Assembly (NCBI GenBank): GCA_045632845.1
Contig: JAZQXL010000012.1
Coordinates: 13,816-77,815, forward strand
Source of the DNA: Alphaproteobacteria bacterium
GTDB taxonomy: Bacteria; Pseudomonadota; Alphaproteobacteria; CAAHEQ01; UBA3637
DNA length: 64,000 nt
Direction: 5' to 3'
The notes under the pieces: model-generated
What the model was told of the DNA's origin: nothing
Database searches by the model: none
The model's input: only the letters and a program-made list of their open reading frames with translations
Shown: positions 1 to 64,000 of the stretch, one piece after another
How the letters are laid out: each line of letters begins with the position of its first letter
Position numbering within the stretch: position 1 is the stretch's first letter
Made by a program: the position numbers and the translations under genes

Positions 1-131
1 TGCTTTTTACTAACCCAAAAACGCTCCTCAAGTAAAAATCATAAAAGATTTTTAAAACCATGGTGGGTTTTTTATGCTTATTTTCCACTCCACTTTTTTG
101 TGCTGTATATTACTTATATTTTTCTAAACAG

Positions 132-389
132 TTAAAGACCCAAAAAACTTTTAGCCCCATCTTCAATCTTTTCCCATAGTTTCTTTTTCTTCTTCTTAGC
201 TGTTGTTGTTTGTTTTTTCTTAGCCTTATAACCACCCATGTCACCAATCAATGGACTACCTAAAGATGATTTGGACGAACCACCCTTCATTAAAGTATCA
301 TTAGTCTTTTTTGAAAAATCATATGCATATACTGGTGCTGAAGCACAAATAAAACTTACTGCAAAAATTAAAAGAATATATTTTTTCAT
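132..389 (-). CDS. small secreted basic protein (hypothetical)
   Basis: 85-aa ORF with an N-terminal signal-peptide-like hydrophobic stretch (MKKYILLIFAVSFICASAPVYA), followed by a Lys/Thr/Ser-rich tail. I do not recognise a family. Confidence 0.35.
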   Translation of the reverse strand: MKKYILLIFAVSFICASAPVYAYDFSKKTNDTLMKGGSSKSSLGSPLIGDMGGYKAKKKQTTTAKKKKKKLWEKIEDGAKSFLGL

Positions 390-545
390 ATCCCCCTCCT
401 ATTCTTCCCTTTTTTCATTATAGCATATTTTAAAAGAAGCGACAAGAAAAAACATTCTTTTGACTATTTTATAAAAAAAACATCTTAAAAAAACAACAAA
501 GTATTTTTTTAAGATGTAAGAAAAATTACAACAAAATAGGATAAT

Positions 546-566
546 AAAAAAACCCCTCTCGGGGTT
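546..566 (-). terminator. rho-independent terminator downstream of rpmJ
   Basis: CCCC-TCTC-GGGG hairpin flanked by an A7 run on the plus strand, which is a T-run on the minus strand. It lies immediately 3' of the rpmJ stop. Confidence 0.55.
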
Positions 567-582
567 GATTTATCTTTAATTA

Positions 583-708
583 TTAACCTTGTTTAGCTTT
601 TAATTTTGGCTTTTTCTTGTTAATAACATAAACACTGCCTTTACGACGAACAACGATACAATCTTTATCGCGCATCTTAGCTGATTTTAATGAACAACGA
701 ACTTTCAT
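583..708 (-). CDS. rpmJ: 50S ribosomal protein L36
   Basis: Hand translation of the minus strand gives [41 protein letters not shown] (41 aa). This is the canonical L36 pattern (MKVR.SLK...R...C..V.R.G.VYVI). The ORF is below the track's length cut-off. Confidence 0.9.
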
Positions 709-795
709 AGCTTAACCCTTTCTCTTAACTTATATATGAGTAGTGGCATTATATATAAATAAAATATGTTTGTCAAGAGATTTTTTGTTTGATTT

Positions 796-2325
796 TTAAA
801 TATTTTTTCCTTTTCTGTTTTTTAACAAAGCAACTATTAAAATTATTAAAACAAGTGTTAGAGGAATCTTGTTCCCATAAATGGAATACAACGTCCTTTT
901 TCCCGCACGGGGTAAGGGCGAATCTAAAACCCCTTTTTCACCCAAATCCAATGAGGAAATAATTTCACCATAAGGATTTATAACAGCACTCACTCCATTA
1001 TTTGTTGCTCGAATAAGCGGTAATCCTTCTTCAACAGCACGCATTTGTGCAATACTCAAATGTTGATATGGTCCTGCTGAAATACCATACCACCCATCAT
1101 TTGTTAAATTTAATATCCATTCTGGTCTTTTTTTCTTATCCACAACTTCTGATGGAAAAATAACCTCATAACAAATCAATGGGGAAACTGGCGGGGCTTT
1201 AGGAATATACATTGTTTTAACCCCTTCTCCTTTATTAAAATCAGAAGGAATGGGTACCAATTTATCAATTTTTAACACATCCCGAAAAGGTACATATTCT
1301 CCAAAAGGAACCAAATGTGATTTATCATAATACCCTTGAATATTTGACAAGTGATCAAACACAAAAAGAGAATTAGCCAATTGTCTTTTCGATAAATCAA
1401 CAACCCTTAATGCTCCCGCTAATAATGTGCCCCCTTGACGAACAGCACTCATCAAACGCAAACGTGCTGTTTCATCAATTTCTGGATAATATGGCATTGC
1501 GGATTCTGGCCAAACAACATGTGTTATTTTATCATTGTTTTCTTTCGACAAAGAAATAAGAGTTGAAAAATTTTCTTCCGCACGTTCAGGATCCCATTTT
1601 AATGACTGTTTAATGTTTGGTTGAACCAATCTTAATTGGACCCCCCAAACCATTTCTTTGGGAGATTCATATATGTGAAATGCCCCACCTAAAAAACTCA
1701 AGCACATAACAACCAACAGTGTTAAAAAATATCTTTTTTGAGGAAGCAAAGCTAATGACGTAAAAAATAAAAGAGTCAGCAAAGATAAACCATAAACACC
1801 TGCTAATCCTGCAAGTTGCAACATTTCTGGAGAGATAGTCCAAATATTACCAATCAAATTCCAAGGAAAACCTGTAAAAAGCCAACTTCTAACCCATTCA
1901 AAAAAAACAAAAAAAGCACAAAAAGAAAGCCATCTTGAAACAGATGTTTTAAAAAAAGAAGCACAAGAAGCAGGAAGAGCAAAAAACAAACCCAAAAATA
2001 ATCCCAATCCCAAAAGAGCTAAAGGAATGAGAAATTGATACGCTCCACCGTCAACCAAAAGAGCATGACAAATCCAATTAAGTGATCCAACACCTAATCC
2101 TGCTCCAAACAAAAAAGATAAACACGTTATTTTCTTCTTCGATGTTTCTATATTTATCAAAAACATCAAAACGCTTAAACCAACAGCTAAAATTGGAACA
2201 TAAAAATAAGGTGCAAATGCATAACTTGATAAATATCCTAATGCAAAAAGAAGTATATTTTTTTTCAAAAAAGAATGCTTTTTAAAATTTTTTTCAATAA
2301 GAGATTTTATCTTTAATTGACACAT
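796..2325 (-). CDS. lnt: apolipoprotein N-acyltransferase
   Basis: 509 aa. The N-terminal half is a polytopic membrane domain and the C-terminal half is a CN-hydrolase domain (VVWPESA...E...C.E). This is the typical Lnt architecture. Confidence 0.85.
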   Translation of the reverse strand: MCQLKIKSLIEKNFKKHSFLKKNILLFALGYLSSYAFAPYFYVPILAVGLSVLMFLINIETSKKKITCLSFLFGAGLGVGSLNWICHALLVDGGAYQFLIPLALLGLGLFLGLFFALPASCASFFKTSVSRWLSFCAFFVFFEWVRSWLFTGFPWNLIGNIWTISPEMLQLAGLAGVYGLSLLTLLFFTSLALLPQKRYFLTLLVVMCLSFLGGAFHIYESPKEMVWGVQLRLVQPNIKQSLKWDPERAEENFSTLISLSKENNDKITHVVWPESAMPYYPEIDETARLRLMSAVRQGGTLLAGALRVVDLSKRQLANSLFVFDHLSNIQGYYDKSHLVPFGEYVPFRDVLKIDKLVPIPSDFNKGEGVKTMYIPKAPPVSPLICYEVIFPSEVVDKKKRPEWILNLTNDGWYGISAGPYQHLSIAQMRAVEEGLPLIRATNNGVSAVINPYGEIISSLDLGEKGVLDSPLPRAGKRTLYSIYGNKIPLTLVLIILIVALLKNRKGKNI

Positions 2326-2334
2326 TAAATTATC

Positions 2335-5420
<3,086 letters not shown>

Positions 5421-5424
<4 letters not shown>

Positions 5425-7235
5425 TTTTCAGAATTTCCCATTTCATCAGCAAGTTCTTTAACAACCTTTGAAAGTTTTTCTTTCGTTTCATCTGTTAAAT
5501 CGTTTGTTGAAGCAATACTTTCTAAAATATCTGGATGTTTTGTTTTGATTAATTCTTGTAATTTTGTTTCAAACAAAGAAACTTTATCTAAATCAATTTC
5601 ATCCAAATATCCGTTCACACCTGCAAAAATTGAAATTACCTCTTCAGGCATTGAATAAGGCTGATACTGTTTTTGTTTCATAATTTCAGTTAAACGAGAA
5701 CCACGATTTAATAACGCTTGTGTTGCTGGATCAAGATCTGATGAAAATTGTGAAAAGTTCATCACTTCACGATATTGTGCCAAATCCAACTTTAACGAAC
5801 CTGCAACCTTTTTCATCGCTTTACTTTGAGCAGCAGATCCCACACGACTAACAGATAAACCAACGTTAATAGCAGGTCTAACCCCTTGCAAAAATAAATT
5901 AGATTCTAAGAAAATCTGACCATCTGTAATTGAAATAACGTTTGTTGGAATATAAGCAGACACATCTCCTTCTTGTGTTTCAATAACAGGAAGAGCCGTT
6001 AAAGAACCACCGCCATTTTCTTGACTAAGTTGTGCCGCTCTTTCAAGTAATCTAGAGTGCAAATAAAAAACATCCCCAGGATATGCTTCACGACCTGTTG
6101 GTCGTTTTAACAATAAAGACATTTCACGATAAGCAACGGCATGCTTTGATAAATCATCATAAAAGACAATAGCATTCATCCCATTATCTCTAAAATATTC
6201 TCCAATTGTGCAACCAGCATATGGTGCCAAATATTGCATTGCAGCACTATCGGATGCTGTTGCAGAAACAATCACCGTATAATCCAAAGCGCCTTTTTCT
6301 TCCAATGTGCGCATAATATCTCGAACAGTTGATTGTTTTTGACCAATTGCCACATAAATACAGAATAATTTTTCTTTATCAGGCAAAATAGCATTCTTTT
6401 CTTTTTGACTTAAAATTGTATCTAAGATAATTGCTGTTTTACCAGTTTGTCTATCGCCAATAATCAACTCACGTTGTCCACGCCCAATTGGAACCAATGC
6501 ATCAATTCCCTTAATTCCTGTTTGGATTGGCCTGTTCACAGAACTTCTTGCAATAATCCCAGGAGCTGGTGCCATAACAGGGTGATGAGGCAAATCTTTT
6601 AAAGATGATTTTCCATCAATAGCTTCACCCAATGGATTTAATACTCGACCCAACAACTCCATACCAACAGGAACTGTATTCATTTGTTGAGTTCTTGTTA
6701 CCAATGCACCTTCTTTAATATTTTGGGCATTATCAAAAATAACAATATCTACCACATCAGGATTTAAATTCAAAGCCATCCCATGTTGACCAGATTCAAA
6801 AACAACACGTTCACCAGCAGCAATCGTTTTTAATCCCTCAACTCTTGCAACACCATCAGAAACTGAAAGGACTTTTCCAACTTCTTTAACTTGCGTTTTT
6901 TCTTCAAACGCATCCACAGATTGAGAGAAAATAGATGCGATTTTATTCACGTCAATGGCTTGAGAAACCTTTGTTTCAATCTCTTTTTGAAATACTGCCA
7001 ATTGACCTTTTACCGAAGAATCAATCAAAAGGGAGTCCACATTCAATGTTAAACCACCAAGCAAAGCGGGATTCACTTTAACTTGCAACATAAAGTTGTC
7101 ATCTTTTAAAATATGAGCTAGTTTTTTTCTTAATGTATCCAATTGTTTTTCGGACAAAGAAACAGCAGACTCAACCTCTATATATCTTGTTGTTTCCGTT
7201 GTTTCATTCATTGTTGTTTCTGTCTTTTCAGCCAT
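5421..7235 (-). CDS. atpA: F0F1 ATP synthase alpha subunit with an in-frame N-terminal fusion to the C-terminal domain of the delta (OSCP) subunit
   Basis: Residues ~95-604 are a canonical alpha subunit (P-loop GDRQTGKTA). Residues ~17-90 ([66 protein letters not shown]) match the C-terminal domain of delta/OSCP. No stop codon separates the two parts. The ATG at 7235 has an AAAGGA Shine-Dalgarno 10 nt upstream. Confidence 0.8.
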
Positions 7236-7417
7236 AGCAAATCAATCCTTTAAATTTATTATAAAAAAATAATGACTTCTTGTAACACAAAAAACCTAAA
7301 GTTGCAAGCCATTAGAGCTCTTTTTCAATTAAAAAAACAGCCCACAACAATAAGTGAGCTGTTAAAAACATAAATTTGACTTACACAAAAAAAATCAAGA
7401 TAAAAATCTTCTTTCAC

Positions 7418-7693
7418 TTATTTAGAAAGTTGATAACCTTCGTAATAATCTTTACCCTTACGTACATTATTTGCTTCTTCTAAACCATATTTATTCACTT
7501 TTTTACCCAAGCGAACAGAAGCATCTGAAAAATCACCCCATAAAGATCTAACGCTGTACACATAACCAGATAATTGACGATCTACTTTTTGACAAGCTTC
7601 TTTTGGAGTAATCCCCATAAAAAACCAAACAGCTAAAAGGAATGCTCCAATATGGATTGCCAACCACTTTAATATAGGTATAAATTTTTTCAT
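7418..7693 (-). CDS. small membrane protein (hypothetical, one predicted TM helix)
   Basis: 91 aa with one hydrophobic helix (LAIHIGAFLLAVWFFMGI). It is not delta-like. Confidence 0.4.
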   Translation of the reverse strand: MKKFIPILKWLAIHIGAFLLAVWFFMGITPKEACQKVDRQLSGYVYSVRSLWGDFSDASVRLGKKVNKYGLEEANNVRKGKDYYEGYQLSK

Positions 7694-7764
7694 ATCTTAT
7701 TTCCCTTTCTTTTTCATAAAAAAAATGTTATGATAATTATATTACAAATCAGGATAACTTGTAA

Positions 7765-8439
7765 ATGAAAAAAATTAAAATCGGCGATATATATATCGAA
7801 TTTATCAAACGACAAAACCAAAAAACCATTCGCCTTACGCTTAACAAAAACAATCAAATTGTTTTATCCGCACCTTACTTTTGCTCTGAAAAAAAAGCAA
7901 TTGATTTTGCCACACAACACCAAGACTGGATAAAAAAACACACCACTGATAAACAAGAAAAAACTTTTAATAATCAGGATACTGTTTCAATTTTAGGCAC
8001 AAATTATAAAATCATCCATAGCCCAGAGTATCCAAGTTACATAACCCTTAAAGAAAACACTATTTTTATTGGTGGGGAAGAAAAATTTATCCATAGAAAA
8101 GTTTCAAATCTTGCACAAAAAGAACTATTAAAATACATTCAAAAAAAAGCTCATGAAATGGGCAAAAAAATTAACAAACAACCCAAAAAAATCTCTTTAA
8201 AAAACACCACATCAAGGTGGGGAAGCTGTTCTTCAAAAGGTAATTTAAATTTTTGCTGGAAAATTAGTTTTGCACCACTTTATGTTGTTGATTATCTCAT
8301 CGCACATGAGGTTTCGCATTTAAAAGAAATGAATCATAGCCATAAATTTTGGCAAACAGTCTCAACCCTCAACGTACAACAAGCTGAGGCCGAAATTTGG
8401 CTCAGAAAAAATGGAAAAAACATTATCTCAATTAAATAA
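7765..8439 (+). CDS. YgjP/DUF45-family metal-dependent hydrolase (WLM/SprT-like HExxH)
   Basis: 224 aa. The C-terminal motif HEVSHLKEMNHSHKFW (HExxH...H) follows an SRWGSC segment, as in YgjP-like zinc hydrolases. Confidence 0.65.
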   Translation: MKKIKIGDIYIEFIKRQNQKTIRLTLNKNNQIVLSAPYFCSEKKAIDFATQHQDWIKKHTTDKQEKTFNNQDTVSILGTNYKIIHSPEYPSYITLKENTIFIGGEEKFIHRKVSNLAQKELLKYIQKKAHEMGKKINKQPKKISLKNTTSRWGSCSSKGNLNFCWKISFAPLYVVDYLIAHEVSHLKEMNHSHKFWQTVSTLNVQQAEAEIWLRKNGKNIISIK

Positions 8440-9627
8440 TTAATTGCCTGCTTCTTTAAAATATGCATTAACAGCACGAACCAAAGCTTGTCCTAATTTT
8501 TTACGATAGGAGGCTTTTTGCATTTCTCGCTCTTCTTTCTTGTTAGACATATATCCCATTTCTAACAACACAGACGGAATATTTGGCGATTTTAAAACGG
8601 CAAATCCAGCAAAACGATGTGCATTTGGCAACAACTGAACCGTTCTTTGCATTTCTTTTACAACCAAATCAGCATATCTACGCGACTCTTTCATTGTGTC
8701 TTGTTTTGCAAGATCAATAAGAACACTACTAACTTCTTGTTGATAATCATCTAAATCCATACCAAGCAGAATATCTGATTTATTTTCTCTTTCAGCCAAT
8801 GCGGCTGCTTCTTTATCTGATGCCTTTTCAGAAATTGTATAAATCGACAACCCTCTTGCAGAAATATTTTTAGCACTGTCAGCGTGAATTGAAACAAATA
8901 AATCAGCCTTTGCTTCGTGTGCTTTTTTAACACGCCCTCTTAAAGAAATAAAAACATCTTTATCACGGCTAAGAACAACTTTATATCCAGCCTCTTCTAA
9001 AAGTTTTTTAGTTTCTTTTGCCATTTTAAGTGTTAAATCTTTTTCATAACGACCAGCTTTTGAAATTGCTCCAGGATCTTGTCCGCCATGTCCTGCATCT
9101 AGCATAATGATTTTTTTTGATTTTGCAAAAGGGAGTAACCCTGTTGTATTTTCTTTTTTCTTTACAGAAGCCTTTGTGGCTACCACACTTGTTTGTTGTG
9201 GCAATTTTTTTTGAACTTCTGGTTTTGAACTCGGTTTTAAATCCACAACCAAACGCCAAATTCCTTTTTTGCCTTCTGGAGGCAAAACAAAATGACTTTC
9301 TTCAACCGTTCTAGATAGATCAAAAACAATGCGAGCTGTGTCACCACCTTGTTTACCAAAACGAACTTTTGACACAACTGTATTTTTTTTAAATTCTTTT
9401 TTACGCACATGAGATTTAATCACACTTTTTGGCATATCCAAAACAAGTCGATTCGGATTTTCTAAAGTAAAAATTTTAGAATTTAATTTTGCATCCGACT
9501 CGACAACAACACGACCCGTTCCATTCGAAAAAGTAGAAAGACGAACATCACTAACCGTTGTAGCCAAAGCACTACAAGCTACAAAAATAAAAGACAAGAC
9601 CCAAAATACAATTGTTTTTATATTCAT
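8440..9627 (-). CDS. amiC: N-acetylmuramoyl-L-alanine amidase (AmiC-like, N-terminal AMIN domain)
   Basis: Signal peptide, an AMIN-like N-terminal domain and the Amidase_3 catalytic domain (IMLDAGHGGQDPGA...SIHADS...E) at the C-terminus. Confidence 0.85.
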   Translation of the reverse strand: MNIKTIVFWVLSFIFVACSALATTVSDVRLSTFSNGTGRVVVESDAKLNSKIFTLENPNRLVLDMPKSVIKSHVRKKEFKKNTVVSKVRFGKQGGDTARIVFDLSRTVEESHFVLPPEGKKGIWRLVVDLKPSSKPEVQKKLPQQTSVVATKASVKKKENTTGLLPFAKSKKIIMLDAGHGGQDPGAISKAGRYEKDLTLKMAKETKKLLEEAGYKVVLSRDKDVFISLRGRVKKAHEAKADLFVSIHADSAKNISARGLSIYTISEKASDKEAAALAERENKSDILLGMDLDDYQQEVSSVLIDLAKQDTMKESRRYADLVVKEMQRTVQLLPNAHRFAGFAVLKSPNIPSVLLEMGYMSNKKEEREMQKASYRKKLGQALVRAVNAYFKEAGN

Positions 9628-9662
9628 TGAACCCTAAAAAAAATATTTTTGCATAAAAAAAC

Positions 9663-9691
9663 TTGATAATTTACTTTTATACCTATATAAT
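9663..9691 (+). promoter_or_regulatory. sigma70-type promoter for rne (TTGATA-17-TATAAT), giving a ~190-nt 5' UTR
   Basis: The -35 is TTGATA at 9663-9668 and the -10 is a perfect TATAAT at 9686-9691, with a 17-nt spacer. The long leader is consistent with the autoregulated rne 5' UTRs known from proteobacteria. Confidence 0.5.
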
Positions 9692-9884
9692 GCAAATTGC
9701 AATCAAAATGATTGCTCAAGAGTTATTTTTTTTAATCCGATGAGATAGCAATGAATGCTTTTATAACAACAAGTTATTTTCAGAATATTATTTCTCTGAT
9801 GGGAGTCGGATTATTTGTCGTTATTAAGTCTTTTACAACTATTCAAAAAAGACTTTTCACCAAATTGTTAAAGGAATTTATTTT

Positions 9885-12167
9885 ATGTCAAAAAAGATGC
9901 TTATCGATGCAACGCATCTGGAAGAAACCCGCGTTGTTGTATCAGAAAATGGGAGAGTTGAAGAACTAGATGTTGACACCTCAACCAAAAAACAAATTAA
10001 AGGAAATATTTATTTAGCAAAAATCGTTCGCGTTGAACCATCATTGCAAGCTGCTTTTGTTGATTATGGTGGTAATCGACATGGCTTTTTAGCTTTTAGT
10101 GAAATTCATCCTGATTATTATCAAATCCCTGTTGCGGATAGAGAAGCTTTAAAAGCTATGCTCAAAAAAACTGAAGAAGATGATAATGACACACTTTTGG
10201 AAACAGCAGATTCTAAAAGTGATGTTGAGGTTGTTTCAGAAGTTGAATCTGATATTCGCACAAAATTTTGTCCTTCTTTTATCAAGAAATACAAAATTCA
10301 AGAAGTTATTAGACAAGGACAAGTCATGCTTGTTCAAGTTGTCAAGGAAGAACGAGGCAACAAAGGTGCTGCTTTAACAACTTATCTTTCATTAGCTGGT
10401 CGCTTCAGTGTTTTAATGCCAAACAATGGAAAAGGTGGCGGTATTTCACGCAAAATTACAAATGTAAAAGATAGAAAAGCACTCCGCTCCATCATTGACA
10501 AATTCTCCATTCCTGATGGCATGAGCGTCATCATAAGAACTGCTGGTCAAGGCAAAACAAAAACTGAAATCAAACGTGATTACGATTACTTAATTAAAAC
10601 TTGGTTAAAGATCAGAGAAGAAACTCTCGAATCTCTTGCTCCAAAACTTATTCATGAAGAAGGGGACATCGTCAAACGTTCTTTAAGAGATGTGTTTACA
10701 CCTGATATTGAAGAAATCTGGATTGAGGGCGAAAGCGTTTTCAAATCTGCTAAAGAATTTATGAAAATGTTAATGCCAAGTCAGGCAAAAAAAATTAAAC
10801 AATATAAAGGCTCAGAACCTTTATTTGTAACACAACAAATTGAACCTCAATTAGAAAGTATTCACAGCAATATCGTTCAATTAAAATCAGGTGGTTACCT
10901 TGTAATTGATCAAACAGAAGCTTTGGTTGCTGTTGATGTCAACTCTGGTCGTGCAACAAAAGAACACGATATTGAAGAAACCGCATTAAGAACAAATCTT
11001 GAAACATGTGATGAATTGGCTCGTCAACTTCGTTTACGCGATATGGCTGGGCTTATTGTTATTGACTTTATTGATATGGAAGAGGCTAAAAACAATGCCG
11101 CAGTTGAACGAAGATTAAAAGAGGCGCTCAAAAAAGATAGAGCTCGCATTCAAGTTGGCAAAATGTCTGGTTTCGGGTTAGTTGAAATGTCGAGACAACG
11201 CTTGCATTCTAGCTTTTTAGAAAGCAGTTACCATTCATGCATGCACTGTGGTGGAAAAGGGGTTGTAAGATCTGTTGAATCTTGTGCAATGCATGCGTTA
11301 CACGTTTTGGAAGAAGCTGCATACAAAAATGTAAAGAACAAAATTCTCATTTCTTTACCTGTGAATGTGTCAACATATTTATTAAACGTAAAACGTTCTC
11401 ACTTGGTTGCATTAGAAACAAAATATAATGTAAACATTCAAATCATTCCTGATGAAACATTGTTGCGTCCTTCTGATTTCAAACTTGAACGCATTCGTGA
11501 AGATGGTGAACGTCAAAACATCAATTTACATACGCAAAATAAACAAGAGCAAAAAGAAAAGAAAAAACCTGATTTTTCACCTAAAAATCAAGTTGAAAAA
11601 GAACTTAAAAAAGCTGAAAAAATCGTTGCAGTTAAAGAAAAAGAACCTGAAGAAGAACCTGCAACTGAACCGGTTGAAGACAACAATTCTTTTGAAAAGA
11701 AAAATAAGAACAAACGCCGCAACGAATGGCGCAAAAGAAGACGTGAAAAAAGAATGATGGCTCGTTTAAAACGTCAAGCTGAAAAAGAAGAAAATGTTTC
11801 ATCAGCTCCTGTTGAAATGCCATCAGGGGAAGAAAAATTCACCGTTGTTGAACAAAAAGATTTTTCAGAAATCAAAGAAACAGAACAAAAAATTGAAAAA
11901 CTAAAATCAGAGAAAAAGGAAGTAAAAAAACAAACAAATCCTTCCAATTCTTCTGAACAAAATGGTGAAAAAAAGGCTCCACAAAAAAAGAAACCTCAAA
12001 AGAAGTCACGTCCTTCAGCAAAAAAGGAAAAAGAAAATAAACCTACAACTGAAGAAACTCCTGTCAAAAAAAAGGAAGATAAACCTATCTTGGTTGAAAA
12101 AGAAACACAAGATATGCAAGAACCTAGACAGGCAAAAAAGGGTTGGTGGAATAAACTTGTAAACTAA
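9885..12167 (+). CDS. rne: ribonuclease E
   Basis: 760 aa. The N-terminal S1 and RNase E/G catalytic domain carries signature DVNSGR and the zinc link CxxC. The C-terminal half is a long Lys/Glu-rich low-complexity scaffold tail. Confidence 0.9.
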   Translation: MSKKMLIDATHLEETRVVVSENGRVEELDVDTSTKKQIKGNIYLAKIVRVEPSLQAAFVDYGGNRHGFLAFSEIHPDYYQIPVADREALKAMLKKTEEDDNDTLLETADSKSDVEVVSEVESDIRTKFCPSFIKKYKIQEVIRQGQVMLVQVVKEERGNKGAALTTYLSLAGRFSVLMPNNGKGGGISRKITNVKDRKALRSIIDKFSIPDGMSVIIRTAGQGKTKTEIKRDYDYLIKTWLKIREETLESLAPKLIHEEGDIVKRSLRDVFTPDIEEIWIEGESVFKSAKEFMKMLMPSQAKKIKQYKGSEPLFVTQQIEPQLESIHSNIVQLKSGGYLVIDQTEALVAVDVNSGRATKEHDIEETALRTNLETCDELARQLRLRDMAGLIVIDFIDMEEAKNNAAVERRLKEALKKDRARIQVGKMSGFGLVEMSRQRLHSSFLESSYHSCMHCGGKGVVRSVESCAMHALHVLEEAAYKNVKNKILISLPVNVSTYLLNVKRSHLVALETKYNVNIQIIPDETLLRPSDFKLERIREDGERQNINLHTQNKQEQKEKKKPDFSPKNQVEKELKKAEKIVAVKEKEPEEEPATEPVEDNNSFEKKNKNKRRNEWRKRRREKRMMARLKRQAEKEENVSSAPVEMPSGEEKFTVVEQKDFSEIKETEQKIEKLKSEKKEVKKQTNPSNSSEQNGEKKAPQKKKPQKKSRPSAKKEKENKPTTEETPVKKKEDKPILVEKETQDMQEPRQAKKGWWNKLVN

Positions 12168-12172
12168 AAAAA

Positions 12173-12195
12173 GGCGAGTTCTCTCGCCTTTTTTT
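12173..12195 (+). terminator. rho-independent terminator of rne
   Basis: GGCGAG-ttct-CTCGCC hairpin followed by T7, directly after the rne stop. Confidence 0.7.
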
Positions 12196-12260
12196 ATATC
12201 TATTTATACATTTCTTATTGCAATTAAAATGATTCTATGATACACACAACATATCATAAT

Positions 12261-12335
12261 GACCCTATCATCTAGCGGTTAGGATACAACCCTCTCAAGG
12301 TTGGTACACGGGTTCAAATCCCGTTAGGGTCGCCA
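12261..12335 (+). tRNA. tRNA-Glu (anticodon CUC)
   Basis: Hand-folded cloverleaf. Acceptor stem GACCCTA/TAGGGTC, D-arm ATCT/GGAT, anticodon stem CAACC/GGTTG with loop CT-CTC-AA, T-arm ACGGG-TTCAAAT-CCCGT, discriminator G and an encoded CCA. Overall similarity to proteobacterial tRNA-Glu. Confidence 0.8.
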
Positions 12336-12616
12336 AAAACAAAAACGCCAACAGGTGTTTTTTTGTTTTGGGCAATATCGTCAGATATGAACCCTCGGGT
12401 TCGAGCAGTTAGTTGGTGAGAATATGAGCATAATTTTTATGCGATATTCGAACCTTACGATGCGAAAGGGTCCCAATTTAATTGGGAATATCAAATCCCG
12501 TTAGGGTCGCCAAAAACAAAAACGCCAACGGGCGTGTTTTTTGTTTTGGGCAATATCGTCAGATATGAACCCGTCGGGTTCGAGCAGTTAGTTGGTGAGA
12601 ATGAGCATAATTTTTA
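12314..12616 (+). repeat. tandem direct duplication (2 x ~127 bp, period 177 bp), each copy beginning with the last 22 nt of the tRNA-Glu
   Basis: Copy 1 is 12314-12440 and copy 2 is 12491-12616, about 95% identical. Each reads TCAAATCCCGTTAGGGTCGCCA, then an AAAAACAAAAACGCCAAC...GTTTTTTTGTTTTGGGC hairpin, then CAATATCGTCAGATATGAACCC..GGGTTCGAGCAGTTAGTTGGTGAGAAT..GAGCATAATTTTTA. The pattern is like attL/attR. Confidence 0.7.
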
Positions 12617-12681
12617 AGTATTTACTTTATATTCTTAATATTATATTCTGTAACAAGAAAATCAATTTTGAGAAAATACAA

Positions 12682-13216
12682 ATGAAAATTTTAATCATAG
12701 GCCCCCTTGGTGCAGGCAAATCATCTCTTGCCCACGCTTTGAATAAAAAATTTAATTTTCCACGATTAAATCTTGATGAAATTTGTAGAAATCCAAAAAA
12801 TGGGGACTATTACTCTCTTGAAAATTCTTTAAAAAAAATTAAACATCTTCATCAAGACTCATAACAATTGGGTCATAGAAGGAAGCCAATCATATTTATA
12901 CAAAAAAACAAGTCCCGACTTGATTATTGACATGCGCATTCTTCGTCTTGTGGCGATAGGCCGTTTTACATATCGATTTTTTAAAGCAAAAAAATTAATA
13001 GGGAAAAACATTGATAAAAATTTACCTGTTCAGGCCTACCATTACAGAAAAATAACATTATCAAAAATTTTAGATTGGGATAGTGCAAACAAGGAAATCA
13101 ATCAGCAAATTACTGATTATTTAAAAAACACCAAAATTCAAGTTCTAACGTGTAAAAATTTTAGAGATTACCAAAAAATTTTTGATTATATTGAGTTTTC
13201 AAAAATAATCTTTTAA
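12682..13216 (+). pseudogene. P-loop nucleoside/nucleotide kinase-like protein (adenylate-kinase/topology-modulation FlaR-like family), disrupted by a frameshift
   Basis: The N-terminal part MKILIIGPLGAGKSSLAHALNKKF... (Walker A) ends at a stop at 12862-12864. The rest of the fold (…NNWVIEGSQSYLYKKTSPDLIIDMRILRLVAIGRFTYRFFKAKK…) continues in the +1 frame to 13216. The family normally spans about 170 aa in one frame. Confidence 0.55.
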
Positions 13217-13255
13217 TATATTTCTTATCTTAAACATACAAAAAAAGAGTTAAAA

Positions 13256-13813
13256 ATGAGAATTGGATTTCAAGGAGATTATCTAAGCAACTCAGAAGAA
13301 GCAAGTCAAAAATTTGCTGAAAAATTAAACTCAACCCATGTTGAATTCGTCCCTCTTATATCCTCTCAAAATGTCGTTTCAGAACTTTTGAACAATCAAA
13401 TTGATTTTGGTGTTATGGCAACTAAAAACATTGTTGCAGGAGAGGTTGTTGAAACCAAAAAAGCTCTCACCCCTGAAATTGAACTTTTTGATACTTTAGA
13501 TTTACCCATACATCATTGTTTGTTTAAAAAATCCCCTCAAAGTAATATTGAATATGTTTCTTCACATATTCAAGCGCTTCAACAAACACAAGAAACAAGA
13601 AAAAAAATATTAAAAAACGTCATTGAAATTGAATGCACAGATACTGCTTTGGCTGCCAAAATGCTTTTTAATGGTGAATATCCAGAAAATTATGCTGTTA
13701 TATGCAGAGAAAATGCTGGCAATTTTTTTAACCTAACCCTGATGGCAAAAAATATTGAAGACAATCCTTTTAACATGACAAGTTTTGGTCTTTTCAAACT
13801 AAAAAACAGTTAA
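13256..13813 (+). CDS. prephenate dehydratase catalytic (PDT) domain protein, lacking the ACT regulatory domain
   Basis: 185 aa. IGFQGDYLSNSEEA... matches the PDT signature (GxxGxxGSFSE-like), and ...DTALAAKML...AVICRENAGNFFNLTLMAKNIEDNPFNMTSF matches the C-terminal part of the PDT domain. No ACT domain follows. Confidence 0.6.
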   Translation: MRIGFQGDYLSNSEEASQKFAEKLNSTHVEFVPLISSQNVVSELLNNQIDFGVMATKNIVAGEVVETKKALTPEIELFDTLDLPIHHCLFKKSPQSNIEYVSSHIQALQQTQETRKKILKNVIEIECTDTALAAKMLFNGEYPENYAVICRENAGNFFNLTLMAKNIEDNPFNMTSFGLFKLKNS

Positions 13814-13872
13814 AATTTTCAACCCTTTTCTTTTTATTGAAATAACGCCATATTTGTGATATATTTGAGAAA

Positions 13873-14859
13873 TTGTTCAACAAAAAAAGAAAGAGAATTA
13901 AAATGCAAATTGTTAATACGCATACTGGAAAAATTTATGTAAATCCTGAACGCCGTCTCGAATTTTTAACTGTTGGTGATTATGGAAAAGAAAACAACAT
14001 TAAAGCTGACTTTATGGGACTTCATAAAGAAATTAATGGCGTCCAACACAAGCCTGTCGATTTAACAAAAAAATGGGTTGCCACCATCAGTACACAAAAA
14101 GGCTGCCCAATGAAATGTCAATTTTGTGATTGTCCTAAATATGGTTTTTATGGCAATGCTTCACTTGAAGATTTAAGTTATGAAATTGAAACTATTCTTC
14201 AAAATGAAACCATTAAATATACTGATAGATTTAACGTTCACTTTGCTCGTATGGGCGAACCAACATTCAACCAAAATGTTTTAACATTTGCAAAAGATTA
14301 TTTAAGAGAATTAACAAATAAGTACATTCAAGCAAAAACCATTCATCCAGTTGTTTCAACAATGTTACCTAACAACAACAAAAATTTAAAACAATTTATT
14401 TTGGATTGGTGCAACATTAAAAACATTGATTACAATGGAGAAGCTGGTCTTCAATTTTCAATCAACTCAACAGATAATGAACAAAGAAATCAACAATTCA
14501 ATTCAAAAAGCTTGTCTTTAGAAGAAATATCAGAACTAGCAAAAGAATTACCTACTCCTGTTGGAAGAAAATATACTCTAAACTTTGCCGTTACAAAAGA
14601 TACAATTTTAGATGCTGACAGATTATCCCAATTGTTTGATAAGGATATGTTCATTGTCAAAATAACACCTATTCACGAAACAAATGCAGCAGTTCAAAAT
14701 GGTTTTGACGTCACAACAAGTTATGATGATTATGACGTTTATCGTCAATTTGAACAACCACTTGTTAAAGCTGGGTGGGATGTTATTGTTTTTGTCCCAA
14801 GTCATGAAGAAGACAGCGATAGAATCACATGTGGTAACGCATTAATTGCATCCGCATAA
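13873..14859 (+). CDS. radical SAM enzyme, divergent RlmN/Cfr-like (probable true start at the Met at 13903)
   Basis: CxxxCxxC cluster motif inside TQKGCPMKCQFC (compare RlmN SSQVGCALECKFC). ARMGEP resembles RlmN GMGEP. The C-terminal DRITCGNAL resembles RlmN D.DAACGQL, the methyl-carrier cysteine. The protein is shorter than RlmN (~320 vs ~380 aa) and lacks RlmN's N-terminal domain. Confidence 0.6.
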   Translation: MFNKKRKRIKMQIVNTHTGKIYVNPERRLEFLTVGDYGKENNIKADFMGLHKEINGVQHKPVDLTKKWVATISTQKGCPMKCQFCDCPKYGFYGNASLEDLSYEIETILQNETIKYTDRFNVHFARMGEPTFNQNVLTFAKDYLRELTNKYIQAKTIHPVVSTMLPNNNKNLKQFILDWCNIKNIDYNGEAGLQFSINSTDNEQRNQQFNSKSLSLEEISELAKELPTPVGRKYTLNFAVTKDTILDADRLSQLFDKDMFIVKITPIHETNAAVQNGFDVTTSYDDYDVYRQFEQPLVKAGWDVIVFVPSHEEDSDRITCGNALIASA

Positions 14860-14931
14860 CATTTTATTTATAATAACAATCTATATGCTCTAAGAAATTT
14901 CTTAGAGCATTTTTTTATGGAGATAAATCTG

Positions 14932-16002
14932 TTATGGTTCATTTATATGCAACGCCACACGTCCAGATTTTAAAATACCATTTAATATTTCATACCCAAT
15001 TGTACCTGCATCTTGCCCCATATCATCAGCTGTATATTGTGGCCCCAATACATCAACAAAATCCCCCTCTTCAAGACACTTAACATCCGTTACATCACAC
15101 ATAATATTATCCATTGACAATCTGCCAACCATTCTGATTTCTTGATCCTCAAAAAAGACTCGTCCACGTCCCGCTAATGCTCTTGGCAAACCATCTGCAT
15201 ATCCAATAGATACAATGGCTACTTTCATATTTTTTGCCACTTTATAAGTGGCACCATATCCAATATATTCTCCAGGAAAAACATCTTCAATTTGCAAAAC
15301 AGGTGCTTTTAAATAAACAACATTTTTCATCCGATTTTGACGATCTGGAGCTGTATTCAATCCATACATTGCAGCACCTAAGCGCACCATATCCTTTTGA
15401 AACTTTTCCCCCAAAAACAATCCATCTGAGGCTGAAAGTGTAAGTGGCGTGTTCGAAAAATATTTTGAAATTTCATCAAAAGCTTCTATTTGATGCCAAT
15501 TCATAAAATGATATGGCTCATCCGCACAAGAAAGATGGGATAAAATATATGAAAATTCTTTTTTATCTTCCTCACTTAAATTTTGAATCTCTTTTAATCT
15601 AAAACCTAACCGATTTAAACCAGTTTCAACATTTAAAACAGGACGAATTCCTTCAACTTTATTTTGTTTCCAAAACTCCCACATTTTAGGTGTTGCAATA
15701 ACAGGTGTTAATCTTTCTTTTTTAACAAGATCAATCGAATCTTGTCCAACGCCTTGTAAAACAAAAATATCTGCTGTTGGAGCAAATTTTCTAACCTTTT
15801 CACCCTCATTTGCCAAAGCTACAAAAAAATGATTACACCCTTCTTTTACAAGGGATGGAACAACATTTTCAATTCCAAGTCCATAGGCATTATTTTTAAC
15901 AACTGCAGCAGGTATCGCTTGAGGCGCTTGATTTTTTAAAAAATTATAATTTTCAACCAATGCTTTCAAATCTACTGTTAATTTTGCTTGTGTAAAAATC
16001 AT
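14932..16002 (-). CDS. alr: alanine racemase
   Basis: 356 aa with the PLP-lysine motif AVVKNNAYGLG near the N-terminus and a typical TIM-barrel plus beta-domain layout. Confidence 0.85.
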   Translation of the reverse strand: MIFTQAKLTVDLKALVENYNFLKNQAPQAIPAAVVKNNAYGLGIENVVPSLVKEGCNHFFVALANEGEKVRKFAPTADIFVLQGVGQDSIDLVKKERLTPVIATPKMWEFWKQNKVEGIRPVLNVETGLNRLGFRLKEIQNLSEEDKKEFSYILSHLSCADEPYHFMNWHQIEAFDEISKYFSNTPLTLSASDGLFLGEKFQKDMVRLGAAMYGLNTAPDRQNRMKNVVYLKAPVLQIEDVFPGEYIGYGATYKVAKNMKVAIVSIGYADGLPRALAGRGRVFFEDQEIRMVGRLSMDNIMCDVTDVKCLEEGDFVDVLGPQYTADDMGQDAGTIGYEILNGILKSGRVALHINEP

Positions 16003-16754
16003 TTTTTCCTCTCTGCTTTGCGTAAATTTTCTCTAAAAACCTTTTTCATATCAACAGCCCTTTTCAAATGTTGCTGTTTTTCACGTTTTGGAAAATGTGT
16101 TTTTATGAGCTCTTCTGGTTCAACCAAAAACCATTTATTATCAATTGAGCGAGCCGAATCAACCTCTCTGTTTTTTTGGTATTTTTTCTTTCGAATTTCT
16201 TTCTTATGTTCCCCCGCAGAACGGACATTTTCAAATGTTTTATAATCTCCAGCCATTCCCCAAGTTGCATCAATGAATAACCATTTATTCTTGATATAGA
16301 CAGCATTCCATGCATGTCCATTATCCTTAAAATTATTCATTGTTAAATCATATCCTGCATATCCAGAAATTTGTTCTTCCTTTATACCAGCAATTTTTGC
16401 CATTCTTGAAAAAAGATCTGCAATATCAGCACAAACACCTACACGAGTTTTAAAAGCATCACCCGTTCTTAATGTTTTATTTCTATTTCGAACACGCTTC
16501 TTTTCACTAATCACATCATACTTAAACATATCATATTCAATATGATAAACAATCCAAGCATATAAAACTCTTGTTTTTAAAACATCATCTTGTTTGTATG
16601 GTGCAATTAAATATCGAACCAATGAATCTAAATTATTTTCATATTGTGCAGGAACTGTTTTTGCCCGCATATCAGCTTCAGAAAAATCTGTAGCCAATAC
16701 AGGAGAAACAAATAAAAGAAAGAACAAAGATATAATTACTTTTAACATATTCAA
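15999..16754 (-). CDS. secreted transglutaminase-like cysteine protease
   Basis: Signal peptide. Cys-His-Asp core of the transglutaminase-like superfamily (GVCADIADLF ... GHAWNAVYI ... IDATW). A basic C-terminal tail. 4-nt overlap with alr. Confidence 0.65.
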   Translation of the reverse strand: MNMLKVIISLFFLLFVSPVLATDFSEADMRAKTVPAQYENNLDSLVRYLIAPYKQDDVLKTRVLYAWIVYHIEYDMFKYDVISEKKRVRNRNKTLRTGDAFKTRVGVCADIADLFSRMAKIAGIKEEQISGYAGYDLTMNNFKDNGHAWNAVYIKNKWLFIDATWGMAGDYKTFENVRSAGEHKKEIRKKKYQKNREVDSARSIDNKWFLVEPEELIKTHFPKREKQQHLKRAVDMKKVFRENLRKAERKK

Positions 16755-16793
16755 CCTCTTTGTTTTAGTATAAAAGATTAAGTTTTTTTTACA

Positions 16794-16825
16794 ATAAAAA
16801 AAATGCCCTCAAAAGGGCATTTTTT
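16794..16825. terminator. bidirectional rho-independent terminator
   Basis: ATGCCCT-caaa-AGGGCAT hairpin flanked by an A-run on one side and a T-run on the other. It lies 3' of the 67-aa minus-strand ORF. Confidence 0.6.
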
Positions 16826-16842
16826 AATTTCATCTAACAAAA

Positions 16843-17046
16843 TTATGCTGCTTTTACTTCACAATCACAACTTGCTTTTTCTTCTGTAAACCACATTCTT
16901 TCTTCAAATTCAGACTTTTTACCTTTGTTAAAGTGGCTGTATGGACGAAAATAACCCATAACACGTGTCCAACATTCAACTGATTGTCTTTCATTTTCAC
17001 AGGATTTCAAGATTTCTGCATCTGTCATTTTATCTGTTCCTTTCAA
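16843..17046 (-). CDS. orphan NrdD-like C-terminal zinc-ribbon/glycyl-radical domain protein (67 aa)
   Basis: ...CENERQSVECWTRVMGYFRPYSHFNKGKKSEFEERMWF... aligns with the extreme C-terminus of class III RNR NrdD (TRRVCGYLGSPDARPFNAGKQEEVKRRV), including the RVxGY glycyl-radical motif. No NrdD catalytic body is encoded nearby. The ORF has its own terminator. Confidence 0.5.
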   Translation of the reverse strand: MKGTDKMTDAEILKSCENERQSVECWTRVMGYFRPYSHFNKGKKSEFEERMWFTEEKASCDCEVKAA

Positions 17047-17430
17047 TAGCTGATTTTTGTTTTAAACTGTTTTTTTGTTTTCATAATTCATTGATAGCGA
17101 TGAATCTAAAAGAATGTCAATAGCTTTTTTTGTTTTTTTATATCACATTGAAAAACAACAATTATTTCAATTTTGAACCACGCTTATTTTGTGTTGTTTT
17201 TAGACTAAAAAAACGACTAAAATCTATGTATTTTTTAAAACTCTTTGATTTTCAAATGTATGTCTTTTTTTTAGACTCGAATCCGAATCAAACGGATAAA
17301 AGAATCGATTCTTATGTTTAAATTTATTTTTTTCTTGCATATATGTCTATGTTTGACTAAAGTAGTTATTAGCAGGAACTTCCTGCATAGCGATTGGAAA
17401 CAATCAATCTTTTTATAAAAGGAGTTATTC

Positions 17431-18231
17431 ATGTTTAAAAAAGCATTTTTATTATTAGGTGCAATGACATTTGCAACATCTGCAATGGCAGCAGAATTGA
17501 CAAATCCATTCTATGTTCCAGCAGAAGGCAAAATTACTTCAACAACATCTTATGATTTTTCAACAACCACCCATAAAAGTGGCGATATCCGCCTAAAAGT
17601 TTATGAACACAAAGCAACTGAAACACTTGAATATGGTTTGTCAAATGCTTGGTCACTTGGCGCAACTGTTTCAAACACATGGGGAAAAGGAACTTTATCA
17701 AACTATGATGAAAGTGTAACAGATAGCGAAGATAGAAACATTAATTTTGAAATTACATCAAAATACAATCTTGTTTCAGATGGTGCTTTAAAAGTACAAT
17801 CTCTCTTGGCTTACGGCCAAAAAGAAAATCACCCATTTTACGGTCTTGTTGAAACATCAGGCACATACAAATATGCTAAAATTGGCGCAAAAGCTGGTTA
17901 CAAATTAGGTTATTGGACTCCATATTTAGCTGGTACAGTTGAAGTTCCTGTTTTCCAAAGCCAAGATGACGATAACGAACTTAAATACACAGGTACAGCT
18001 GGATTATATGCATATTGCCCAAAAATGAAAGTTTCTTTTGATCATCAATTAGGCGTTGACTATGATGAATATACTGAAACACGTCTTTACACATATGGTC
18101 TTGAAGCAGCTTATCACTTCACAAAGAATGTTGCTTTAAGTGCTTATGGTAAATACATCATTGATGGCGAAGAACATAAAGAAGATATTCATGGTAATCA
18201 AATTGGTTTAAGATTACGCATTGGATTCTAA
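17431..18231 (+). CDS. outer-membrane beta-barrel protein (Omp25/Omp31/Hbp-like small OMP family)
   Basis: Signal peptide ending AMA. Alternating amphipathic beta-strands rich in Y/G/T. C-terminal RLRIGF ending in Phe, which is the OMP C-terminal signature. 266 aa, typical of 8-strand alphaproteobacterial OMPs. Confidence 0.6.
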   Translation: MFKKAFLLLGAMTFATSAMAAELTNPFYVPAEGKITSTTSYDFSTTTHKSGDIRLKVYEHKATETLEYGLSNAWSLGATVSNTWGKGTLSNYDESVTDSEDRNINFEITSKYNLVSDGALKVQSLLAYGQKENHPFYGLVETSGTYKYAKIGAKAGYKLGYWTPYLAGTVEVPVFQSQDDDNELKYTGTAGLYAYCPKMKVSFDHQLGVDYDEYTETRLYTYGLEAAYHFTKNVALSAYGKYIIDGEEHKEDIHGNQIGLRLRIGF

Positions 18232-18249
18232 TTTCTTTAGATCAAAAGG

Positions 18250-18281
18250 AAATGCCCTCTCAACAGAGGGCATTTTTTTTA
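18250..18281. terminator. bidirectional terminator between convergent OMP gene and ctrA
   Basis: ATGCCCTCT-caac-AGAGGGCAT hairpin with a T8 run after it and an A-run before it. Confidence 0.7.
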
Positions 18282-18300
18282 TCACTTATATTTTTAACTC

Positions 18301-18987
18301 TTATTGAATAACAGGCAAATCTTTTAAAATATAACCCCTACCCCAAACGGTTTGAATATATTCTTCAGCAGGGGAAAGTTTTTCAATTTTTCGACGTATT
18401 TTGCATAAAAAGACATCAATAATTTTCATTTCAGGCTCATCCATCCCACCGTACAAATGATTTAAAAACTGTTCTTTATTAATTGTTGTTCCTTTTCTAA
18501 GCGCCAATAATTCGAACAAAGAATATTCTTTGCTTGTCAGATGAAGCGTTTTGCCTTCAATTGTAACAATTTTTGAATTTAAATTAACTTCCATCCCGCC
18601 TGTTCGAATAACACTTTCAGCATACCCCTTAGATCTTCGAACTAAAGCATTCACTCTTGCAATCAACTCTCTTGAATCAAATGGTTTTGTCAAATAATCA
18701 TCTGCTCCACAAACAAGACCTTTAACCTTTTTATCTGGCGTAGAAAGACCTGATAAAATCAACACAGGTGTTGAAACATGAGAGGAGCGTAATCTCTTAA
18801 TCACTTCATACCCATCCATATCTGGCAAAATCAAATCTAAAAGTATTAAATCATAATCATAGTGCCGAGCATCTTCCAAACCATCTTCGCCCAAATAAGA
18901 TGCGTCAACAATCATATTCTCTCTTTTTAAAATCAAAGAAATATTTTGACTGACAGCTTTATCATCTTCTATGAGTAAAATACGCAT
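18301..18987 (-). CDS. ctrA: cell-cycle response regulator CtrA (OmpR family)
   Basis: 228 aa. Near-colinear match to CtrA: MRILLIEDD...[25 protein letters not shown]...PVLILSGL...[16 protein letters not shown]...[15 protein letters not shown]...[54 protein letters not shown]. Confidence 0.85.
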
Positions 18988-19026
18988 AACACCCCACCTA
19001 TTAAAGATACAATTTATTAACCTTAG

Positions 19027-19041
19027 TTAACAATAAGTTAA
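19027..19041. promoter_or_regulatory. CtrA box (TTAA-N7-TTAA) in the ctrA promoter region
   Basis: TTAACAATAAGTTAA lies about 40 bp upstream of the ctrA start codon. Additional TTAA half-sites sit at 19001 and 19017. CtrA autoregulation through such boxes is established in Caulobacter and Brucella. Confidence 0.5.
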
Positions 19042-19201
19042 TTTTTTATTTATTGCAAGCATAACTTTGAAAAAAAATATTTTTTATCACCCAAAAACCT
19101 ATTCAGTTTACTTCAAAAAAAAACAAAAAAAGAAGCAAACTTGCAAGAAAATGGATTTTGTGCTAGAATAGAAGTAGGGTTTTTATAAAAAAGGGAATCG
19201 C

Positions 19202-20254
19202 ATGGGTGGATTATTCGAAAAAATTTCAGCGCTTATCACTCAAAAACCCCCTCAACAAAATACTGAGGGCAGTGTTTTGACCATGCAAGAAAGTAAATTT
19301 CACCAATCAGTTCGAAACAACAATTTTGGACAAGTTCACAGCGAAGTAACCCGTGGTTTTGATATAAATTCAAAAAACATTTATGGGAAAACAGGGCTTG
19401 AAATTGCAGCTGAAACTGGCAACATCCAAATGGTTAAGCATCTTGCCTCCCTTGGTGCTAATGTAACAATGCAATCACCCAATGGGGATGGACCTCTTTT
19501 AATAGCTGCTCATCATGGAAATATTGATATGCTATACACACTTGTTAACTTAGGTGCCAACATTAACAAACCAAATTCATATGGTGAAACTATTTTACAT
19601 AAATTTTCAATTAATCAAGAAAAAGATGCTTATACTCATCAAGAATTATTAAATTTAGGGGCCAACATTGAAGCAAGAGATATTTATGGAAAAACACCAC
19701 TTCATCACCAAGTAGGGGCTAACAGTGAAGATACGGTTTATCAATTACTTTCATTTAATGCAAATGTAAATGCACGTGATAAAGAAGGAAGAACTCCCCT
19801 TTATGATGCCGTTACATATGGAAACAACAATATTTTCGAAACACTTTTAAGTTTTAATCCAAATGTTAATATTCCTGACAAAAATGGCTCAACCCCAGTA
19901 CACGTTGCAGCACAAACAAACAATTCCCACTTTATAAAACGTCTTGTTGAACAGGGGGGGAACATCAATGCACGTGATGCGTATGGCCAAACACCCTTTC
20001 ACTATGCTGTTGCAGCTGGCAACGTTGAAGCAGCCTCAATGTTGATAAAAATGGGTGCAAATCCACATATTCGTGATAGCTTAGGTCAAACCCCACTTAG
20101 TAAAGCACCAAATCAACAAGTTTTGACAAAAATGAAATTGTTAATCCAAGATCAAAAAACACCAAATCTTTCTACTTCTCTTGCAAACAATGGGATGCCT
20201 TATCAAGAAAGAATAGGTACTCTATCTCAAAACAATCGTTTCAATGAACAATAA
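19202..20254 (+). CDS. ankyrin-repeat protein
   Basis: 350 aa with at least 7 tandem ANK repeats (G.TPLH.A...G....V..L...GA..N....). There is no signal peptide, so it is a candidate secreted effector. Confidence 0.85.
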   Translation: MGGLFEKISALITQKPPQQNTEGSVLTMQESKFHQSVRNNNFGQVHSEVTRGFDINSKNIYGKTGLEIAAETGNIQMVKHLASLGANVTMQSPNGDGPLLIAAHHGNIDMLYTLVNLGANINKPNSYGETILHKFSINQEKDAYTHQELLNLGANIEARDIYGKTPLHHQVGANSEDTVYQLLSFNANVNARDKEGRTPLYDAVTYGNNNIFETLLSFNPNVNIPDKNGSTPVHVAAQTNNSHFIKRLVEQGGNINARDAYGQTPFHYAVAAGNVEAASMLIKMGANPHIRDSLGQTPLSKAPNQQVLTKMKLLIQDQKTPNLSTSLANNGMPYQERIGTLSQNNRFNEQ

Positions 20255-20277
20255 AGGAGCTAATTGCTCCTTTATTA

Positions 20278-20877
20278 TTAAAACATCTTTACCAATAAAA
20301 AACCTCCCACGAGTAAGACGAAGAAAAGAATAGAAAGCCATCCCAAATTCTTTTCAATATACCGTTTCATCGGGTCACCCCATTTCCATAGCAACCAAGC
20401 AATCAAGAAAAAGCGAAGACCTCGTGACAAAAAAGAGGCAATAGCAAAAACAAATAAATTTAACCCCGTTACACCGCTTGCAATTGTTACAATTTTGTAA
20501 GGAAAAGGTGTTAATCCTGCCCCAAAGACAATCCATGAACCATAATTGTTGTAGTAAGATTTAAATATTTCAAACTTATCCACAGCATTATAAAATTCCA
20601 AAATAGGAACCCCAACAACGTCATAAAGAAAATAACCAATTGCATAACCAAAAAAACCACCCAATACACTTGAAAGAGTTGTATAAAGCGCGATTTTAAA
20701 AGCTTTAGAACGACAAGTCAAAATCAAAGGAATTAAAAACAAATCAGGTGGAATAGGGAAAAACGAACTTTCAATAAATGAAATTGCACACAAGACAGGC
20801 AATGCCCATTTTCCAGAAACCAAAGACATACACCAATCGTATATATCCTTCATCATTTTATTCCATAATTTTATCAT
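20278..20877 (-). CDS. DedA/YqaA-family membrane protein
   Basis: 199 aa, 4-5 TM helices. FIESSFFPIPPDL is the DedA re-entrant loop signature. Confidence 0.65.
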   Translation of the reverse strand: MIKLWNKMMKDIYDWCMSLVSGKWALPVLCAISFIESSFFPIPPDLFLIPLILTCRSKAFKIALYTTLSSVLGGFFGYAIGYFLYDVVGVPILEFYNAVDKFEIFKSYYNNYGSWIVFGAGLTPFPYKIVTIASGVTGLNLFVFAIASFLSRGLRFFLIAWLLWKWGDPMKRYIEKNLGWLSILFFVLLVGGFLLVKMF

Positions 20878-20964
20878 TTGTTGACAATCCTATTTTTGTT
20901 GATTATAGTGAGAAGAAACGAATATTCTTTTTACTTAAAATACCTTGTTTAGAAAGGAAAATCA

Positions 20965-21426
20965 ATGAAAAAAATTCTCTTTTTAATTTTGTTTTCAATT
21001 GGATTAGCTGGTTGTGCAGACAATTATTCAAACACATCCTATACAAATTATGAACTTGGAAAACAAGGGACTGTTTCTATGGGTAAAATTATTCAAATGA
21101 CACCCGTACAAACACAAGGGAGCAACTCTATTGGAACACTGGCCGGAGCTGGTGCTGGTGCAGCTGCAGGTTCCATGATAGGTGGAAATACTGCTATTAA
21201 TATCATTGGCGGTATTGGTGGCGCCTTAGTTGGCGGCATGATTGGTTCTACTGCTGAAAGCGCTCTTACAAGCACAAACGCTTATGAATTCATCATCCAA
21301 AAAACAAATGGAGCCTATGTTTCTATATTACAAACAAATGAACTTGGTTTGCGTCCAGGCGATAACGTTTGGCTGTCAACAACAAATGGAACAACAAGGA
21401 TTCGATCAAGAGCAACCTCATATTAA
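20965..21426 (+). CDS. glycine-zipper outer-membrane lipoprotein (SlyB/17-kDa-antigen-like)
   Basis: Lipobox LAGC. Gly-zipper segment GTLAGAGAGAAAGSMIGGNTAINIIGGIGGALVGGMIGS. Confidence 0.65.
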   Translation: MKKILFLILFSIGLAGCADNYSNTSYTNYELGKQGTVSMGKIIQMTPVQTQGSNSIGTLAGAGAGAAAGSMIGGNTAINIIGGIGGALVGGMIGSTAESALTSTNAYEFIIQKTNGAYVSILQTNELGLRPGDNVWLSTTNGTTRIRSRATSY

Positions 21427-21435
21427 TCAATCATA

Positions 21436-21476
21436 AAAAAACAACCTGCCAGTTGATGGCAGGTTGTTTTTTTTAT
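21436..21476. terminator. bidirectional terminator between convergent genes
   Basis: ACAACCTGCC-agttgat-GGCAGGTTGT hairpin followed by T8 and preceded by A7. Confidence 0.7.
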
Positions 21477-21485
21477 TTCCACTCT

Positions 21486-22538
21486 TTATCTTACATGTAC
21501 TAAATTTGCATGAACAACTGAAATTTGCTTATTTTTTCTTAGTTGAATTGCACGTTGTGGAACCACAACAGTTTTTGCAGAAACATATCGATCAGATTCT
21601 TTAACTTTTTTCACATCTTTTGGAACACTCAATTGCTCTGAACTTATTGAAATATTTTTTGTTCCTTGATTATAAGAAAGAGAAACCCGATCACCTCCTG
21701 CAACACAAACTGTCTGCGTTAAAGAAGAATCATATGGCGCAACTAAAAAACCTTTTTTATGATTTAAAATGACAGAAAAAGCTTTTCCACCTTTTGCAAG
21801 TTGAGATGGATTATAATACACAAGATTAAGTTTGATATTTCCTCCAATTTCAGATATAGAACCCGAATACTCAGAAACAGAAACCTTCATTGAATCCGAT
21901 TGAGAGCTGCCATTCTTCATGTCAAAATAAAATCTTCGTAACTCTCCTGTTTGTGTTTTTAAATCAAGTGCAAAACCATTTTCACAAATTGCAGGAAGTG
22001 GAGATGCTGTCTTTTTCAAAGAAGGAAGAGTAAAAGATTTTGCAGTTGATACAACAGGAGCAACCCTTTCTTTTTGAGTAGGGGTAATTACATCTTTTGA
22101 CCTGACTACAGGAGGGGCAATCTGCTCATCTGAATTCACACTTACAGAAGGGGTTCTTGGTTGAGAAAAAGAATTCTGACTTCTTAGTGGATTTCCAAGT
22201 GGAGAAGGTTTTCCTCCTCTTCTTAATGGATCACCAACCCGTTCAGAAAAACTCCTCCTTTTAGGAGCTTGAACAGGTGTACCCGTTCTATCTACAGGCA
22301 AATTTGATCTATTTATTCGGTTAACAGTATCTTGCGTAGGTGGAGTAATTTTTGCATTATCAAATTTTTTACGAACATGCGCTGCCCCACCAGTTAAATG
22401 TCTTTTTTGTTCATCAGGAAGTAGATATCCCTTTTCCATCAAAAATTCTCTTGCTGCACTAAAAACAATCATACCCGCAAAACTAACTAGTCCGAAAAAA
22501 ACCATTCTATCAAACCAGCGCCAACCTTTTTTAGACAT
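21486..22538 (-). CDS. hypothetical membrane-anchored protein with a Pro/Ser-rich linker
   Basis: 350 aa. N-terminal TM helix, then a low-complexity P/S/R-rich region, then a C-terminal beta-rich domain. I do not recognise a family. Confidence 0.4.
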   Translation of the reverse strand: MSKKGWRWFDRMVFFGLVSFAGMIVFSAAREFLMEKGYLLPDEQKRHLTGGAAHVRKKFDNAKITPPTQDTVNRINRSNLPVDRTGTPVQAPKRRSFSERVGDPLRRGGKPSPLGNPLRSQNSFSQPRTPSVSVNSDEQIAPPVVRSKDVITPTQKERVAPVVSTAKSFTLPSLKKTASPLPAICENGFALDLKTQTGELRRFYFDMKNGSSQSDSMKVSVSEYSGSISEIGGNIKLNLVYYNPSQLAKGGKAFSVILNHKKGFLVAPYDSSLTQTVCVAGGDRVSLSYNQGTKNISISSEQLSVPKDVKKVKESDRYVSAKTVVVPQRAIQLRKNKQISVVHANLVHVR

Positions 22539-22633
22539 TTTGTCCTCCTTTTTCGCTATTTTTTGGATATATTTTTAAAAAAAAGAGTGGGACAATCCCA
22601 CTCTTTAGATAATCCTTGGATTATATTATACCA

Positions 22634-26227
<3,594 letters not shown>

Positions 26228-26235
<8 letters not shown>

Positions 26236-27343
26236 GCATTGGCATTAAAACAAATAATGATTCTGTATCTGCTTCATCTTGAAGAATAACAGGGGAAGTT
26301 CCATCATTTAATTTCATGCGAACACTTTCACCTTTAATTTGTCCCAAGATATCAAGTAAATATCTATAGTTAAAACCAATTTCAAGAGAATCATTATCAT
26401 AAACAGCATCCATTTCATCTTCAGCAGAACCCTCATCGGCTGAAGCGGCAAAAACTTGCAAAAGACCAGATGAAATTGCCAACTTAATCCCTCTTGATTT
26501 TTCAGAAACAACTGAAACACGTTCAATAACATTGCTTAAAGTTTTAACATCTGCTTGCAAAACTTTTTCATTGTTTGAAGGAATAACTTTTTCATATTCT
26601 GGATATGTACCATCAATTAAACGTGAAGATAAAACAACATCACCCAAAACAAATCTAATTTGATTTGCAGACAATGAAATTTCAACATCTCCATTCAATT
26701 CTGTTGCCAATTTTGAAAGTTCATTGATTGTTTTGCGAGGAATAATAACACCAGGCATACCTTGAGCACCCTCTGGCAAAGCAATCCCAGAACAAGCCAA
26801 ACGGTGACCATCTGTTGCAACTGCTGTCAAACGTGGTTCAGCCCCTGTTTTTTCATGCATATAAATACCATTCAAATTGTAACGAGTTTCCTCCATTGAA
26901 ACAGCAAAACCTGTTTTTGCAATCAATCCAACCAAATCAGAAGCAGGCATTTTAAATGAAAATGGTGTGTTTTCTTGTGCCATTGTTGGAAACCCATCTG
27001 CTGGCAAACTTGCCAAAACAAATTTTGAACGCCCAGAAACAAGACTTACTTGAGAACTTTCTTCCAAATAAGAAAGTTGAACTTGAGAACCATCAGATAA
27101 CTTTTTAACAATATCATACAACTTGTGAGCTGGAATTGTAACAGAACCCGCAGTTTCAACAGCTGCTGGGATTTTTTCTGTAATTTCAATTTCATTATCA
27201 GTTGCACGCAACAAAACTTCGTCAGAACCAGCTTCAACCAAAACATTTGAAAGAACTGGAATTGTTTGACGGCGTTCCACAACGCTTTGGATATGAGAAA
27301 GAGCTTTTAACAACATACCTCTTTCTATCGTTAATTTTATCAT
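26228..27343 (-). CDS. dnaN: DNA polymerase III beta sliding clamp
   Basis: 371 aa, three-domain clamp pattern (MIKLTIERGMLLKAL…), 8-nt overlap with recF. Confidence 0.9.
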
Positions 27344-27547
27344 TTTAAACTTCCTTTTTTTCTTAATTTTGTTAATTCAAAAACCGTTACAAAATATTAG
27401 TAAACCAGTTACTGTTACTATAGAATATTTTTTTAAAAAAAGACACAAAAAAAACACTTTTTTAAAACTTTTTTAGTATTTTTTGATAAACATCTTTTTT
27501 TTATTAAAAAAAAAGTTTATAAGGGAATAAAGATTGGAGACTAAACT

Positions 27548-29971
27548 ATGAAAAAATACGAATTATCATATCAAGAAATATACAAAGAAAGTCTTTTGAC
27601 AGACGAAGATTTAACCGATTTACCTAAGGAAAGCCCTATTTTAGGACAAGATCAAGCTTTAGAAGCTATTAATTTTGGAGCTAAAATTAAAGCAAGTGGA
27701 TACAACGTTTTTTGCACTGGCCCCAAAGGTGTTGGCAGAACCGTTTTAACCTTACATACACTTAAAGAGTATGCCGCCACACAAAAAACACCTGATGACT
27801 GGTGTTTTATCCACAACTTTGAAACACCACATCAACCAATTGCAATTAATTTTCCTGCAGGACAAGGAAAAACATTTGTTCGTGACATCAAAAAAATGGC
27901 AAATGCATTGCGTATGCATTTAAGCGCATTGTTTACAGACGAATCTTACAAAATTCAAGTTGCACACATTGAACAACAATGTGCAAAAGATAAAGAAAAC
28001 TATTTTTCGGTTTTACAAAAAGCCGTTGAAGACAAAAACGTCACATTAATGCGCGTTCCAACGGGCGTTACCGTTGCCCCTGTTAAAAAAGGCAAAATAT
28101 TAACACCAAACGCTTTCAACAAATTACCTAAAGAAGAAAGAAAAGATATTTTAGAGCAATTAAAAATCGCTCAAAAGAAATTGGAAAACACAATCAAAGA
28201 AACACCAAATTGGGATGCAGAAATGCAAATGCATTTGGAACAACTGCATGTTGATATGGCTTCAAAAGTTTTAAATTCAATTATCAATCCAATTAAAAAG
28301 AATTATTTGAGAAATAACACCATTCAAATTTATCTTGAATCGATTCGTGTTGATATTTTGGATAACATTGCATTATTTGCCGCTCAAGCAACCGAAGCAA
28401 ATGTTGAAATGATTTTAGAACAAATCAATGAATTATGGGGCCGTTATGCAGTCAATCACTTTGTTTCTCACAAACCAGATTCTGGTGCTCCAGTTATTCA
28501 CTTAAACCACCCAACTTTATCAAATCTTGTTGGTAGAATTGAAAGACAACAACACTTAGGTTCTTTAACAACAGACTTTTCACTTATTCGTCCTGGTGCA
28601 CTGCACTTGGCAAATGGGGGATTTCTTGTTATCGAAGCAAGAGAATTACTTTCAAATGAACATACATGGAATGCATTAAAGAGAGCTTTATTTTCAAAAC
28701 AAATTAAAATCGAATCTGGCACAGATGACAACTCTGTTTTCACAATTGTGTCATTAACACCAGCAATTATTCCATTATCCATTAAAGTTGTTTTAATTGG
28801 TGAAGCTGAATTATATTATTTGCTCATGGATAGAGATGATGAATTTGGTGAATTATTTAAAATCCAATCTCGCTTTGCTGAAAAATTAGAACGCACAAAA
28901 GAAAATGAAAAAATTTACGCTCAAATTTTAACAAACCTTGCACGTAACGAAAAATTAAAACCTTTTTCACCAAATGCAATGCGTCGAATTTTGGAATACA
29001 CTTCTAGATTAGCTGGTGATAACACCTATTTAAGCACGTTTATGACCCACGTAAATGACTTAATGCGTGAAGCAAACTTTTTTGCTGTTCAATCTCGTGC
29101 AAAAACAGTTGAAGTTTCACACATCAACAAAGCTCTTGAAGCAAAACGTGTTCGCTCTGGATATATGCAAAAAGAGATGATGGAAATGATCAAAAAAGGA
29201 ACCATCTCCATTTCCACTTCAGGCAAAAATATTGGTCAACTAAATGCTCTTGTTGTGCATGATTATGGCTCCTTCTCATTCGGTCGACCCAACAAAGTAA
29301 CATGCCAAGTCAGATTAGGTCACGGAGACTTAATCGACGTTGAAAGAGAAGCTGAATTAGGTGGTGCACTTCACTCAAAAGGTGTTCTCATCTTATCATC
29401 CTTTTTAGCAAGTAGATTTTCAAAAGGAGAACCTCTTTCATTAGATGCTTCTTTGGTTTTTGAACAATCTTATTCCGAATTAGATGGCGACTCTGCTTCA
29501 TCAACAGAATTATACTGTTTGCTTTCTGCAGTTGGTGATATTCCTCTTAATCAATCAATTGCCGCAACAGGATCTGTAAACCAACTGGGTCATATCCAAG
29601 CAGTTGGCGCTGTTAATGAAAAAATCGAAGGCTACTTTACCGTTTGCAAACAAAAAGGATTAACAGGCGAACAAGGTGTTATCATTCCAAGATCAATTGT
29701 TCACAACTTAATGTTAAAACCAGAAGTTGTTGCAGCTGTCAAAGAAAACAAATTCCACATTTATGCTGTAAACACAGTCGATGAAGGAATGGAAATTTTG
29801 ACCGGCTTATCTGCAGGAACACCCAATAAAGATGGACAATTCCCTGCAAAATCCATCAATGGAATTATTGCAAAAAGGTTAAATGACTTCTTTAAAAAAT
29901 CACAAGAAGCAGAGCAAACCTCAAAGCAATTAAAGAAAACAAATAAAACAACCAAAAAAGGGCGAAGATAA
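27548..29971 (+). CDS. Lon-like ATP-dependent protease (AAA+ plus C-terminal S16 Lon protease domain; YcbZ/LonB-like family)
   Basis: 807 aa. P-loop GPKGVGRT. C-terminal Lon proteolytic domain (…DGDSASSTELYCLLSAVGDIPLNQSIAATGSVNQLGHIQAVGAVNEKIEG…). It lacks the N-terminal domain of canonical Lon. Confidence 0.7.
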   Translation: MKKYELSYQEIYKESLLTDEDLTDLPKESPILGQDQALEAINFGAKIKASGYNVFCTGPKGVGRTVLTLHTLKEYAATQKTPDDWCFIHNFETPHQPIAINFPAGQGKTFVRDIKKMANALRMHLSALFTDESYKIQVAHIEQQCAKDKENYFSVLQKAVEDKNVTLMRVPTGVTVAPVKKGKILTPNAFNKLPKEERKDILEQLKIAQKKLENTIKETPNWDAEMQMHLEQLHVDMASKVLNSIINPIKKNYLRNNTIQIYLESIRVDILDNIALFAAQATEANVEMILEQINELWGRYAVNHFVSHKPDSGAPVIHLNHPTLSNLVGRIERQQHLGSLTTDFSLIRPGALHLANGGFLVIEARELLSNEHTWNALKRALFSKQIKIESGTDDNSVFTIVSLTPAIIPLSIKVVLIGEAELYYLLMDRDDEFGELFKIQSRFAEKLERTKENEKIYAQILTNLARNEKLKPFSPNAMRRILEYTSRLAGDNTYLSTFMTHVNDLMREANFFAVQSRAKTVEVSHINKALEAKRVRSGYMQKEMMEMIKKGTISISTSGKNIGQLNALVVHDYGSFSFGRPNKVTCQVRLGHGDLIDVEREAELGGALHSKGVLILSSFLASRFSKGEPLSLDASLVFEQSYSELDGDSASSTELYCLLSAVGDIPLNQSIAATGSVNQLGHIQAVGAVNEKIEGYFTVCKQKGLTGEQGVIIPRSIVHNLMLKPEVVAAVKENKFHIYAVNTVDEGMEILTGLSAGTPNKDGQFPAKSINGIIAKRLNDFFKKSQEAEQTSKQLKKTNKTTKKGRR

Positions 29972-29984
29972 TTCGCCCTCTTTT

Positions 29985-31637
29985 TTATTCTCTACCCATT
30001 AAAGAAGCAACAAATGCTTTTGGTAAAAGGCGTTTTTGCTGTTTAGTCATTGGTGCTAAAATATCAACACCATTTTCATCCACACATTTTGCAATGCATC
30101 TTTTTAACGTATCCATAATCTTGATTGATTCTGGTGTTTTTTGTTTTTTTGCCACAGCATATTGACGCAAAATAAGATTCATATCTTCTTTTTTAAATGG
30201 TAAAAAATGACTACTTTTTAAAATATTATCCATTAAATTTACAGCTTCTGGAACTTTTCTAATAAACAACAAAATACTTTTAAACGTTCTGCGTTTTATA
30301 CTGTTCGCAAGTTGATAACTTTCAAAAGTTGGCAACTGAACAGTCATCAATCTATCCCACAACAATGTTGCTATTTCCAAATTTCTCATTTTAAGAGCAA
30401 TTAGAATGGGGTTTTCTTTTTTAGCATTAAAACTTTGAAACCAAAAAACTTCATTTCTCGTAATTAAATCCACCATTGCTGTATCATTGTTTTGAATAGC
30501 CAAATGAATTAAAAAATCACCACTTTTATTTTTAAAAGGCAAAACTTTTTGGCCATTTTTTAACAACTCTTGAAAACTTGTTACATCTTTTTGACGCACC
30601 AAATTTTCTTGTCTTAAAAAATCTTTTTTGTACTCTAAATTTCTTTTTTTATACTCAAGGAGTATACGCTCTCCTTCGTTCAAACGAGCAGCTATTTCTT
30701 TTTTGTTTGAAAACAACTTCAAAAGTTGTTTAAAATTCTTTTTTCCCAAAGCCTGAAGCTGATTTGCCACATATTCACAAATAAATTGTGTTACAAATTT
30801 ACCTTCATCCGTTTTTTCAAAATCAGTAGAATAATCATAAAAATATCCACGATAATGGTGATCATCCATTTCAATTGAGAGTAATTTTTCAGCACACAAA
30901 ACACGTTCATTTTCATTCAAAAGAACTAATGCAGGTTTATCTTCTCTTCTTTTTTTGGTGTTAATAAACGCATGAAAATTTGTATGTTTCCAATTTCTTT
31001 CTTGCTGCTTATCAGAATATGAAACAACATGTAAAACAGTTGATTTACTTGCTTGCATTGGAAACCTACTCGCACATGCAACAACTTTAAACGCTTTGCA
31101 AATTTTTAATCTATCCTTAAGAGGACATTTCATTTTTTTTAATTGTTGCTCAAGCAATTTTGCCATTTCATACGAAACAAAACCACCATAGCAATAACCA
31201 ACCAAAATCAACCGATTTAATTTATCACAAATTTCTTTAGTTGATTTTAGTTTTTTATTTTCATCAACTAAAAGAGGTAAAAAAAACTGATTAAAAAATG
31301 GTTTAAAATCAGGCGAAGGGGGTAATTCTTCTTTTGGCAAAGAGCTTTTAACATCCAAAAGAACACCTGCTTCTTTCAAACTTTTAATACGATGTGTTGG
31401 AACACCATGATCATCATAATAAGCACAAAGAACCTCTGTGTTCTTTGGCATCAAATCACCCATACTGTCACAAAAACGCTTGATACACCCATTTGCTGAT
31501 TTTGGCTTATCAACTGTTCCGCCCGGCATAATCAAAACAACATTTCCATTTTCAGGAAATTTAAAATCTGAAATGTCTCTCCAATGTGTTTGGGCGACTG
31601 ACAAATCTCTTGTCCCTAAAGAAACATTTTCGATCAT
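29985..31637 (-). CDS. hypothetical protein with alpha/beta-hydrolase-like N-terminal region and ankyrin-like repeats
   Basis: 550 aa. GYCYGG resembles a GxSxG nucleophile elbow with Cys in place of Ser. The C-terminal third has ANK-like repeats (GDFLIHLAIQNNDTAMVDLI...NPILIALKMRNLEIATLL). No signal peptide. Confidence 0.4.
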   Translation of the reverse strand: MIENVSLGTRDLSVAQTHWRDISDFKFPENGNVVLIMPGGTVDKPKSANGCIKRFCDSMGDLMPKNTEVLCAYYDDHGVPTHRIKSLKEAGVLLDVKSSLPKEELPPSPDFKPFFNQFFLPLLVDENKKLKSTKEICDKLNRLILVGYCYGGFVSYEMAKLLEQQLKKMKCPLKDRLKICKAFKVVACASRFPMQASKSTVLHVVSYSDKQQERNWKHTNFHAFINTKKRREDKPALVLLNENERVLCAEKLLSIEMDDHHYRGYFYDYSTDFEKTDEGKFVTQFICEYVANQLQALGKKNFKQLLKLFSNKKEIAARLNEGERILLEYKKRNLEYKKDFLRQENLVRQKDVTSFQELLKNGQKVLPFKNKSGDFLIHLAIQNNDTAMVDLITRNEVFWFQSFNAKKENPILIALKMRNLEIATLLWDRLMTVQLPTFESYQLANSIKRRTFKSILLFIRKVPEAVNLMDNILKSSHFLPFKKEDMNLILRQYAVAKKQKTPESIKIMDTLKRCIAKCVDENGVDILAPMTKQQKRLLPKAFVASLMGRE

Positions 31638-31655
31638 TTGAAACGACCTTTATAC

Positions 31656-32792
31656 CTAAATGTTATCCCATATTTTTTTGATTTGAGAAAGAAAATCTGT
31701 GCATGCTTCTTGCGTATCTTCTTTTGATTCTGCAGCAAATTCTTTCAACAATTCTTTTTGTCGTTGAGTCAAATGCTTTGGTGTTTCAACTTTTAATGTT
31801 ACAAACAAATCCCCAAAAGATCCACTTTTCAAAACAGGCATACCCTTTCCTTTCATCTTAACCTGATGACCACTTTGGGTCCCTGCTTTGATTTCCAACT
31901 TTTCTGTTTTTCCAGTCATTAATGGAACATCAACTGTACCACCAAGAGCTGCAACAGTCATTGGAACGGGCACTTCACAGTACAAATTTGATCCTTCTCT
32001 TTCAAAAATTTCGTGTTTTTTAACTGTTAAAAAGACATATAAATCCCCAGGTTGCCCACCATGCAAACCAACATGTCCTTCATTTGGCAAACGCATGCGA
32101 ATTCCCGTGTCAACCCCTTTTGGAATATTAACCTCAAGTGTTCTTTTTTTGCGAATACGACCCGTTCCTTTACATTTTGAACAAGGGTCTTTAACCGTTT
32201 TTCCCGTTCCATGACAAGTTGGACAATCTGTATCAACAACAAAAAAACCTTGTCTTTGGCGAACACGACCATACCCTGCACAAGTTTCACATTGCTCTAA
32301 ACTCTTACCGCCTTTACCAGAACATTCTTCGCAAGCAACATAAGTTTCAATATCAATTGATTTTTTAAGACCATCATAAGCTTCTTGCAATGTGATGTTT
32401 AAATCATATCTTAAATCAGAACCTCTGTTTTGGCTTGCTTCCCCTCTTGAAGATTGTGCTCCACGTGTAAAACCACTGAACATTTCTTCAAAAATACTTT
32501 CAAAACCTGTACCAGAAAAATCAAAGCCACCAAAACCACCTGTACCACCAGATTGGCCCATTCCACTTGTATATGCTTGATGACCATATCGATCATAGGC
32601 TGCTCTTTTTTGATCATCTTTTAAAACTTCATATGCTTCATTTATTTCTTTAAATTTTGTTTCAGCAGCTGCATCCCCAGGATGATAATCTGGATGACAT
32701 TCTTTTGCTTTAACACGAAAAGCTCTTTTAATTTCATCAAATGAAGCGGTTTTAGAAACACCTAATAAGTCGTAATAATTTTGATTTGTCAC
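31656..32792 (-). CDS. dnaJ: chaperone DnaJ
   Basis: J-domain with HPD, G/F-rich region and four CxxCxGxG zinc-finger repeats. Confidence 0.9.
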   Translation of the reverse strand: MTNQNYYDLLGVSKTASFDEIKRAFRVKAKECHPDYHPGDAAAETKFKEINEAYEVLKDDQKRAAYDRYGHQAYTSGMGQSGGTGGFGGFDFSGTGFESIFEEMFSGFTRGAQSSRGEASQNRGSDLRYDLNITLQEAYDGLKKSIDIETYVACEECSGKGGKSLEQCETCAGYGRVRQRQGFFVVDTDCPTCHGTGKTVKDPCSKCKGTGRIRKKRTLEVNIPKGVDTGIRMRLPNEGHVGLHGGQPGDLYVFLTVKKHEIFEREGSNLYCEVPVPMTVAALGGTVDVPLMTGKTEKLEIKAGTQSGHQVKMKGKGMPVLKSGSFGDLFVTLKVETPKHLTQRQKELLKEFAAESKEDTQEACTDFLSQIKKIWDNI

Positions 32793-32944
32793 ACTAATAC
32801 CCTTGTTTTTTCATAAAAATTGTTTTTTGTAAGCATATCATTTTATGTTAACTTTTGCAAGCAGAACCTATGTCTATTTTAATTAAAAGAGGTATTGAAC
32901 ATTTCAGTTCAATACCCCCTTTTTTTGATACATTGAAGAAAAAA

Positions 32945-34843
32945 TTATTTTTTAACTTCTTCAAAATCAGCATCAACAACTGTATCGTCAGCTTTTGAAG
33001 ATGTATCTTCTGTTCCTTGAGCAGAACCTGCATCAGCTTGTTGTTGCTTATACATTGCTTCACCCAATTTTAATGAAGCTTGTGTCAAAGCATTTGTTTT
33101 GTCTTTAATGCGTTCTGCATCATTACTATCCAAAACATCTTTTAATTCTTGAACAGCTTTTTCAATTGTTTCTTTATCTGAAGCTGGGATTTTATCACCA
33201 TTTTCTTTCAAAAGTTTTTCTGTTTCATGAATTAAAGCATCTGCATGATTGCGAGCTTCAATTGCTTCTTTGATTTTTTTATCTTCTTCAGCGTGTTGTT
33301 CTGCTTCTTTAATCATTTTTTCAATATCATCATCTTTCAAACCACCAGAAGCTTGAATTCGAATGTTTTGCTCTTTACCTGTTGCTTTATCTTTTGCAGA
33401 AACATTTACAATACCATTTGCGTCAATGTCAAAAGTCACTTCGATTTGAGGCATGCCGCGTGGTGCTGGTGGAATACCGATCAAATCAAATTGACCAAGC
33501 AATTTATTATCGCGAGCCATTTCACGTTCCCCTTGGTGAACGCGAATTGTCACAGCTGTTTGACCATCTTCAGCAGTTGAGAAGACTTGACTTTTCTTTG
33601 TTGGAATTGTTGTATTTCTGTCAATCAAACGTGTGAACACACCACCTAATGTTTCAATACCCAATGACAATGGTGTAACGTCAAGTAATAAAACATCTTT
33701 TACATCACCTTTTAACACACCACCTTGAATAGCTGCACCCATTGCAACAACTTCATCTGGGTTAACACCTTTGTGTGGTTCTTTGCCAAAGAATTCTTTA
33801 ACAATTTCTTGAACTTTTGGCATACGTGTCATACCACCAACCAAAATAACTTCATCAATTTGTGAACATGTAAGACCCGCATCTTTCAATGCTTTTTCCA
33901 TAGGGCCTTTTGTTCTTGCAAGCAAATCTTCAACCAAGCTTTCTAATTTTGCACGTGTCAAAACAACATTCAAGTGTTTTGGACCAGTTGCATCTGCTGT
34001 AATAAATGGCAAGTTGATATCTGTTTGTGTTGCTGAAGAAAGTTCAATTTTTGCTTTTTCTGCAGCTTCTTTCAAACGTTGAAGCGCCATTCTATCTTTG
34101 CGTAAATCGATACCATTTTCTTTTTGGAATTCATCAGCTAAGAAATCCATGATACGTGCGTCAAAGTCTTCACCGCCCAAGAATGTATCACCATTTGTAG
34201 CTTTAACTTCAAAAACACCATCACCAATTACTAAAATAGAAACGACAAAAGTACCACCACCTAAGTCATAAACAGCGATCATACCTGATTTCTTTTGATC
34301 CATACCATAAGCAAGAGCTGCTGCTGTTGGCTCATTGATAATTCTTAAAACTTCAAGACCTGCAATTTTACCAGCATCTTTTGTTGCTTGACGTTGTGAA
34401 TCATCAAAATATGCAGGAACAGTAATAATTGCTTGTGTAATTTTTTCACCCAAATAGCTTTCAGCATCTTCTTTTAATTTTTGCAAAACAAATGCTGAAA
34501 CTTGACTTGGTGCATATTTTTTATCATTAACATCAACCCAAGCATCTCCATTTTCACCTTCAACGATTTTATATGGAACCAAACCTTTATCTCTTTCAAC
34601 CATTTTATCATTGAAACGACGGCCAATCAAACGTTTGATTGAGAAAAGAGTACCACCAGGATTTGTAACAGCTTGACGTTTTGCAGCTTGACCAACTAAA
34701 CGTTCACCTTTAGATGTAAATGCAACCATTGATGGGGTAGTTCTTGCCCCTTCTCTATTTTCCAACACCTTACCATCTTTGCCATCCATAATAGCCATAC
34801 AGGAGTTGGTTGTACCTAAGTCAATTCCTAATATTTTAGACAT
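32945..34843 (-). CDS. dnaK: chaperone DnaK (Hsp70)
   Basis: 632 aa with Hsp70 signatures [16 protein letters not shown] and [11 protein letters not shown]. Confidence 0.95.
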
Positions 34844-34884
34844 TTATGTTCTCCTTTTATAATAATTATTTTTTTGATGAAAGT

Positions 34885-34912
34885 TATATAGGTCATAACA
34901 TTGTATTTTTCA
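34885..34912 (-). promoter_or_regulatory. sigma32 (RpoH)-type heat-shock promoter upstream of dnaK
   Basis: The minus strand reads gTTGAAA-N15-CCTATAT, matching the alphaproteobacterial sigma32 consensus CTTGAAA-N13-17-CCCCATAT. It lies about 45-70 nt upstream of the dnaK start. Confidence 0.45.
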
Positions 34913-35051
34913 ACCCTCTTTTTTTATTTTTTTTGTCTTTTTTTCTAAAAAGAAATTAATTTTAATAAACTATTGCAAAACACTTGAATAAAAAAAAGAA
35001 TGTGATATAGTCTTTTTAAAGAAATATTGTTAATTAAATAAAGGTTCTAAA

Positions 35052-35345
35052 ATGACAACACCTCTGTCAAGAAACTGGTTTTTCCCTTTTATTTGCCTGT
35101 GGATAACTTTATACTTTGTTTACCATGGTATTGAAGGCAATCACGGCATTCAAAGAATGAAGCAAGTTCAAGAAGAAATCAAAATGGCAACCAATATTTC
35201 TGATAAACTCAAAAAAGAAAAAGAACTTCTCCAAGCAAAAGTGAACGCTTTATCCCCAAAATCTCTTGATTTAGATCAATTAGAAGAATCTGCTTTAAGG
35301 ATTTTGAATATGGGGGATAAAAACGCCCGTATTATTTTTAAATAG
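35052..35345 (+). CDS. ftsB: septum formation initiator FtsB/DivIC-like protein
   Basis: 97 aa: a single N-terminal TM helix followed by a coiled coil (…QVQEEIKMATNISDKLKKEKELLQAKVNAL…). Confidence 0.6.
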   Translation: MTTPLSRNWFFPFICLWITLYFVYHGIEGNHGIQRMKQVQEEIKMATNISDKLKKEKELLQAKVNALSPKSLDLDQLEESALRILNMGDKNARIIFK

Positions 35346-35730
35346 AACGCGATTTCTTTAGCATTGACATTCTTTGAATATCTTTCAGCAATGCTTGTTC
35401 TTTTAAAGAAAAACCTATCATTTCTTGATTATTGCTATAAACTTGATTCATAAAATTCAGAACCAACTCTTTATTTTGGCTCACAATATTTTCATACCCA
35501 GGGAAAACAACCAAATGACGTGTCTTGTCAATTTCCCATTGTTTTGTTTTTTGATTAAACAAAACATCCCCTAAACAAGAAACACTTTTAGGATCAAATT
35601 TATAATGTTTAATAAATAAGGAGTGAGTCATTTCTCCTGAAAAATTTGGATGCGATTGAAATTGGTGCCAAACCCGAACCGAAAAATCTTTCACTTTCGG
35701 ATGATTGTTATAAAAAACTATAAATCTCAT
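35338..35730 (-). CDS. hypothetical protein
   Basis: 130-aa ORF that overlaps ampG by 4 nt and is co-oriented with it. I do not recognise a family. Confidence 0.35.
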   Translation of the reverse strand: MRFIVFYNNHPKVKDFSVRVWHQFQSHPNFSGEMTHSLFIKHYKFDPKSVSCLGDVLFNQKTKQWEIDKTRHLVVFPGYENIVSQNKELVLNFMNQVYSNNQEMIGFSLKEQALLKDIQRMSMLKKSRSI

Positions 35731-37022
35731 TTTTTTTCTTCTTTAAAAATCAAATATCTCAATAAGACAAGTGCAGGAACCATCAAGCAGCCTGTGAAAA
35801 CAAAAAAAGTATACCACCCCATTTTTTCTGCCCAAACGCCACTATAAACAGAAATAACACTTACTGCCAACATCATCAAGCTAGTCAAAAGTGCATATTG
35901 TGTTGCCGAATATTTTTTGGAACATAAGCCAGATAAAAACGCAACAAAAACAGCGCCACCCATACCCCCAACAACATTATCAAATAAAATTACAATTAAA
36001 AACATAAATGTAGAATTTGGAAAAAATGAAAAAACACCAAAAACAAGTGATGTTAAAATTTCAACAAAACCCAATGCCATCAATAATTTTAAAATTTGGT
36101 AACGCATTACCAAAACACCGCCTAATGCAACACCTGTCAAGGTTATCCATGGGCCAATCGTTCCCGAAATAAGAGCAATTTCAGCTTTTGAAAAACCAAG
36201 ATCTCGATAAAAAGGAAGTGCCATTCTCCCCAAAACAGCATTACACAATTTATACAATACAATAAAAATCAAAATCCATGCCCAATTATTTTTTTGCATA
36301 AAATCTTGAAAAGGAGAAACAATCATATCATACCAAAAACGGTTGTTTTTTCCTGGTTCAAGCAACTGTTTTTCTTCTCTTACAAAAAGAGTGCTCATCA
36401 AACCACCAAACAACAAAATACAAACCAAAATATATGATTCTTGCCATCCCACAATAGCAGACAAAGCCACCACTCCAGCGCCAGCAATTAACATACCCAT
36501 CCGATATCCGAATTGGTACATACCAGCCCCTTCGCCAAATTCTTCTTTTTTGAGTGTATCAATTCTTAAAGCATCAACAACAATATCTTGACTGGCAGCA
36601 AAAAATGCAACCAAAAATGCAAATAAATATGTTTGAAGAGGGATTAAAATTTCACCTTTTTCTGTTGCGGCTAAATATGTCCATGTGTTTTTGTCTGGCG
36701 AAAATAAAGATAAACCAAATACACTTAAAATCAGCCCAATTTGAAAAATGAACAACCAAGATTTTTTGGGACCAATTACCTTGGCCAAATATGGTAATTT
36801 AATTTTGTCAATTAAAGGAGCCCAAATAAATTTGAAATTATAAGGTAATAAAACAAGTGCAAAAAAACCGATCACACTTAAAGAAATACCAACATCAGCC
36901 ATCCACAAAGAAAGGGAATAACCAATTAAACTATACGGCAACCCACATGAAAATCCTAAAAAGAAAAAAATAAAAACAGCTGGTTTTAAATACCCTTTTA
37001 AAGAATCAATCCAACTAACCAT
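35727..37022 (-). CDS. ampG: AmpG-family muropeptide permease (MFS)
   Basis: 431 aa, 12+ TM helices. N-terminal signature LGFSCGLPYSLIGYSLSLWMADVGISLSVIGFFALVLLPYNFKFIWAPLIDK is colinear with AmpG. Confidence 0.8.
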   Translation of the reverse strand: MVSWIDSLKGYLKPAVFIFFFLGFSCGLPYSLIGYSLSLWMADVGISLSVIGFFALVLLPYNFKFIWAPLIDKIKLPYLAKVIGPKKSWLFIFQIGLILSVFGLSLFSPDKNTWTYLAATEKGEILIPLQTYLFAFLVAFFAASQDIVVDALRIDTLKKEEFGEGAGMYQFGYRMGMLIAGAGVVALSAIVGWQESYILVCILLFGGLMSTLFVREEKQLLEPGKNNRFWYDMIVSPFQDFMQKNNWAWILIFIVLYKLCNAVLGRMALPFYRDLGFSKAEIALISGTIGPWITLTGVALGGVLVMRYQILKLLMALGFVEILTSLVFGVFSFFPNSTFMFLIVILFDNVVGGMGGAVFVAFLSGLCSKKYSATQYALLTSLMMLAVSVISVYSGVWAEKMGWYTFFVFTGCLMVPALVLLRYLIFKEEKK

Positions 37023-37079
37023 ATCTTTCTCCGAATAACAGGCAAGAACAGAATAACTGTTCTTGCCTGTTTTAAGTTA

Positions 37080-38903
37080 TTAATCTTCTTTTCTACGTTC
37101 GTATTTGCGTCTTTCATTACTATCCAAGTATTTCTTACGCAAACGAATGTTTTGTGGTGTTACTTCAACAAGTTCATCATCTTCAATATATGAAAGAGCA
37201 ACTTCCAAACTCATCACGCGTGGTGGATAAAGAAGAACGTTATCATCTTTTCCTGCAGCACGCATATTTGTTAACTTTTTACCTTTAATTGGGTTTACTT
37301 CAATATCTCCAGGTTTAGCATTTGCACCAATAATCATCCCCGCATAAACAGTCACCCCTGCTGGGATAAACAAAGGTCCACGTTCTTGGATGTTAAAGAG
37401 GGCATATGGAACAGCCTTTCCTTGTTCTGTTGAAATGAGAACACCATTTCTGCGTCCCGTGATTTGACCTTTATATGGAGCATAACTATGGAACAATCTG
37501 TTCATAACACCAGTACCACATGTATCTGTCAAAAACTCACTGTAATAACCGATTAAACCTCTAGATGGGGCAATAAATGTTAATCTTGTTTTACCGCCAC
37601 CACTTGGATACATTTCTGTCATTTCACCTTTACGAAGACTCATTTTTTCAACAACAACACCTGTATAAGCATCGTCAACGTCGATAACAACTTCTTCCAT
37701 TGGTTCTAATTTTTTGCCATCTTCATCTTCTTTAAACACAACACGTGGACGAGAAACTGAAAGTTCATATCCTTCACGACGCATTGTTTCAATCAACACA
37801 CCTAATTGCAACTCACCACGACCAGCAACTTCAAAAGCATCAGTTGTATCTGTTCTTGAAACACGCAAAGCAATATTTCCTTCTGCTTCTTTGCACAATC
37901 TATCCCAAATCATACGAGAGGTAACTTTATCTCCTTCAGTACCAGCCAAAGGTGATGTGTTAATTGAGAATGTCATTGCAAGTGTTGGCGGATCAATTGG
38001 TTCTGCTTGAATTGGTTCTGAAACTGAAGCATCACAAAGTGTATCAGACACAGTTGCATCTGTCATACCTGCAATGCTAACAATATCACCTGCAACACCT
38101 TCATCAATTGGTTGACGTTTTAAACCTCTAAATGCCAAAATTTTAGAAGCTCTTGCTGTTTCAACAGGCTTTCCTTCACGTGTAATTGCTTTGATCATTT
38201 GGTTTGTTTTGATTTTACCAGATAAAATTCTACCTGTTAAAATTCTACCAACAAAAGGATCAGCTTCTAATGTTGTAACCAACATTTTAAATGGACCAGT
38301 TTCATCACAAGCAGGTGCTGGAACATGTTCCACAATTTTATTAAACAATGGCATAATATCTTTGCGTTCATCTGCCAAATCATTGACTGCCCAACCTTCT
38401 CTACCTGAAGCAAACAATGTTGGGAAATCTAATTGTTCCTCTGTTGCACCAAGGTTGTCAAAAAGATCAAAAACTTCATTATGAACTTCTTCAGGTCTTG
38501 CATCAGCTCTATCAATTTTGTTAATCACAACAATTGGTCTTAAACCCAACTTTAATGCTTTTGATAAAACAAACTTTGTTTGAGGCAAAGGACCTTCAGC
38601 TGAATCAACAAGCAAAATGACACCGTCAACCATTGACAAAATACGTTCAACTTCACCACCAAAATCCGCGTGACCTGGTGTGTCAACAATGTTAATACGA
38701 ATATTATTCCATTCAACAGATGTACATTTTGCAAAAATAGTAATCCCACGTTCTCTTTCAAGATCATTTGAATCCATTGCGCATGTTACAACTTGTTGAT
38801 TTTCGCGATATGCACCGCTTTGTTTTAAAAACGCGTCAACAAAAGTTGTTTTACCATGGTCAACGTGTGCAATAATTGCAATATTTCTCATTTCTTGTGT
38901 CAT
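37080..38903 (-). CDS. typA: translational GTPase TypA/BipA
   Basis: 607 aa. GTPase G1 [10 protein letters not shown]3 DTPGHADF and an EF-G-like domain order. Hairpin terminator at 37030-37070. Confidence 0.9.
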
Positions 38904-39038
38904 TTTTTTGCCTCTTTATAAAGATAAAAAACCAATCATTCTTTTTTAATTAAAAGAACAACTGATTATTTCTGTCATAATTATTTCAATTTAATGAAAG
39001 GATTATACTCTTTTTTTTAAAAAAAGTCTAGTTAAAAA

Positions 39039-39608
39039 TCACTTACGAATAAATTGTATTTTCCCATCAGGCAAAACAAGAACTATTTGTGATGGCTTGT
39101 GCGTAATATTACCCTCAAAAAAAGTTGGAACAAGATAATCCATTTTTTCTTTTATTTCAGGAGAAACATCTTCATAATAAAGAGGTGTTTTTTCTCCTGA
39201 TACATTTGCGGAAGTTGAAACCAATGGTTTTTTAAAAGCTTTTAATAATTTTAAACAAAATTCATGTTTGGGAATTCGAAAAGCGCCAGATCCATTTTGA
39301 TTTACAACACCTGTAGGTAAATTTTCAACCACGGGAAAAACAACTGTTTGAGGCTCTTTTGCATTTATTAATAGATTAAATAATTCTGTTGATTTATTAG
39401 GCACAAAATCCACCAATCGATCCACCGAATCAATTAATACAATAACACTTTTATCTTCCATTCGCTGTTTGATTTTAAACAACCTTTGAACAGCATCTTT
39501 ATTCAAAGCATCACACCCAATCCCCCAAACCGTGTCAGTGGGATATAAAATAATTGCACCCTCATTTAACAATTGGACTATTTTTTGAATTTCTTGTTCT
39601 TCTTGCAT
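39039..39608 (-). CDS. tsaC: L-threonylcarbamoyladenylate synthase (YrdC/TsaC family)
   Basis: 189 aa with the YrdC signature YPTDTVWGIGCDA and a downstream ...SANVSG... segment. Confidence 0.8.
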   Translation of the reverse strand: MQEEQEIQKIVQLLNEGAIILYPTDTVWGIGCDALNKDAVQRLFKIKQRMEDKSVIVLIDSVDRLVDFVPNKSTELFNLLINAKEPQTVVFPVVENLPTGVVNQNGSGAFRIPKHEFCLKLLKAFKKPLVSTSANVSGEKTPLYYEDVSPEIKEKMDYLVPTFFEGNITHKPSQIVLVLPDGKIQFIRK

Positions 39609-39611
39609 AGA

Positions 39612-40082
39612 TTATTTACTTCGATATTTACCCTTTAAACAAAAGGAATCCAAAATATGCCCAGCCATTTTTGTTTTCAACTCATCCAAAGAAAACCCTG
39701 TTTCAACATCCAATTCTGCATCTAATGCAAAAACAGTTAAATCATAAATATGATCTCTATCAGGTGGTGCCATACCACCATAAAGAGGTTCATTCCAACT
39801 GTTGTTCCCTTGAACAAATTCAGCATTAATATTTGAAGATTCACCTGCAACAACATGATCTTGTTTTAAGTTTGCAATAAGCCAATGCACCCACACAAAA
39901 CCACAAACAGGCACAGAATCTTTATCATCTAAAACAACAGCAAAAGAAACTGTTTCTTTTGGATAATCTGAAATTTCAAATGGCAGTGAAAAACTTGGCA
40001 TATTCGAAATAAAGTCTTTTCCAAATTTGCCATATTTATCTTGAATAATCCCCTTTTCAATACCTATACTTGTTACTTTCAT
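39612..40082 (-). CDS. YbhB/YbcL-family phosphatidylethanolamine-binding protein (PEBP)
   Basis: 156 aa. PEBP motifs HWLIANL and YGGMAPPDRDHIYDLTVFALD. Confidence 0.7.
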   Translation of the reverse strand: MKVTSIGIEKGIIQDKYGKFGKDFISNMPSFSLPFEISDYPKETVSFAVVLDDKDSVPVCGFVWVHWLIANLKQDHVVAGESSNINAEFVQGNNSWNEPLYGGMAPPDRDHIYDLTVFALDAELDVETGFSLDELKTKMAGHILDSFCLKGKYRSK

Positions 40083-40093
40083 TTTATATCTCC

Positions 40094-40942
40094 TTAATCG
40101 TTTAATTCACGTTGTAGATATTTTAAATGAGAATCTGTTATAACTTTATCAATAACAGATTTAACAAAAAGATCAATTTCTGTATCCTCACGATAATCGG
40201 CAGAAGCAATAATATCTGCACGTTCAATTCCCAACATACTTTTGACTTTTTTCTTATTTTGTTTTTGATAAACAGCGATTGTATGGCCACCTTCTCTTTT
40301 AACTGTTTTCATAGATGGAATATCCGTATCTCCATCGCCAATATAAATCATATTTTCAAAAGGAATAGGTTTATCTTCATCATCCATATGAGCATTTAAA
40401 CTTGCATCATCACTCACATCTAAACAGCCTTTGTTAATACGATATAAAAATTGAGTTTTATTTGTATAATTTACAACCAAAGCTGGCCACAAAGCCTGCC
40501 CTCTTTTATCATACATAAAACTTGAAGCAAAAACCTCCTTAAAAAAAGGAGCAATTTTTGTGCCCTCAACCATTTCTTTCAACCCTGAAGAAATAATATA
40601 ATGCTCTAAAACAACACCTTTTCTTTTGGCATATTCATTCATTCTTAAAAACCACTGTTCCACACCTGGGAATAACTTTACCTTTGCAGCATAATCTGTT
40701 AAATCTTGTTTGGTGAAAGACAAATTTCTCTGTGCTGCCTCTTCTTTCATTTGATACATGTAGGCTAAAATATTATCAACTTTTTGTGTTTTTGCTAATG
40801 AATTGCTTTTTTTCCAAAACATGTCTGGTGTCATATTTAACTTTTCAATAAACCCATACTCTTGCATATTTCCAGGAGCCAATGTGCCATCAAAATCATA
40901 ACAAATTGCCATTTTAATTGTATACGGACGTTTTTCAATCAT
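40094..40942 (-). CDS. HAD-superfamily hydrolase
   Basis: 282 aa. Motif I DFDGTL and motif IV GDGDTD. Confidence 0.65.
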   Translation of the reverse strand: MIEKRPYTIKMAICYDFDGTLAPGNMQEYGFIEKLNMTPDMFWKKSNSLAKTQKVDNILAYMYQMKEEAAQRNLSFTKQDLTDYAAKVKLFPGVEQWFLRMNEYAKRKGVVLEHYIISSGLKEMVEGTKIAPFFKEVFASSFMYDKRGQALWPALVVNYTNKTQFLYRINKGCLDVSDDASLNAHMDDEDKPIPFENMIYIGDGDTDIPSMKTVKREGGHTIAVYQKQNKKKVKSMLGIERADIIASADYREDTEIDLFVKSVIDKVITDSHLKYLQRELND

Positions 40943-41051
40943 AGTTACCTCTTTTCATATAATTATATGACAGTATATGAAAATAAATAAAAAATTGCAA
41001 GCAGCAACAAAAAAGCTCCCAAGAAGATCTTGAGAGCTTTTTTGTTTTTTA

Positions 41052-44000
41052 TTAGAAGTTTTGTTTTAACTTCATCATACCACCATGTTCTTGATAGGAT
41101 TTTCTAAATGATCCCAAGTATTCAACAGAAAGGGTAGTAAGATCTCCAAGTTCTGCATCAATACCCAAATTGACATTTGTGCTAAATCTATCAAGTGCAT
41201 TTCCTTCTGCGGTATACACAGCACCATTAGAAAGTGTATTAATTGAACCCGTATCATCTGAAATAATATCATATCCAAACATTACACCTGCTGTTGGTCT
41301 GATATAAAGCCCGTGAACTGTTTTGTACGGAGCACGAATATCAATTCCTGCCATTGCAGTCATATAGCGATAAGTGTTGTTATCAATATGTGTATCTAAT
41401 GAATCAACATATGCTTCTTGGTTGATATCCATATATTTCAAACCAAGCTTTGGTGTGATAATTAAGTCACGGCAGCTAAAGTCATATCCTGCCATTGCTT
41501 GAACAGCAAAAGTATCCACATTATACATCCCATCAGATGCTGTTGAAAGAATGTTTTTTGACTCCTCATATTGTGAACGAGAATAACTGACAACACCTTC
41601 GACAAACCATTTGTTTGGTTGATATCTTGCAAAAGCAAAACCTGTGTTTGTTTGTGCTGTTGTATCACGACCAGATTGAGCAATATCTGCATACCCATAT
41701 GCATAACCAACACCCACAGTTAATGTATCTGTAATTTGTTTTTGAATACCAGCCACAAAACCTGTTTCGTTTGCTTTGAAATCACCTTTGTCATCATATT
41801 TTGCATGCCCATAAAGTGCTTTTACCCAAACTTGTGCATTTTGTGTTTCATCACCACCTGAGGTACCTTCAACTTTTGAAGATAATTTAACTTGGTCACT
41901 CACCGCATCTGTGATACCTTTAAAGTGTGATGAGGCAATTGATTGAACAACTGGAGAAACATTTCCACCTAAATTGTCAAGAGCTTTTACAGCCTTTTTA
42001 ATTAATGCTGCATTTCCAGATTGCAAATGTTCAATCAACTCTGTTTGAGCTTTGTTGAACAATTCATTTGTTCCACGCCCTTCATGCAATGCGATAATGG
42101 CAGCTGTTTGATTTTTATCAGAACCATATTGATTTGAAATTTTAGAACTATCTTTTGAAATGAATGAATATCTACCATCTTCTAAATCTAAGAAATTGAA
42201 ACCTTCATCATTATGTACTGCTGTTGGCAATGATGAAATGGCATCCATTTTAAGAACATTGTATAATCCCATTTCAAAATTTTCACCTAGGTCAAAATCA
42301 ATTTTAGAATCTTCTTCAGAAATTAAATTTGTACCTATCAATGAACCATAATCAGAACGATCATTCAACTGAACATTTAATGTTGAACCATTTTCTAATG
42401 TAATTTCTTGTGCGGTTACATCAATATTTCTGATATCAAGATTTGTATCATTTTGAACAGTTAAATTTGCAACTTCAATTGTTTTGATATCTTCACCAAA
42501 CTGCATATTATTGCTGACAAGATTATTAGATGTTGCAAAACCGTCTTTTACGTTCAATGTAGCACCATTCATGGTCAATGTACCATTACCTGTTAATGCA
42601 TTTGTAATTGAAAGATTACCTGTTGCAATCATTTGGTTGTTATTTTCAACAGAAGCAAATGTTGAATTATCAACATTTATTGTTCCTAAGTTTGAAGCAT
42701 TTTCAATCACAGAATTACCTTGAACGGTTAAAGTTCCCGTTCCTTTATTTTCAACAGTTGTAACCATTGAACCTGTTAACGTAGCATTACCAGTATTATC
42801 AAGAGAGGTGATTGTATCTTCTGTTGATGTTAAACTGTTGTTGTTTGTAACAGTACCCAACTTGGAGTTACTTGATGTTAACTTACCATCATTTGTGATT
42901 GTATCAACATTTGTAACACCTGATAATGTTGTGTTGCCATCTTGAGCATTATTAAGCGTTTTAATTGTACCACCTGTTGCTGTGAGTGTTCCGTTATTAA
43001 CAGTTAATAAACCAACTGTTGTATTAGTTAACCCTGTTGTTCCATCTTGGTTTGTCAACGTTGTGATAGAACCACCTTCTACCGTTAACGTACCACTGTT
43101 TGTAAGTGTTGCAACAGTTGTATCTGTTAACGTAGCACCACCAGTATTATCAAGTGACGTGATTGTATCTTCTGTTGATGTTAAACTGTTGTTATTTGTA
43201 ACAGTACCCAACTTAGATTTACCTGATGTTAATACACCATCATTTGTGATTGTATCAACATTTGTAACACCTGATAATTTTGTGTTACCATCTTGAGCAT
43301 TATTAAGTGTTTTGATTGTACCACCTGTTGCTGTGAGTGTTCCTTTATTAACAGTTAATGAACCAACTGTTGTATTGGTTAACCCTGTTGTTCCATCTTG
43401 GTTTGTCAACGTTGTGATAGAACCACCTTCTACCGTTAACGTACCACTGTTTGTAAGTGTTGCAACAGTTGTATTAGTTAACCCAGCACTACCAGTATTA
43501 TCAAGTGAAGTGATTGTATCTTCTGTTGATGTTAAACTGTTGTTGTTTGTAACAGTACCCAACTTAGATTTACCTGATGTTAATACACCATCATTTGTGA
43601 TTGTATCAACATTTGTAACACCTGATAATTTTGTGTTACCATCTTGAGCGTTATTAAGTGTTTCAATTGATCCACCTGTTGCTGTAACTGTTCCTTTATT
43701 CACTGTTAATGTACCAACAGTTGTATCAGTTAACCCTGCTGTTCCATCTTGGTTTGTTAAAGTTGTGATAGATCCACCCTCGGCAACAAATGTTCCTTCG
43801 TTTGTAACACCTTGCAAATTGCTGTTAGAAGATTTCATCGTTCCACTATTTGCAAGTAAAGCATTCGCATCATTGATTTGAACATTGTTTAATACCAAAC
43901 CATACTCACCACTTGTGGATAAATTATCAATAACAACTGTTGGTGCTGTGTTTGCTAAAGTGTCAATAATAACATTATCAAGAATAGCATTGCCATTTGT

Positions 44001-47000
44001 CATTGTTAAAATAGATATTGCATTTTTAATTGTTAAATCTTGAACAGTTAATTTTGTACTTGCATCTGAGACTTCAAACATACTGTGATTATTTGCATCA
44101 ATAATACTTGCACTGGCATCTCCTGCAACAGCACCAAGGATTAATTTTTCACCAATCCCTGTTGCACCCAAATCTGAAGTCATTTGATATGTTGAACCTG
44201 TTTCTCCATCAACAGACATATAGAAATTACTATTCCCTGCATATTGGTTAATATGGGTTAAAGAATTACCATCTGTCGTTTTGAATGCTTTTAATTCAAC
44301 AGTTTGCAAATCATCTGAGATAATTGCATTATATGTATAAGCATTTGTCACAGCATTAAATGATGTTGAACCTTTTAATGCATCTGCAAATGTAGCATTA
44401 CCTTGCAAAACTTGAACGGTGTAACTTGTTGATGTGCCATCATCTTTGTTTGCATCTTGATTATTAACCCCTGTTGGCACAACTTTGAAATTTGCATTTG
44501 CAACAACAAAAGCATTGTCACCAGTTACATTCAACACATCTGATTTTGCAATCACACCATTAAATCCACCATCAATAGCATTTGAAACAAGACCAATATC
44601 AACCGCTAATGTTGTATTGCTTCCTGCAACATTTTGCATATTCACAACTGAATAAATATCATCTTGCATATTGATGGTTGAATTATCAAATTGATATGTT
44701 TCACCAGCATATTCGTTTGCTGTCAACTGAACAGTTGCATTGTCAAATTTAATCAAATCTTCTACTGTTCCAGAACCCATGTCAGTCAATGTATATGTCC
44801 CATTTTTGAATGAAATCGTTGAAGTTCCAACTTCCCCATCTGACAAAACAATTTTGTTTGCATTGTGGACAACTGTTTCATCTGATGTGGTTGATTCAAA
44901 TGAAATTATACCATTTCCTGTTGCTGTTGCAGTGTATCCAATTGTATCGCCTTTTGTTTCAAGTATACCACCTGAAATTGTGTTTACTCCTTGGAAGAAG
45001 TTTTCACTATCTGCAATTGTTTTTCCACCTGTTTGATTAAATTCACCTGTGAATGTTTTTACATTTTCACTTCCAAAAGTTAAATTGCCTGAATTGTTAA
45101 TAGTGCCGGCACCCTCAATTGTTCCAGCAAAGTGAACTGCCCCAGATAAATTCATTTCACCTTGATGAGAGATATTAGAAAAAGACGTATTGTTTGCATT
45201 TAATGTTGCACCAGACAAAACATTTGTATCTCCAGTAACTGAAAGTGTATTAGCAACACCATTTAAAGAAACGCTCCCTCCATTTACATTCAAGTTTGTA
45301 AGAGCTGTATTGGTTAATTTAGCTGTTCCATCTTGGTTTGTCAATGTTGTGATAGATCCACCGTTAGCTGTTAATGCACCACTGTTTGTAAGTGTTGCAA
45401 CAGTTGTATCTGTTAACTCAGCACCACCAGTATTATCAAGTGACGTGATTGTATCTTCTGTTGATGTTAAACTGTTGTTATTTGTAACAGTGCCCAACTT
45501 AGATTTACCTGATGTTAATACACCATCATTTGTGATTGTATCAACATTTGTAACATCTGATAATTTTGTGTTACCATCTTGAGCATTATTAAGTGTTTTA
45601 ATTGTACCACCTGTTGCTGTAACTGTTCCTTTATTAACAGTTAATGAACCAACTGTTGTATCAGTTAACCCTGTTGTTCCATCTTGGTTTGTTAAAGTTG
45701 TGATAGATCCACCGTTAGCTGTTAATGCACCACTGTTTGTAAGTGTTGTAACAGTTGTATTAGTTAACTCAGCACCACCAGTATTATCAAGTGAAATAAT
45801 TGTATCTTCTGTTGATGTTAACACGCCTTTATTTGTTACAACACCAAGTGTTGAGCTATTGCTTGCTAAAGAACCACTATTTTCGACATCTTTAAATGAA
45901 ACATTGGTTGCGTTTAATTTGCCATCTGTTGCAATGGTTGTTTTTCCACCAACTGTTAAAGGGGTTGTTGTACCAATCAAACCAACTACCCCACCTGTTA
46001 CATCTAATACTCCAGATATAGTTGTATCTATTAAGGTTGTACTCCCTGCAGTGTTCAACAAAGAAGAAATTGATCCACCATTTGTTGTGAAAGACCCACT
46101 GTTTTCAACAGATGTTAATGTAGAATTTACACCATTAAATCTGCCTGAGTTTATCAAGTCTTTTAATGTGCTATTTTGAACATTCATAGCCCCTGAGTTT
46201 TCAATCAAATCTTCAGCATCTTGAATGTGAACATTTTTTAAAACAAGCCCATAAGTTGTATCATCCCCTGCAGCGTTTGACATAATTGGATTTGCAACTA
46301 AATTGCCATTCTCAAGCCCAACATTTGTTGTGTTATGAATCCAGACATTTTCAAAAGTTGTTGTACCTGCACCTTGCGCTGTTGTTAAAACAGAACTTGT
46401 ATCTGTGATTGCAACATCTTTTACCGTTAAATTTGTATCGGCATTTGATACATCAAACATCGAATAGCCATTAGCATCAATGGTACTTTTGATAATGTTC
46501 GATCCATCTGTATAACCTTGAACAAGCTTGTTTCCTGTGCCTGTTGTACCCAAAGATGAATTCATTTCATATCTTGAATCAAGATTTGTCATATAAAAAG
46601 CACTATCCCCTGTATACTGATTAACAGCTCTTAATGAATCGCCATTTGCAGCTTGAATTGCCGTTAACTCAATTGTTTGAGAATCTTTTAATCCCACATT
46701 ATATTGATAGACATCTGTTGAAACAAGAGCACTGTTTATTGGAGTGTTAAATGTGACACCTTCCAAAACCTTTTTAGAAATGCTTGTTGTTAAACCGCTA
46801 TCTAACTGAACATTGTTAATAATCTGAACTTTTGTTAAATCCAAATCAAAAGAAGATGTATTACTTGGATTTAAAACTGTGATTGTATCTGAACCCAAAG
46901 CTAATGTGCCATCTGTATTTTTTGAAAGTTTAACGTCAAATGCTAAATCTGTGTTAGAAAGGAAAAGATTATCTCCTGTAAATTGAATATTGCTTAACCC

Positions 47001-50000
47001 ATTTCCTCTCAAATCAACTGTTGTATCATTAAAACTGTATGTTTCACCAGCATATTCGTTTGCTGTCAATTGAACTGTTGCATTGTCAAACTTGATTAAA
47101 TCTTCTGCTGTTCCAGAACCCATATCAGCCAATGTATATGTCCCATTTTTGAATGAAATCGTTGAAGTTCCATTTTGCACATTTGATAAGACAATTTTGT
47201 TTGCATCGTGGACAACAGATGTATCTGAAGAAGTTGATTCAAATGAAATTGCACCACGCCCTGTAGCTGTTGCAGTATATCCAATTGTATCGCCTTTTGT
47301 TTCAAGTATACCACCTGAAATTATGTTTGATTTTTGGAAGAAGTTGTTGCTATCTGCAATTGTTTTACCATCTGTTTGGCTAAATGTACCAACATATTTT
47401 GTATTATCCGCAGCACCTAAAATCAAATTGCCAGAATTTGTGATACTTCCAGTACCAGAGACACCTCCTGTCAACTGAATATCTCCAGACAAATTTGTTT
47501 TCCCTTGTCCTGAAAGCAAACCAGTCACAATGGAATCCGTTAATGTAACTGAGCCCAGATCATTTGTTAACCCTGCTATTGAACTATCAGTTGCGGTAAA
47601 ATTCCCTGCAACAATAACATCAGAAAAAGCTGTCCTGTCAGCTGTTAAATCTGTGCCAGTTGCGACGGTTGTTTTCCCAGAAACAACTGTATCCTCTAAA
47701 GCAACATCACCCCCCGTGATTCCCAATGCTCCAGTGATTTGAGTAGAGGTCAAATCAGCTTTACCACCTGTGTTTGCTAAACTTGCAAGAGAACCACCAA
47801 GAATGGTCAAATCACCGCTGTTTGTAAGACCTTGCATTGTAGCATTTACTGCATTTAATGTACCAGCATTTTCAACGGCTGAAAGGCTTGCATTGTTTGT
47901 TGCTAAAAGTGTACCATTAGCGCCAACAGTTGTTTTACCATTGATGATGGAACCATTTAAATCAACATCGCCACCTGTAATAGCAAGAGAACCATTGACA
48001 CCAGCAGACATTAAAGTTGCTGTTCCATTCGTATTGCTCAAACTTTCTAATGTACTATCTGTTGCTGTAAAAGTTCCTGCATTTTCAACACCAGCTAAAC
48101 TTGTACCATTCGTTGCTGAAAGTTTTGCAGCTGCTCCAACAATTGTTTTGCTGATAACAACAGTATCATCCAAATTAACTGTTCCGCCTGTGGCTGTAAT
48201 TGTGTTATCAACATGTGCAGAACTTAAAGTTGCTGTTCCATTCGTATTGCTCAAACTTTCTAATGTACTATCTGTAACTGTAAAAGTTCCTGCATTTTCA
48301 ACTGTTGCAAATCTTGTGTTGTTTGTTGCCAAAAGAGTACCATCAGCTCCAACAGTCGTTTTGTCAGCAACAGTTACACCATCTAAATCAACTGTTCCAG
48401 CTGTTGCATTTAAAGTTCCATTAACTTTAGTCGATGTTAAAGCAGCTGTTCCACCACTGTTTGTTAAACTTGCAAGTGAACCCCCATTGGCTGTGAAAAT
48501 TCCTGCATTTTCAACAGCTGCAAATGTTGTATTGTTTATTGCTGAAAGGGAACCATCAGCTCCAACTGTTGTTTTTCCACCAACAGTTGCTCCGTCTAAA
48601 TCAACCGTTCCGCCTATTACATCTAAAGTACCAGTAATTGCAGCATCTGTTAAAGCAGCTGTTCCACCAGTATTTATTAAACTTGCAAGTGAACCACCAT
48701 TGACTGTAAAATCTCCTTCATTTTCAACATTTTCAAACGTTGTATTGTTTGTTGCCAAAAGAGTACCATCAGCTCCAACAGTCGTTTTGTCAGCAACAGT
48801 TACACCATCTAAATCAACCGTTCCGCCTGTTGCATTTAAAGTTCCATTAACTTTAGTCGATGTTAAATCAGCTGTTCCACCTGTATTTGTTAAATCTGTA
48901 AGTGAACCACCATTGGCTGTAAAAGTTCCCGCATTTTCAACATCTGCAAATGTTGTATTGTTTATTGCTGAAAGGGAACCATCAGCTCCAACTGTTGTTT
49001 TGTCAGCAACAGTTGCACCATCTAAATCAACCGTTCCGCCTGTTGTATTCAAAGCACCAGTAATTGCAGTATCTGTTAAAGTCCCTGTTCCACTAGTATT
49101 TGTTAAATCTGCAAGTGAACCCCCATTGGCTGTGAAAGTTCCTGCATTTTCAACACCTGCTAAACTTGTACCATTCGTTGATAAGAGTGTACCATCAGCT
49201 CCAACTGTTGTTTTTCCACCAACAGTTGTTCCGTCTAAATTAACTGTTCCAGCTGTTGCATCTAAAGGTCCATTAATTTGAGTCGATGTTAAAGTTGCTG
49301 TTCCACCACTGTTTGTTAAATCTGTAAGTAACCCCCCATTGGCTGTGAAAGTTCCTGCATTTTCAACGTCTGAAAGACTTGTGTTGCCTGTTGCTGAAAC
49401 TTTACCATTGGCACCAACAGTTGTTTTTCCATCAACAGTTGTACCATGTAAACTAACAGCTCCGCCTGTTACATCTAAAGCACCAGTAATTGTAGCATCT
49501 GTTAAACTTGCTGTTCCACCTATATTTGTTAAATCTGTAAGTGAACCACCAGTAACACCAAGCCCCCCCCATTCATTTAAAACATGTTGCATTACAGTAT
49601 TTGTTGCCGTTAAGTTTCCACTATACGATAAATTCGTATCTCCAGAAATTTCAACATCAGTCAAATTTGTAAGACCCAAACCTTGAACGTTTAAAGCACC
49701 AAGAGTCCCTCCTTGAATGGTTAAAGAACCACCATTTATAACATTTTGCATTGCAACATCAACTGCATTTAATGCTGCGCCAAAACCAACTGTTGTTTTA
49801 TCAGCAACAGTTGCACCATCTAAACTAACAGTTCCCCCTGTTACATCTAAAGCACCAGTAATTGTAGCCTCTGTTAAAGTCCCTGTTCCACTAGTGTTTG
49901 TTAAATCTGTAAGTGAACCACCATTGGCTGTGAAAGTTCCTGCATTTTCAACATCTGCAAATGTTGTATTGTTTGTTGCTGAAAGGGAACCTGATGTTCC

Positions 50001-50960
50001 AACAGTCGTTTTGTCAGCAACAGTTGCACCATCTAAATTAACAGTTCCACCTGTTACATCTAAAGTACCAGTAATTGTAGCCTCTGTTAAAGTCCCTGTT
50101 CCACTAGTGTTTGTTAAACTAGCAAGTGAACCACCATTGGCTGTGAAAGTTCCTGCATTTTCAACATCTACAAATGTTGTATTGTTTGTTGCTGAAAGGG
50201 AACCATCAGCTCCAACAGTCGTTTTGTCAACAACAGTTGAGCCATCTAAATTAACCGTTCCTCCAGAGACCATAACAGCACCAAAAAAAACTTCATCACC
50301 TTCAAGTATTGTGTTTGTTAAATTAGCTATGCCGGCAGAATTGCCCAAAAAGGTAAACGTACTATTCGTCGCATCAAACATTCCATCATTTTCAACACCA
50401 GCATCAAGTGCCACATTCTCAAAACTAACTTTTCCTCCATTATTAGAAACAGATACAGGCTTTAGTGGAACAAGGTTTTCTAGCACAAAATCCGAATTAA
50501 CTATAGCTATATTTTTAAAAGTCGCCGCACCACCTTCATTAACCCTCACAACACTATTCGCATTTTTAATGGTTAAATCTTGAACCGTCAAATGACCACT
50601 TGTTGCATCTACATTAACATTCAAAAAGTTTCCGTTAGCATCTAAAACATAATCAGTGCTGTTGATGGCACCTAAGGCATTATCTGCCCCTTGAATAACC
50701 TTATTCCCCGCACCAAATGTGCCTAATGTGGATCCATCTAAATCAGCATCAGTAACCGTATAAGTATTATCCACCCCTTGAACTGAAATATCAAAAACAC
50801 CATCACCCTCTGAACGAGCAAATTCACCCAACGTTGTTGCTGATGCTGCATTCACAGCAAGTGAACTTGCGATAATCACTGCATTTAGATATGCGCATTT
50901 TTTTAAGATATCTAAATATCTGGATTTGAGTTCTTTGATGGCGGTGCGGGACAGTTTCAT
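41052..50960 (-). CDS. giant classical (type Va) autotransporter adhesin with triplicated repetitive passenger domain
   Basis: 3302 aa. Extended autotransporter signal peptide (MKLSRTAIKELKSRYLDILKKCAYLNAVIIASSLAVNAASA). Passenger built from 55-aa and 110-aa T/G/N/L-rich tandem repeats plus three copies of a pertactin-like head module. C-terminal ~300 aa is a 12-strand beta-barrel translocator ending ...KLKQNF. Hairpin terminator at ~41010-41045. Confidence 0.85.
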   Translation of the reverse strand: MKLSRTAIKELKSRYLDILKKCAYLNAVIIASSLAVNAASATTLGEFARSEGDGVFDISVQGVDNTYTVTDADLDGSTLGTFGAGNKVIQGADNALGAINSTDYVLDANGNFLNVNVDATSGHLTVQDLTIKNANSVVRVNEGGAATFKNIAIVNSDFVLENLVPLKPVSVSNNGGKVSFENVALDAGVENDGMFDATNSTFTFLGNSAGIANLTNTILEGDEVFFGAVMVSGGTVNLDGSTVVDKTTVGADGSLSATNNTTFVDVENAGTFTANGGSLASLTNTSGTGTLTEATITGTLDVTGGTVNLDGATVADKTTVGTSGSLSATNNTTFADVENAGTFTANGGSLTDLTNTSGTGTLTEATITGALDVTGGTVSLDGATVADKTTVGFGAALNAVDVAMQNVINGGSLTIQGGTLGALNVQGLGLTNLTDVEISGDTNLSYSGNLTATNTVMQHVLNEWGGLGVTGGSLTDLTNIGGTASLTDATITGALDVTGGAVSLHGTTVDGKTTVGANGKVSATGNTSLSDVENAGTFTANGGLLTDLTNSGGTATLTSTQINGPLDATAGTVNLDGTTVGGKTTVGADGTLLSTNGTSLAGVENAGTFTANGGSLADLTNTSGTGTLTDTAITGALNTTGGTVDLDGATVADKTTVGADGSLSAINNTTFADVENAGTFTANGGSLTDLTNTGGTADLTSTKVNGTLNATGGTVDLDGVTVADKTTVGADGTLLATNNTTFENVENEGDFTVNGGSLASLINTGGTAALTDAAITGTLDVIGGTVDLDGATVGGKTTVGADGSLSAINNTTFAAVENAGIFTANGGSLASLTNSGGTAALTSTKVNGTLNATAGTVDLDGVTVADKTTVGADGTLLATNNTRFATVENAGTFTVTDSTLESLSNTNGTATLSSAHVDNTITATGGTVNLDDTVVISKTIVGAAAKLSATNGTSLAGVENAGTFTATDSTLESLSNTNGTATLMSAGVNGSLAITGGDVDLNGSIINGKTTVGANGTLLATNNASLSAVENAGTLNAVNATMQGLTNSGDLTILGGSLASLANTGGKADLTSTQITGALGITGGDVALEDTVVSGKTTVATGTDLTADRTAFSDVIVAGNFTATDSSIAGLTNDLGSVTLTDSIVTGLLSGQGKTNLSGDIQLTGGVSGTGSITNSGNLILGAADNTKYVGTFSQTDGKTIADSNNFFQKSNIISGGILETKGDTIGYTATATGRGAISFESTSSDTSVVHDANKIVLSNVQNGTSTISFKNGTYTLADMGSGTAEDLIKFDNATVQLTANEYAGETYSFNDTTVDLRGNGLSNIQFTGDNLFLSNTDLAFDVKLSKNTDGTLALGSDTITVLNPSNTSSFDLDLTKVQIINNVQLDSGLTTSISKKVLEGVTFNTPINSALVSTDVYQYNVGLKDSQTIELTAIQAANGDSLRAVNQYTGDSAFYMTNLDSRYEMNSSLGTTGTGNKLVQGYTDGSNIIKSTIDANGYSMFDVSNADTNLTVKDVAITDTSSVLTTAQGAGTTTFENVWIHNTTNVGLENGNLVANPIMSNAAGDDTTYGLVLKNVHIQDAEDLIENSGAMNVQNSTLKDLINSGRFNGVNSTLTSVENSGSFTTNGGSISSLLNTAGSTTLIDTTISGVLDVTGGVVGLIGTTTPLTVGGKTTIATDGKLNATNVSFKDVENSGSLASNSSTLGVVTNKGVLTSTEDTIISLDNTGGAELTNTTVTTLTNSGALTANGGSITTLTNQDGTTGLTDTTVGSLTVNKGTVTATGGTIKTLNNAQDGNTKLSDVTNVDTITNDGVLTSGKSKLGTVTNNNSLTSTEDTITSLDNTGGAELTDTTVATLTNSGALTANGGSITTLTNQDGTAKLTNTALTNLNVNGGSVSLNGVANTLSVTGDTNVLSGATLNANNTSFSNISHQGEMNLSGAVHFAGTIEGAGTINNSGNLTFGSENVKTFTGEFNQTGGKTIADSENFFQGVNTISGGILETKGDTIGYTATATGNGIISFESTTSDETVVHNANKIVLSDGEVGTSTISFKNGTYTLTDMGSGTVEDLIKFDNATVQLTANEYAGETYQFDNSTINMQDDIYSVVNMQNVAGSNTTLAVDIGLVSNAIDGGFNGVIAKSDVLNVTGDNAFVVANANFKVVPTGVNNQDANKDDGTSTSYTVQVLQGNATFADALKGSTSFNAVTNAYTYNAIISDDLQTVELKAFKTTDGNSLTHINQYAGNSNFYMSVDGETGSTYQMTSDLGATGIGEKLILGAVAGDASASIIDANNHSMFEVSDASTKLTVQDLTIKNAISILTMTNGNAILDNVIIDTLANTAPTVVIDNLSTSGEYGLVLNNVQINDANALLANSGTMKSSNSNLQGVTNEGTFVAEGGSITTLTNQDGTAGLTDTTVGTLTVNKGTVTATGGSIETLNNAQDGNTKLSGVTNVDTITNDGVLTSGKSKLGTVTNNNSLTSTEDTITSLDNTGSAGLTNTTVATLTNSGTLTVEGGSITTLTNQDGTTGLTNTTVGSLTVNKGTLTATGGTIKTLNNAQDGNTKLSGVTNVDTITNDGVLTSGKSKLGTVTNNNSLTSTEDTITSLDNTGGATLTDTTVATLTNSGTLTVEGGSITTLTNQDGTTGLTNTTVGLLTVNNGTLTATGGTIKTLNNAQDGNTTLSGVTNVDTITNDGKLTSSNSKLGTVTNNNSLTSTEDTITSLDNTGNATLTGSMVTTVENKGTGTLTVQGNSVIENASNLGTINVDNSTFASVENNNQMIATGNLSITNALTGNGTLTMNGATLNVKDGFATSNNLVSNNMQFGEDIKTIEVANLTVQNDTNLDIRNIDVTAQEITLENGSTLNVQLNDRSDYGSLIGTNLISEEDSKIDFDLGENFEMGLYNVLKMDAISSLPTAVHNDEGFNFLDLEDGRYSFISKDSSKISNQYGSDKNQTAAIIALHEGRGTNELFNKAQTELIEHLQSGNAALIKKAVKALDNLGGNVSPVVQSIASSHFKGITDAVSDQVKLSSKVEGTSGGDETQNAQVWVKALYGHAKYDDKGDFKANETGFVAGIQKQITDTLTVGVGYAYGYADIAQSGRDTTAQTNTGFAFARYQPNKWFVEGVVSYSRSQYEESKNILSTASDGMYNVDTFAVQAMAGYDFSCRDLIITPKLGLKYMDINQEAYVDSLDTHIDNNTYRYMTAMAGIDIRAPYKTVHGLYIRPTAGVMFGYDIISDDTGSINTLSNGAVYTAEGNALDRFSTNVNLGIDAELGDLTTLSVEYLGSFRKSYQEHGGMMKLKQNF
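43280..46520. repeat. tandem ~330-bp (110-aa) coding repeats inside the autotransporter gene, in two blocks (about 45860-46520 and 43280-44570; approximate)
   Basis: Protein unit: LTSTEDTITSLDNTGGAELTDTTVATLTNSGALTANGGSITTLTNQDGTTGLTDTTVGSLTVNKGTVTATGGTIKTLNNAQDGNTKLSDVTNVDTITNDGVLTSGKSKLGTVTNNNS, repeated about 2 + 3.5 times. Antisense ORFs 42982..43296 and 43312..43647 have near-identical translations, confirming the DNA-level repeat. Confidence 0.6.
47960..50270. repeat. tandem ~165-bp (55-aa) coding repeats inside the autotransporter gene, ~14 copies (approximate bounds)
   Basis: Protein unit: TFTANGGSL(A/T)DLTNTSGTGTLT(E/D)ATITGALDVTGGTV(N/D)LDGATVADKTTVGADGSLSATNNTTFADVENAG, reiterated with minor variation. 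Confidence 0.6.
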
Positions 50961-51112
50961 GGTATACCTCTTTTTTCATGCGTTAAAATACTGCATAAAC
51001 CTATGCAAAAGTGTAGCTACACTTTAGGATTAGCAGATAAAAGTTAATAAATAGTAAAAAAAGACATAAAAACGTAAAATAATTGCCTATTTTTCAAAAT
51101 TTTAAGCACCAA

Positions 51113-52402
51113 TTAATCGACTGATTTTAACTCATCAAATTTTTGCTTCATTGTCGGGTTATTTCTGGTCAATCGTTTAACTGTCAAATCTTGCGCTTTG
51201 TTGTTTGCTAAACGCAAATTATTTTCAGAAGATAACAAGGCATCTTTTGTTTTTTGCAAATGATCAATGGTCTTGTCAATTTCTTCAATTGCTTTTCGAA
51301 ACTTATCACTTGCCAACTGAAAATTGCGCGCAAATTTATCTTTAAAATCATTCATTTCATCTTCAAATTTTGAAATATCAATGTTTTGATTTTTAAATTC
51401 TGCAACTTGCTTTCTATACTGAACAGAATTGAGTGCTGCATTTCTAAGCAAAGAAATCATTGAAATAAAAAACTGTGGACGAATAACATACATTTTTGGA
51501 TATTTATGCGATACATCCACAATACCCGTATTATAAAGTTCATTATCCGCTTCTAACAATGAAACCAAAACTGCGTATTCACACCCTTTTTCAACCCGAT
51601 CTTTATCCAACTCTTTGAAAAAATCTTCATTCTTATGTTTGGTTGCGGTTGTTGACATTTCATTTTTCATTTCAAACATAATGGATATAAATTCAATCCC
51701 ATCTTCTGTTGATTCTTTAAAAATATAATCCCCTTTACTGCCAGATTTTGAATCATTATCCTTTTCAAAATAAGCATTTGGAAAAGCTGTTGAACGCAAC
51801 TTGTTAAATTCAATTTCACAGTGTTGTTCCAATGTTTCGCCCACCATTTTTGTGGACATTTTTGTTTTCAAATCTTTGTAAAATGAAATCGCTTCATCCT
51901 TTGCTTTTAACTGAACTTCAAAGTTTTCTTTAAGAGATTTTTCTCGTAACAACGAATCTTTTTGAGCATCATTTAAAGCACCTTTTAACTTCAAAATTTC
52001 TTGCTCTTTTAATGCAATTTCTTCTTTTTGAATGGATAAAGCTTCATTCAATGCCAAGGCTTTATCTTTATCAAAGGTTGAAACTTTTGCTTTTAATTTC
52101 TCTACTTCTTGCAAAATATCAAAAACTGCTTTTTCTTTTTCAGAATTCATTTTCATTTGCAACAACTGTAACTCTTGATTTTTTTCTTTCACAAGCTGAG
52201 CTGATTTTTCTTTAAGCTCTTTTTCAAACTCAACATTTCGAATTTGAGATGCAATCAAAGCATAATCTGTTTCATCAACTGTAAAAACATTTTGGCATTT
52301 TGGACATTTAATTTCTGGCATTTTTCCCTCTCTTAAATTTTTGATTGATTGTAACAAAAAATTATCAAAAGTCAAATAAAAAGCCTTTTGAATACAGCTC
52401 AA
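51113..52402 (-). CDS. DUF2130-family protein (zinc ribbon + long coiled coil); true start probably the Met at ~52321
   Basis: 429-aa ORF. N-terminal CPKCQNVF zinc-ribbon-like motif, then >150 aa of heptad-rich coiled coil, then a conserved C-terminal domain (…[40 protein letters not shown]…). Confidence 0.5.
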
Positions 52403-52589
52403 AGTCTAATTGAACAAAATTGATTGCGCCTTATATTTAAAACAGATTTATAATAATTAAACAAATGCTTGCTCCCAATATTTTCCCTTACTCCAGATTA
52501 TGTTCCTCCCTTCATAATCTGGAGTTTCAAAAAGCACCTTGACTTTTTCCCTCAAGCTACGATAATAAAATAAATTCAACTCTAACCAT

Positions 52590-53948
52590 TTGTTATCGCA
52601 CATGAAAAATAAATTTAAATTAATTGGTTCAACCGCCCTTATTTCTATATTATGTATCTATGGATATCAAAAAATCACAACACCCACTATATCCGTTGTT
52701 ATGCCCGTTTATAACAGAGAAAATTTGTTACCTCGTGCCATTGACTCTATTTTAAACCAAACATATAACGATTTTGAATTAATTATTGTTGACGATGGGT
52801 CAACAGATTCATCTGAAAATATTGCACGCATATACGCACAAAAAGACAGCCGTATAAAAGTTATTAAAAATGATAAAAACAAAGGTATTTCTTATTCCAG
52901 AAATAAAGGAATGGATGCTGCAAGAGGAAAATACATAGCCATTATGGACTCTGATGATCAAGCACTTCCTTTCAGGCTTGAAAAATCCATCAAAGTGTTA
53001 GAAGAAAACCCAAAATATGTTGCTTTAAGCGCAGGAACAATCAGTATGGAAGACAAACTTTCTGCGCAAGATCTTTTACATTGGGACAAATACAATATCG
53101 TTGAAAATAATTTTGCAATTTCATTTATTTTTAATAATACATTTGCAAATGCATCTGCTATTTTTAAAAGAGATTTTGCAAAAGAACATAATATTCGATA
53201 CAATGAATCCTATGTCTCTGCTGAAGATTATGATTTTTGGAAACAATTTATTTTTAAAGGTGGTGAATTGCTAACCATTTATGAACCACTCACATTTGTT
53301 AGACGTCACACTTCAAATTCTGAAACTTATTATAATGAAATGTACAAAAATTCAACAACAATTCACAAAGAGCTCCTTTCAAGATTTTTCAATCCACTTG
53401 ATGAGGATGTAAAGTTGGTTTATAAATTAGATGAACAATGCCGTTTGCTTGAAAAAATTGAATTAATTAATGAACAAAAGAAAATTGTCCCTCAAAAAGA
53501 TGTAGAAATATATAAAAATTCATTCTGCCCTCCAACAAACAGTGAAAAATATCACATTACAAATGACAAAAATGAAGATTATATTTACAAAAAAGGGAAC
53601 AAATATATAAAGTTTTCAACCAAAGAGATTGTTCAATTCAAAAAAGAGAATGAAACGCTCACCATTCAAACTTCGGATAAAAAAACTTATACATATAAAA
53701 AATATCCACACAAAAATAGCTACTTTTATTTTTTAAACAATGCATACAAAATTTCACACCCAGCTTGGACAGATTATTTAATTCAAAAAGGGGATGAAAA
53801 TACTTTTTGCAGAACACAAGTTTCTGACTGCGGAAAAGCTCTTGTTCAAACAAAAGAAATGCTCAAAATCAAATGGGATCAAACAGCATATCCTATGGAA
53901 ACTTTTGTTTATGATCCAAAACAAGATTTATATATTAAACAAGATTAA
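52590..53948 (+). CDS. family 2 glycosyltransferase (GT-A) with N-terminal TM anchor and C-terminal extension
   Basis: VVMPVYNRENLLPRAIDSILNQTYNDFELIIVDDGSTDS and a DxD-like IMDSDD motif. About 200 aa of unassigned C-terminal sequence. Confidence 0.8.
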   Translation: MLSHMKNKFKLIGSTALISILCIYGYQKITTPTISVVMPVYNRENLLPRAIDSILNQTYNDFELIIVDDGSTDSSENIARIYAQKDSRIKVIKNDKNKGISYSRNKGMDAARGKYIAIMDSDDQALPFRLEKSIKVLEENPKYVALSAGTISMEDKLSAQDLLHWDKYNIVENNFAISFIFNNTFANASAIFKRDFAKEHNIRYNESYVSAEDYDFWKQFIFKGGELLTIYEPLTFVRRHTSNSETYYNEMYKNSTTIHKELLSRFFNPLDEDVKLVYKLDEQCRLLEKIELINEQKKIVPQKDVEIYKNSFCPPTNSEKYHITNDKNEDYIYKKGNKYIKFSTKEIVQFKKENETLTIQTSDKKTYTYKKYPHKNSYFYFLNNAYKISHPAWTDYLIQKGDENTFCRTQVSDCGKALVQTKEMLKIKWDQTAYPMETFVYDPKQDLYIKQD

Positions 53949-53949
53949 A

Positions 53950-53976
53950 AAAAGGAGCTTTCGCTCCTTTTTTTTA
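53950..53976 (+). terminator. rho-independent terminator after the GT2 gene (overlaps the pckG 3' end)
   Basis: GGAGC-tttc-GCTCC hairpin followed by T9. Confidence 0.6.
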
Positions 53977-55785
53977 TTTTCTTCTTTCCAAACGTTTTTG
54001 AAGCAATAAAAGTTCAGCTTCAAAATCTTGTGGAAGGCGTTTTTGTTTTCTAAGTGTTTTAAAATAATCACTTTGAGCTTTAACATCTGATAAGGCCATA
54101 TCAACATCAACACTCATCAATTCATTAAAACTTTCTTCACTCATACTCAAACCTTTCCATCTCAAGTCCTCATATCGTGGAGAATATCCAAAAACACTTT
54201 CTGTTGCATTTGCTTGACCATTAACACGTTTAACAATCCATTCTAGCACACGCATATTTTCACCAAAGCCTGGCCACATAAAATGCCCTTCTTTATCTTT
54301 TCTAAACCAGTTAACACGGAAAATAAGTGGTTTTTTATCAAGTTTTGCACCCAAAGAAAGCCAATGTGACCAATAATCGCCCATATTGTACCCACAAAAT
54401 GGTAACATTGCCATTGGATCTCTTCTAATTTCACCTGTTTTTCCTTCAGCAGCCGCTGTTTTTTCAGAGCCCATTGTACTGGCTAAAAATACACCATGTT
54501 GCCAATTGTATGATTGATAAACCAATGGCGTATTACTTGCCAATCTACCACCAAAAATGAAAGCATCAATTGGAACACCTGCTGGATTTTCCCATTCTTC
54601 ATCAATAGATGGGCATTGACTTGCTGGCGCAGTAAAACGTGAGTTTGGATGCGCTGCAGGTCTACCGCAATCTGGAGTCCAATCATTCCCTTGCCAATCG
54701 ATTAAATGTTTAGGAGCTTTATCTGTTAAACCTTCCCACCAAACATCACCATCATCCGTTAAAGCAACGTTTGTGAAAATGGTGTTTGCTCTACATGATT
54801 CAACCGCATTTTTGTTTGTTTTGGTTGAAGTTCCTGGAGCAACGCCAAAGAAACCAGCTTCAGGATTAATTGCTCTTAATTGACCTGTTGAATCTGGTTT
54901 AATCCATGCAATATCATCGCCAACTGTTGAGACTTCCCAATCAGACATTGATTTAGGAGGGATAAGCATTGCCATATTTGTTTTTCCACAAGCACTTGGG
55001 AATGCTGCAGCAACATATGATGTCAACCCTAATTTTTTATTTTTCAATCCAACAATAAGCATGTGTTCAGCAAGCCAACCATCTTCTCTTGCCATGGTTG
55101 AAGCGATACGCAAAGCCAAACATTTTTTACCTAAAAGTGCATTACCACCATATCCACTCCCAAAAGAAATGATTTCTTTTGTTTCAGGGAAATGAGCAAT
55201 GTATGTCTTTTCAGGATTACATGGCCAAGCCACATCTTTTTCACCTTTTTTAAGCGGTGCACCAACTGAATGAAAACAACGAACAAAGTCTTTGTCTTTC
55301 AAAACAGTCCAAACCTTTTTACCCATACGAGTCATAATGCGCATATTTGCAACAACATATGGTGAATCTGTAATTTCAACCCCAATTTGAGCAATATTTG
55401 AACCCAAAGGCCCCATTGAAAATGGAATAACATACATTGTTCTTCCACGCATACACCCTTTCATTAATTTTGAAAGTGTTTTTTTCATTTTTTTAGGGGG
55501 AGCCCAATTGTTTGTTGGTCCTGCATCAATTTCTTTTTCAGAACAAATAAATGTTCTACTTTCAACACGTGCAACATCTTTTGGGTTTGAACGGGCCAAA
55601 AAACTATTTGGTCGTTTTTTAGGGTTTAATGGAATGAACGTACCATTTTCAACCAAAAGAGAACAGATCTTTTTGTTTTCTTTTTCAGTTCCATCACACC
55701 AATAAATTTCATCAGGTTCCGTAATCTTTGCAATAGACTGGACCCAATCTATAACTTTTTGATTTTTTGTTGGATATTTTTCCAT
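53974..55785 (-). CDS. pckG: phosphoenolpyruvate carboxykinase (GTP-dependent)
   Basis: 603 aa, colinear with GTP-PEPCK (…FPSACGKTN… kinase-1a loop, …[11 protein letters not shown]…, …WEGL… region). It is not the ATP-type PckA. Confidence 0.9.
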
Positions 55786-55967
55786 CTTTTTGTCTCTCCT
55801 AAAAAAGTGAATCCTGTTTTCATCATAACAATTAACCTTAAAAAGTCAAACCATTTTTTCAAAAATTAGCATCACATATATACTGATGTTTTTGATTTCC
55901 AAGAAAGAAAAAAGTTGAAATTTAGATTATTTCTTGCTAGCATAATAAAAAAACAAAAGGACTTATT

Positions 55968-56723
55968 ATGAAAAAAATTAAAACATTTCTTTGTCTTTTC
56001 TTGGGATCTTTTTTAACAGCTTGTGCAGCTGGAGATGCATCAATTCCAGATACTCCAGTAGAACACCTTTATAATCAAGGGCATAATTATTTTGCACAAA
56101 AAGATTATGAAGAGGCTGCTCGTTATTTTGACGAAGTTGAAAGACAACACCCTTATTCTGTTTGGGCACCAAGGGCTCAAATTATGACAGCATATTCATT
56201 CTACCAAGCCGACAAGTATGATGATGCTATATTAGCACTTGACAGATTCATTCAACTACATCCTGGCAACAGAAATATTGCTTATGCTTATTATCTCAAG
56301 GGTCTTTGCTATTTTGAACAAATGTCAGATGTTAGCCGTGAACAAAAAATGACTGAGGATGCTTTAGATACATTTAAAGAATTGCTCTATCGCTTTCCAA
56401 ACTCAATTTATGTTCCAGATGTAAATGTAAAATTAAAAGAAATCGCTTCACATTTGGCAGGAAAAGAAATGTCTGTTGGTAGATATTATTTAAAAAATAA
56501 AGAATATATTCCAGCTCTTAACCGTTTCCAATCTGTTTTAATTGAACATCCCCACGCCAATCAATCTTCCGAAGCACTTTACAGGTTAGCAACTTGCTAC
56601 ACAGCTTTAGGAATGATTCCGCAAGCCCTTCAAATGCAAGGATTGTTAAATTATTACTATCCAAAAAGCCCTTGGACAATTAAAACAAAAGAAATGCTTC
56701 AAAAATACACCAAAGAGAAATAA
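55968..56723 (+). CDS. bamD: outer membrane protein assembly factor BamD
   Basis: Lipobox LTAC. TPR repeats (LYNQGHNYFAQKDYEEAARYFDEV…). Position upstream of recN-ligA as in many alphaproteobacteria. Confidence 0.8.
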   Translation: MKKIKTFLCLFLGSFLTACAAGDASIPDTPVEHLYNQGHNYFAQKDYEEAARYFDEVERQHPYSVWAPRAQIMTAYSFYQADKYDDAILALDRFIQLHPGNRNIAYAYYLKGLCYFEQMSDVSREQKMTEDALDTFKELLYRFPNSIYVPDVNVKLKEIASHLAGKEMSVGRYYLKNKEYIPALNRFQSVLIEHPHANQSSEALYRLATCYTALGMIPQALQMQGLLNYYYPKSPWTIKTKEMLQKYTKEK

Positions 56724-58391
56724 ATGCTAAACTCACTGTCAATTCGTAATGTTGTTTTAATTGACAAACTTGATTTAACTTTTGAAAAAGGCCTTGGTGT
56801 TTTTACAGGGGAAACAGGTGCTGGGAAGTCAATTTTACTCGACTCTCTGTCTTTGATTTTGGGAGCCAGAGCTGATTCTTGCCTTGTTCGACATGGAGAA
56901 AATCAACTTTCTGTCACTGCCGAATTTTCAAATATTCCGTCTTCTGTTTTAGAAATTTTGAACGAACAAGAAATTGAAATGGAAGAAGACACCTTAATCA
57001 TCAGACGCATTGTTACAAAAGAGGGAAAAAGCAAATCATTTATCAATGATCAAAGTGTGAGTGTTGCTCTTTTAAAATCTATTGGTGAAAATCTGGTTGA
57101 AATTCACGGACAATTTTCAACGCATGGACTTTTAAATGCAGCAAACCATCTTTCTTTGTTAGATCAATTTGGCAAACTAAATGAAGATGTGCAAAAAACA
57201 AAAAATCTTTGGGATATTTATAAAAATGCACACTTAAAAACAAAGAATGCACAAGAAAAACTTAATGAATTAACACAACAAAAAGAATATATCGAACAAA
57301 GTTTAGTTGATTTAGAAAAAATTAATCCACAAAAAGGAGAAGAAGCATCACTTGTTCAAAAAAGAACTGCGTTGATGAATAGTGAAAAAATACTTGAATG
57401 CACAAATCACGCTTTTCAATTATTAACAGATGAAAATAAGGGTATTTCACACCAACTTAATCTAACAATTCGCCAAATTGAAAAAGCCTCACAATACGAA
57501 GAAAAAACATTTAAAGAGGTTTCAGAATACATTTATCAAGCACAAGATTTACTTTCTGAAGCCATTGGGAAATTAGAACAAATCACAAGTGATTGGGGCG
57601 ACACATCGGATCTACCATCAATCGATGATAGACTTTTTTCTCTGAGAGCATTAGCAAGAAAACATCAAACAGAAATTGATGAATTACCTACTTTAATTGA
57701 AAAATTACGACAAGAGTTAAATGATATTGAAAAAGCAGATTTTCTTTTAGACAACTTAACAAAAGAAGAAGAACAAGCTTTTAACAACTATCTTAATCAA
57801 GCTAAAAAACTCTCTCAAAAACGAACAAATGTTGCATTGATTTTAGATAAAAGTGTTAAAAAAGAACTACCCGCACTTAAACTTGAAAAAGCTAATTTTC
57901 AAACAAGTATTGTGAAAAAAGAAAACTATTCAGAATCAGGCATTGATGATGTGGAATTTCTTGTTTCAACAAACACAGGAACACCATTTTCTTCACTTGG
58001 CAAAGTTGCTTCAGGGGGTGAACTGTCTAGATTTATGTTAGCACTAAAGGTAAATTTAGCAAAAGAATCTTCCCTTCCAACTTTGATTTTTGATGAAATC
58101 GACAGCGGTGTCGGTGGTGCAACTGCTGATGCAATTGGATCTAGATTATACCGTCTTTCAAAAGAATGTCAGGTATTATCCGTTACCCATGCACCTCAAG
58201 TTGCCTCTTATGGAGAACAACATTTTACCGTTTCAAAAGCCGAAAAAGAAGGAAAAATCATCACTTCAGTTACCAAGCTGAATGATAAGATGAGGTTGAC
58301 AGAAATTGCACGCATGCTTTCTGGTTCAAAAATCACTCAAACAGCTGAAATTATGGCTCAAGAATTGCTATCAAAACAACAATTATTTTAA
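56724..58391 (+). CDS. recN: DNA repair protein RecN
   Basis: 555 aa. Walker A GETGAGKS, long coiled coil, C-terminal signature/Walker B (…LIFDEIDSGVGG…). Confidence 0.9.
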   Translation: MLNSLSIRNVVLIDKLDLTFEKGLGVFTGETGAGKSILLDSLSLILGARADSCLVRHGENQLSVTAEFSNIPSSVLEILNEQEIEMEEDTLIIRRIVTKEGKSKSFINDQSVSVALLKSIGENLVEIHGQFSTHGLLNAANHLSLLDQFGKLNEDVQKTKNLWDIYKNAHLKTKNAQEKLNELTQQKEYIEQSLVDLEKINPQKGEEASLVQKRTALMNSEKILECTNHAFQLLTDENKGISHQLNLTIRQIEKASQYEEKTFKEVSEYIYQAQDLLSEAIGKLEQITSDWGDTSDLPSIDDRLFSLRALARKHQTEIDELPTLIEKLRQELNDIEKADFLLDNLTKEEEQAFNNYLNQAKKLSQKRTNVALILDKSVKKELPALKLEKANFQTSIVKKENYSESGIDDVEFLVSTNTGTPFSSLGKVASGGELSRFMLALKVNLAKESSLPTLIFDEIDSGVGGATADAIGSRLYRLSKECQVLSVTHAPQVASYGEQHFTVSKAEKEGKIITSVTKLNDKMRLTEIARMLSGSKITQTAEIMAQELLSKQQLF

Positions 58392-60491
<2,100 letters not shown>

Positions 60492-60550
60492 AAAAAAAGA
60501 AGATATGATATAATTATGGGGAACATAGTATATCTCATACGAGGTAAAAA

Positions 60551-63199
60551 ATGGCGGACGAAAACGAAATTGAAGTACAAGAAAAACCAGAGGTTTTAAC
60601 CAGACCTGCTTACGGCTTAGGTGCTGAAGGTGAGTTGCTCAATCAAATTGCTGCTCCTGACAGAAAAGAAGAACGTGAGAAGGAAAAGAAAAAACGCAAA
60701 AAAACGCAACAAAAGCAAGTTTCATCTCTTTCTTTTGTTATTTTGATGCGTACAACATTGTTCATTGACGCAGTTAAAAGAAAATACAAAAAAGTATTTC
60801 AAATTTTATCATATATCTGGGGATTTATTATTTCGCTTGTTTATGCTGGCGGAATTACAATGATTTTAACTATCAATTACGCACGCACCCACTTTCCAAT
60901 TATTGTTGAAACATATTTAAAACACCACAATATTGAAGTCGAATCATTAGAAGTTTCAGATAATACACTTTCAAGAATTAAACTTTCCAATGTACAAGAT
61001 GCTAAACGCACCTATCGCATCAGAAATATGTATCTTTATTCATCCTTTGGCGATTTTTTACGTAAAAAAGTTCATCGTGTCGAATTTGACTATTTAACGG
61101 TTAAAGTTCAAGATGATGAACAGTCTGTTAATTTAAGTCCTTTATTCCCATTACTTCTCAATCTAGACAAACAACGTGATATTGATATTAACTCTGTTGT
61201 TATTAAAAATGCCTTACTTGAGATTGAGGGTAAAAACTACAAAATCCCTGTTAACTTTTCATTAGATGCTCAATTTGGGGATAAAAGCACAATGAATGTT
61301 CCATTACGAATTCGTACTGACAATACAAATTTAATGGGAAATTTAACACTTGAAAAAACAGGAGCAGACTTTGTTTGGACATTAAGAAATTTAAGAGGAA
61401 CAACAAATTTATTAGATAAAAAAACAGAGAATTTGTCTGGCTCAATCACTCTAAAAACAAGAGAACTTACGCCCACATATATCAAAATCAATGCAGATTT
61501 TTCACTTGGTCAAACATCAAAGAATGTTTCTATCGAACTAAACAGCAAGAAAAAATCTTTTGAAGGAAGTTTAAAATATTCAAAAAAATTAAAACAAGAG
61601 AATAAAGAGCAACTTGTTTCAGAATTTATTCTTGATTTTGATGGTATTCAAATTAATTCTTTTTCAAATATAACATCTTTAAACCCTATTGATGTTAATA
61701 TTACAAAAATTGGCAACCCTTCATTTGAGGTTCAAAACCTTTTTGGAACACTTTATGGAAATTTGTCGTGTAGACAATTATCCTGCTCTTATGACATCAC
61801 TGATACAACCCCAATTACTGTTGGTCAAGTAACGTATAAAGATGGGGTTAACACATATAAAAACTCTCAACCAGTTACATTTAGTGCTGTTCAGCAAGAA
61901 AACACCTTAAAAATTTCAAATAATTTCACTTCAATTAATATTAAAGGAAGAGATCTTGTATTTGATGGATCAAAAGAACCTGCTAACACCAAGTTAAAAT
62001 TAAATGCTGAAACATTCTTGATTAAAACAGACGATTTAAATCCAGAAAGATCAGCCTCATTCTCAGCTCAGCACTTGAATTTTAAAAACCCACTCCAAGA
62101 AATTAGGGACGCTTCTGTTTATATTAATGATATTTATCGCATTGAAAATCAGTATGCCTTAAGCTCTTCTTATATTAGTTTAGCAAACAATGATATCATT
62201 AAAAAACCATTTGCTCTCAGTATCCATTCAGAAAATGGAAGAACTCAAGCGAAAGCTCTGTTTGCAGATGAAAAAATTCAAGCCAACTTTAACGGTTCTG
62301 TTAACTTAAATTCAGGACATTTTTCTGGTACGATTTTTATTCCACCATTATATCTTGAACAAATAAAAGATCTTCCTCAAATTTCAACTCTTTTCCCTAG
62401 CGAAATTCAAAGATTATCAGGACAAGTTTCTTTGTACGGAAATATTGATTGGAAAAGTGATAAGCAAATTTCAGGTCCACTTTACCTTTCTTTGAAAAAT
62501 ATATATTTCACAAAGGGGGCCACCAGAGTTAAAAATCTGAACACAGTGCTCACACTACAATCTTTACAACCATTCATTTCTCAATCAGCCCAGAATATTG
62601 CTATTGATGAAATTGAAGCAGGCATTCCATTACAAAACATTCGCTCATCAGTTCGATTTGAAAACCAACAGCTCCGAATCTTCTCATTAACCGGTTCTTT
62701 TGCAGGCATTCAATTAGCAGCGGATAATGTTTCTATTCCATACAAATCAAATAGCTCTATGTTATATTTTAGAAACGGCTCAATTAATTTAGATGATATT
62801 AATCCCTATTTAAAATTAAATGGTTTATCATTAAAAGGAACTGGAAGTATTTATATCCCCGTTGAAGCAACGCCTCAATCAATGCAAATAAAAAATGCAG
62901 AATTAAAATTATTAAACACAACGTTAAAATATACAGGGGATAATTCAGAATTTAAGAATAGCTTGTTTAAACATGGGGATGAATATATTATCAGAAGTGG
63001 TACATTAAACATTTCCTCTCAAACAAATAATATCCTTGATGCATACATTAACATTGAAGGGAGAGAAAAGAATGAAACGGAACACAACTTCTATAGAACA
63101 GATAAATCATTCAATTTTAATGATTTGCTAAAACCAGAAGAAAGCGATCCGATTCCTACCCAAATTCTTAAGCTACAAAATCAACTATCGCACAAATAA
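60551..63199 (+). CDS. large membrane-anchored hypothetical protein (possibly AsmA/TamB-like beta-rich periplasmic protein)
   Basis: 882 aa. Charged N-terminus, one TM helix (~aa 85-110), then a long N/S/T/K-rich beta-type sequence. I do not recognise a family. Confidence 0.35.
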   Translation: MADENEIEVQEKPEVLTRPAYGLGAEGELLNQIAAPDRKEEREKEKKKRKKTQQKQVSSLSFVILMRTTLFIDAVKRKYKKVFQILSYIWGFIISLVYAGGITMILTINYARTHFPIIVETYLKHHNIEVESLEVSDNTLSRIKLSNVQDAKRTYRIRNMYLYSSFGDFLRKKVHRVEFDYLTVKVQDDEQSVNLSPLFPLLLNLDKQRDIDINSVVIKNALLEIEGKNYKIPVNFSLDAQFGDKSTMNVPLRIRTDNTNLMGNLTLEKTGADFVWTLRNLRGTTNLLDKKTENLSGSITLKTRELTPTYIKINADFSLGQTSKNVSIELNSKKKSFEGSLKYSKKLKQENKEQLVSEFILDFDGIQINSFSNITSLNPIDVNITKIGNPSFEVQNLFGTLYGNLSCRQLSCSYDITDTTPITVGQVTYKDGVNTYKNSQPVTFSAVQQENTLKISNNFTSINIKGRDLVFDGSKEPANTKLKLNAETFLIKTDDLNPERSASFSAQHLNFKNPLQEIRDASVYINDIYRIENQYALSSSYISLANNDIIKKPFALSIHSENGRTQAKALFADEKIQANFNGSVNLNSGHFSGTIFIPPLYLEQIKDLPQISTLFPSEIQRLSGQVSLYGNIDWKSDKQISGPLYLSLKNIYFTKGATRVKNLNTVLTLQSLQPFISQSAQNIAIDEIEAGIPLQNIRSSVRFENQQLRIFSLTGSFAGIQLAADNVSIPYKSNSSMLYFRNGSINLDDINPYLKLNGLSLKGTGSIYIPVEATPQSMQIKNAELKLLNTTLKYTGDNSEFKNSLFKHGDEYIIRSGTLNISSQTNNILDAYINIEGREKNETEHNFYRTDKSFNFNDLLKPEESDPIPTQILKLQNQLSHK

Positions 63200-63273
63200 A
63201 AGGAGCTTTTTACAAAAAAAATAGAACAACATACTCAAAATAATATAAATTTTTCATCCAAACTAAAAAAACA

Positions 63274-63302
63274 CTTGCAAAATTTATATTTTTTATGTAT
63301 AA
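63274..63302 (+). promoter_or_regulatory. sigma70-type promoter for rpmF-plsX (TTGCAA-17-TATAAG)
   Basis: The -35 is TTGCAA at 63274-63279 and the -10 is TATAAG at 63297-63302, with a 17-nt spacer, about 70 nt upstream of rpmF. Confidence 0.4.
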
Positions 63303-63372
63303 GATAAACCCTATTGTAAGTAAAAAGACATCAATAGTTGATGTTTAACAAATTAGAAAAAGAGAGATTAAA

Positions 63373-63564
63373 ATGGCAGTACCTAAGAAAAAAACATCCA
63401 AATCAAAAAAGAACATGCGTCGTTCACATTTGGCTTTGGGCACAAATGCATGCATTGAATGTCCAAAATGTGGCGAATTAACACGTCCACACCATGTTTG
63501 TGAATCATGCGGTCATTACAATAAAAAAGACATTATTGTAAACGAAACATCTGAAGCAAAATAA
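63373..63564 (+). CDS. rpmF: 50S ribosomal protein L32
   Basis: [19 protein letters not shown]… is the L32 N-terminal signature. A CxxC…CxxC zinc ribbon is present. Confidence 0.9.
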
Positions 63565-63576
63565 GGAATTTGACTG

Positions 63577-64000
63577 TTGAGTGAAACATTAGTCATATCA
63601 ATTGATGCAATGGGGGGCGACAATGCTCCCCAATCAGTGATTGAAGGCATTAGCCGAGTCGCTAAAAAAGAACCATCTGTTTTCTTCTTTTTATTCGGGG
63701 ATGAAGCTCAAATAAAAAAATTAGCAGATGAATATAAAATCCCAGATACACGTTACAAAATTCATCACACGACTGATGTAATTAGTGGCGATGCTAAACC
63801 ATCTGTTGCCATTCGTAGTGGCCGTGAAAGCAGTATGTGGAAAGCTATTATGTCCGTACGTAACGGATATTCTAAAGCAGTTATTTCAGCTGGCAATACG
63901 GGTGCATTAATGGCAATGAGCAAAATTTGTCTTGGCACTCTTCCAGGGATTGACCGCCCAGCTATTGCTGCTGTTTTACCAACAAGCAAAACTCCTCTTG
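63577..64000 (+). CDS. plsX: phosphate acyltransferase PlsX (5' partial; continues beyond the window end)
   Basis: Hand translation from the TTG at 63577 gives LSETLVISIDAMGGDNAPQSVIEGI…AVISAGNTGALMAMSKI…, the PlsX N-terminal signature. There is no stop before the window end, so it is absent from the ORF track. The conserved rpmF-plsX linkage supports the call. Confidence 0.8.
   Translation, partial: MSETLVISIDAMGGDNAPQSVIEGISRVAKKEPSVFFFLFGDEAQIKKLADEYKIPDTRYKIHHTTDVISGDAKPSVAIRSGRESSMWKAIMSVRNGYSKAVISAGNTGALMAMSKICLGTLPGIDRPAIAAVLPTSKTPL

Follow-up and report, generated by a model that had tools for sequence, protein, structure and literature searches.

What becomes of the peripheral stalk when the alpha subunit of an F1Fo-ATP synthase carries part of delta at its own N-terminus? 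The question is raised by the gene that opens the F1 operon in a 64,000-nucleotide stretch of an alphaproteobacterial genome (the window). A preliminary description of this DNA had read the gene as a complete alpha subunit joined in frame to what is left of delta/OSCP, namely its C-terminal, b-binding domain, and had offered as explanations a genuinely re-engineered peripheral stalk, gene decay in a reduced genome, or an assembly or frameshift artefact. The evidence favored the first of these. [quoted passage not shown]

Anatomy of the fused gene and its operon

The operon was ordered fusion-gamma-beta-epsilon, with no separate delta gene (Table 1), and the fusion sat at the canonical atpH position of the alphaproteobacterial atpHAGDC operon. 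It was a split F1 operon: no Fo genes were found beside it in the window or at the related loci. As previously proposed, the start was an ATG at 7235 preceded by a ribosome-binding site (AAGGA, 7250..7246). An in-frame TGA at 7244..7242, two codons before this ATG, makes a longer N-terminus impossible.

Table 1. Features of the F1 operon and its upstream region, in window coordinates.
Feature	Positions	Strand	Basis
deltaΔN-alpha fusion gene ('atpHA'), 604 aa	5421..7235	(-)	ORF; Pfam domains; TIGR00962; opens F1 operon
N-terminal tail, aa 1-16, variable, probably disordered	7188..7235	(-)	pLDDT 29; unconserved among orthologues
delta/OSCP C-terminal domain, aa 17-90, L-GG...D-SVKGQL motif conserved	6966..7187	(-)	PF00213 positions 92-171; E. 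coli delta and PS3 delta-C alignments
Junction and kept alpha N-terminal helix, aa 91-115	6891..6965	(-)	Gap-free 9jc1_I alignment; orthologue codon table; helix 96-108
Alpha core: beta-barrel, nucleotide-binding (Walker A GDRQTGKT) and C-terminal helical domains	5421..6890	(-)	Pfam, NCBIfam
Shine-Dalgarno-like AAGGA, 10 nt 5' of fusion ATG	7246..7250	(-)	Sequence reading
Sigma-70-like promoter candidate GTTACA-17-TATAAT for the F1 operon, weak	7258..7286	(-)	Consensus scan, 10/12 matches
Intrinsic-terminator-like hairpin and T-run, closing the upstream small-protein gene	7336..7363	(-)	1 found vs 0.1 expected
Conserved 91-aa single-pass membrane protein, syntenic with F1 operon	7418..7693	(-)	Orthologues at relatives' loci
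atpG (gamma), 362 aa	4336..5424	(-)	Pfam, NCBIfam
atpD (beta), 486 aa	2864..4324	(-)	Pfam
atpC (epsilon), 178 aa, N-terminal extension of ~22 aa	2335..2871	(-)	Pfam, NCBIfam

In Pfam, the OSCP family PF00213 matched amino acids 5-85 of the product over profile positions 92-171 of 172 (58 bits, cut-off 22.3) and was followed by ATP-synt_ab_N (116-182), ATP-synt_ab (240-463) and ATP-synt_ab_C (470-594). The NCBIfam atpA model TIGR00962 aligned amino acids 94-597 to profile positions 2-499 with 759.8 bits (cut-off 484.45). With a score above the equivalog cut-off, the three-domain fold and an operon shared with atpG, atpD and atpC, the protein is a member of atpA, and the two profile ranges bear out the reading of a C-terminal delta domain joined in frame to a complete alpha. 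The F1 alpha chains matched the AF2 model of the fusion in Foldseek with E about 1e-54, the closest solved structures to the alpha core being mitochondrial and Paracoccus alpha. An NCBI protein (P0162) was 100% identical to the fusion.

The C-terminal alpha/beta domain of delta/OSCP was present and the N-terminal six-helix bundle (profile positions ~1-90) was absent, with a clean domain boundary at the delta N/C hinge. In the single-chain AF2 model, which was of moderate quality (mean pLDDT 70.7; delta-C about 72-76), delta-C was composed of a strand (17-23), a helix (29-43), three strands (48-54, 62-66 and 69-72) and a helix (75-90). It aligned with residues 101-169 of E. coli delta, and also with the Bacillus PS3, chloroplast and Chloroflexus delta-C structures, and is predicted to be the b-binding domain.

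The coordinates and sequence snippets given previously were all right, as were the remarks on an unusually long gamma, an extended epsilon (~22 aa of 178) and an upstream gene for a 91-aa transmembrane protein. Compared with Paracoccus gamma, the 362-aa gamma carried a 62-aa insertion at amino acids 212-272, which is clade-specific, and a 10-aa insertion at 63-72; gamma ranged from 353 to 364 aa in the relatives. The long insertion was ruled out as an obligatory partner of the fusion by a Firmicute-type fused operon (L024), in which gamma is a normal 286 aa. The 91-aa protein was predicted to span the membrane once and had no family match in Pfam or NCBIfam. At least 12 loci had an orthologue of it 5' of the fusion; in a more divergent relative (L019), a 98-aa ORF that matched the profile of this family weakly (E 9e-4) ended 7 nt before the fusion gene. 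The protein did not adjoin the operon in one relative (L008), nor in Firmicute-type operons. It was rejected as a substitute for the delta N-domain or for b on the missing family match and on its ~60 soluble residues, too few to span F1. The 182-nt gap separating it from the fusion contained stops in the fusion frame when translated, and no meaningful RNA element was found there with Rfam (best E 0.4).

Comparison with known enzymes and the number of stalks

Alphaproteobacterial stalks are b/b' heterodimers and those of Bacillus are b2, and the H+/ATP ratio has long been attributed to c-ring size alone. The architecture of the fusion is the same as that of an engineered Bacillus PS3 deltaΔN-alpha FoF1 (PDB 9JC1; Nat Commun 2025;16:5410), in which delta residues 2-104 were deleted and delta-C was joined to the alpha N-terminus by a short linker. 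When the AF2 model was searched with Foldseek, this structure ranked first and aligned over the greatest length (575 columns), and 9jc1_I was the only PDB chain collinear over both delta-C and alpha (query 23-591 to chain 10-568), gap-free over 135 aa that span delta-C, linker, alpha N-helix and beta-barrel. The window protein, about 52% identical to it in the Foldseek alignment, differs in being natural and alphaproteobacterial, in an extra N-terminal tail of 13-16 aa, and in the linker ETKVSQA where 9JC1 has GGSGG. Its partner stalk would be b/b' rather than b2, and it is paired with a full-length epsilon and with a gamma bearing the 62-aa insertion.

The engineered PS3 enzyme takes up to three b2 stalks and three a-subunits, with an H+/ATP of 5.8 against 3.0 and an equilibrium pmf that is halved (PMC12229609). 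Because it binds one b2 stalk per fused alpha, the 3:1 stoichiometry problem that had been raised for the window protein is no problem. As read from the gene, each predicted alpha3beta3 hexamer carries three covalent delta-C domains and no delta N-domain on the three-fold axis. By analogy with the engineered enzyme, each delta-C may hold one b/b' stalk by its C-termini. A complex with two or even three peripheral stalks, and an a-subunit to go with each, would then be possible; more ions would pass per rotation, the H+/ATP ratio would rise and the pmf needed for ATP synthesis would fall. In pump mode, equivalently, the gear ratio would be altered.

The alternative with ordinary H+/ATP is a single-stalk enzyme, in which the covalent tether replaces the delta-N/alpha contact and one delta-C engages b/b' while the other two are idle. 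Limiting b or a, sterics, or the order of assembly would be the cause. We consider this alternative rather unlikely. Particles of the engineered fusion seen by cryo-EM mostly had one or two stalks, and the single-stalk class was indeed the commonest (PMC12229609); moreover, any Fo genes would be at a locus separate from the window, nothing in which bears on stalk number. However, biochemical stoichiometry put the engineered enzyme at about 2 stalks and 2 a-subunits on average, with a doubled H+/ATP, unaided by further adaptation, and the rarity of three-stalk particles was put down by its authors to stalk loss during grid preparation (PMC12229609). Loss of the symmetry-breaking delta N-domain also removes the known limiter of stalk number, and a b-deltaC-alpha triple fusion in another lineage sets one b per alpha.

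Natural enzymes provide further points of comparison for a multi-stalk reading of the fusion. Natural delta-alpha fusions have been pointed out in Acidaminococcus fermentans (D2RLW6) and in UniProt entries G4Q3K6 and A0A1I2C5T3, and a multi-stalk enzyme has been predicted for the Acidaminococcus fusion (PMC12229609). Like the window protein, Acidaminococcus-type fusions carry a natural delta-C on alpha and are missing the delta N-domain. The Acidaminococcus fusion, with D2RLW6 compared by description only, lies in an atp operon (Suppl Fig 9, PMC12229609), whereas the window has a split F1 operon. Chloroflexus has a natural F1Fo with two stalks and two a-subunits (PMC12002316); there a change in the delta N-domain lifts the one-stalk limit, and the b dimer attaches to the F1 head through delta-C. 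Chloroflexus delta, however, is a separate protein of 157 aa whose shortened four-helix N-domain dimerises (delta2), while the window protein has no N-domain and its delta-C is covalently part of alpha.

Two other systems were less similar. The mycobacterial b-delta fusion (PDB 7JG5 chain d), which the window delta-C matched weakly, is likewise a stator-stalk fusion with delta, but it places full-length delta on b, one per complex, rather than delta-C on alpha in three copies; a fusion of this type was rejected on finding no PF00430 match in the window protein. N-ATPase operons resemble that of the window in having no separate delta gene, but the window has delta-C and the canonical HAGDC order. 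An N-ATPase (alt_F1F0) alpha was rejected at 575.3 bits against the TIGR03324 cut-off of 750.5, and by an operon of fusion-G-D-C rather than the atpDCQRBEFAG type.

Separate delta, internal starts and conservation of the fusion

The preliminary description had stated that the delta N-domain is not encoded in the upstream gap. Translation of the gap agreed with this, and six-frame phmmer searches found no delta N-domain in the 182-nt gap, the rest of the 64-kb window or 23 related loci. The queries, with the sensitivity of single sequences, were a Hyphomicrobiaceae delta (P0008) and the a, b, c and delta subunits of E. coli. Across about 360 kb of window and loci, the only matches were the fusion genes themselves; neither a second delta-like sequence nor an Fo (a, b or c) sequence turned up. 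A delta-C word search of 5.8 billion proteins gave a sole unfused delta, that of Hyphomicrobiaceae. Candidate fusions P0015 and P0073 were ruled out as the delta 3' end, intergenic region and alpha (read-through or partial gene calls), and P0057 as a chimeric contig of alpha and SRP54.

These searches bear on the possibility that a full-length delta elsewhere in the genome makes the usual single stalk, leaving the fused delta-C as an accessory or regulatory extension or as a relic for alpha folding or assembly. Such an arrangement is improbable, even with the searchable DNA amounting to 64 kb of the window genome and, for each relative, a stretch of at most ~20 kb about the operon. Besides the result of the searches and the canonical atpH position of the fusion, the b/b' ends and the alpha N-termini would be contested between an axial N-domain and three tethered delta-C domains, single-operon fused lineages are without a delta gene, and A. 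fermentans is reported to be without the delta N-domain (PMC12229609).

An internal GTG start (~6948) had also been raised as a way of releasing an ordinary alpha. Codon 97 (GTG, about 6947) was found to be GTG, GTA, GTT, ATG or GCA in the orthologues, with ATG in L006, L011 and L012 and GCA in L016; in L013, L014 and L017 an ATG lay two codons earlier. No Shine-Dalgarno sequence was found at a functional distance from codon 97 in any orthologue examined. With neither a conserved start codon nor a Shine-Dalgarno sequence at the junction, no separate alpha product is expected, and an internal start at the junction was ruled out. A two-product model, in which initiation near codon 97 or proteolysis of the linker yields ordinary alpha together with free or minority delta-C-alpha and restores a 1:3 ratio, is highly improbable. 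In most orthologues Val or Met is indeed encoded close to where alpha ancestrally began, as the model would have it, but several species have GTA or GTT, a free delta-C is impossible without a stop codon, and the engineered fusion assembles and works uncleaved (PMC12229609).

Of 18 GTDB species genomes, gut MAGs from ruminants, rabbit and other hosts, 16 had an intact fusion ORF of 598-636 aa; the exceptions were L015, with an N-run, and L018, with a 1-nt frameshift in a contig of 1.6 kb. Among the best 120 protein clusters, at 60-100% identity, PF00213 and the alpha domains were present in all but a 431-aa partial protein (P0253), and lengths were 561-638 aa save for two shortened entries of 431 and 506 aa. 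Assemblies made independently, in many studies and from many hosts, shared one and the same architecture. Values of dN/dS were 0.04-0.11 for delta-C versus 0.02-0.06 for the alpha core, indicating that delta-C is under strong purifying selection. An assembly or frameshift artefact, or an atpH decaying in a reduced genome, for which the L018 frameshift and an in-frame TGA inside alpha in another lineage (L020/L021) might speak, can be dismissed as next to negligible in view of the intact ORF in independent genomes, the low dN/dS, the retention of delta-C in more than 100 clusters down to 60% identity and the clean hinge boundary.

Other fused lineages and significance

Fusions also occurred in other lineages: a Firmicute-type unified operon (L025) read a-c-b-[deltaC-alpha] and had no delta gene, the triple fusion b-deltaC-alpha was that of L024, and full-length delta-alpha fusions turned up in the searches. 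The window alpha was about 47-51% identical to the fusion proteins P0102, P0071 and P0097, whose lineage was not assigned. The alpha, gamma and delta-C of the window clade are of the alphaproteobacterial or mitochondrial type, which points to an independent origin; this suggests that the alphaproteobacterial fusion arose separately from the others. It would have been formed when an alphaproteobacterial atpH-atpA pair lost the six-helix N-domain, encoded by the first two-thirds of atpH at its 5' end, together with the atpH stop and the intergenic spacer.

At somewhat less than even odds, this large clade of uncultured gut Alphaproteobacteria, kin to the class of the mitochondrial ancestor, natively runs a multi-stalk, multi-a F1Fo with a two- to three-fold higher ion/ATP ratio, evolved independently of the Firmicute fusions in convergence on the 2025 design, and perhaps co-adapted with the 62-aa gamma insertion and the small membrane protein. 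Such re-gearing would be plausible in low-energy, anaerobic gut habitats.

The delta-C-alpha fusion as such is already known, from the engineered enzyme and from Acidaminococcus; what is new is a large alphaproteobacterial lineage. Natural use of the fusion route had so far rested on three UniProt entries in one discussion section. Here the fusion is fixed and under selection in more than 100 protein clusters and at least 18 gut alphaproteobacterial species, with an apparently independent origin. These proteins are currently annotated as plain 'subunit alpha' or as 'subunit delta, partial', so that metabolic reconstructions from such genomes will count delta as absent. The fused operons are concrete, expressible material on the question of whether natural multi-stalk ATP synthases exist, and would let adaptation to a low-pmf, fermentative life in the gut be probed.

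The delta-C/alpha fusion gene and its operon

The fusion reading frame begins at an ATG at 7235 preceded by AAGGA (7250..7246), and an in-frame TGA (7244..7242) lies two codons 5′ of this start, so that no further N-terminal extension of the fusion protein is possible. Pfam assigned residues 5-85 to OSCP/delta (58 bits, cut-off 22.3), a match confined to positions 92-171 of the 172-position profile, followed by three alpha/beta-family domains (aa 116-182, 240-463 and 470-594). The NCBIfam atpA model TIGR00962 matched aa 94-597 over profile positions 2-499 (759.8 bits, cut-off 484), and the N-ATPase alpha model scored under its cut-off. The delta segment aligned to E. coli delta 101-169 and to delta C-domains from Bacillus PS3, chloroplasts, Chloroflexus and mycobacteria, placing the truncation at the hinge that joins the C-domain (delta-C) to the six-helix N-domain.

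The fusion, gamma, beta and epsilon genes overlap or almost abut. With gamma, beta and epsilon downstream, the fusion gene stands in the place of atpH and atpA in the atpHAGDC operon usual for Alphaproteobacteria. The 182-nt gap 5′ of the fusion gave no match in an Rfam search and, by translation and six-frame search, does not encode a delta N-domain, which was also absent from the fusion gene, the F1 operon and the surrounding 64 kb. The fusion is real and was correctly described in the preliminary description; the reading frame, the RBS and ATG at 7235, the delta C-domain alone, the complete alpha and the gap lacking a delta N-domain were all borne out.

Features of the fusion operon and of the genes 5′ of it (window positions unless a locus from another genome is named)
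Feature	Position	Strand	Remark
Delta-C/alpha fusion ORF	5421..7235	-	uninterrupted, 604 codons
Gamma	4336..5424	-	downstream of fusion
Beta	2864..4324	-	downstream of gamma
Epsilon	2335..2871	-	downstream of beta
Promoter-like site	7286..7258	-	within 182-nt gap 5′ of fusion
Terminator-like hairpin	7363..7336	-	within 182-nt gap 5′ of fusion
Upstream membrane protein	7418..7693	-	~91 aa
Upstream membrane protein	L001 6864..7136; L004 9543..9857; L012 9502..9822		
Upstream membrane protein	L014 9525..9845; L017 235..561; L018 321..635; L023 6054..6368		and others
YgjP-like gene	7765..8439		divergent

Comparison with multi-stalk enzymes

In an engineered Bacillus PS3 enzyme (PDB 9JC1), delta residues 2-104 were deleted and delta-C was joined to alpha; up to three b2 stalks were present, one a-subunit with each, the H+/ATP ratio was 5.8 instead of 3.0, and the equilibrium pmf dropped from 133 to 68 mV (PMC12229609). 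The authors' explanation was that the delta N-domain, on the pseudo-threefold axis, caps the stalk number at one (PMC12229609). Among all PDB sequences, chain 9jc1_I, recorded as 'ATP synthase delta subunit, ATP synthase subunit alpha', was the only one collinear with both parts of the window protein (query 23-591 to chain 10-568). The junction aligned over 135 residues without gaps, with a natural ETKVSQA at the position of the construct's GGSGG, and the two architectures are equal in spacing, residue for residue. The AF2 model of the fusion (mean pLDDT 70.7; about 72-76 in delta-C) predicted strand-helix-strand-strand-strand-helix for aa 17-90, with the N-terminal helix of alpha following (aa 96-108); 9jc1 was its top Foldseek match, with the longest alignment.

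A 3:1 stoichiometry problem had been raised against such a fusion. Given an engineered enzyme with one stalk per fused alpha, the ratio is instead the feature exploited by the PS3 design (PMC12229609). Natural delta-alpha fusions without the N-domain were listed for Acidaminococcus fermentans (D2RLW6) and two more UniProt entries, for which multi-stalk enzymes were considered 'highly likely' (PMC12229609). The Chloroflexus enzyme structure has two stalks and two a-subunits, and its shortened delta N-domain dimerises (PMC12002316), whereas the window fusion has no N-domain.

A conserved delta-C is present on each alpha. Each would dock its own b/b′ pair, and the enzyme would assemble with stalks and a-subunits in more than one copy, at a raised ion/ATP ratio. 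For gut anaerobes, that ratio could help to make ATP when pmf is low, or change the gearing of the enzyme as a pump. A functional fusion permitting more than one stalk was favored, with a probability of roughly 0.6. Possible, but distinctly less probable, is an enzyme with one stalk and a fusion that acts only as a covalent tether. That a separate full-length delta is encoded elsewhere in the genome is improbable; single-sequence searches of the window and 23 loci found no delta N-domain, nor any a, b or c. Two loci outside this set, the Firmicute-type L024 and L025, do have a, c and b. Synthesis of two products from the one gene is more doubtful still. The internal GTG proposed as an alpha start is codon 97 of the fusion, which in orthologues reads GTG, GTA, GTT, ATG or GCA, and no Shine-Dalgarno-like motif was found at a functional distance from it across the orthologues. 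With no stop codon separating the two parts, delta-C can be translated solely within the fusion; the protein might be cleaved afterwards.

Conservation and selection

Seven metagenomic proteins (54-99% identity; word-indexed search with the first 150 aa) had the same delta-C-to-alpha continuity, and 18 species carried the fusion in a scan that covered GTDB at one genome per species. All are MAGs of uncultured 'Alphaproteobacteria bacterium', one labelled Lactobacillales instead; where record titles give a source, it is the gut of roe deer, yak, sheep, water buffalo or rabbit. Sixteen of the 18 species have an intact ORF of 598-636 aa, preceded directly by a stop. The exceptions were L015, with an N-run in the fusion locus, and L018 (1100..1130 of a 1.6-kb contig), in which a one-base frameshift after ...SFDD, probably an assembly error, separates delta-C from an alpha that is intact in the +2 frame. 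In a whole-protein search, the best 120 clusters were 60-100% identical and 561-638 aa long except for two truncated entries (431 and 506 aa), and all carried PF00213 and the alpha domains except the 431-aa partial P0253. One, from a 121.5-kb NCBI contig, was 100% identical to the window protein. NCBI names these proteins plainly 'F0F1 ATP synthase subunit alpha'.

Pairwise Nei-Gojobori dN/dS was 0.04-0.11 in delta-C, 0.02-0.06 in the alpha core and 0.03-0.37 in the linker plus alpha N-helix; delta-C is a selected, translated domain. Decay and assembly or frameshift artefact, both offered earlier, can be dismissed on the delta-C dN/dS, the intact ORF in 16 of 18 species genomes and the fused state of the best 120 clusters bar one partial.

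The alphaproteobacterial-type fusion operon also occurs in two records named 'Lactobacillales bacterium' (L016, CAYPVK010000004.1, and P0249), a name that likely stems from a binning or taxonomy error. In a divergent clade relative (L020 3286..5106; L021 3277..5097), a TGA interrupts the alpha part of the fusion gene in frame (QTG*KVVDAL), and the 234-aa product ending there is on record from three contigs. A pseudogene, read-through or an error common to the records could account for it; the residue here is Leu or Ile in relatives, not Trp, and the TGA is therefore no evidence for genetic code 4. One candidate fusion, P0057 (453 aa, JGI), was rejected as a chimeric contig, since an SRP54-type GTPase domain takes over after alpha residue ~340.

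Probable origin, variants and further features

The alpha core matched mitochondrial and Paracoccus alphas best (60-62% identity, E 1e-185 to 1e-198), those of Bacillus PS3 (1e-174) and E. coli (1e-159) being more distant. Gamma was closest to Paracoccus gamma, the nearest unfused delta found was from a Hyphomicrobiaceae MAG, and the F1 genes apparently lie apart from Fo, as usual in Alphaproteobacteria. Together these sequence relationships point to an alphaproteobacterial origin. Unlike this split arrangement, fusions of other lineages occur in unified operons, a-c-b-[deltaC-alpha] in L025 (Eubacterium sp. MAG) and a-c-b-[b-deltaC-alpha]-gamma-beta-epsilon in L024, and the window alpha is 47-51% identical to those of P0102 (the L024 protein), P0071 and P0097. 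We infer that the fusion arose independently and in situ, presumably by deletion of the 5′ part of atpH and loss of its stop.

P0102 (L024 8001..10262, 753 aa) is a natural fusion of three parts: b (aa 3-125, PF00430), delta-C (aa 164-245, matching OSCP profile 95-170) and alpha. Its operon is complete and keeps a free b gene beside it. Its cluster has 32 members, one recorded on 158 contigs, and no mention of such a fusion was found in the literature searched. Such an arrangement would lock b and alpha into a 1:1 ratio and strongly suggests three stalks. In P0071 (676 aa, on several NCBI and Logan contigs) and P0097 (699 aa), from other lineages, a full-length delta (OSCP profile ~10-172) is joined to alpha.

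Gamma contains a cysteine-free 62-aa insertion (aa 212-272, between Paracoccus gamma residues 198 and 204) and a second of 10 aa (aa 63-72). The larger loop, before the C-terminal helix, lies at what we take to be the site of the chloroplast/cyanobacterial gamma regulatory insertion. Long gammas are clade-wide (353-364 aa in L008, L019, L020 and L023); that of the Firmicute-type operon L024 is a normal 286 aa. Epsilon (178 aa) has the suspected N-terminal extension, measured at ~22 aa, and outruns the family profile by about 30 residues at the C-terminus; in deeper relatives the protein is only 136-146 aa long.

Just 5′ of the fusion gene and on the same strand, at least 12 species encode a membrane protein of ~91-115 aa with a single pass and no Pfam or NCBIfam match. 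Its conserved motifs are W-x-(L/F)LG-x-x-P-x-E and G-x-DPY(E/Q). An ORF with a weak profile match (E 9e-4) ends 7 nt before the fusion gene in L019; the corresponding genes of the window have a terminator-like hairpin between them. The protein could be an operon-linked accessory, or merely reflect conserved gene order with the YgjP-like gene. Other window genes are core chromosomal (dnaN-recF-gyrB, dnaK-dnaJ, lnt, amiC, typA), besides a 3302-aa ORF (41052..50960, -) and a 350-aa ankyrin-repeat protein (19202..20254, +), the latter a hint of a host-associated lifestyle.

The fusion is a natural counterpart of a design characterized in 2025, and the Acidaminococcus case had already been noted in passing. 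Its value lies in its breadth, across a whole gut alphaproteobacterial clade, in the evidence of selection and in an apparently independent origin, which with the further variants make natural multi-stalk ATP synthases directly testable.

Follow-up and report, generated by a model that had tools for sequence, protein, structure and literature searches.

The window analysed here, a 64-kb stretch of alphaproteobacterial DNA, contains a single tRNA gene called by ARAGORN, a complete tRNA-Glu(CTC) on the plus strand at positions 12261-12335 (Rfam RF00005, 61.6 bits). The gene lies downstream of rne, which encodes RNase E (9885-12167; Pfam), and the intergenic region that holds it begins at the predicted intrinsic terminator of rne, a 14-bp stem followed by a T-run (12165-12196, plus strand). 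The 3′ end of the tRNA, a 22-mer reaching from the T-loop to the CCA (TCAAATCCCGTTAGGGTCGCCA), is found at exactly two sites, 12314-12335 and 12491-12512, with none expected by chance; no third copy was detected across the 64 kb, even with up to three mismatches allowed. Each 22-mer opens a 126-nt direct repeat on the plus strand. Copy 1 (12314-12439) consists of the tRNA 3′ end, a terminator hairpin with its T-run, a GAACCC/GGGTTC hairpin and a tail ending in ...GAGCATAATTTTTA. Copy 2 (12491-12616) consists of a partial tRNA 3′ end (12491-12512), a second terminator, a second GAACCC/GGGTTC hairpin and the tail. The two copies match at 122 of 128 aligned columns (~95%), differing by two substitutions and three small indels, and their start-to-start distance is 177-179 nt. 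The flank 3′ of copy 2 is conserved among relatives.

The initial annotation, made from the sequence of the window, had described two kinds of hairpin in each repeat copy, and both were indeed found. Intrinsic terminators are predicted at 12341-12362 (copy 1) and 12522-12535 (copy 2), each with a GC-containing stem-loop and a T-run, and a terminator consensus scan returned four sites where 0.5 were expected; the GAACCC/GGGTTC hairpins lie at 12389-12402 (copy 1) and 12567-12581 (copy 2). Between the copies is a unique, unduplicated spacer of 51 nt (12440-12490, plus strand), which is the sole DNA able to represent the remains of an inserted element, and no ORF of at least 60 aa is present between the repeats. 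Within the spacer lies a palindrome, CCCAATTTAATTGGG, at 12472-12486. A reading of this palindrome as a UUA 'anticodon arm' was rejected: the T-stem/acceptor partner is missing and no tRNA is called.

The left boundary of the repeat is sharp and falls inside the T-loop, at T|TCAAATCCC (T|TCAAAT). In front of copy 2, no similarity was found to the 53-nt 5′ part of the tRNA; copy 2 was called neither by ARAGORN nor by the Rfam tRNA model, and positions 12440-12512 gave no tRNA match even at E≤10. These results bear on the idea that the whole tRNA gene was duplicated in tandem and that the 5′ part of the second copy then decayed. The spacing of 177 nt is indeed about that of one tRNA plus its trailer, and the 51-nt spacer fills the slot of the first 53 nt of the tRNA. 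However, the 22-nt 3′ end is 100% conserved, whereas the adjacent 51 nt are not significantly similar to the tRNA (p = 0.27), and neutral decay cannot be so uneven. Together with the failure of both programs to detect a pseudo-tRNA, this makes decay of a complete second gene very improbable, and the sharp junction beside a perfect 22-mer argues for recombination rather than for decay of a duplicated gene.

The duplication itself is genuine. The same duplicated arrangement is present in two independent ENA metagenome assemblies from other samples, L085 and L093 (related loci are referred to by L numbers throughout), and in both of them the spacer is identical to that of the window at 51 of 51 positions; the rne gene of L085 is ~92.5% identical to that of the window at the nucleotide level. 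The duplication noticed initially is thus reproduced independently. Two further independent contigs, L089 (end at 4792) and L094 (end at 4359), stop at ...GGTACACGG, 2 nt short of the repeat, where a repeat branch point would be expected to end them; this shows that assemblers struggle here and might lend some weight to an assembly artefact. Nevertheless, the identical spacer and structure in two independent assemblies, the differences between copies 1 and 2 at several positions and a repeat length below typical read or k-mer lengths reduce the probability of an artefact to a negligible level. What the breaks in L089 and L094 indicate is that the repeat or its polymorphism disrupts short-read assembly at this place.

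Presence/absence polymorphism at this site, which the initial annotation had suggested looking for, was also observed. L088, assembled from a different sample again, agrees with L093 at 99.98% and 99.89% identity across 8.2 kb, but it has exactly one repeat copy and lacks the spacer, so that it equals L093 minus 177 bp. It therefore represents a single-repeat, empty-site allele, in contrast to the duplicated alleles of L093, L085 and the window. In its T-run length, and in having CA instead of AG at repeat position 62-63, the one copy in L088 agrees with copy 1 of L093, but it continues into the copy-2 flank. Since these copy-1 markers are retained, the crossover took place 3′ of repeat position 62, outside the T-loop and the att-like core. 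The simplest history, as read from these markers, is that a duplicated ancestor lost one unit when its two repeat bodies recombined homologously. On this reading, the L088 allele is neither a T-loop excision nor a pristine pre-integration site, and a crossover in the repeat body gives no sign of current site-specific activity. The 126-nt repeats make the 177-bp unit unstable through homologous recombination, its loss being seen in the L093/L088 pair and its gain presumably occurring as well. Among the seven W-type copies every difference is private, which dates the duplication to roughly the time when these strains diverged.

As judged from RNase E relatives, the window belongs to a clade of uncultured animal-gut Alphaproteobacteria known from MAGs, with the best species representative at 88% amino acid identity; exact-protein look-ups of the window RNase E and PDT-domain protein returned no record. 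In all close relatives rne is followed by tRNA-Glu(CTC). Downstream of the repeats, the window has a P-loop kinase-like gene with a Pfam AAA_33 N-terminus (12682-13216, plus strand), followed by a PDT-domain gene, a radical-SAM (rSAM) gene and alr on the minus strand. The remainder of the window is housekeeping in character (the atp operon, gyrB-recF-dnaN, dnaKJ, bipA, ligA and PEP carboxykinase).

The kinase-like gene is frameshifted, as reported initially: one extra A (+1) is present in an A8 run at 12831-12838, whereas L085, L088 and L093 have an intact gene of 177 aa, and the C-terminal ORF of the window matches residues 80-177 of the L085 protein at 97% identity. The gene could be a true pseudogene, or the extra A could be a sequencing error in the homopolymer. 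The kinase-like gene has weak, sub-threshold NCBIfam matches to 'DNA topology modulation protein' and kinase models. This gene, the PDT-domain gene and the rSAM gene had been proposed to be cargo remnants of an integrated element. However, the kinase-like gene is not within the segment that the repeats bound, and its upstream flank is common to relatives bearing a different gene there. For the other genes the proposal fails on synteny: PDT, rSAM, an Mpi-family serine invertase, alr and a transglutaminase-like gene keep their order down to ~80% rne nucleotide identity. Conserved in this way across the clade, PDT, rSAM and alr are core genes and not cargo.

Some departures from this order were seen. 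The rSAM gene is missing in the lineage of L001, L009 and L002. In relatives, a conserved small serine recombinase of ~200 aa is encoded between rSAM and alr (L005 12328-12936, L092 6796-7392, L088 7857-8271), and it fits the 'master DNA invertase Mpi family' model above its cutoff (294 vs 272 bits). The corresponding place in the window, 14860-14931, comprises just 72 nt, and the Mpi-family gene has therefore been lost from the window. A connection between this invertase and the tRNA-Glu repeat was considered and dropped, as no evidence ties the two and the gene is absent from the window.

The view of the site next to the tRNA as a hotspot, raised in the initial annotation, is supported. While the flanks, rne on one side and PDT-rSAM-alr on the other, are conserved, the gene content right after the tRNA varies across the clade. 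The position is empty in L092, holds a GNAT acetyltransferase gene in L087 and L091 (with a remnant in L002), the kinase-like gene in the window group and the L001 group, a lipoprotein gene plus a permease gene in L005-L007 and L084, the permease gene alone in L003 and an MmeI-type restriction-modification gene in L004. The last of these (L004 8909-11953) encodes a 1014-aa MmeI-family type IIL restriction-modification enzyme and sits directly 3′ of a probable degenerate distal tRNA-3′ copy described below; absent from L003, which is 93.6% identical, it is an accessory defence gene in the same hotspot. Between tRNA-Glu and the lipoprotein gene, L084 (~900-1190), L005 (~8760-8990) and L007 share a conserved, hairpin-rich stretch of ~230 nt that ends with a terminator and has compensatory changes discernible by eye, such as AGAGG..CCTCT versus AAAGG..CCTTT. 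No Rfam family matches this stretch, which the window lacks and which may represent a so far undescribed ncRNA or leader.

A second copy of the tRNA 3′ end is not confined to the window type. The sister lineage L001/L009/L086 (rne ~88% identical at the nucleotide level) has its own second copy of 20 nt, beginning 2 nt deeper in the same T-loop (C|AAATCCC). This partial copy is located ~164 nt downstream and is followed by the lineage's own terminator; the repeat there is ~65-75 nt long and the spacer ~100 nt, with 54% GC in a 34%-GC genome. No significant similarity exists between the L001-lineage and window spacers, the tests of between-lineage spacer homology giving p = 0.06-0.8, and the L001-lineage version looks independent of that in the window. 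L002 resembles the L001 locus without the insert. In L004 there is a probable degenerate tRNA-3′ copy (12 of 14 positions, p ~0.06) with its own, different terminator, and at least six other relatives have no second tRNA-3′ copy. Sequence clearly homologous to the hairpin-tail part of the window repeat occurs as a single copy in L005 and L084 (z = 9.9).

Partial tRNA genes as remnants of integration are documented and widespread (PMC9897764; bioRxiv 10.1101/2020.12.28.424599). Our preferred reading of the locus is accordingly a decayed scar of attL/attR type at a hypervariable position beside a tRNA, left by an element that integrated site-specifically into the tRNA-Glu(CTC) T-loop; we regard the case for it as evenly balanced. 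An element with its own copy of the tRNA 3′ end and downstream sequence would have recombined within the T-loop. The element-borne copy would now complete the tRNA as copy 1, and the displaced original 3′ end with its terminator would sit downstream as copy 2, an attR-like partial tRNA. Later, the element would have been almost wholly deleted, leaving at most the 51-nt spacer. Three points here are inferred: the action of an integrase at the junction, the import of copy 1, and the origin of the spacer from element DNA.

Several features recommend this reading: the sharp T-loop junction beside a perfect 22-mer and its recurrence in a second lineage, the unduplicated DNA of odd composition between the repeats, the empty-site alleles in L088 and L002, and the variable gene content of the site. 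Integration sublocations within tRNA genes were reportedly classified by Williams in 2002 into the anticodon loop and the T-loop. The repeat boundaries of the window and of L001/L009 both fall in the T-loop, a canonical sublocation, and a boundary shared by two lineages that differ in spacer and repeat length fits an integration scar. On the other hand, the 126-nt block of identity is unusually long for one. Within each lineage the two copies bear a terminator of that lineage, and this calls for an element adapted to the lineage, for later gene conversion or for a duplication that was purely local. Moreover, the single-copy allele keeps the hairpin and tail, which are inside the insert in the L001 lineage, so that more than one event is needed. 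An older scar within the hairpin-tail was also sought. This segment resembles the T-arm of an L003-type tRNA (CGGGTTCGAG--CAGTTAG, p ~0.0025), a likeness that is only suggestive after multiple tests and was not adopted; against the window's own tRNA no match was obtained (p = 0.23), and neither AGGGTC-CCA in the window spacer nor the TTAGG-like motifs in the L001 spacer were significant.

The search for the other parts of an integration system gave negative results. The initial annotation had stated that no integrase is present, and this was confirmed in the window and extended to related loci: no recombinase domain was found by Pfam in 40 non-overlapping window ORFs of at least 110 aa, and in 20 related loci there was no integrase, excisionase or other element gene between or beside the repeats. 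No kb-scale foreign DNA separates the repeats, the unique DNA amounting to just 51 nt. Apart from the identical copies in L085 and L093, the spacer had no match in 1.13 Mb of relatives' loci, in IMG/VR, or among phages and plasmids. When IMG/VR was scanned with the tRNA 3′ end, unrelated phage tRNA arrays were the only hits; scans with the window spacer, the L001 spacer, the tRNA core and the hairpin-tail motif, as well as with RNase E as an anchor, gave no match. BLAST against phage and plasmid records yielded chance-level matches, and a scan of JGI metagenomes for the tRNA core yielded a single L005-like contig. The T-loop start, the polymorphism, the hotspot and the copy in a sister lineage all fit the att-type scar proposed initially; neither an element, an integrase nor an attP donor was found in the 20 related loci, IMG/VR, or the phage and plasmid collections.

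The main rival is a local rearrangement that needs no recombinase. Template switching or slippage at the hairpin-forming T-arm and terminator could have duplicated 126 nt of host sequence and added 51 nt of filler, after which unequal or homologous recombination would gain or lose units. Such an origin would account for the presence of the lineage's own terminator and downstream sequence in both copies, and it agrees with the failure to find element genes or a donor, with the loss by homologous recombination in L088 and with the private differences in the seven W-type copies, which form a star-like set of similar age. The 177-nt period also nearly equals the 179 nt that copy 1 and the preceding part of the tRNA span together. 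Where this model is weak is the repeated T-loop boundary: it leaves unexplained why the left junctions of two, perhaps three, lineages lie within 2 nt of one another although their spacers and right-hand ends differ. In addition, slippage in bacteria does not usually produce 51-100 nt of filler with foreign-looking GC, and the unduplicated DNA between the repeats shows that they are not the product of a simple tandem duplication, which would have repeated the spacer too. We therefore treat local rearrangement as possible but rather unlikely.

The perfect conservation of the spacer raises the question of whether the distal unit, made up of hairpin, spacer, tRNA-like 3′ end and terminator, is a selected small RNA or regulatory module, for example, a mimic of the tRNA 3′ end or an insulating terminator before the kinase-like gene. 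The spacer is identical at 51 of 51 positions in three genomes that differ by 4-8% in the adjoining sequence; however, this conservation is weakly significant (p ~0.03-0.1), and the spacers of different lineages are not demonstrably homologous. The window segment folds better than its shuffled versions (z = -3.3), but the fold z-scores of the L001, L009 and L004 versions are not significant. The distal copy does have its own predicted terminator, and the differences between L001 and L009 in GGTGGCCC/GGCGAGCCC all retain complementarity to GGGTCGCC. Yet the unit is lost without any other change in L088, which is 99.9% identical, and is absent from most relatives; a search for a promoter-like site found none, and outside the tRNA Rfam gave sub-threshold chance matches (window, L001, L004) and no tRNA call. 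All in all, a selected function for the distal unit appears improbable. A related and similarly improbable view is that the 177-bp unit is a miniature non-autonomous integrative module that even now comes and goes by means of an integrase encoded elsewhere in the genome, or that the distal copy is a selected small RNA mimicking the tRNA 3′ end. Either possibility, module or small RNA, would explain the conserved spacer, the strain polymorphism and the recurrent T-loop boundary. As far as can be judged from sequence, the locus is inert today, comprising a working tRNA, two predicted terminators and two 126-nt direct repeats, with the second terminator and the partial tRNA apparently travelling as passengers.

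How does the locus compare with known systems? With the attL/attR sites of islands and prophages integrated into tRNA genes by tyrosine integrases it shares a complete tRNA plus a direct partial 3′ copy starting in the T-loop, an empty allele equal to one repeat, and a position that is a hotspot of gene content. It differs in having neither an integrase nor a kb-scale element, with 51 nt between the repeats, and in an identity block of 126 nt that continues ~105 nt past the tRNA into host-specific sequence. A second resemblance is to CIMEs, cis-mobilizable elements from the Streptococcus ICE literature in which att sites flank DNA without recombination genes. Here, too, two att-like repeats flank recombinase-free DNA, but the segment is just 177 bp long, there is no sign of mobilisation in trans, and the observed loss bypassed the att-like core. 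In the tycheposon islands of Prochlorococcus (bioRxiv 10.1101/2020.12.28.424599) and among tRNA gene fragments (PMC9897764), orphan partial tRNAs have been read as footprints of older integrations. The likeness to the window is an orphan partial copy by a full tRNA and variable genes beside a conserved tRNA; in those groups, however, some genomes contain intact integrase-bearing elements, whereas none were found in the window clade.

The window locus is thus an ordinary case of an already known feature type and reveals no new mechanism. Its relevance is mainly to annotation and assembly: the tRNA-Glu(CTC) gene directly 3′ of rne is a variable hotspot in this uncultured animal-gut clade of Alphaproteobacteria, and the repeat explains the contig breaks there. 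It also provides a clean, small example of a partial-tRNA repeat that persists and is then removed by homologous recombination. It would gain in interest only through evidence linking the 177-bp unit to an integrase acting in trans or to a transcript.

Two further features of the window, both on the minus strand, deserve mention. At 41052-50960 there is a giant ORF of 3302 aa without a Pfam domain at E≤1e-4. The ATP synthase alpha ORF (5421-7235, 604 aa) matches the C-terminal part of OSCP/delta over residues 5-85, which suggests either a delta-alpha fusion or a mis-set start codon.

Follow-up and report, generated by a model that had tools for sequence, protein, structure and literature searches.

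A radical SAM protein of RlmN/Cfr descent, probably acting on a small molecule, in a three-gene locus that appears composite

Three open reading frames between a tRNA-Glu gene and alr raise the question of whether a kinase-like protein, a prephenate-dehydratase (PDT) domain and a divergent radical SAM protein (rSAM) belong to one functional module, and what the rSAM does. They lie in a 64,000-nt stretch of alphaproteobacterial DNA (the window, whose positions are used throughout). A preliminary description of the sequence had presented them as a three-gene islet, and we find all three where it placed them, on the same strand and tightly spaced, with gaps of 39 nt between kinase and PDT and of 59 nt (TTG start) or 89 nt (ATG start) between PDT and rSAM. 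They are not chance reading frames, because all three have real homologues. We moderately favour the reading that kinase, PDT and rSAM are a composite, in which the rSAM would be a self-sufficient enzyme of the RlmN/Cfr lineage that acts on a small molecule and not on 23S rRNA.

The host is a low-GC alphaproteobacterium of the gut, akin to the Rs-D84/Enterousia group with its reduced genomes, and the locus lies in its core chromosome. The tRNA-Glu gene (anticodon CUC; 12261..12335, + strand; ARAGORN; Rfam tRNA, 61.6 bits) is followed by two att-like direct repeats located by repeat search: copy 1 (12314..12439, + strand) takes in the tRNA 3′ end, a terminator hairpin and downstream sequence, and copy 2 (12491..12616, + strand) repeats the tRNA 3′ end at a displaced position. 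The repeats are defined by repeat families D1, D2, D3 and D7, with a period of about 177–179 nt, and their 22-mer core occurs twice against zero occurrences expected by chance. They bracket only ~155 nt, with kinase, PDT and rSAM all outside them; no third copy of the core bracketing the three genes was found at up to 3 mismatches, and no recombinase was found in the window. In relatives, a serine recombinase lies between rSAM and alr. The duplicated tRNA end is present in the window and in locus L014, the other kinase-bearing genome, and absent from L015/16 and L020-23. That the three genes are recent att cargo does not fit a PDT and an rSAM that are conserved in the lineage and lie outside the repeats. 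On the other side, alr (14932-16002) runs convergent to rSAM, with a hairpin terminator between the two (14885..14910, + strand; terminator scan, stem of 11 bp with a T run behind it). A search of the window for riboswitches and other RNA elements returned nothing beyond the tRNA.

The first of the three genes is broken. It is a P-loop NTPase/kinase pseudogene (12682..13216, + strand; three-frame translation and tblastn) resembling FlaR (‘DNA topology modulation’) and adenylate kinases: the reading frame runs from 12682 (MKILIIGPLGAGKS) to a stop at 12864, and the +1 frame carries the reading on to 13216. An intact orthologue of 177 aa (L014:6429-6962) matches both window frames in tblastn, at 77% and 86–88% identity to the two pieces, and the frame switch falls in a run of eight A residues at 12831-12838, which bears out the frameshift reported earlier. 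Pfam AAA_33 and NCBIfam PRK07261 are both matched full-length. The intact orthologue covers positions 1–167 of 171 of FlaR/PRK07261 and has the Walker A motif GPLGAGKS, but the score is 41.5 bits against a cutoff of 224, and the window gene is frameshifted. Its dN/dS is 0.20–0.27, and its dS of 0.45–0.53 stays below the values for the neighbouring alr (0.90) and PDT (1.28). The kinase gene probably arrived together with the duplicated tRNA end, and in the window it is inactivated by a one-base slip in the A8 run, unless that run was mis-sequenced.

The second gene (13256..13813, + strand) encodes a stand-alone PDT-domain protein of 185 aa. It matches Pfam PDT (PF00800) at 114.9 bits against a gathering cutoff of 25.2 (E = 4.7e-33, profile positions 1–177 of 181), and no ACT domain was found in it with Pfam. 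The PheA equivalogs PRK11898 and PRK11899 of NCBIfam are not reached (85.3 against 219 and 68.2 against 359), and the match stops at profile position 183 of 284, leaving the ACT part uncovered. The missing ACT domain, noted previously as unusual for PheA, is therefore real, and the protein cannot be Phe-regulated through it. It has 65 homologues of 182–190 aa. As in PheA, Thr and Phe of TRF and the SH-QAL and DTA-AA motifs are conserved, but the family has a PIHHC motif of its own. The window protein has T-S-F in place of TRF (N-M-T-S-F), and none of the 17 aligned family members keeps the Arg, which is replaced by S, T, E, L or Y. Unlike pheA, the gene does not lie within an aromatic amino-acid operon. 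Other stand-alone PDT-fold enzymes, including the prephenate decarboxylase BacA, presumably offer a comparison for this protein. With a dN/dS of 0.10–0.13, the gene is, judged from sequence, conserved in the lineage and under purifying selection. Complete amino-acid pathways are reported lacking from related Rs-D84 genomes (PMC12306168).

Whether the three genes travel together was assessed on a tblastn map of 45 related loci (L001-L044 and the window). The kinase was found only in the window and in L014, and is absent from seven of the eight related loci that have PDT and/or rSAM at the same site; L014 itself has the order kinase-PDT-resolvase, without rSAM. PDT and rSAM form a pair in L015/16 and L020-23, restricted to the gut alphaproteobacterial lineage and often with a resolvase after them. 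In L041 the order is rSAM-resolvase-alr, and PDT is not visible there as the contig ends inside the rSAM gene. Between tRNA-Glu and PDT, relatives carry either a GNAT gene and two DUF7424 genes or a lipoprotein gene and an AI-2E permease gene. The interval from tRNA-Glu to alr is a variable spot in this lineage, and the locus itself is ordinary, a variable spot beside a tRNA in a core chromosomal region. Elsewhere, stand-alone PDTs of Firmicutes have unrelated neighbours, and rSAM outside the window lineage occurs alone or with quite different partners. A candidate rSAM near another stand-alone PDT (L047) proved to be an unrelated SPASM-type protein. The three-gene module proposed initially does not survive this comparison. 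One observation counts against a composite nonetheless: PDT and rSAM are neighbours in no fewer than five further species-level genomes (L041 would make a sixth), and that adjacency could be functional.

The preliminary description had also drawn an analogy with defence modules that pair viperin with a kinase. An anti-phage role might be guessed from the nearness of a P-loop kinase to an rSAM, both close to a tRNA that has att-like repeats. No protein of the locus, the rSAM included, passes any PADLOC defence model, however, and the viperin fold (6b4c) matches the rSAM model poorly in Foldseek (E = 4.1e-3, TM 0.39) compared with RlmN. The kinase, moreover, is frameshifted and missing from most related loci, and the rSAM is itself carried by phages. 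We regard a defence module as highly improbable.

A narrower alternative keeps PDT and rSAM together as a two-gene operon, in which the rSAM would modify an intermediate, derived from chorismate or prephenate, that the PDT-like protein makes or binds. The window, L015/16 and L020-23 all preserve order and orientation even though the PDT proteins are only 55–60% identical, and the terminator scan found no terminator between the genes. The founding members of the PDT and isochorismatase families act on chorismate-derived cyclohexadienes, and both types of rSAM partner, PDT here and isochorismatase elsewhere, are of chorismate-linked family origin. The lost TRF Arg and the gained PIHHC motif may likewise hint at a non-canonical substrate. 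The pairing is confined to one lineage, however, in which the alr-TGase-NrdD-like synteny is equally kept, so that the order may simply be inherited; L014 has PDT without rSAM, and all other rSAM loci lack PDT just as all other PDT loci lack rSAM. The spacer also contains a promoter-like site (13837..13865, + strand; consensus scan: TTGAAA, 17 nt, TG-TATATT) with 10 of 12 consensus matches and an extended −10; it is a consensus match only, and promoter-like sites in the region show no excess over shuffled sequences. A functional PDT–rSAM operon therefore seems to us distinctly unlikely, though less so than a defence module.

We return to the favoured composite reading and to its central component, the rSAM. 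The gene (13903..14859, + strand) encodes an RlmN/Cfr-related radical SAM protein of 318 aa, identified by homology, motifs and fold; homologues begin at ATG 13903, and none supports the alternative TTG at 13873. By sequence it is a member of the uncharacterised family PHROG 24834 (E = 3.8e-105; residues 6–316 against profile positions 9–323 of 336), of which we found no description in the literature searched. The family has thousands of members: the rSAM has more than 7000 homologues, the best 120 at 77–95% identity. Its motifs are GCPMKCQFC, ARMGEP and a C-terminal TCGN. The cluster motif C68-x3-C72-x2-C75 is followed by an extra C77; C68, C72, C75 and R116-M-G-E-P120 are invariant or nearly so in 36 aligned sequences, and C310-G311, which lines up with AACGQL in RlmN and Cfr, is kept in at least 90% of family members.

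Two comparisons establish that the rSAM is homologous to RlmN and Cfr, with the fold of class A radical SAM methylases, over its whole core. First, an hmmsearch of PDB sequences with the family profile recovered 6fz6 (8.3e-19), Cfr (5.3e-18) and RlmN (1.5e-17), in an alignment that runs through the C-terminal CGQ. Second, the best Foldseek matches of an AF2 model (pLDDT 93) were RlmN (E = 3.9e-10, TM 0.62), 6fz6 (TM 0.67) and Cfr, with TM values of 0.6–0.67 for RlmN/Cfr folds. The family thus descends from the RlmN/Cfr lineage, as the earlier description of an RlmN/Cfr-like protein had anticipated. With RlmN the rSAM shares a CxxxCxxC motif in the same S-x-Q-x-G-C context, the SAM-binding MGEP motif and a C-terminal CG(Q/N) whose Cys (C310) aligns with the methyl-carrier C355.

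Orthodox RlmN or Cfr identity can nevertheless be rejected, as the NCBIfam cutoffs are missed at least 10-fold: for RlmN, TIGR00048 gives 28.6 bits against 290, in a match limited to the cluster region (residues 66–157), and PRK11194 gives 16.7 against 633; for Cfr, NF000424 gives 22.6 against 530 and TIGR04432 20.2 against 550. JGI pipelines label family members rlmN, and these automatic annotations are wrong. The rSAM lacks the N-terminal HhH2-type RNA-binding domain of RlmN: profile matching sets in only at residue 90 of RlmN (numbered 106 on the tagged full-length chain) and at residue 67 of Cfr, and only about 60 residues, mostly β-strand in the AF2 model, precede the cluster motif. The resolving Cys, C118 of RlmN, seven residues before the first cluster Cys, is absent in all 36 family members, where its position holds T (T61 in the window protein), I, V, A or N. 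The retained C-terminal Cys and both of these absences agree with what had been noticed from the sequence. Identity in structural alignments is only 13–16%, and the genomic contexts are metabolic or phage, unlike the housekeeping context of RlmN. With the resolving Cys lost, the chemistry of RlmN is not transferable unchanged to this protein.

Across phyla, rSAM identity is 74–95% with saturated synonymous sites and a dN/dS of 0.04–0.1, and the gene is the most conserved of the region (89% identity, against 74% for alr and 80% for RNase E). A recent horizontal sweep as the source of this identity was considered and rejected, as dS is saturated and GC3 tracks the host. The rSAM resembles Cfr in belonging to the same superfamily and in being mobile and spread over phyla, but the second Cys and the N-terminal domain are gone, and the saturated synonymous sites do not fit a recent resistance-gene sweep. 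A Cfr-type resistance role, one of the functions first suggested, is unlikely given the missing domain and resolving Cys and the sister proteins fused to a transporter component.

The best-conserved context of the rSAM is an NAD salvage operon, pncB-isochorismatase(pncA-like)-rSAM-nadE-DUF5662-nrtR, with gaps of 5–11 nt in at least nine Enterousia-type genomes. Enterousia genomes measure less than 1 Mb and have no biosynthesis of amino acids or nucleotides (PMC12306168). Sister proteins at 40–44% identity, which share the FCDCP motif, are fused to an ECF S-component, a QueT-like domain that scores 37–40 bits where the Pfam QueT cutoff is 33.7, and to a bona fide MTA/SAH nucleosidase (228 bits; cutoff 169). 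This nucleosidase fusion is the only indirect support for a putative class A methylase chemistry, in which each turnover would consume two SAM, pass through a methyl-Cys and yield SAH together with 5′-dA. Phage and prophage copies lie in replication, recombination or DNA-methylase regions, near DNA methylases, an SNF2 helicase, RecT with an exonuclease, and a topoisomerase; they are without metabolic partners, and no conserved phage partner gene was found.

The fusions of the sister proteins had suggested to us the queuine lyase QueL, and the rSAM might be its non-orthologous replacement, turning salvaged queuine into preQ1. A radical SAM protein coupled to an ECF S-component, with a QueT-passing domain and a nucleosidase, resembles the salvage logic of queK-qrtT-queL (PMC11477304), and streptococci pose the open question of a QueL analogue that has yet to be located (PMC12632869); at one distant locus, a tgt gene, recognised by eye from its motif, lies within 3 kb. 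QueL itself (PDB 6p78), however, has about 230 aa against the 318 of the rSAM, ranks only 18th in Foldseek (E = 4.6e-3, TM 0.40) and is not among the profile hits in PDB sequences within an E limit of 0.01. The nucleosidase in the fusions is a genuine MtnN, which scavenges SAM by-products and is no queuosine hydrolase, no preQ1 riboswitch was found upstream of any rSAM copy examined, and the best-conserved context is NAD salvage. QueL identity is rejected on these grounds, and a replacement of QueL appears quite improbable.

A stronger competitor makes the rSAM a nucleic-acid C-methyltransferase, be it an RlmN-like enzyme of tRNA or rRNA, a Cfr-like resistance factor or a phage modifier of DNA or tRNA that protects against host nucleases. 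The whole-core homology to RlmN and Cfr, methyl-carrier Cys included, speaks for it, as do the rlmN labels of the JGI pipelines, the very strong purifying selection and the many phages and prophages that carry rSAM near DNA-processing genes; in one prophage (L001) an RNA ligase and a KTI12/AAA_33 kinase lie two genes away, and in P0233 an AAA_33-Metallophos protein is joined to an rSAM C terminus. Set against these are the missing N-terminal domain and C118-position Cys, the RlmN and Cfr scores far below cutoff, sisters fused to a membrane transporter component, distant relatives fused to an amidohydrolase, and the embedding in an NAD salvage operon. On balance we consider nucleic-acid methylation rather unlikely, though it stands above the operon and QueL readings. 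Some observations also run against a small-molecule role: the closest characterised relatives of the rSAM all act on RNA, phage copies have no metabolic partners (with the RNA ligase and kinase near one of them), and conservation this extreme would equally fit a universal macromolecular substrate.

From homology, motif pattern, conservation and gene contexts we infer both a chemistry and a substrate class. The rSAM probably acts on a small molecule, and we take methylation as its likeliest reaction. It has retained the SAM-cleaving cluster and the C-terminal Cys that bears the methyl group in RlmN, and has shed the RNA-binding domain and the resolving Cys. SAM would be cleaved reductively at the C68/C72/C75 cluster, with C310 serving as methyl carrier or hydrogen-atom relay. 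The substrate may be a small N-heteroaromatic compound taken up from outside, in the role of vitamin or cofactor precursor, with a tie to pyridine-nucleotide salvage most plausible; 23S rRNA would not be the substrate.

More speculatively, the rSAM could be an unrecognised class A branch that shifted from RNA to a small molecule and supplies a missing step of NAD precursor salvage in anaerobic gut microbes, with phage carriage sustaining NAD-dependent replication. It might make a diet- or host-derived modified pyridine usable for the Preiss–Handler enzymes, or C-methylate a pyridine or adenine nucleotide; since it would work without a resolving cysteine, a new route of product release would be implied. 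We hold this extended scenario to be doubtful, on a par with nucleic-acid methylation. The interest of the rSAM lies in its descent from RlmN/Cfr without the two features by which RlmN and Cfr are bound to RNA and to their known mechanism, in its maintenance at about 80% identity over bacterial phyla and phages despite saturated synonymous sites, and in its retention in genomes below 1 Mb, inside the operon that these organisms probably depend on to obtain NAD. Its substrate, if found, would extend class A radical SAM chemistry and could supply a missing piece of vitamin or cofactor salvage for anaerobes of the gut and for their phages.

Finally, the small-molecule link also draws on a distant clade of rSAM relatives that recurs with partners of its own. 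A TrxR-like flavoprotein gene without the CxxC motif lies directly upstream in 49 of 60 loci, mostly with a 4-nt overlap, and an isochorismatase gene precedes the TrxR-like gene in 22 loci. The isochorismatase of the NAD operon is not close to those of the distant clade, and the two associations may therefore be independent, which counts against the link. Further fusions join rSAM relatives to the same kinds of partner, as rSAM with isochorismatase and as Pyr_redox_2 with rSAM.

The window (GC content of ~34%) carries core functions, including ATP synthase subunits, AmiC, RNase E, alr, gyrB–recF–dnaN, dnaK/J, recN and ligA. These were recognised by translating ORFs, and Pfam confirmed RNase E and its neighbours in relatives. 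The three ORFs studied here, encoding a frameshifted kinase, a prephenate-dehydratase domain protein (PDT) and a radical SAM protein (rSAM), are flanked by RNase E (9885–12167) and the convergent alr (14932–16002), and tRNA-Glu(CUC) also lies between these flanks (12261–12335). The 3′ end of this tRNA and its terminator are duplicated (12314–12439 and 12491–12616, period ~177 nt), with the 22-mer core occurring twice against zero occurrences expected. Between the duplication and alr, the ORFs are co-oriented and separated by 39 nt and by 59/89 nt; a terminator scan found no terminator-like hairpin between them and one at 14885–14910, 3′ of the last, and a promoter-like site lies in the PDT–rSAM spacer. 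The features listed for this stretch in the preliminary description are all present. Overall the locus is ordinary and its interest is the rSAM family, the kinase and PDT contributing little.

The three genes had also been read as one module, which comparison does not bear out. We mapped reference proteins onto 45 related loci (L001–L044 and the window). In the window's lineage, synteny around the site runs from RNase E to alr–transglutaminase–NrdD-like, with PDT in every relative whose PDT position is visible and rSAM in all relatives but one. The window has kinase(frameshifted)–PDT–rSAM; L014 has kinase–PDT–resolvase with rSAM absent; L015/16 have GNAT–DUF7424–DUF7424–PDT–rSAM; L020–L023 have a lipoprotein and/or AI-2E permease followed by PDT–rSAM–resolvase; and L041 has rSAM–resolvase–alr on a contig that ends inside the rSAM gene, leaving the PDT position out of view. 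As the kinase is limited to two genomes, and PDT and rSAM never occur together outside this lineage in the related loci and PDT loci compared, the trio is a local coincidence; the order PDT–rSAM is inherited, whether or not it has a functional meaning. In most relatives a small serine recombinase (Pfam Resolvase and HTH_7) lies between rSAM, or PDT, and alr (L014, 7740–8330; L020, 9085–9693; also L021–L023 and L041), and in several of them it follows rSAM; it is absent from the window and L015/16. It may explain the gain and loss of rSAM at this site.

The kinase reading (MKILIIGPLGAGKS...) starts at 12682, stops at 12864 and resumes in the +1 frame to 13216. Its frameshift, already noted from the sequence, is confirmed by an intact 177-aa orthologue in L014 that matches both frames (77% identity to the N-terminal part and 86–88% to the C-terminal part), with the switch at an A8 run (12831–12838); it is either a young event or a homopolymer sequencing error. 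The dN/dS against L014 (0.20–0.27) indicates that selection acted on the gene until recently. Along its full length the intact protein aligns with the FlaR model of NCBIfam ('DNA topology modulation protein'), though at 41.5 bits against a cutoff of 224, and is thus a remote adenylate-kinase-like P-loop protein. Among the related loci compared, the tRNA-end duplication, which looks like the scar of a lost integrated element, is present only in the two kinase-bearing genomes, the window and L014 (~6107–6290), and in both it encloses almost nothing. This restriction of the kinase to duplication-bearing genomes, together with its dS to L014 of ~0.5, below the values for alr (0.9) and PDT (1.3), suggests that a tRNA-targeted element, now reduced to its att scar, brought the kinase in or exchanged it.

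The PDT protein (185 aa) has a full-length Pfam PDT domain (114.9 bits) and nothing C-terminal of it, consistent with the absence of ACT described previously. PheA equivalogs score below cutoff, the match covering only their first ~180 positions. Its family consists of stand-alone PDT proteins of 182–190 aa; the 65 homologues identified come from metagenome bins of gut alphaproteobacteria and of Firmicutes. The TRF motif is important in prephenate dehydratases. Across 17 aligned family members, the canonical N-x-T-R-F motif always keeps its Thr and Phe, but its Arg gives way to S, T, E, L or Y; PIHHC is a family-specific motif. A dN/dS of 0.10–0.13 argues that the protein is functional, though not necessarily in prephenate dehydration. 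The lost Arg and the presence of PDT in organisms said to lack amino-acid pathways make a minor puzzle.

Comparison with homologues indicates that the rSAM begins with the ATG at position 13903 and is 318 aa long. NCBIfam models match the cluster region only, with 28.6 bits for RlmN (cutoff 290) and 20–23 bits for Cfr (cutoffs 530–550). Against PDB sequences, a profile built from 36 family members finds the Sphaerobacter 'probable RlmN' 6fz6 (8e-19), Cfr (5e-18) and E. coli RlmN (1.5e-17); the alignments with RlmN and with Cfr begin immediately past the N-terminal domain and extend through the C-terminal AACGQL motif, and that with 6fz6 ends short of the motif. The folds closest to the AlphaFold model (pLDDT 93.3) are those of RlmN, 6fz6 and Cfr (TM 0.52–0.67); the queuine lyase 6p78 (TM 0.40) and viperin (TM 0.39) match only at the level of rSAM background. 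C68, C72, C75, R116-M-G-E-P120 and C310-G311 are conserved across the family, and no aligned member has a Cys at the position of the RlmN resolving C118. The anatomy first proposed from the sequence thus stands: the protein shares a same-lineage core with RlmN and Cfr and keeps the methyl-carrier Cys, but is without the RNA-binding domain and the resolving Cys. Why the latter loss matters mechanistically is illustrated by structures of C118A RlmN cross-linked to tRNA, whose titles are among those of the fold matches. Although built on the RlmN/Cfr scaffold, the protein did not qualify as a member when tested against RlmN, Cfr, QueL and viperin. Some pipelines mislabel family members rlmN; the family has no name beyond PHROG 24834 or 'radical SAM protein', and we found no description of it in the literature.

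The rSAM has more than 7,000 homologues, the best 120 at 77–95% identity, and clustering at 50% collapses nearly all of them and leaves 699 representatives. Close copies (74–88% identity) come from metagenome bins of Alphaproteobacteria (including Candidatus Enterousia), Bacilli, Muribaculaceae, Christensenellaceae, Eubacteriales and Tenericutes. Their synonymous sites are saturated (dS 1.3 to infinity) and their GC3 tracks the host (0.13–0.44), which rules out a recent sweep and, with a dN/dS of 0.04–0.1, points to long and very strong purifying selection. Within the window's lineage, rSAM is the most conserved gene of the region (89% versus 74% for alr). It matches the phage family PHROG 24834 with an E value of 3.8e-105; relatives occur in Bacteroides phage Versailles (52% identity), more distantly in 12 other deposited phage genomes, on 29 IMG/VR contigs and in one Lachnospiraceae prophage, and no conserved partner gene was found in phages. 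A 49%-identical member lies on contigs of ~636 kb (L159–L161), which are probably megaphage genomes, given that they are full of hypothetical genes and carry split type II topoisomerase genes and a ParB-HNH gene.

Several gene contexts elsewhere bear on function. First, at least nine Enterousia-type genomes (L004, L012, L025–L029, L037 and L040; for example, L004 3880–9001) carry an NAD salvage operon, pncB–isochorismatase(pncA-like)–rSAM–nadE–DUF5662–nrtR, with spacers of 5–11 nt. Among these records are two MAGs from PMC12306168, a study reporting genomes below 1 Mb that lack complete pathways for making amino acids, nucleotides or lipids. The DUF5662 of this operon has an HD-like motif (LTHDLSKF).

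Second, sister proteins (40–44% identity), which share the FCDCP motif and an N-terminal insertion with the rSAM, are fused to a membrane ECF S-component, passing the Pfam QueT cutoff in two cases, and also C-terminally to a bona fide MTA/SAH nucleosidase (228 bits, cutoff 169), an enzyme that clears SAH and 5′-deoxyadenosine, by-products of radical SAM methylases. One 814-aa protein from a Bacilli MAG (P0197; L158, 6001–8445) combines an ECF S-component-like membrane domain with rSAM and a true MTA/SAH nucleosidase; upstream of its gene, no riboswitch was found.

Third, in a distant (~30%-identical) environmental clade, a TrxR-like flavoprotein gene lies directly upstream of rSAM in 49 of the 60 loci with an upstream gene, usually overlapping it by 4 nt. 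Because 44 of 50 such flavoproteins lack a CxxC, they are more likely electron donors than disulfide reductases. An isochorismatase-family hydrolase precedes the flavoprotein in 22 loci, and rSAM+isochorismatase and Pyr_redox_2+rSAM fusions exist. This conserved and often translationally coupled cassette of hydrolase, CxxC-less flavoprotein and rSAM (L078–L157; for example, L103 and L089) appears to be an undescribed three-enzyme system. Elsewhere, in four Bacilli/Tenericutes-type bins (L030, L031, L038 and L042), rSAM is followed by a conserved 158-aa GNAT acetyltransferase (81–97% identity), whose gene looks frameshifted in L038 and L042, its tblastn match there being divided between reading frames.

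Partners of these kinds (transporter, amidohydrolase, reductase, by-product scavenger) are the mark of small-molecule metabolism rather than of RNA modification, and we lean slightly towards the rSAM being a small-molecule enzyme. Action on a nucleic-acid target, set between a core shared with RlmN and Cfr and the missing RNA-binding domain, seems unlikely to us. A QueL-like role, with QueT-type fusions on one side and a background-level lyase match on the other, or a role in defence, with a viperin match at the same level, is far less probable than either. As a small-molecule enzyme, the rSAM would cleave SAM reductively at its C68/C72/C75 cluster, with C310 either carrying the methyl group, as its RlmN counterpart does, or relaying an H atom, and would act on a small imported N-heteroaromatic compound, most plausibly tied to pyridine-nucleotide salvage. 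An extra Cys, C77 (FCDC), present in the close and sister groups and absent from the distant clade, is a candidate for product release without a C118 equivalent.

Three other features of the window deserve mention. A 61–67-aa ORF (16843–17046, − strand) matches only the C-terminal glycyl-radical region of the anaerobic ribonucleotide reductase NrdD (Pfam NRDD, E value 1.8e-9; motif RVMGYFRP), and the adjacent upstream stretch (17047–17430) has no NrdD-sized ORF. Kept in all syntenic relatives (79–98% identity, dN/dS 0.02–0.11), it may encode a stand-alone 'spare-part' glycyl-radical peptide. A single 3302-aa ORF with a signal-like N-terminus (41052–50960, − strand) is probably a giant surface or adhesin protein, notable in a seemingly small genome. 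Finally, the ATP synthase alpha-subunit ORF (5421–7235, − strand) encodes 604 aa, ~100 aa above usual, and may, judged by ORF length and position alone, be fused to the delta subunit.

Follow-up and report, generated by a model that had tools for sequence, protein, structure and literature searches.

The stretch of DNA analyzed here, 64,000 nucleotides in length and referred to below as the window, carries a minus-strand open reading frame at 16843–17046, present both in the list of reading frames and in the sequence. The initial annotation described it as a stand-alone ORF of 67 amino acids. The frame is real, and its start has been corrected: translation almost certainly begins at the ATG at 17028 rather than at the TTG at 17046, which yields a stand-alone NrdD glycyl-radical subunit of 61 amino acids (MTDAEILKSCENERQSVECWTRVMGYFRPYSHFNKGKKSEFEERMWFTEEKASCDCEVKAA; CDS 16843–17028, minus strand, stop codon included). 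The ATG is preferred because the ~60-aa homologues of the protein all begin with MTD, an AAAGGAA ribosome-binding site is located 9 nt upstream of it, and the TTG at 17046 abuts the 5′ side of this site. The ribosome-binding site (AAAGGAAC) occupies positions 17036–17043 of the minus strand, and its GAAAGGAA is invariant in seven upstream regions from two lineages.

The small gene is flanked by the gene of an outer-membrane β-barrel protein and by a transglutaminase-like gene, not by nrdD-large and nrdG. Neither an NrdD barrel nor NrdG was found in the 64-kb window by tblastn, and neither was found by Pfam scans among its ORFs of at least 120 aa, in agreement with the initial annotation. The other ORFs of the window are of the ordinary housekeeping kind (ATP synthase, RNase E, alr, gyrB, recF, dnaN, Lon, DnaK/J and others). 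The 384 bp upstream of the ORF (17047–17430), described from the start as non-coding, indeed hold no gene.

This upstream intergenic region is unusually conserved, with a mean column identity of 85%. It includes a sigma-70-like promoter (17091–17120, minus strand), composed of TTGACA (17120–17115), an 18-nt spacer and TATCAA (17096–17091) with an A-rich tract ahead of it. Between lineages in which synonymous sites are near saturation, the block AAAAAAGCTATTGACAxTCxTTTxGATTCxTCGCTATCAATGA hardly varies, and TTGACA-N18-TATCAA, which is close to consensus, probably works as a promoter. A consensus promoter scan missed it on account of the terminal A of the second hexamer. The previously noted intrinsic terminator is confirmed immediately downstream of the stop codon (16798–16825, minus strand), with a 12-pair stem containing four G–C pairs and a run of T; two terminator-like sites were found, against 0.1 expected in shuffled sequences. 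A scan of 16600–17600 against Rfam revealed no riboswitch or known RNA (best match Atu_C8, 24.6 bits against a gathering score of 50). An FNR-like box overlapping the −10 element (TTGAT-AGCG-ATGAA, 17092–17105) was considered and dropped, one of its half-sites not being conserved in the related lineage P0001.

The 61-aa protein matches the Pfam family NRDD (PF13597) with an E-value of 1.8e-9 and 37.3 bits against a cut-off of 26.2. The match is confined to the last ~35 positions of the profile (526–560 of 562), and the NCBIfam NrdD models TIGR02487, NF006358 and NF006126 also match the protein at their last ~40 positions only. NRDD is the sole Pfam match at E-values up to 1; no match to Gly_radical (PF01228) or GrcA was obtained. 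The motif RVMGY…FNKGKK…E…R is present in the ORF, and its original reading as the extreme C-terminus of anaerobic (class III) ribonucleotide reductase (RNR), the glycine included, is borne out by the NRDD match and by the invariance of this glycine. Profile matches and alignments thus establish the protein as an NrdD glycyl-radical domain.

The predicted radical-bearing residue, placed at the tip of a hairpin by the AlphaFold2 model, is Gly25 in the 61-aa numbering (codon 16954–16956, minus strand). It is invariant in two alignments, one of 27 diverse and one of 46 closer homologues. The conserved core comprises residues 14–49 (RQSVECWTRVMGYFRPYSHFNKGKKSEFEERMWFTE; 16882–16989, minus strand), for which a β-hairpin (20–23 and 26–29) followed by a helix (35–44) is predicted. 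Its invariant columns in the alignment of diverse homologues are E18, W20, R22, M24, G25, Y26, R28, P29, N34, G36, K37, E40 and R44, and core residues align with residues 613–645 of the Thermotoga maritima NrdD.

The ORF had also been credited with the Cys pair of a zinc-ribbon remnant, a description that has to be abandoned. Cys19 is the single conserved Cys before the glycine in the small protein, Cys10 is not conserved, and a C-terminal CxC is conserved only inside the gut alphaproteobacterial clade. The four-ligand zinc ribbon is absent from the 61-aa chain, and its CxxH…CxxC sits at the C-terminus of a separate large subunit. The ten-stranded catalytic barrel with the Cys loop is absent as well, being encoded in relatives by a separate gene of ~685 aa.

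The AlphaFold2 model of the 61-aa protein (mean pLDDT 78.8) consists of a helix (3–9), two strands (20–23 and 26–29) with Gly25 at the turn between them, and a second helix (35–44). The same succession of helix, β-hairpin and helix has been described for glycyl-radical domains (PMC13450708). A profile search of the PDB gave a weak match to the T. maritima NrdD (E 0.08), and a phmmer search of the PDB with the single 61-aa sequence gave none. Foldseek comparison of the model with the PDB returned nothing significant (best E 3.9); this result is not counted against the NrdD assignment, since an extended domain of 61 aa is a poor query.

Substitutions in the orphan gene, as the copy in the window is called below, demonstrate strong purifying selection at the sequence level. 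Pairwise comparison of the window and of contigs with an identical protein yields 3–9 synonymous and 0 nonsynonymous differences. Comparison of the window with the P0001 lineage gives a dS of 0.6–1.1, a dN of 0.043 and a dN/dS of 0.04–0.07; for other pairs across the window-species and P0001 lineages the ratio goes down to 0.03. The reading frame is intact and of identical length in at least 13 independent contigs, and in at least four species-level lineages the gene has kept its syntenic position. Conservation and dN/dS in related genomes had been proposed as a check in the initial annotation, and both speak for a working gene.

The window ORF is, by its sequence, a member of a very large unnamed family of proteins of ~55–80 aa. 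A protein search gave 266 matches, and the best 120 listed are all stand-alone proteins of 58–86 aa with the NRDD domain. Among 1.84 billion cluster representatives, a profile search found 3818 at E ≤ 1e-3 and 785 at E ≤ 1e-10; the best 150 of the 3818 are all 52–153 aa long. The family core, ERQxCE[VI]W / VECW-TRVMGYxRP...FNxGK..E..R, is present in the window protein. NCBIfam has no model dedicated to the family, and in PHROGs it falls in phrog_4132, labeled ‘unknown function’.

The usual context of such genes can be seen in a metagenome-assembled genome (MAG) of a gut alphaproteobacterium, where the small gene (P0009) lies 19 bp after the gene of a 684-aa NrdD and just before that of a 228-aa radical-SAM NrdG. 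The 684-aa NrdD contains an ATP-cone and an NRDD domain and ends …CPKHGYISGEHKYCPLCDKELIERKRKEMEAQA, right after the CxxH…CxxC zinc ribbon and without the glycine motif. The Pfam NRDD model is partitioned between the two chains, positions 2–534 being matched by the large chain and 526–561 by the small one.

A survey in which one genome per species was scanned with the large chain gave 80 loci, originating from Alphaproteobacteria, Coriobacteriaceae/Atopobiaceae, Sutterella, Duganella, Undibacterium, Kangiella, Rhodocyclaceae, Thiobacillus, Elusimicrobiota and others. At 75 of them nrdD-large stops after the ribbon, without the glycine, and is followed by a separate small ORF and then by nrdG; the small ORF begins after a gap of 4–336 nt or with an overlap, usually in another frame. 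One locus is fused (Desulfocurvus), and four are without a small gene, three of these being cut by or near a contig end. In fused relatives, 2–11 residues separate the zinc ribbon from the CEVWTRVMGY strand. Exactly at this linker point, the split forms carry a tail of ~15 aa on the large chain and a head of 15–30 aa on the small chain. Since in 75 of the 80 species the small gene stands between a glycine-less NrdD gene and nrdG, gene structure establishes that the class III RNR of this NrdD lineage is naturally split into two polypeptides.

The same layout is found on the megaplasmid pHG1 of Cupriavidus necator H16, where a 676-aa ‘ribonucleoside triphosphate reductase’, a 66-aa gene and nrdG follow one another. 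RefSeq labels the 66-aa gene ‘nrdD’ (H16_RS32675 / WP_011154154.1). According to Siedow et al. in 1999, the nrdD/nrdG region of pHG1 is reportedly required for anaerobic growth. Among plasmid records searched by tblastn, 161 contain the small ORF, which is often unannotated; they come mainly from Ralstonia, Bradyrhizobium, Cupriavidus and Paracoccus. Motifs of the small protein were used to draw an unbiased sample from metagenomes, which contained 45 linked split loci, 9 fused loci, 13 lone small genes, 5 loci cut upstream with an adjacent nrdG and 8 uninformative loci, so that lone genes account for 13 of the 72 informative ones.

At the window locus the gene order is response regulator, outer-membrane β-barrel, small gene, transglutaminase-like, alanine racemase. 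This synteny recurs in the contigs carrying an identical protein and in three related lineages, P0001 (92% identical), P0243 (one residue different) and P0241 (89%); over the shared region, P0243 genomes are 78–88% identical in DNA to the window. The P0243 species possesses both the orphan and an operon composed of NrdD-large (P0123), its own 61-aa small gene and nrdG in GCA_017466695.1 and GCA_054276675.1. A single contig of 115,749 bp carries the operon at ~1–4 kb and the P0243-type orphan at ~82.7 kb. In the P0241 species, the orphan is accompanied by an L004-type operon in GCA_045614025.1, GCA_045655105.1, GCA_017533325.1 and two metagenome samples. The absence of an operon from the window fits this arrangement: on the 115,749-bp contig the operon lies ~80 kb off on the dnaN/Lon side, which would place it beyond coordinate 64000. 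Because sister genomes with the same synteny carry a full operon together with the unlinked copy, the window ORF is most probably a second, independently transcribed copy of the small-subunit gene.

Orphan and operon paralogue of one genome are ~67% identical; residues 14–47 of the core are almost identical, and the differences fall in the N-terminal 13 and C-terminal 14 residues. In a neighbour-joining tree, built on 60 residues without bootstrap, the orphans cluster tightly beside the operon copies of their own host clade, a hint which suggests that the orphan arose by an old duplication within that clade.

Lone copies also occur in phages. One homologue (P0026) belongs to a prophage, in which it follows a lysozyme gene close to the integrase, and the same element is an IMG/VR viral contig. 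Scanning of IMG/VR with the family alignment yielded 511 stretches encoding a relative. Among the best 80 of these, 9 relatives are next to or within NrdD and 71 are lone small ORFs; 53 of the 71 have informative flanks (at least 2.5 kb upstream and at least 1.2 kb downstream) free of nrdD-large and nrdG, and these represent 43 distinct groups. In four loci (L103 and L001–L003) the small gene is located between a lysis cassette and an integrase, and in L102 it lies between the genes of a Holliday-junction resolvase and an endolysin, one small ORF before the latter. At least 6 of the 13 lone metagenome loci match viral contigs or carry lysis genes. In the GenBank phage collection only ANMV-1 was found, with a full NrdD, and the phage copies were seen via IMG/VR. 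No copy, whether from a phage or not, departs from the full motif or lacks the radical glycine.

The reading preferred here, held with fair though not high confidence, is that the window ORF works as a second gene, transcribed on its own, for the small glycyl-radical subunit of a class III RNR made of two polypeptides. The 61-aa protein would dock its β-hairpin into the barrel of NrdD-large, and NrdG with S-adenosylmethionine would convert Gly25 to a glycyl radical, from which the active-site thiyl radical could be generated. Oxygen cleaves glycyl-radical chains at the glycine, as established for pyruvate formate-lyase (PFL) and NrdD, and such cleavage would destroy the small chain here. Exchange of a detachable radical subunit could then spare the cell a new 685-aa chain. 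With a strong promoter of its own, the extra gene may provide replacement or additional subunits independently of nrd operon control, which would apply the logic of GrcA to RNR. Phages with the small gene alone could do likewise for the host enzyme during infection.

A spare part comparable to GrcA had been suggested in the initial annotation as the alternative to a decayed remnant, and the genomic side of this proposal stands: sister genomes combine the orphan with an intact class III RNR. The orphan is not a unique fragment excised from a fused NrdD. The glycyl-radical domain is normally a separate gene in this NrdD lineage (75 of 80 species), so the orphan is a second paralogue of a regular subunit. 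A GrcA-like supply of replacement or extra radical subunits is deduced by analogy, and repair in particular is a proposal of this kind. The same data fit repair, dosage and an alternative isoform, and the extra copy could serve dosage or differential regulation.

Of the other explanations, that of an alternative isoform survives best, although it is unlikely. The orphan protein would in this case confer other properties on the reductase, or be produced under other conditions, than the operon copy, without replacing damaged chains. Paralogues that share the core and diverge at both ends are compatible with such a role, and so are the regulatory signals. NrdR-box-like sequences (ACACTATATGTTGT pairs) are located upstream of the operon nrdD-large in relatives and in pHG1, and no NrdR box scoring at least 12 of 16 was found upstream of the orphan, which suggests, without proving it, that the orphan is regulated separately from the operon. 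Phages that carry the small gene alone, however, fit a limiting or consumable part better than fine-tuning. Otherwise the present data do not separate an isoform from a spare part.

It is still less likely that the window ORF is the sole glycyl-radical subunit gene of its genome, moved away from nrdD-large and nrdG, and hence essential rather than spare. Unlinked genes of this kind do exist: in a Holosporaceae MAG (L059), nrdD-large lies between gyrB and the gene of an LRR protein, neither a small gene nor nrdG being present within 6 kb, and in L030 an unrelated ORF follows nrdD-large. That no operon was found in the 64-kb window is also in line with relocation. Against it, the operon keeps its own small gene in every sister genome in which both loci were traced (two assemblies and one contig for the P0243 species, three assemblies and two samples for the P0241 species), and the orphans form a tight clade of their own, apart from the operon copies.

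The chance is slight that the orphan is a phage-derived ‘moron’ left in the chromosome and acting against, or independently of, the host RNR, for example as a decoy, by titrating NrdG or blocking the barrel. The majority of lone copies are indeed found in phages, and the region of the window is a hot spot of mobile DNA, where the presence of a resolvase and of a phage-type radical SAM gene varies and where L279 carries a phage-like insertion. The glycine and the whole motif are, however, invariant in the lone copies as in all others, and an inhibitor would not need them, which argues for function rather than inhibition. The orphans also group with operon copies of the same clade, within the low resolution of the neighbour-joining tree, and housekeeping genes flank the orphan in four lineages.

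Two further explanations can be set aside as having next to no probability. The 328-aa radical SAM protein encoded 2 kb away (13873–14859) has a very weak NrdG-like match (E 0.025–0.05) and could be imagined to form with the orphan a new, RNR-independent glycyl-radical pair, but its gene, two genes off and on the other strand, belongs to the phage family phrog_24834 (E 1e-105) and is missing from P0001 and P0243, two lineages that retain the orphan. The decayed fragment of a former full-length nrdD, as considered in the initial annotation, would account for the coverage of only the last ~6% of canonical NrdD and for the lack of a barrel nearby, but such a pseudogene is refuted by the dN/dS of 0.03–0.07, by a frame intact and of the same length in at least 13 independent contigs, by the synteny over four lineages, by the conservation of ribosome-binding site, promoter and terminator, and by a family of 3818 representative clusters whose best 150 members are all 52–153 aa long.

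Beyond the window, the second-gene reading can be extended, tentatively and as a serious possibility, to a large branch of class III RNRs, which would be two-chain enzymes with an exchangeable radical subunit, bacterial and phage spare copies sustaining anaerobic dNTP synthesis. Cupriavidus, Ralstonia, Bradyrhizobium, Paracoccus, Sutterella, Coriobacteriia and gut Alphaproteobacteria would be members of this branch. Dozens of temperate phage lineages would encode spares, to be used after oxygen damage or during infection.

Every anaerobe needs RNR to make DNA, and to our knowledge PFL is the only glycyl-radical enzyme with a known spare-part repair protein, GrcA. If the two-chain reading is true, RNR possesses an analogous and more radical solution, in which the radical resides on a detachable subunit of 6–7 kDa and extra copies of its gene are provided. 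The picture of quaternary structure and activation cycle would have to be revised for many class III RNRs. Hundreds of unnamed small ORFs, including unannotated ones of plasmids and genomes and those of phrog_4132, would receive a name, and a common overlooked auxiliary gene of phages would be identified in gut and environmental viromes. A spare module for NrdD was not known to the initial annotation, and a literature search likewise found no description of a split class III RNR, an NrdD spare part or a phage-borne lone NrdD radical domain, coverage in subscription journals being possible. The interpretation therefore appears undescribed; the genes themselves have been seen before, and some of the small ORFs are already labeled ‘nrdD’ in databases.

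A division of RNR between two genes has a precedent in class II. In the split enzyme NrdJa + NrdJb of Pseudomonas aeruginosa, a C-terminal functional domain is provided by a separate gene (PMC5704485; PMC9669993), and according to one analysis split domains may be distinct to class II (PMC9669993). The present case differs from NrdJa/NrdJb in class and in the part that is split off, which in the class II enzyme is a Cys-rich, reductant-shuttling domain and not the radical site. With the one-chain NrdD of phage T4, E. coli and T. maritima, the window protein shares the glycyl-radical hairpin motif and its position right after the zinc ribbon. The domain is covalently included there in a chain of ~600–700 aa, whereas here it is a free protein of 61 aa.

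In sequence, the window gene is closest to the small ‘nrdD’ genes that lie in operons, for example that of pHG1 (WP_011154154.1, 66 aa). The pHG1 protein belongs to the same family, has the same invariant core and is accompanied by the same kind of partner, an NrdD-large ending in CxxH…CxxC. The pHG1 gene is, however, part of an operon, whereas the window gene lies outside the nrd operon with a promoter and a terminator of its own. The window protein shares ~67–75% identity with operon copies from its own clade, against 45% with the pHG1 copy, and is a diverged paralogue.

The nearest functional parallel would be offered by the spare parts of PFL. Phage T4 Y06I is reportedly an autonomous glycyl-radical ‘spare part’ for PFL, a phage-borne counterpart of GrcA. 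GrcA (YfiD) of E. coli serves as the spare part of the same enzyme (PMC8683613, PMC6754787, PMC9112899). Like the window protein, GrcA is small, stands alone, is homologous only to the C-terminal glycyl-radical domain of such an enzyme and is encoded apart from the enzyme gene. The proposed logic, replacement of a radical domain cleaved by oxygen, would be common to both, and so is the co-existence with a complete enzyme system elsewhere in the genome, represented in the sister genomes by the operon with its own small gene. Repair activity has been demonstrated for GrcA and is assigned here by analogy. The sequence families are different, the window protein matching NRDD and not Gly_radical; the target is PFL in one case and RNR in the other, and GrcA is about twice as long. 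The radical domain of PFL is fused to the enzyme, whereas that of this RNR is already separate, so that its exchange would need no prior cleavage.

The gene for the catalytic chain of the split class III RNR, nrdD-large, is followed by neither the small gene nor nrdG at L059 in a Holosporaceae MAG (4901-6973), where it is flanked by gyrB and an LRR-protein gene, and at L030 (6001-8294), where an unrelated ORF begins 27 nt past its stop codon. The nrdD-large, small and nrdG genes can evidently be dispersed. In a Methylophaga MAG (L069), the small gene occurs between nrdD-large and nrdG as a nearly identical tandem pair (3131-3302 and 3368-3548), and the duplicated unit includes approximately 40 nt of upstream sequence; the duplication may be genuine or may stem from faulty assembly.

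NrdR-box-like sequences (ACACTATATGTTGT with an inverted partner) are located directly upstream of nrdD-large in three operons (L004, 7853-7888; L267, 2936-2971; L100, 1698-1713). No comparable site was found in the region upstream of the orphan small gene. The intergenic 400 bp separating the small gene from the divergent outer-membrane-protein gene is unusually highly conserved, and direct repeats occur at 17203-17221 and 17278-17289 (GACTAAA twice with a 12-bp period; CGAATC in tandem). Since an adjoining gene (18301-18987) encodes an OmpR-type response regulator, these repeats may be candidate binding sites of this regulator.

Mobile DNA is concentrated around the orphan, making this region a hot spot. 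A gene on the forward strand (13873-14859) encodes a 328-aa radical SAM protein with the motif CPMKCQFC, which matches phrog_24834, a phage family of unknown function (E 1e-105); its Pfam and NCBIfam matches (RlmN/Cfr-like) are weak. The radical SAM gene adjoins a resolvase gene in relatives L014-L017 and L272-L281, and is lacking in relatives L008-L013 and L261-L263; the window carries it without the resolvase gene. In one relative (L279, 351-2650), a phage-like gene block encoding a CI-like repressor, an M78 peptidase and a DUF4417 protein is inserted beside the orphan, between the response-regulator and outer-membrane-protein genes.

Elsewhere in the window, the ATP synthase alpha subunit (5421-7235, reverse strand; 604 aa) has, at its N-terminal end, the second (C-terminal) half of an OSCP/delta domain and looks like a delta-alpha fusion; the product has the identical size of 604 aa in relatives. 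A 3302-aa ORF (41052-50960, reverse strand) gave no Pfam match at E ≤ 1e-4, and several long overlapping ORFs are present on the opposite strand. Two possible ankyrin-repeat proteins are encoded at 29985-31637 (reverse strand; Pfam Ank_2 at 23.2 bits, below the cut-off of 27.3) and 19202-20254 (forward strand; ankyrin-like by reading of the sequence only). Together with the AT-richness of the genome, they may point to a life in association with a host; the sources of related contigs are ruminant and human gut metagenomes.

In alignments A1 (27 diverse small-protein homologues) and A3 (46 closer ones), a lone cysteine precedes the radical glycine by 8 or 6 residues (CEVW or VECW), and both positions lie on one face of the strand. 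Both cysteines occur in some phage copies, and neither occurs in L037-L042. Many small subunits end in a CxC or CC motif, reminiscent of the redox cysteine pairs at the C-termini of class I and II RNRs. In the window protein, the cysteines concerned are residues 19, 54 and 56.

Follow-up and report, generated by a model that had tools for sequence, protein, structure and literature searches.

A segmented, repeat-rich type Va autotransporter of 3302 residues in an uncultured gut alphaproteobacterium

A single uninterrupted 9.9-kb open reading frame on the reverse strand of the 64-kb window (the whole stretch of DNA that was analyzed) probably encodes an intact type Va autotransporter of 3302 amino acids. 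Its segmented passenger is predicted to be exported through Sec and BAM and to fold into a β-solenoid rod that acts as an adhesin or spacer, and its tandem arrays appear to be homogenized by recombination. An autotransporter frame had been placed at these positions in the first-pass annotation, which was borne out exactly: the frame starts with ATG, and its product is matched exactly by the public-collection protein P0052. The gene is an unusually modular new representative of a well-known protein class and not a new kind of system, and it reveals no new mechanism of secretion or variation.

The protein is the sole autotransporter in the window, and Thr, Gly, Asn, Leu and Ser comprise ~56% of its residues. 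Neither a consensus sigma-70 promoter nor an intrinsic terminator was found adjoining the gene, the features of which are compiled in Table 1. Acquisition by horizontal transfer or with a mobile element was considered and rejected, as the GC content of the gene is 0.36 compared to 0.34 for the window, the neighboring genes are housekeeping genes, and synteny is kept in three species. A literature search for autotransporters of the host lineage turned up one incidental paper and nothing on the subject, and to our knowledge no surface proteins have been described from this lineage.

Table 1. Features of the autotransporter gene, in order from the 5′ side of the coding strand (positions are those of the window).
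Feature	Residues (aa)	Position	Strand	Basis or remark
Shine-Dalgarno-like AAGAGG		50967..50972	-	read from sequence; GAGG ends 6 nt before ATG
Complete autotransporter gene		41052..50960	-	3302 codons plus stop; single ORF
Signal peptide (putative)	1-41	50838..50960	-	sequence inspection
Head 1	42-200	50361..50837	-	local HMM match 213 bits; 37-39% identical to heads 2 and 3
71-aa (213-nt) array part A, 3 units	187-400	49761..50402	-	TRF, identity scan, HMM
Interruption of 71-aa array, 64 aa	401-464	49569..49760	-	weak HMM matches only; irregular spacing
71-aa array part B, 8 units and one degenerate	465-1105	47646..49568	-	TRF periods 213 and 426; HMM 59-123 bits; identity matrix
Module 1, ...GKTIADSNNFFQ...ANEYAGETY...	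1155-1337	46950..47498	-	diagonal scan, HMM
Linker 1	1338-1440	46641..46949	-	all-β in model, low confidence
Head 2	1441-1597	46170..46640	-	related to head 1
Lone 71-aa-type unit opening tier 2	1616-1686	45903..46115	-	HMM 55.7 bits
Tier-2 117-aa (351-nt) array, one full and 0.75 unit	1716-1919	45204..45815	-	HMM 184.5 and 64.6 bits
Module 2	1936-2117	44610..45155	-	DNA 88% identical to module 1 over 300 nt
Linker 2	2118-2231	44268..44609	-	between module 2 and head 3
Head 3	2232 to about 2360-2380	43881..44267	-	related to head 1
Tier-3 117-aa array, three full units and about 0.3 unit	2361-2745	42726..43880	-	HMM 190-196 bits
Pre-barrel β-coil region	2760-2937	42150..42683	-	AlphaFold model, all-β
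α-helical region	2938-3021	41898..42149	-	helices at model residues 179-262; includes helix directly before barrel
β-barrel translocator, ends ...KQNF	3042-3302	41055..41837	-	PF03797, TIGR01414, Foldseek

Two family models, together with a confident match in fold to solved barrels of the class, give strong support for assigning the protein to the classical, monomeric type Va autotransporters, as had been called from the sequence. In scans of fragments, the C-terminus matched PF03797 with E = 7.8e-35 and 121 bits (cut-off 26 bits) and TIGR01414 over its full profile with E = 5e-18 and 65 bits (cut-off 16 bits). The barrel was recovered by fragment scans only: scans of the whole protein against Pfam and NCBIfam returned nothing relevant, likely because of the compositional-bias filter in HMMER. 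Thus, a whole-protein domain scan can overlook an autotransporter domain entirely. The AlphaFold model of the C-terminal region had a pLDDT of 86.9 and a pTM of 0.80, with values of about 90 for the barrel itself. Foldseek paired the modeled barrel with EstA (3kvn, E = 5.8e-31), NalP (1uyn, TM 0.83) and BrkA (3qq2, TM 0.82), and the top fold matches all were type Va translocators (EstA, NalP, AaaA, EspP, Hbp, BrkA and AIDA-I; E from 1e-17 to 1e-31). Type Va translocators are 12-stranded C-terminal β-barrels; the barrel modeled here has ~12-13 strand elements as counted from the DSSP string of the model and not from coordinates. Type Vc proteins instead possess a short YadA-type anchor that contributes four strands per monomer. 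The barrel domain of ~260 aa did not conform to this trimeric class and matched monomeric translocators. The C-terminus (...MMKLKQNF) finishes with the aromatic residue of the outer membrane protein β-signal, Phe, which is nearly invariant in alignment A2. In sequence searches against solved structures, neither the whole protein nor its C-terminus produced a match, and nor did the cassette profile or the relative P0011.

The barrel is preceded by β-coils and then by helices, the last of which is predicted at model residues 245-262 (aa 3004-3021), 20 residues ahead of the first barrel strand. Model confidence was low to intermediate for residues 1-40 of the pre-barrel model (pLDDT about 42-78) and mostly above 88 beyond. 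The pre-barrel region is kept in 13 family proteins and in relatives of roughly 919 aa, and from the model its β-coils likely constitute an autochaperone-type stable core. At the opposite end, the first 41 residues read by eye as a putative Sec signal peptide built from a conserved basic N-extension (SRTAIKELKSRYLDILKKC), a hydrophobic core of 14-17 residues (AYLNAVIIASSLAV) and an ASA|TT cleavage motif, in that order. The N-terminal 543 aa did not match the ESPR family (PF13018) at E ≤ 1; a different conserved motif, SRTxLxELKxRY, is located there and is common to at least 11 related autotransporters. Following the established type Va pathway, the signal peptide would route the protein through Sec, BAM would insert the barrel, and the passenger would be threaded out C-terminus first and fold into a long β-solenoid rod.

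The passenger of ~2,900 aa comprises three consecutive segments (tiers 1 to 3), each of which consists of a head of ~155 aa and a tandem array, with 71-aa units in the first segment and 117-aa units in the second and third. The segments are joined at both junctions by a conserved non-repeat cassette of ~450-500 aa that is composed of a module, a linker and the head of the next segment. The first-pass annotation had proposed a triplicated modular passenger, which is accurate for the three heads and three arrays. The modules are present only twice and the duplicated unit is the module-linker-head cassette: the GKTIADS...ANEYAGETY module, formerly put at ~150 aa and roughly three copies, spans ~182 aa in two copies that are 64-66% identical to each other, and a relaxed HMM search disclosed no third. 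A profile-profile comparison of the module with the pre-barrel region yielded a probability of 1.7%. The heads had been termed pertactin-like, a description that was not sustained as scans for PF03212, made on the entire protein and separately on its N-terminal 543 aa, its C-terminal 452 aa and the cassette, gave no match at E ≤ 1. An AlphaFold model of the cassette built from three sequences was all-β with a pLDDT of 53, and the Foldseek matches of this low-confidence model, although weak (E ≥ 3e-3), all were β-helix proteins including Ag43.

Self-BLAST returned the identity match only, and the repeats were mapped instead by diagonal scan, TRF and HMM. The first array consists of 12 recognizable units of 71 aa, arranged as three units, a 64-aa interruption, eight units and one degenerate unit, and part of it has a 142-aa A/B super-period (TRF period 426). 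This replaces the earlier description of a 55-aa repeat present ~14 times. Similarly, a 110-aa repeat that had been counted ~2 and 3.5 times in the later segments has a period of 117 aa (351 nt) in about 1.75 and about 3.2 units, and tier 2 also includes one degenerate copy. TRF described the tier-3 array with a period of 351, 2.9 copies and 93% matches. The repeats had been considered near-identical over hundreds of base pairs, which applies to the 351-nt units with one exception: units t2a, t3b and t3c are 90-94% identical over their whole lengths, whereas t3a is 77-82% identical to the others with a diverged first third. The 213-nt units, in contrast, are 64-92% identical. The best copies shared 87-96% identity in 300-nt windows, and the tier-2 array is 93-94% identical to tier-3 units over 300-350 nt. 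The longest exact repeats in the gene are of 104, 97, 74 and 72 nt, the first two of which are in the tier-3 array. No sub-repeat with the length of a β-helix coil was detectable within the 71-aa or 117-aa units. The antisense frames noted previously at 42982..43296 and 43312..43647 are present and sit in adjacent 351-nt units; they were rejected as genes, being without family matches, and arise because the repetitive antisense frame has few stops.

Orthologs from one sister species, P0002 (3110 aa) and P0045 (3111 aa), are independently recovered full-length predictions in the same gene neighborhood and display the same three-tier order. The number of 71-aa units is 9-10 in the sister species compared to 12 here. 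Relative to the sister species, head 1 is the fastest-evolving part with 55% amino acid identity, and conservation increases toward the barrel, which is 88% identical. Purifying selection acts on the whole length of the gene, with dN/dS values of 0.12-0.35. The 351-nt units t2a, t3b and t3c have identities of 0.90-0.94 among themselves here and 0.91-0.95 in the sister gene, against about 0.70 when units of the two species are compared, and dS is 0.10-0.17 within the gene versus 0.5-1.1 between species. As units that are 90-94% identical within the gene are only ~70% identical between species, the arrays have undergone concerted evolution. The homogenized 117-aa arrays of tiers 2 and 3 lie 2.3 kb apart. 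Intragenic recombination or gene conversion would keep the arrays alike in each lineage, including between both 117-aa arrays, and array recombination would alter the number of units, and possibly of tiers, over evolutionary time. The gene is a clean natural example of concerted evolution in long coding repeats, and it likewise illustrates a junction cassette that is reused and is common to several phyla.

The same arrays are places where metagenome assemblies of the host lineage routinely break. The gene is split over two contigs inside the tier-3 array in a roe-deer MAG (P0044 and P0043), is called as two frames broken in the tier-2 117-aa array in another assembly (P0046/P0047), and in contig L002 has a single cassette, with the contig ending inside the 71-aa array. 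Together with the homogenized units and the difference in copy number between species, these breaks indirectly support the proposal that the arrays are prone to recombination and hard to assemble. It seems improbable nonetheless that the triplicated layout or the copy numbers reported here are assembly artefacts in the form of collapsed, over-expanded or chimeric arrays. The failures in related assemblies and the 93-94% identity between tier-2 and tier-3 arrays are compatible with such errors. However, identity between cassettes 1 and 2 is just 48% at the protein level and about 73% at the DNA level, and an assembler cannot have made one from the other. Each cassette also is nearer to its sister-species ortholog than the two are to each other, the independent sister predictions share the order, ordinary reads and the largest assembler k-mers both exceed the longest exact repeat in length, and the reading frame is unbroken over 9.9 kb. 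The earlier caution that the true gene length is uncertain therefore is weakly supported, with the agreement in order of the two full-length sister predictions and the shortness of the exact repeats speaking against it; what is uncertain is precisely how many 351-nt units tier 3 contains and, less so, how many 213-nt units there are.

A further proposal is that the arrays are a contingency mechanism in which frequent expansion and contraction, or loss of a tier by recombination between both 117-aa arrays, generates size or antigenic variants in a population. This is conceivable but somewhat doubtful. The homogenization of units by lineage and the variable copy number between species would be expected from it, and L002 lacks exactly the interval between both 117-aa arrays, which corresponds to cassette 2. 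Moreover, the tandem-repeat regions of rompA, sca1 and sca2 in Rickettsia are a major source of indels (PMC6908463). Against this, the comparisons here all involve different species, whose flanking DNA is about 83-89% identical, the two full-length sister-species copies differ in length by one residue, and a collapsed assembly could account for the difference in L002. With exact repeats no longer than 104 nt and identities of 90-96%, RecA-mediated exchange is possible, but these values give no sign of a high-frequency switch.

Which host cells a gut bacterium contacts depends on giant autotransporter adhesins like Fap2, and right-handed β-helix passengers are typical of, although not obligatory in, the type Va class. 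Judged by the example of Fap2 (47 nm for 2905 residues), the passenger would form a rod roughly 45-50 nm long that stays anchored with its most variable part, head 1, at the membrane-distal tip; so oriented, it would function as an adhesin of long reach or as a spacer. The rod geometry is an analogy because no coil-length sub-repeat was found inside the units, and an adhesin role likewise is inferred. Designation as a virulence factor, which also had been suggested, is speculation: the host is a gut commensal-type alphaproteobacterium, and whole-protein and fragment family scans detected no adhesin, lectin, enzyme or other functional domain in the passenger. An alternative in which the passenger is no adhesin is unlikely; it would then be a secreted effector (a protease, lipase or toxin, for example) or an aggregation factor that self-associates and is released or used in biofilms. 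Autotransporter passengers do include enzymes and self-associating factors, the nearest barrel fold matches include the esterase EstA and the proteases EspP and Hbp, and Ag43 is among the weak fold matches of the cassette. Yet the barrel matches reflect the translocator only, no catalytic family was recognized in 3,000 aa scanned whole or in parts, and a composition dominated by five residues with solenoid-like repeats fits a structural rod.

The cassette is rare: only 41 protein clusters among 1.84 billion contain it, and most of these 41 are Pmp-repeat autotransporters. It has no family model in Pfam or NCBIfam and no solved relative, and a scan of JGI metagenomes with the cassette returned no relatives. 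The cassette-bearing relatives are autotransporters (PF03797), many of which carry PF02415 Chlam_PMP repeats, as matched in P0004, P0008, P0010 and P0017, and numerous GGA[ILV] motifs. Membership of the 3302-aa protein itself in the chlamydial-type Pmp family is very unlikely, despite this company and despite an FTANGGSL sequence in the 71-aa unit that resembles an FxxN motif fused to GG(A/S)(I/L). Neither PF02415 nor the Pmp middle domain PF07548 matched the protein, whole or in fragments, and its arrays are built from 71-aa and 117-aa units and not from Pmp coils of about 20-25 aa. As a tentative proposal, which we regard as rather less than probable, the cassette may be an undescribed domain, widely dispersed but rare, that ends one β-solenoid segment and nucleates the next, with recombination between the near-identical flanking arrays adding or deleting whole segments. 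If so, giant passengers would become articulated multi-segment rods in which the reach of an adhesin is tuned in a modular manner, and the three-tier gene described here and the two-tier gene of L002 would exemplify segment gain or loss.

Compared to known systems, the protein resembles autotransporters of the pertactin, Ag43 and AIDA types in secretion class and barrel fold (BrkA TM 0.82; AIDA-I matched). Their passengers are β-solenoids, but the 3302-aa protein exceeds these autotransporters three- to sixfold in length, carries a region of several helices ahead of its barrel, and matched neither the pertactin (PF03212) nor the AIDA-repeat families. The Pmp-repeat autotransporters (P0003-P0042) of Elusimicrobia, Endomicrobia and other uncultured anaerobes share the cassette, in one to four copies per protein; in some of them the likeness extends to the pre-barrel region, the type of barrel and the N-terminal SRTxLxELKxRY motif. 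Their solenoid is made of PF02415 GGA[ILV]/FxxN repeats, whereas that of the 3302-aa protein would be made of lineage-specific 71-aa and 117-aa units.

In Rickettsia rOmpA (Sca0), the tandem repeats are 72-75 aa long (216 and 225 bp) and of more than one unit type; the number of units differs between the two species compared, and the repeats caused assembly gaps that could be closed only with nanopore amplicons (PMC6908463). The protein studied here is akin to rOmpA and other Sca proteins in being an alphaproteobacterial type Va autotransporter with alternating A/B units of 71 aa (213 bp), a copy number that varies between species, and assemblies that break at the arrays. The likeness is one of period and behavior; a search with five units of the 71-aa array found no homology to named proteins and gave one unnamed metagenomic fragment. 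A tri-segment layout with cassettes and 117-aa units has not been described for rOmpA, and the latter occurs in obligately intracellular bacteria, in contrast to the free-living gut bacterium considered here.

Fap2 of Fusobacterium nucleatum, together with RadD, is comparable in being a monomeric type Va protein of >3,000 aa associated with gut or oral anaerobes. The 2905 residues of Fap2 form a 47-nm rod with a kink that separates it into two parts; a linker of ~200 residues precedes the barrel, and variation is greatest at the distal, N-terminal end (PMC12397386). In the 3302-aa protein, which shares no sequence similarity with any solved chain in a searched PDB set whose inclusion of Fap2 is unconfirmed, the counterparts are a passenger of ~2,900 aa, two dividing cassettes, coils and helices of about 280 aa ahead of the barrel, and a distal head that is the fastest-evolving part. 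The Fap2 passenger is one very long β-helical rod, and that of the 3302-aa protein is predicted to be one as well; unlike Fap2, the latter is constructed from long, near-identical 71-aa and 117-aa tandem units with two conserved cassettes.

The autotransporter gene comprises one single open reading frame of 3302 codons with GAGG located 6 nt 5′ of the ATG. The length of this frame, which is unbroken at a G+C content of 36% (window, 34%), makes a chance origin impossible. An identical protein (P0052) is a nameless entry in the public collection that is encoded on an NCBI contig 121,512 bp long and is the sole member of its own 90%-identity cluster. The residues Thr, Gly, Asn, Leu and Ser account for ~56% of the protein. 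When the whole 3302-aa sequence was scanned against Pfam and NCBIfam with hmmscan, no autotransporter domain and nothing else relevant was detected. This blank scan is a false negative which probably is due to the compositional-bias filter of HMMER, and which could leave genes of this kind unannotated. The last 452 aa scanned alone matched PF03797 (Autotransporter beta-domain; E = 7.8e-35, 121 bits), and the last 543 aa matched TIGR01414 end to end (E = 5e-18). An AlphaFold2 model of the C-terminal region, built on an alignment of 25 homologues, was confident (pLDDT 86.9, pTM 0.80) and placed beta coils, a helical region and the barrel in that order. The best solved-structure matches of the model were type Va translocators only: EstA (E = 5.8e-31), NalP (TM 0.83–0.85) and BrkA (TM 0.82), with AaaA, EspP, Hbp and AIDA-I as further matches. 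Thus, the two profile matches and the model bear out the autotransporter call of the first-pass annotation, and the protein is of type Va by the defining features of barrel and linker. It terminates in the residues KQNF. In the model, the last beta coils are separated from the barrel by a multi-helix region of ~85 aa, which is longer than the one single pore helix of textbook autotransporters and elicited solely a sub-threshold, spurious COG5_C match in Pfam.

Judged by eye, the protein begins with a putative long signal peptide, MKLSRTAIKELKSRYLDILKKCAYLNAVIIASSLAVNAASA|TT. Its hydrophobic core is preceded by an extension, M..SRTxLxELKxRYLxxLKKCxxLN, which is common to the protein and at least 11 related autotransporters (P0002, P0004, P0014, P0017, P0019, P0022, P0024, P0030, P0036, P0039 and P0054). 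No family model covers this SRTxLxELKxRYLxxLKKC extension, and the ESPR motif was ruled out as it was not matched at the N-terminus.

The neighboring genes are housekeeping in nature, the order being GT2 glycosyltransferase, DUF2130, the autotransporter, HAD, PEBP, TsaC/Sua5, BipA and AmpG, and no compositional anomaly was seen at the autotransporter gene. A consensus sigma-70 promoter is absent from the upstream spacer, as is an intrinsic terminator from the downstream interval; co-transcription with the upstream DUF2130 gene, which lies on the same strand, is possible, as is use of a non-consensus promoter. Antisense ORFs of up to 503 aa inside the repeat arrays gave no family matches and were rejected as genes, being by-products of a stop-poor antisense frame. 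Elsewhere, the window encodes an 882-aa YdbH-like protein (AsmA-family lipid transport) and an 807-aa Lon-like protease of the LonC/LonB type, and its sole Rfam match is one tRNA gene.

Features of the autotransporter, its flanks and the remainder of the window
Feature	Window position	Strand	Residues
Autotransporter gene (ATG at 50960)	41052–50960	−	
Putative signal peptide with N-terminal extension	50838–50960	−	1–41
Tier-1 array of 71-aa units			187–1105
Cassette 1			1110–1617
Cassette 2			1885–2400
AlphaFold2 C-terminal model			2760–3302
Helical region	41898–42149	−	2938–3021
Predicted helix directly before barrel			3004–3021
Downstream interval	40943–41051		
Upstream spacer (152 nt)	50961–51112		
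DUF2130 gene	51113–52402	−	
Antisense ORF	42982–43296	+	
Antisense ORF	43312–43647	+	
Antisense ORF	45700–46179	+	
Antisense ORF	47770–49281	+	
Antisense ORF	49717–50583	+	
tRNA gene	12261–12332	+	
Lon-like protease gene	27548–29971	+	
YdbH-like protein gene	60551–63199	+	

The repeat anatomy of the passenger was established by agreement of diagonal self-comparison, Tandem Repeats Finder, a repeat finder and unit HMMs. The arrays repeat every 71 aa (213 nt) or every 117 aa (351 nt), in place of the 55 and 110 aa assigned at first pass, and the two unit types are related across 46 positions (hhalign probability 92%). As assembled, tier 1 holds 12 recognizable 71-aa units, of which the first three are separated from the next eight by a 64-aa interruption and the last is degenerate; in part of the array two unit types alternate with a super-period of 426 nt. 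Tier 2 as assembled has one 71-type unit and, of the 117-aa type, one degenerate unit, one full unit and a further 0.75 unit, and tier 3 has three full 117-aa units plus a stub. The GKTIADS…ANEYAGETY module (~182 aa) is repeated as had been noted, but in two copies (64–66% identical) rather than roughly three, a third being excluded by a negative relaxed HMM search and by a profile-profile comparison, in which the pre-barrel region scored a probability of 1.7%. What has in fact been duplicated is a cassette composed of module, linker and head, the two copies of which are 48% identical; the lone head at the N-terminus is 37–39% identical to the other two. From these periods and copy numbers, the plan of the protein is SP - head1 - [71]x12 - module1 - linker1 - head2 - [71][117]x~1.75 - module2 - linker2 - head3 - [117]x~3.2 - pre-barrel coils - helices - barrel. 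In nucleotide sequence, one 351-nt unit of tier 2 (t2a) and two of tier 3 (t3b, t3c) are 90–94% identical over their whole length, even between tiers that lie 2286 nt apart, whereas the remaining tier-3 unit, t3a, is diverged in its first third and 77–82% identical to the others. The best copies over 300-nt windows are 87–96% identical, the 213-nt units 64–92%, and the longest exact repeat in the gene is 104 nt.

ENA metagenome assemblies of gut type and MAGs labeled 'Alphaproteobacteria bacterium', including one MAG from the colon of roe deer, contain orthologous genes in the same neighborhood. As flank DNA is 83–87% identical and BipA 99% identical to the window, the sources are sister species, and the comparisons between genomes are all interspecific. 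One sister species yielded two full-length predictions, recovered independently of each other (3110 and 3111 aa), that have the same three-tier order, with 9–10 71-aa units compared to 12 in the window gene. Other assemblies of these relatives break in a repeat array: in the roe-deer MAG the break falls within the 117-aa array of tier 3 and leaves the gene on two contigs (P0044/P0043; locus L001), and on another single contig it is called as two ORFs with the break inside the tier-2 117-aa array (P0046/P0047). The contig of locus L002, a third species that is 89% identical to locus L004, ends inside the 71-aa array. As assembled (positions 1–5715), L002 has cassette 1 only, followed directly by a 117-aa array and the barrel. 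Cassette 2, the stretch that otherwise separates the two 117-aa arrays, is missing; it could have been lost by a real recombinational deletion between these arrays, or its absence could reflect assembly collapse.

Comparison of the window with the sister species revealed purifying selection on every non-repeat part (dN/dS 0.12–0.35). Amino acid identity was 55–58% at head 1 and module 1, rising to 88–90% at linker 2 and the barrel; thus, the membrane-distal end is the fast-evolving end. The DNA identity of t2a, t3b and t3c was 0.90–0.94 within the window gene and 0.91–0.95 within the sister gene, compared to ~0.70 between species, and dS of repeat units was 0.10–0.17 within a gene versus 0.5–1.1 between species. 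This excess similarity holds even across different tiers. The sequence comparisons indicate that the units are under concerted evolution via intragenic recombination or gene conversion. The earlier proposal that the arrays are recombinationally active is supported accordingly by data between species, the frequency of copy-number change within populations lying outside their reach.

A search of 1.84 billion representative proteins with the cassette profile returned only 41 matches at E ≤ 1e-3, of which 27 were at E ≤ 1e-10. The cassette-bearing proteins are large with one to four cassettes each, and the two named examples that were checked derive from Elusimicrobia and Endomicrobia MAGs. The relatives tested are autotransporters, most with Chlam_PMP repeats. 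No Pfam or NCBIfam model was found for the cassette or repeat units, nor any solved structure with sequence similarity to the protein or cassette, and the AlphaFold2 model of the cassette was poor. The pre-barrel region and barrel also are common to numerous ~919-aa autotransporters of gut alphaproteobacteria. In one Endomicrobia relative (P0008), the autotransporter barrel is followed, according to Pfam, by a peptidoglycan-binding domain of the OmpA family, an unusual fusion order; the C-terminal tail of a second (P0009) resembles it by eye.

The analyses demonstrate the order of the domains, the fold of the translocator and the pattern of evolution. By the established type Va pathway, the protein would be exported via Sec, the barrel would insert with assistance from BAM, and the passenger would be extruded C-to-N, nucleated by the stable pre-barrel coils, and fold into a long beta-solenoid that remains cell-anchored. 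By analogy with Fap2, in which a stretch of 2905 residues is folded into a kinked rod 47 nm in length (PMC12397386), a passenger rod of ~45–50 nm would be expected, which the two cassettes may divide into segments. A long-reach adhesin or spacer is the likeliest function, given that no enzyme domain was detected in the protein, that its composition is rod-like and that the distal tip is variable. Neither a binding domain nor a ligand was identified, and the label of virulence factor is unwarranted.

The protein belongs to an already known class, the type Va autotransporters. When group membership was tested, it did not fall within the pertactin group, despite its initial description as pertactin-like, nor among the Pmp proteins, whose repeats it lacks, or the trimeric autotransporters. 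The cassette is of modest interest, being rare, conserved across phyla and without a family model, as is the concerted evolution across tiers, which is clear. In architecture and inferred function the protein resembles giant type Va adhesins of the Fap2/RadD type. Its repeats recall those of rickettsial rOmpA, in which units of 72–75 aa are of more than one type, their number differs between species, and assemblies contain gaps (PMC6908463).
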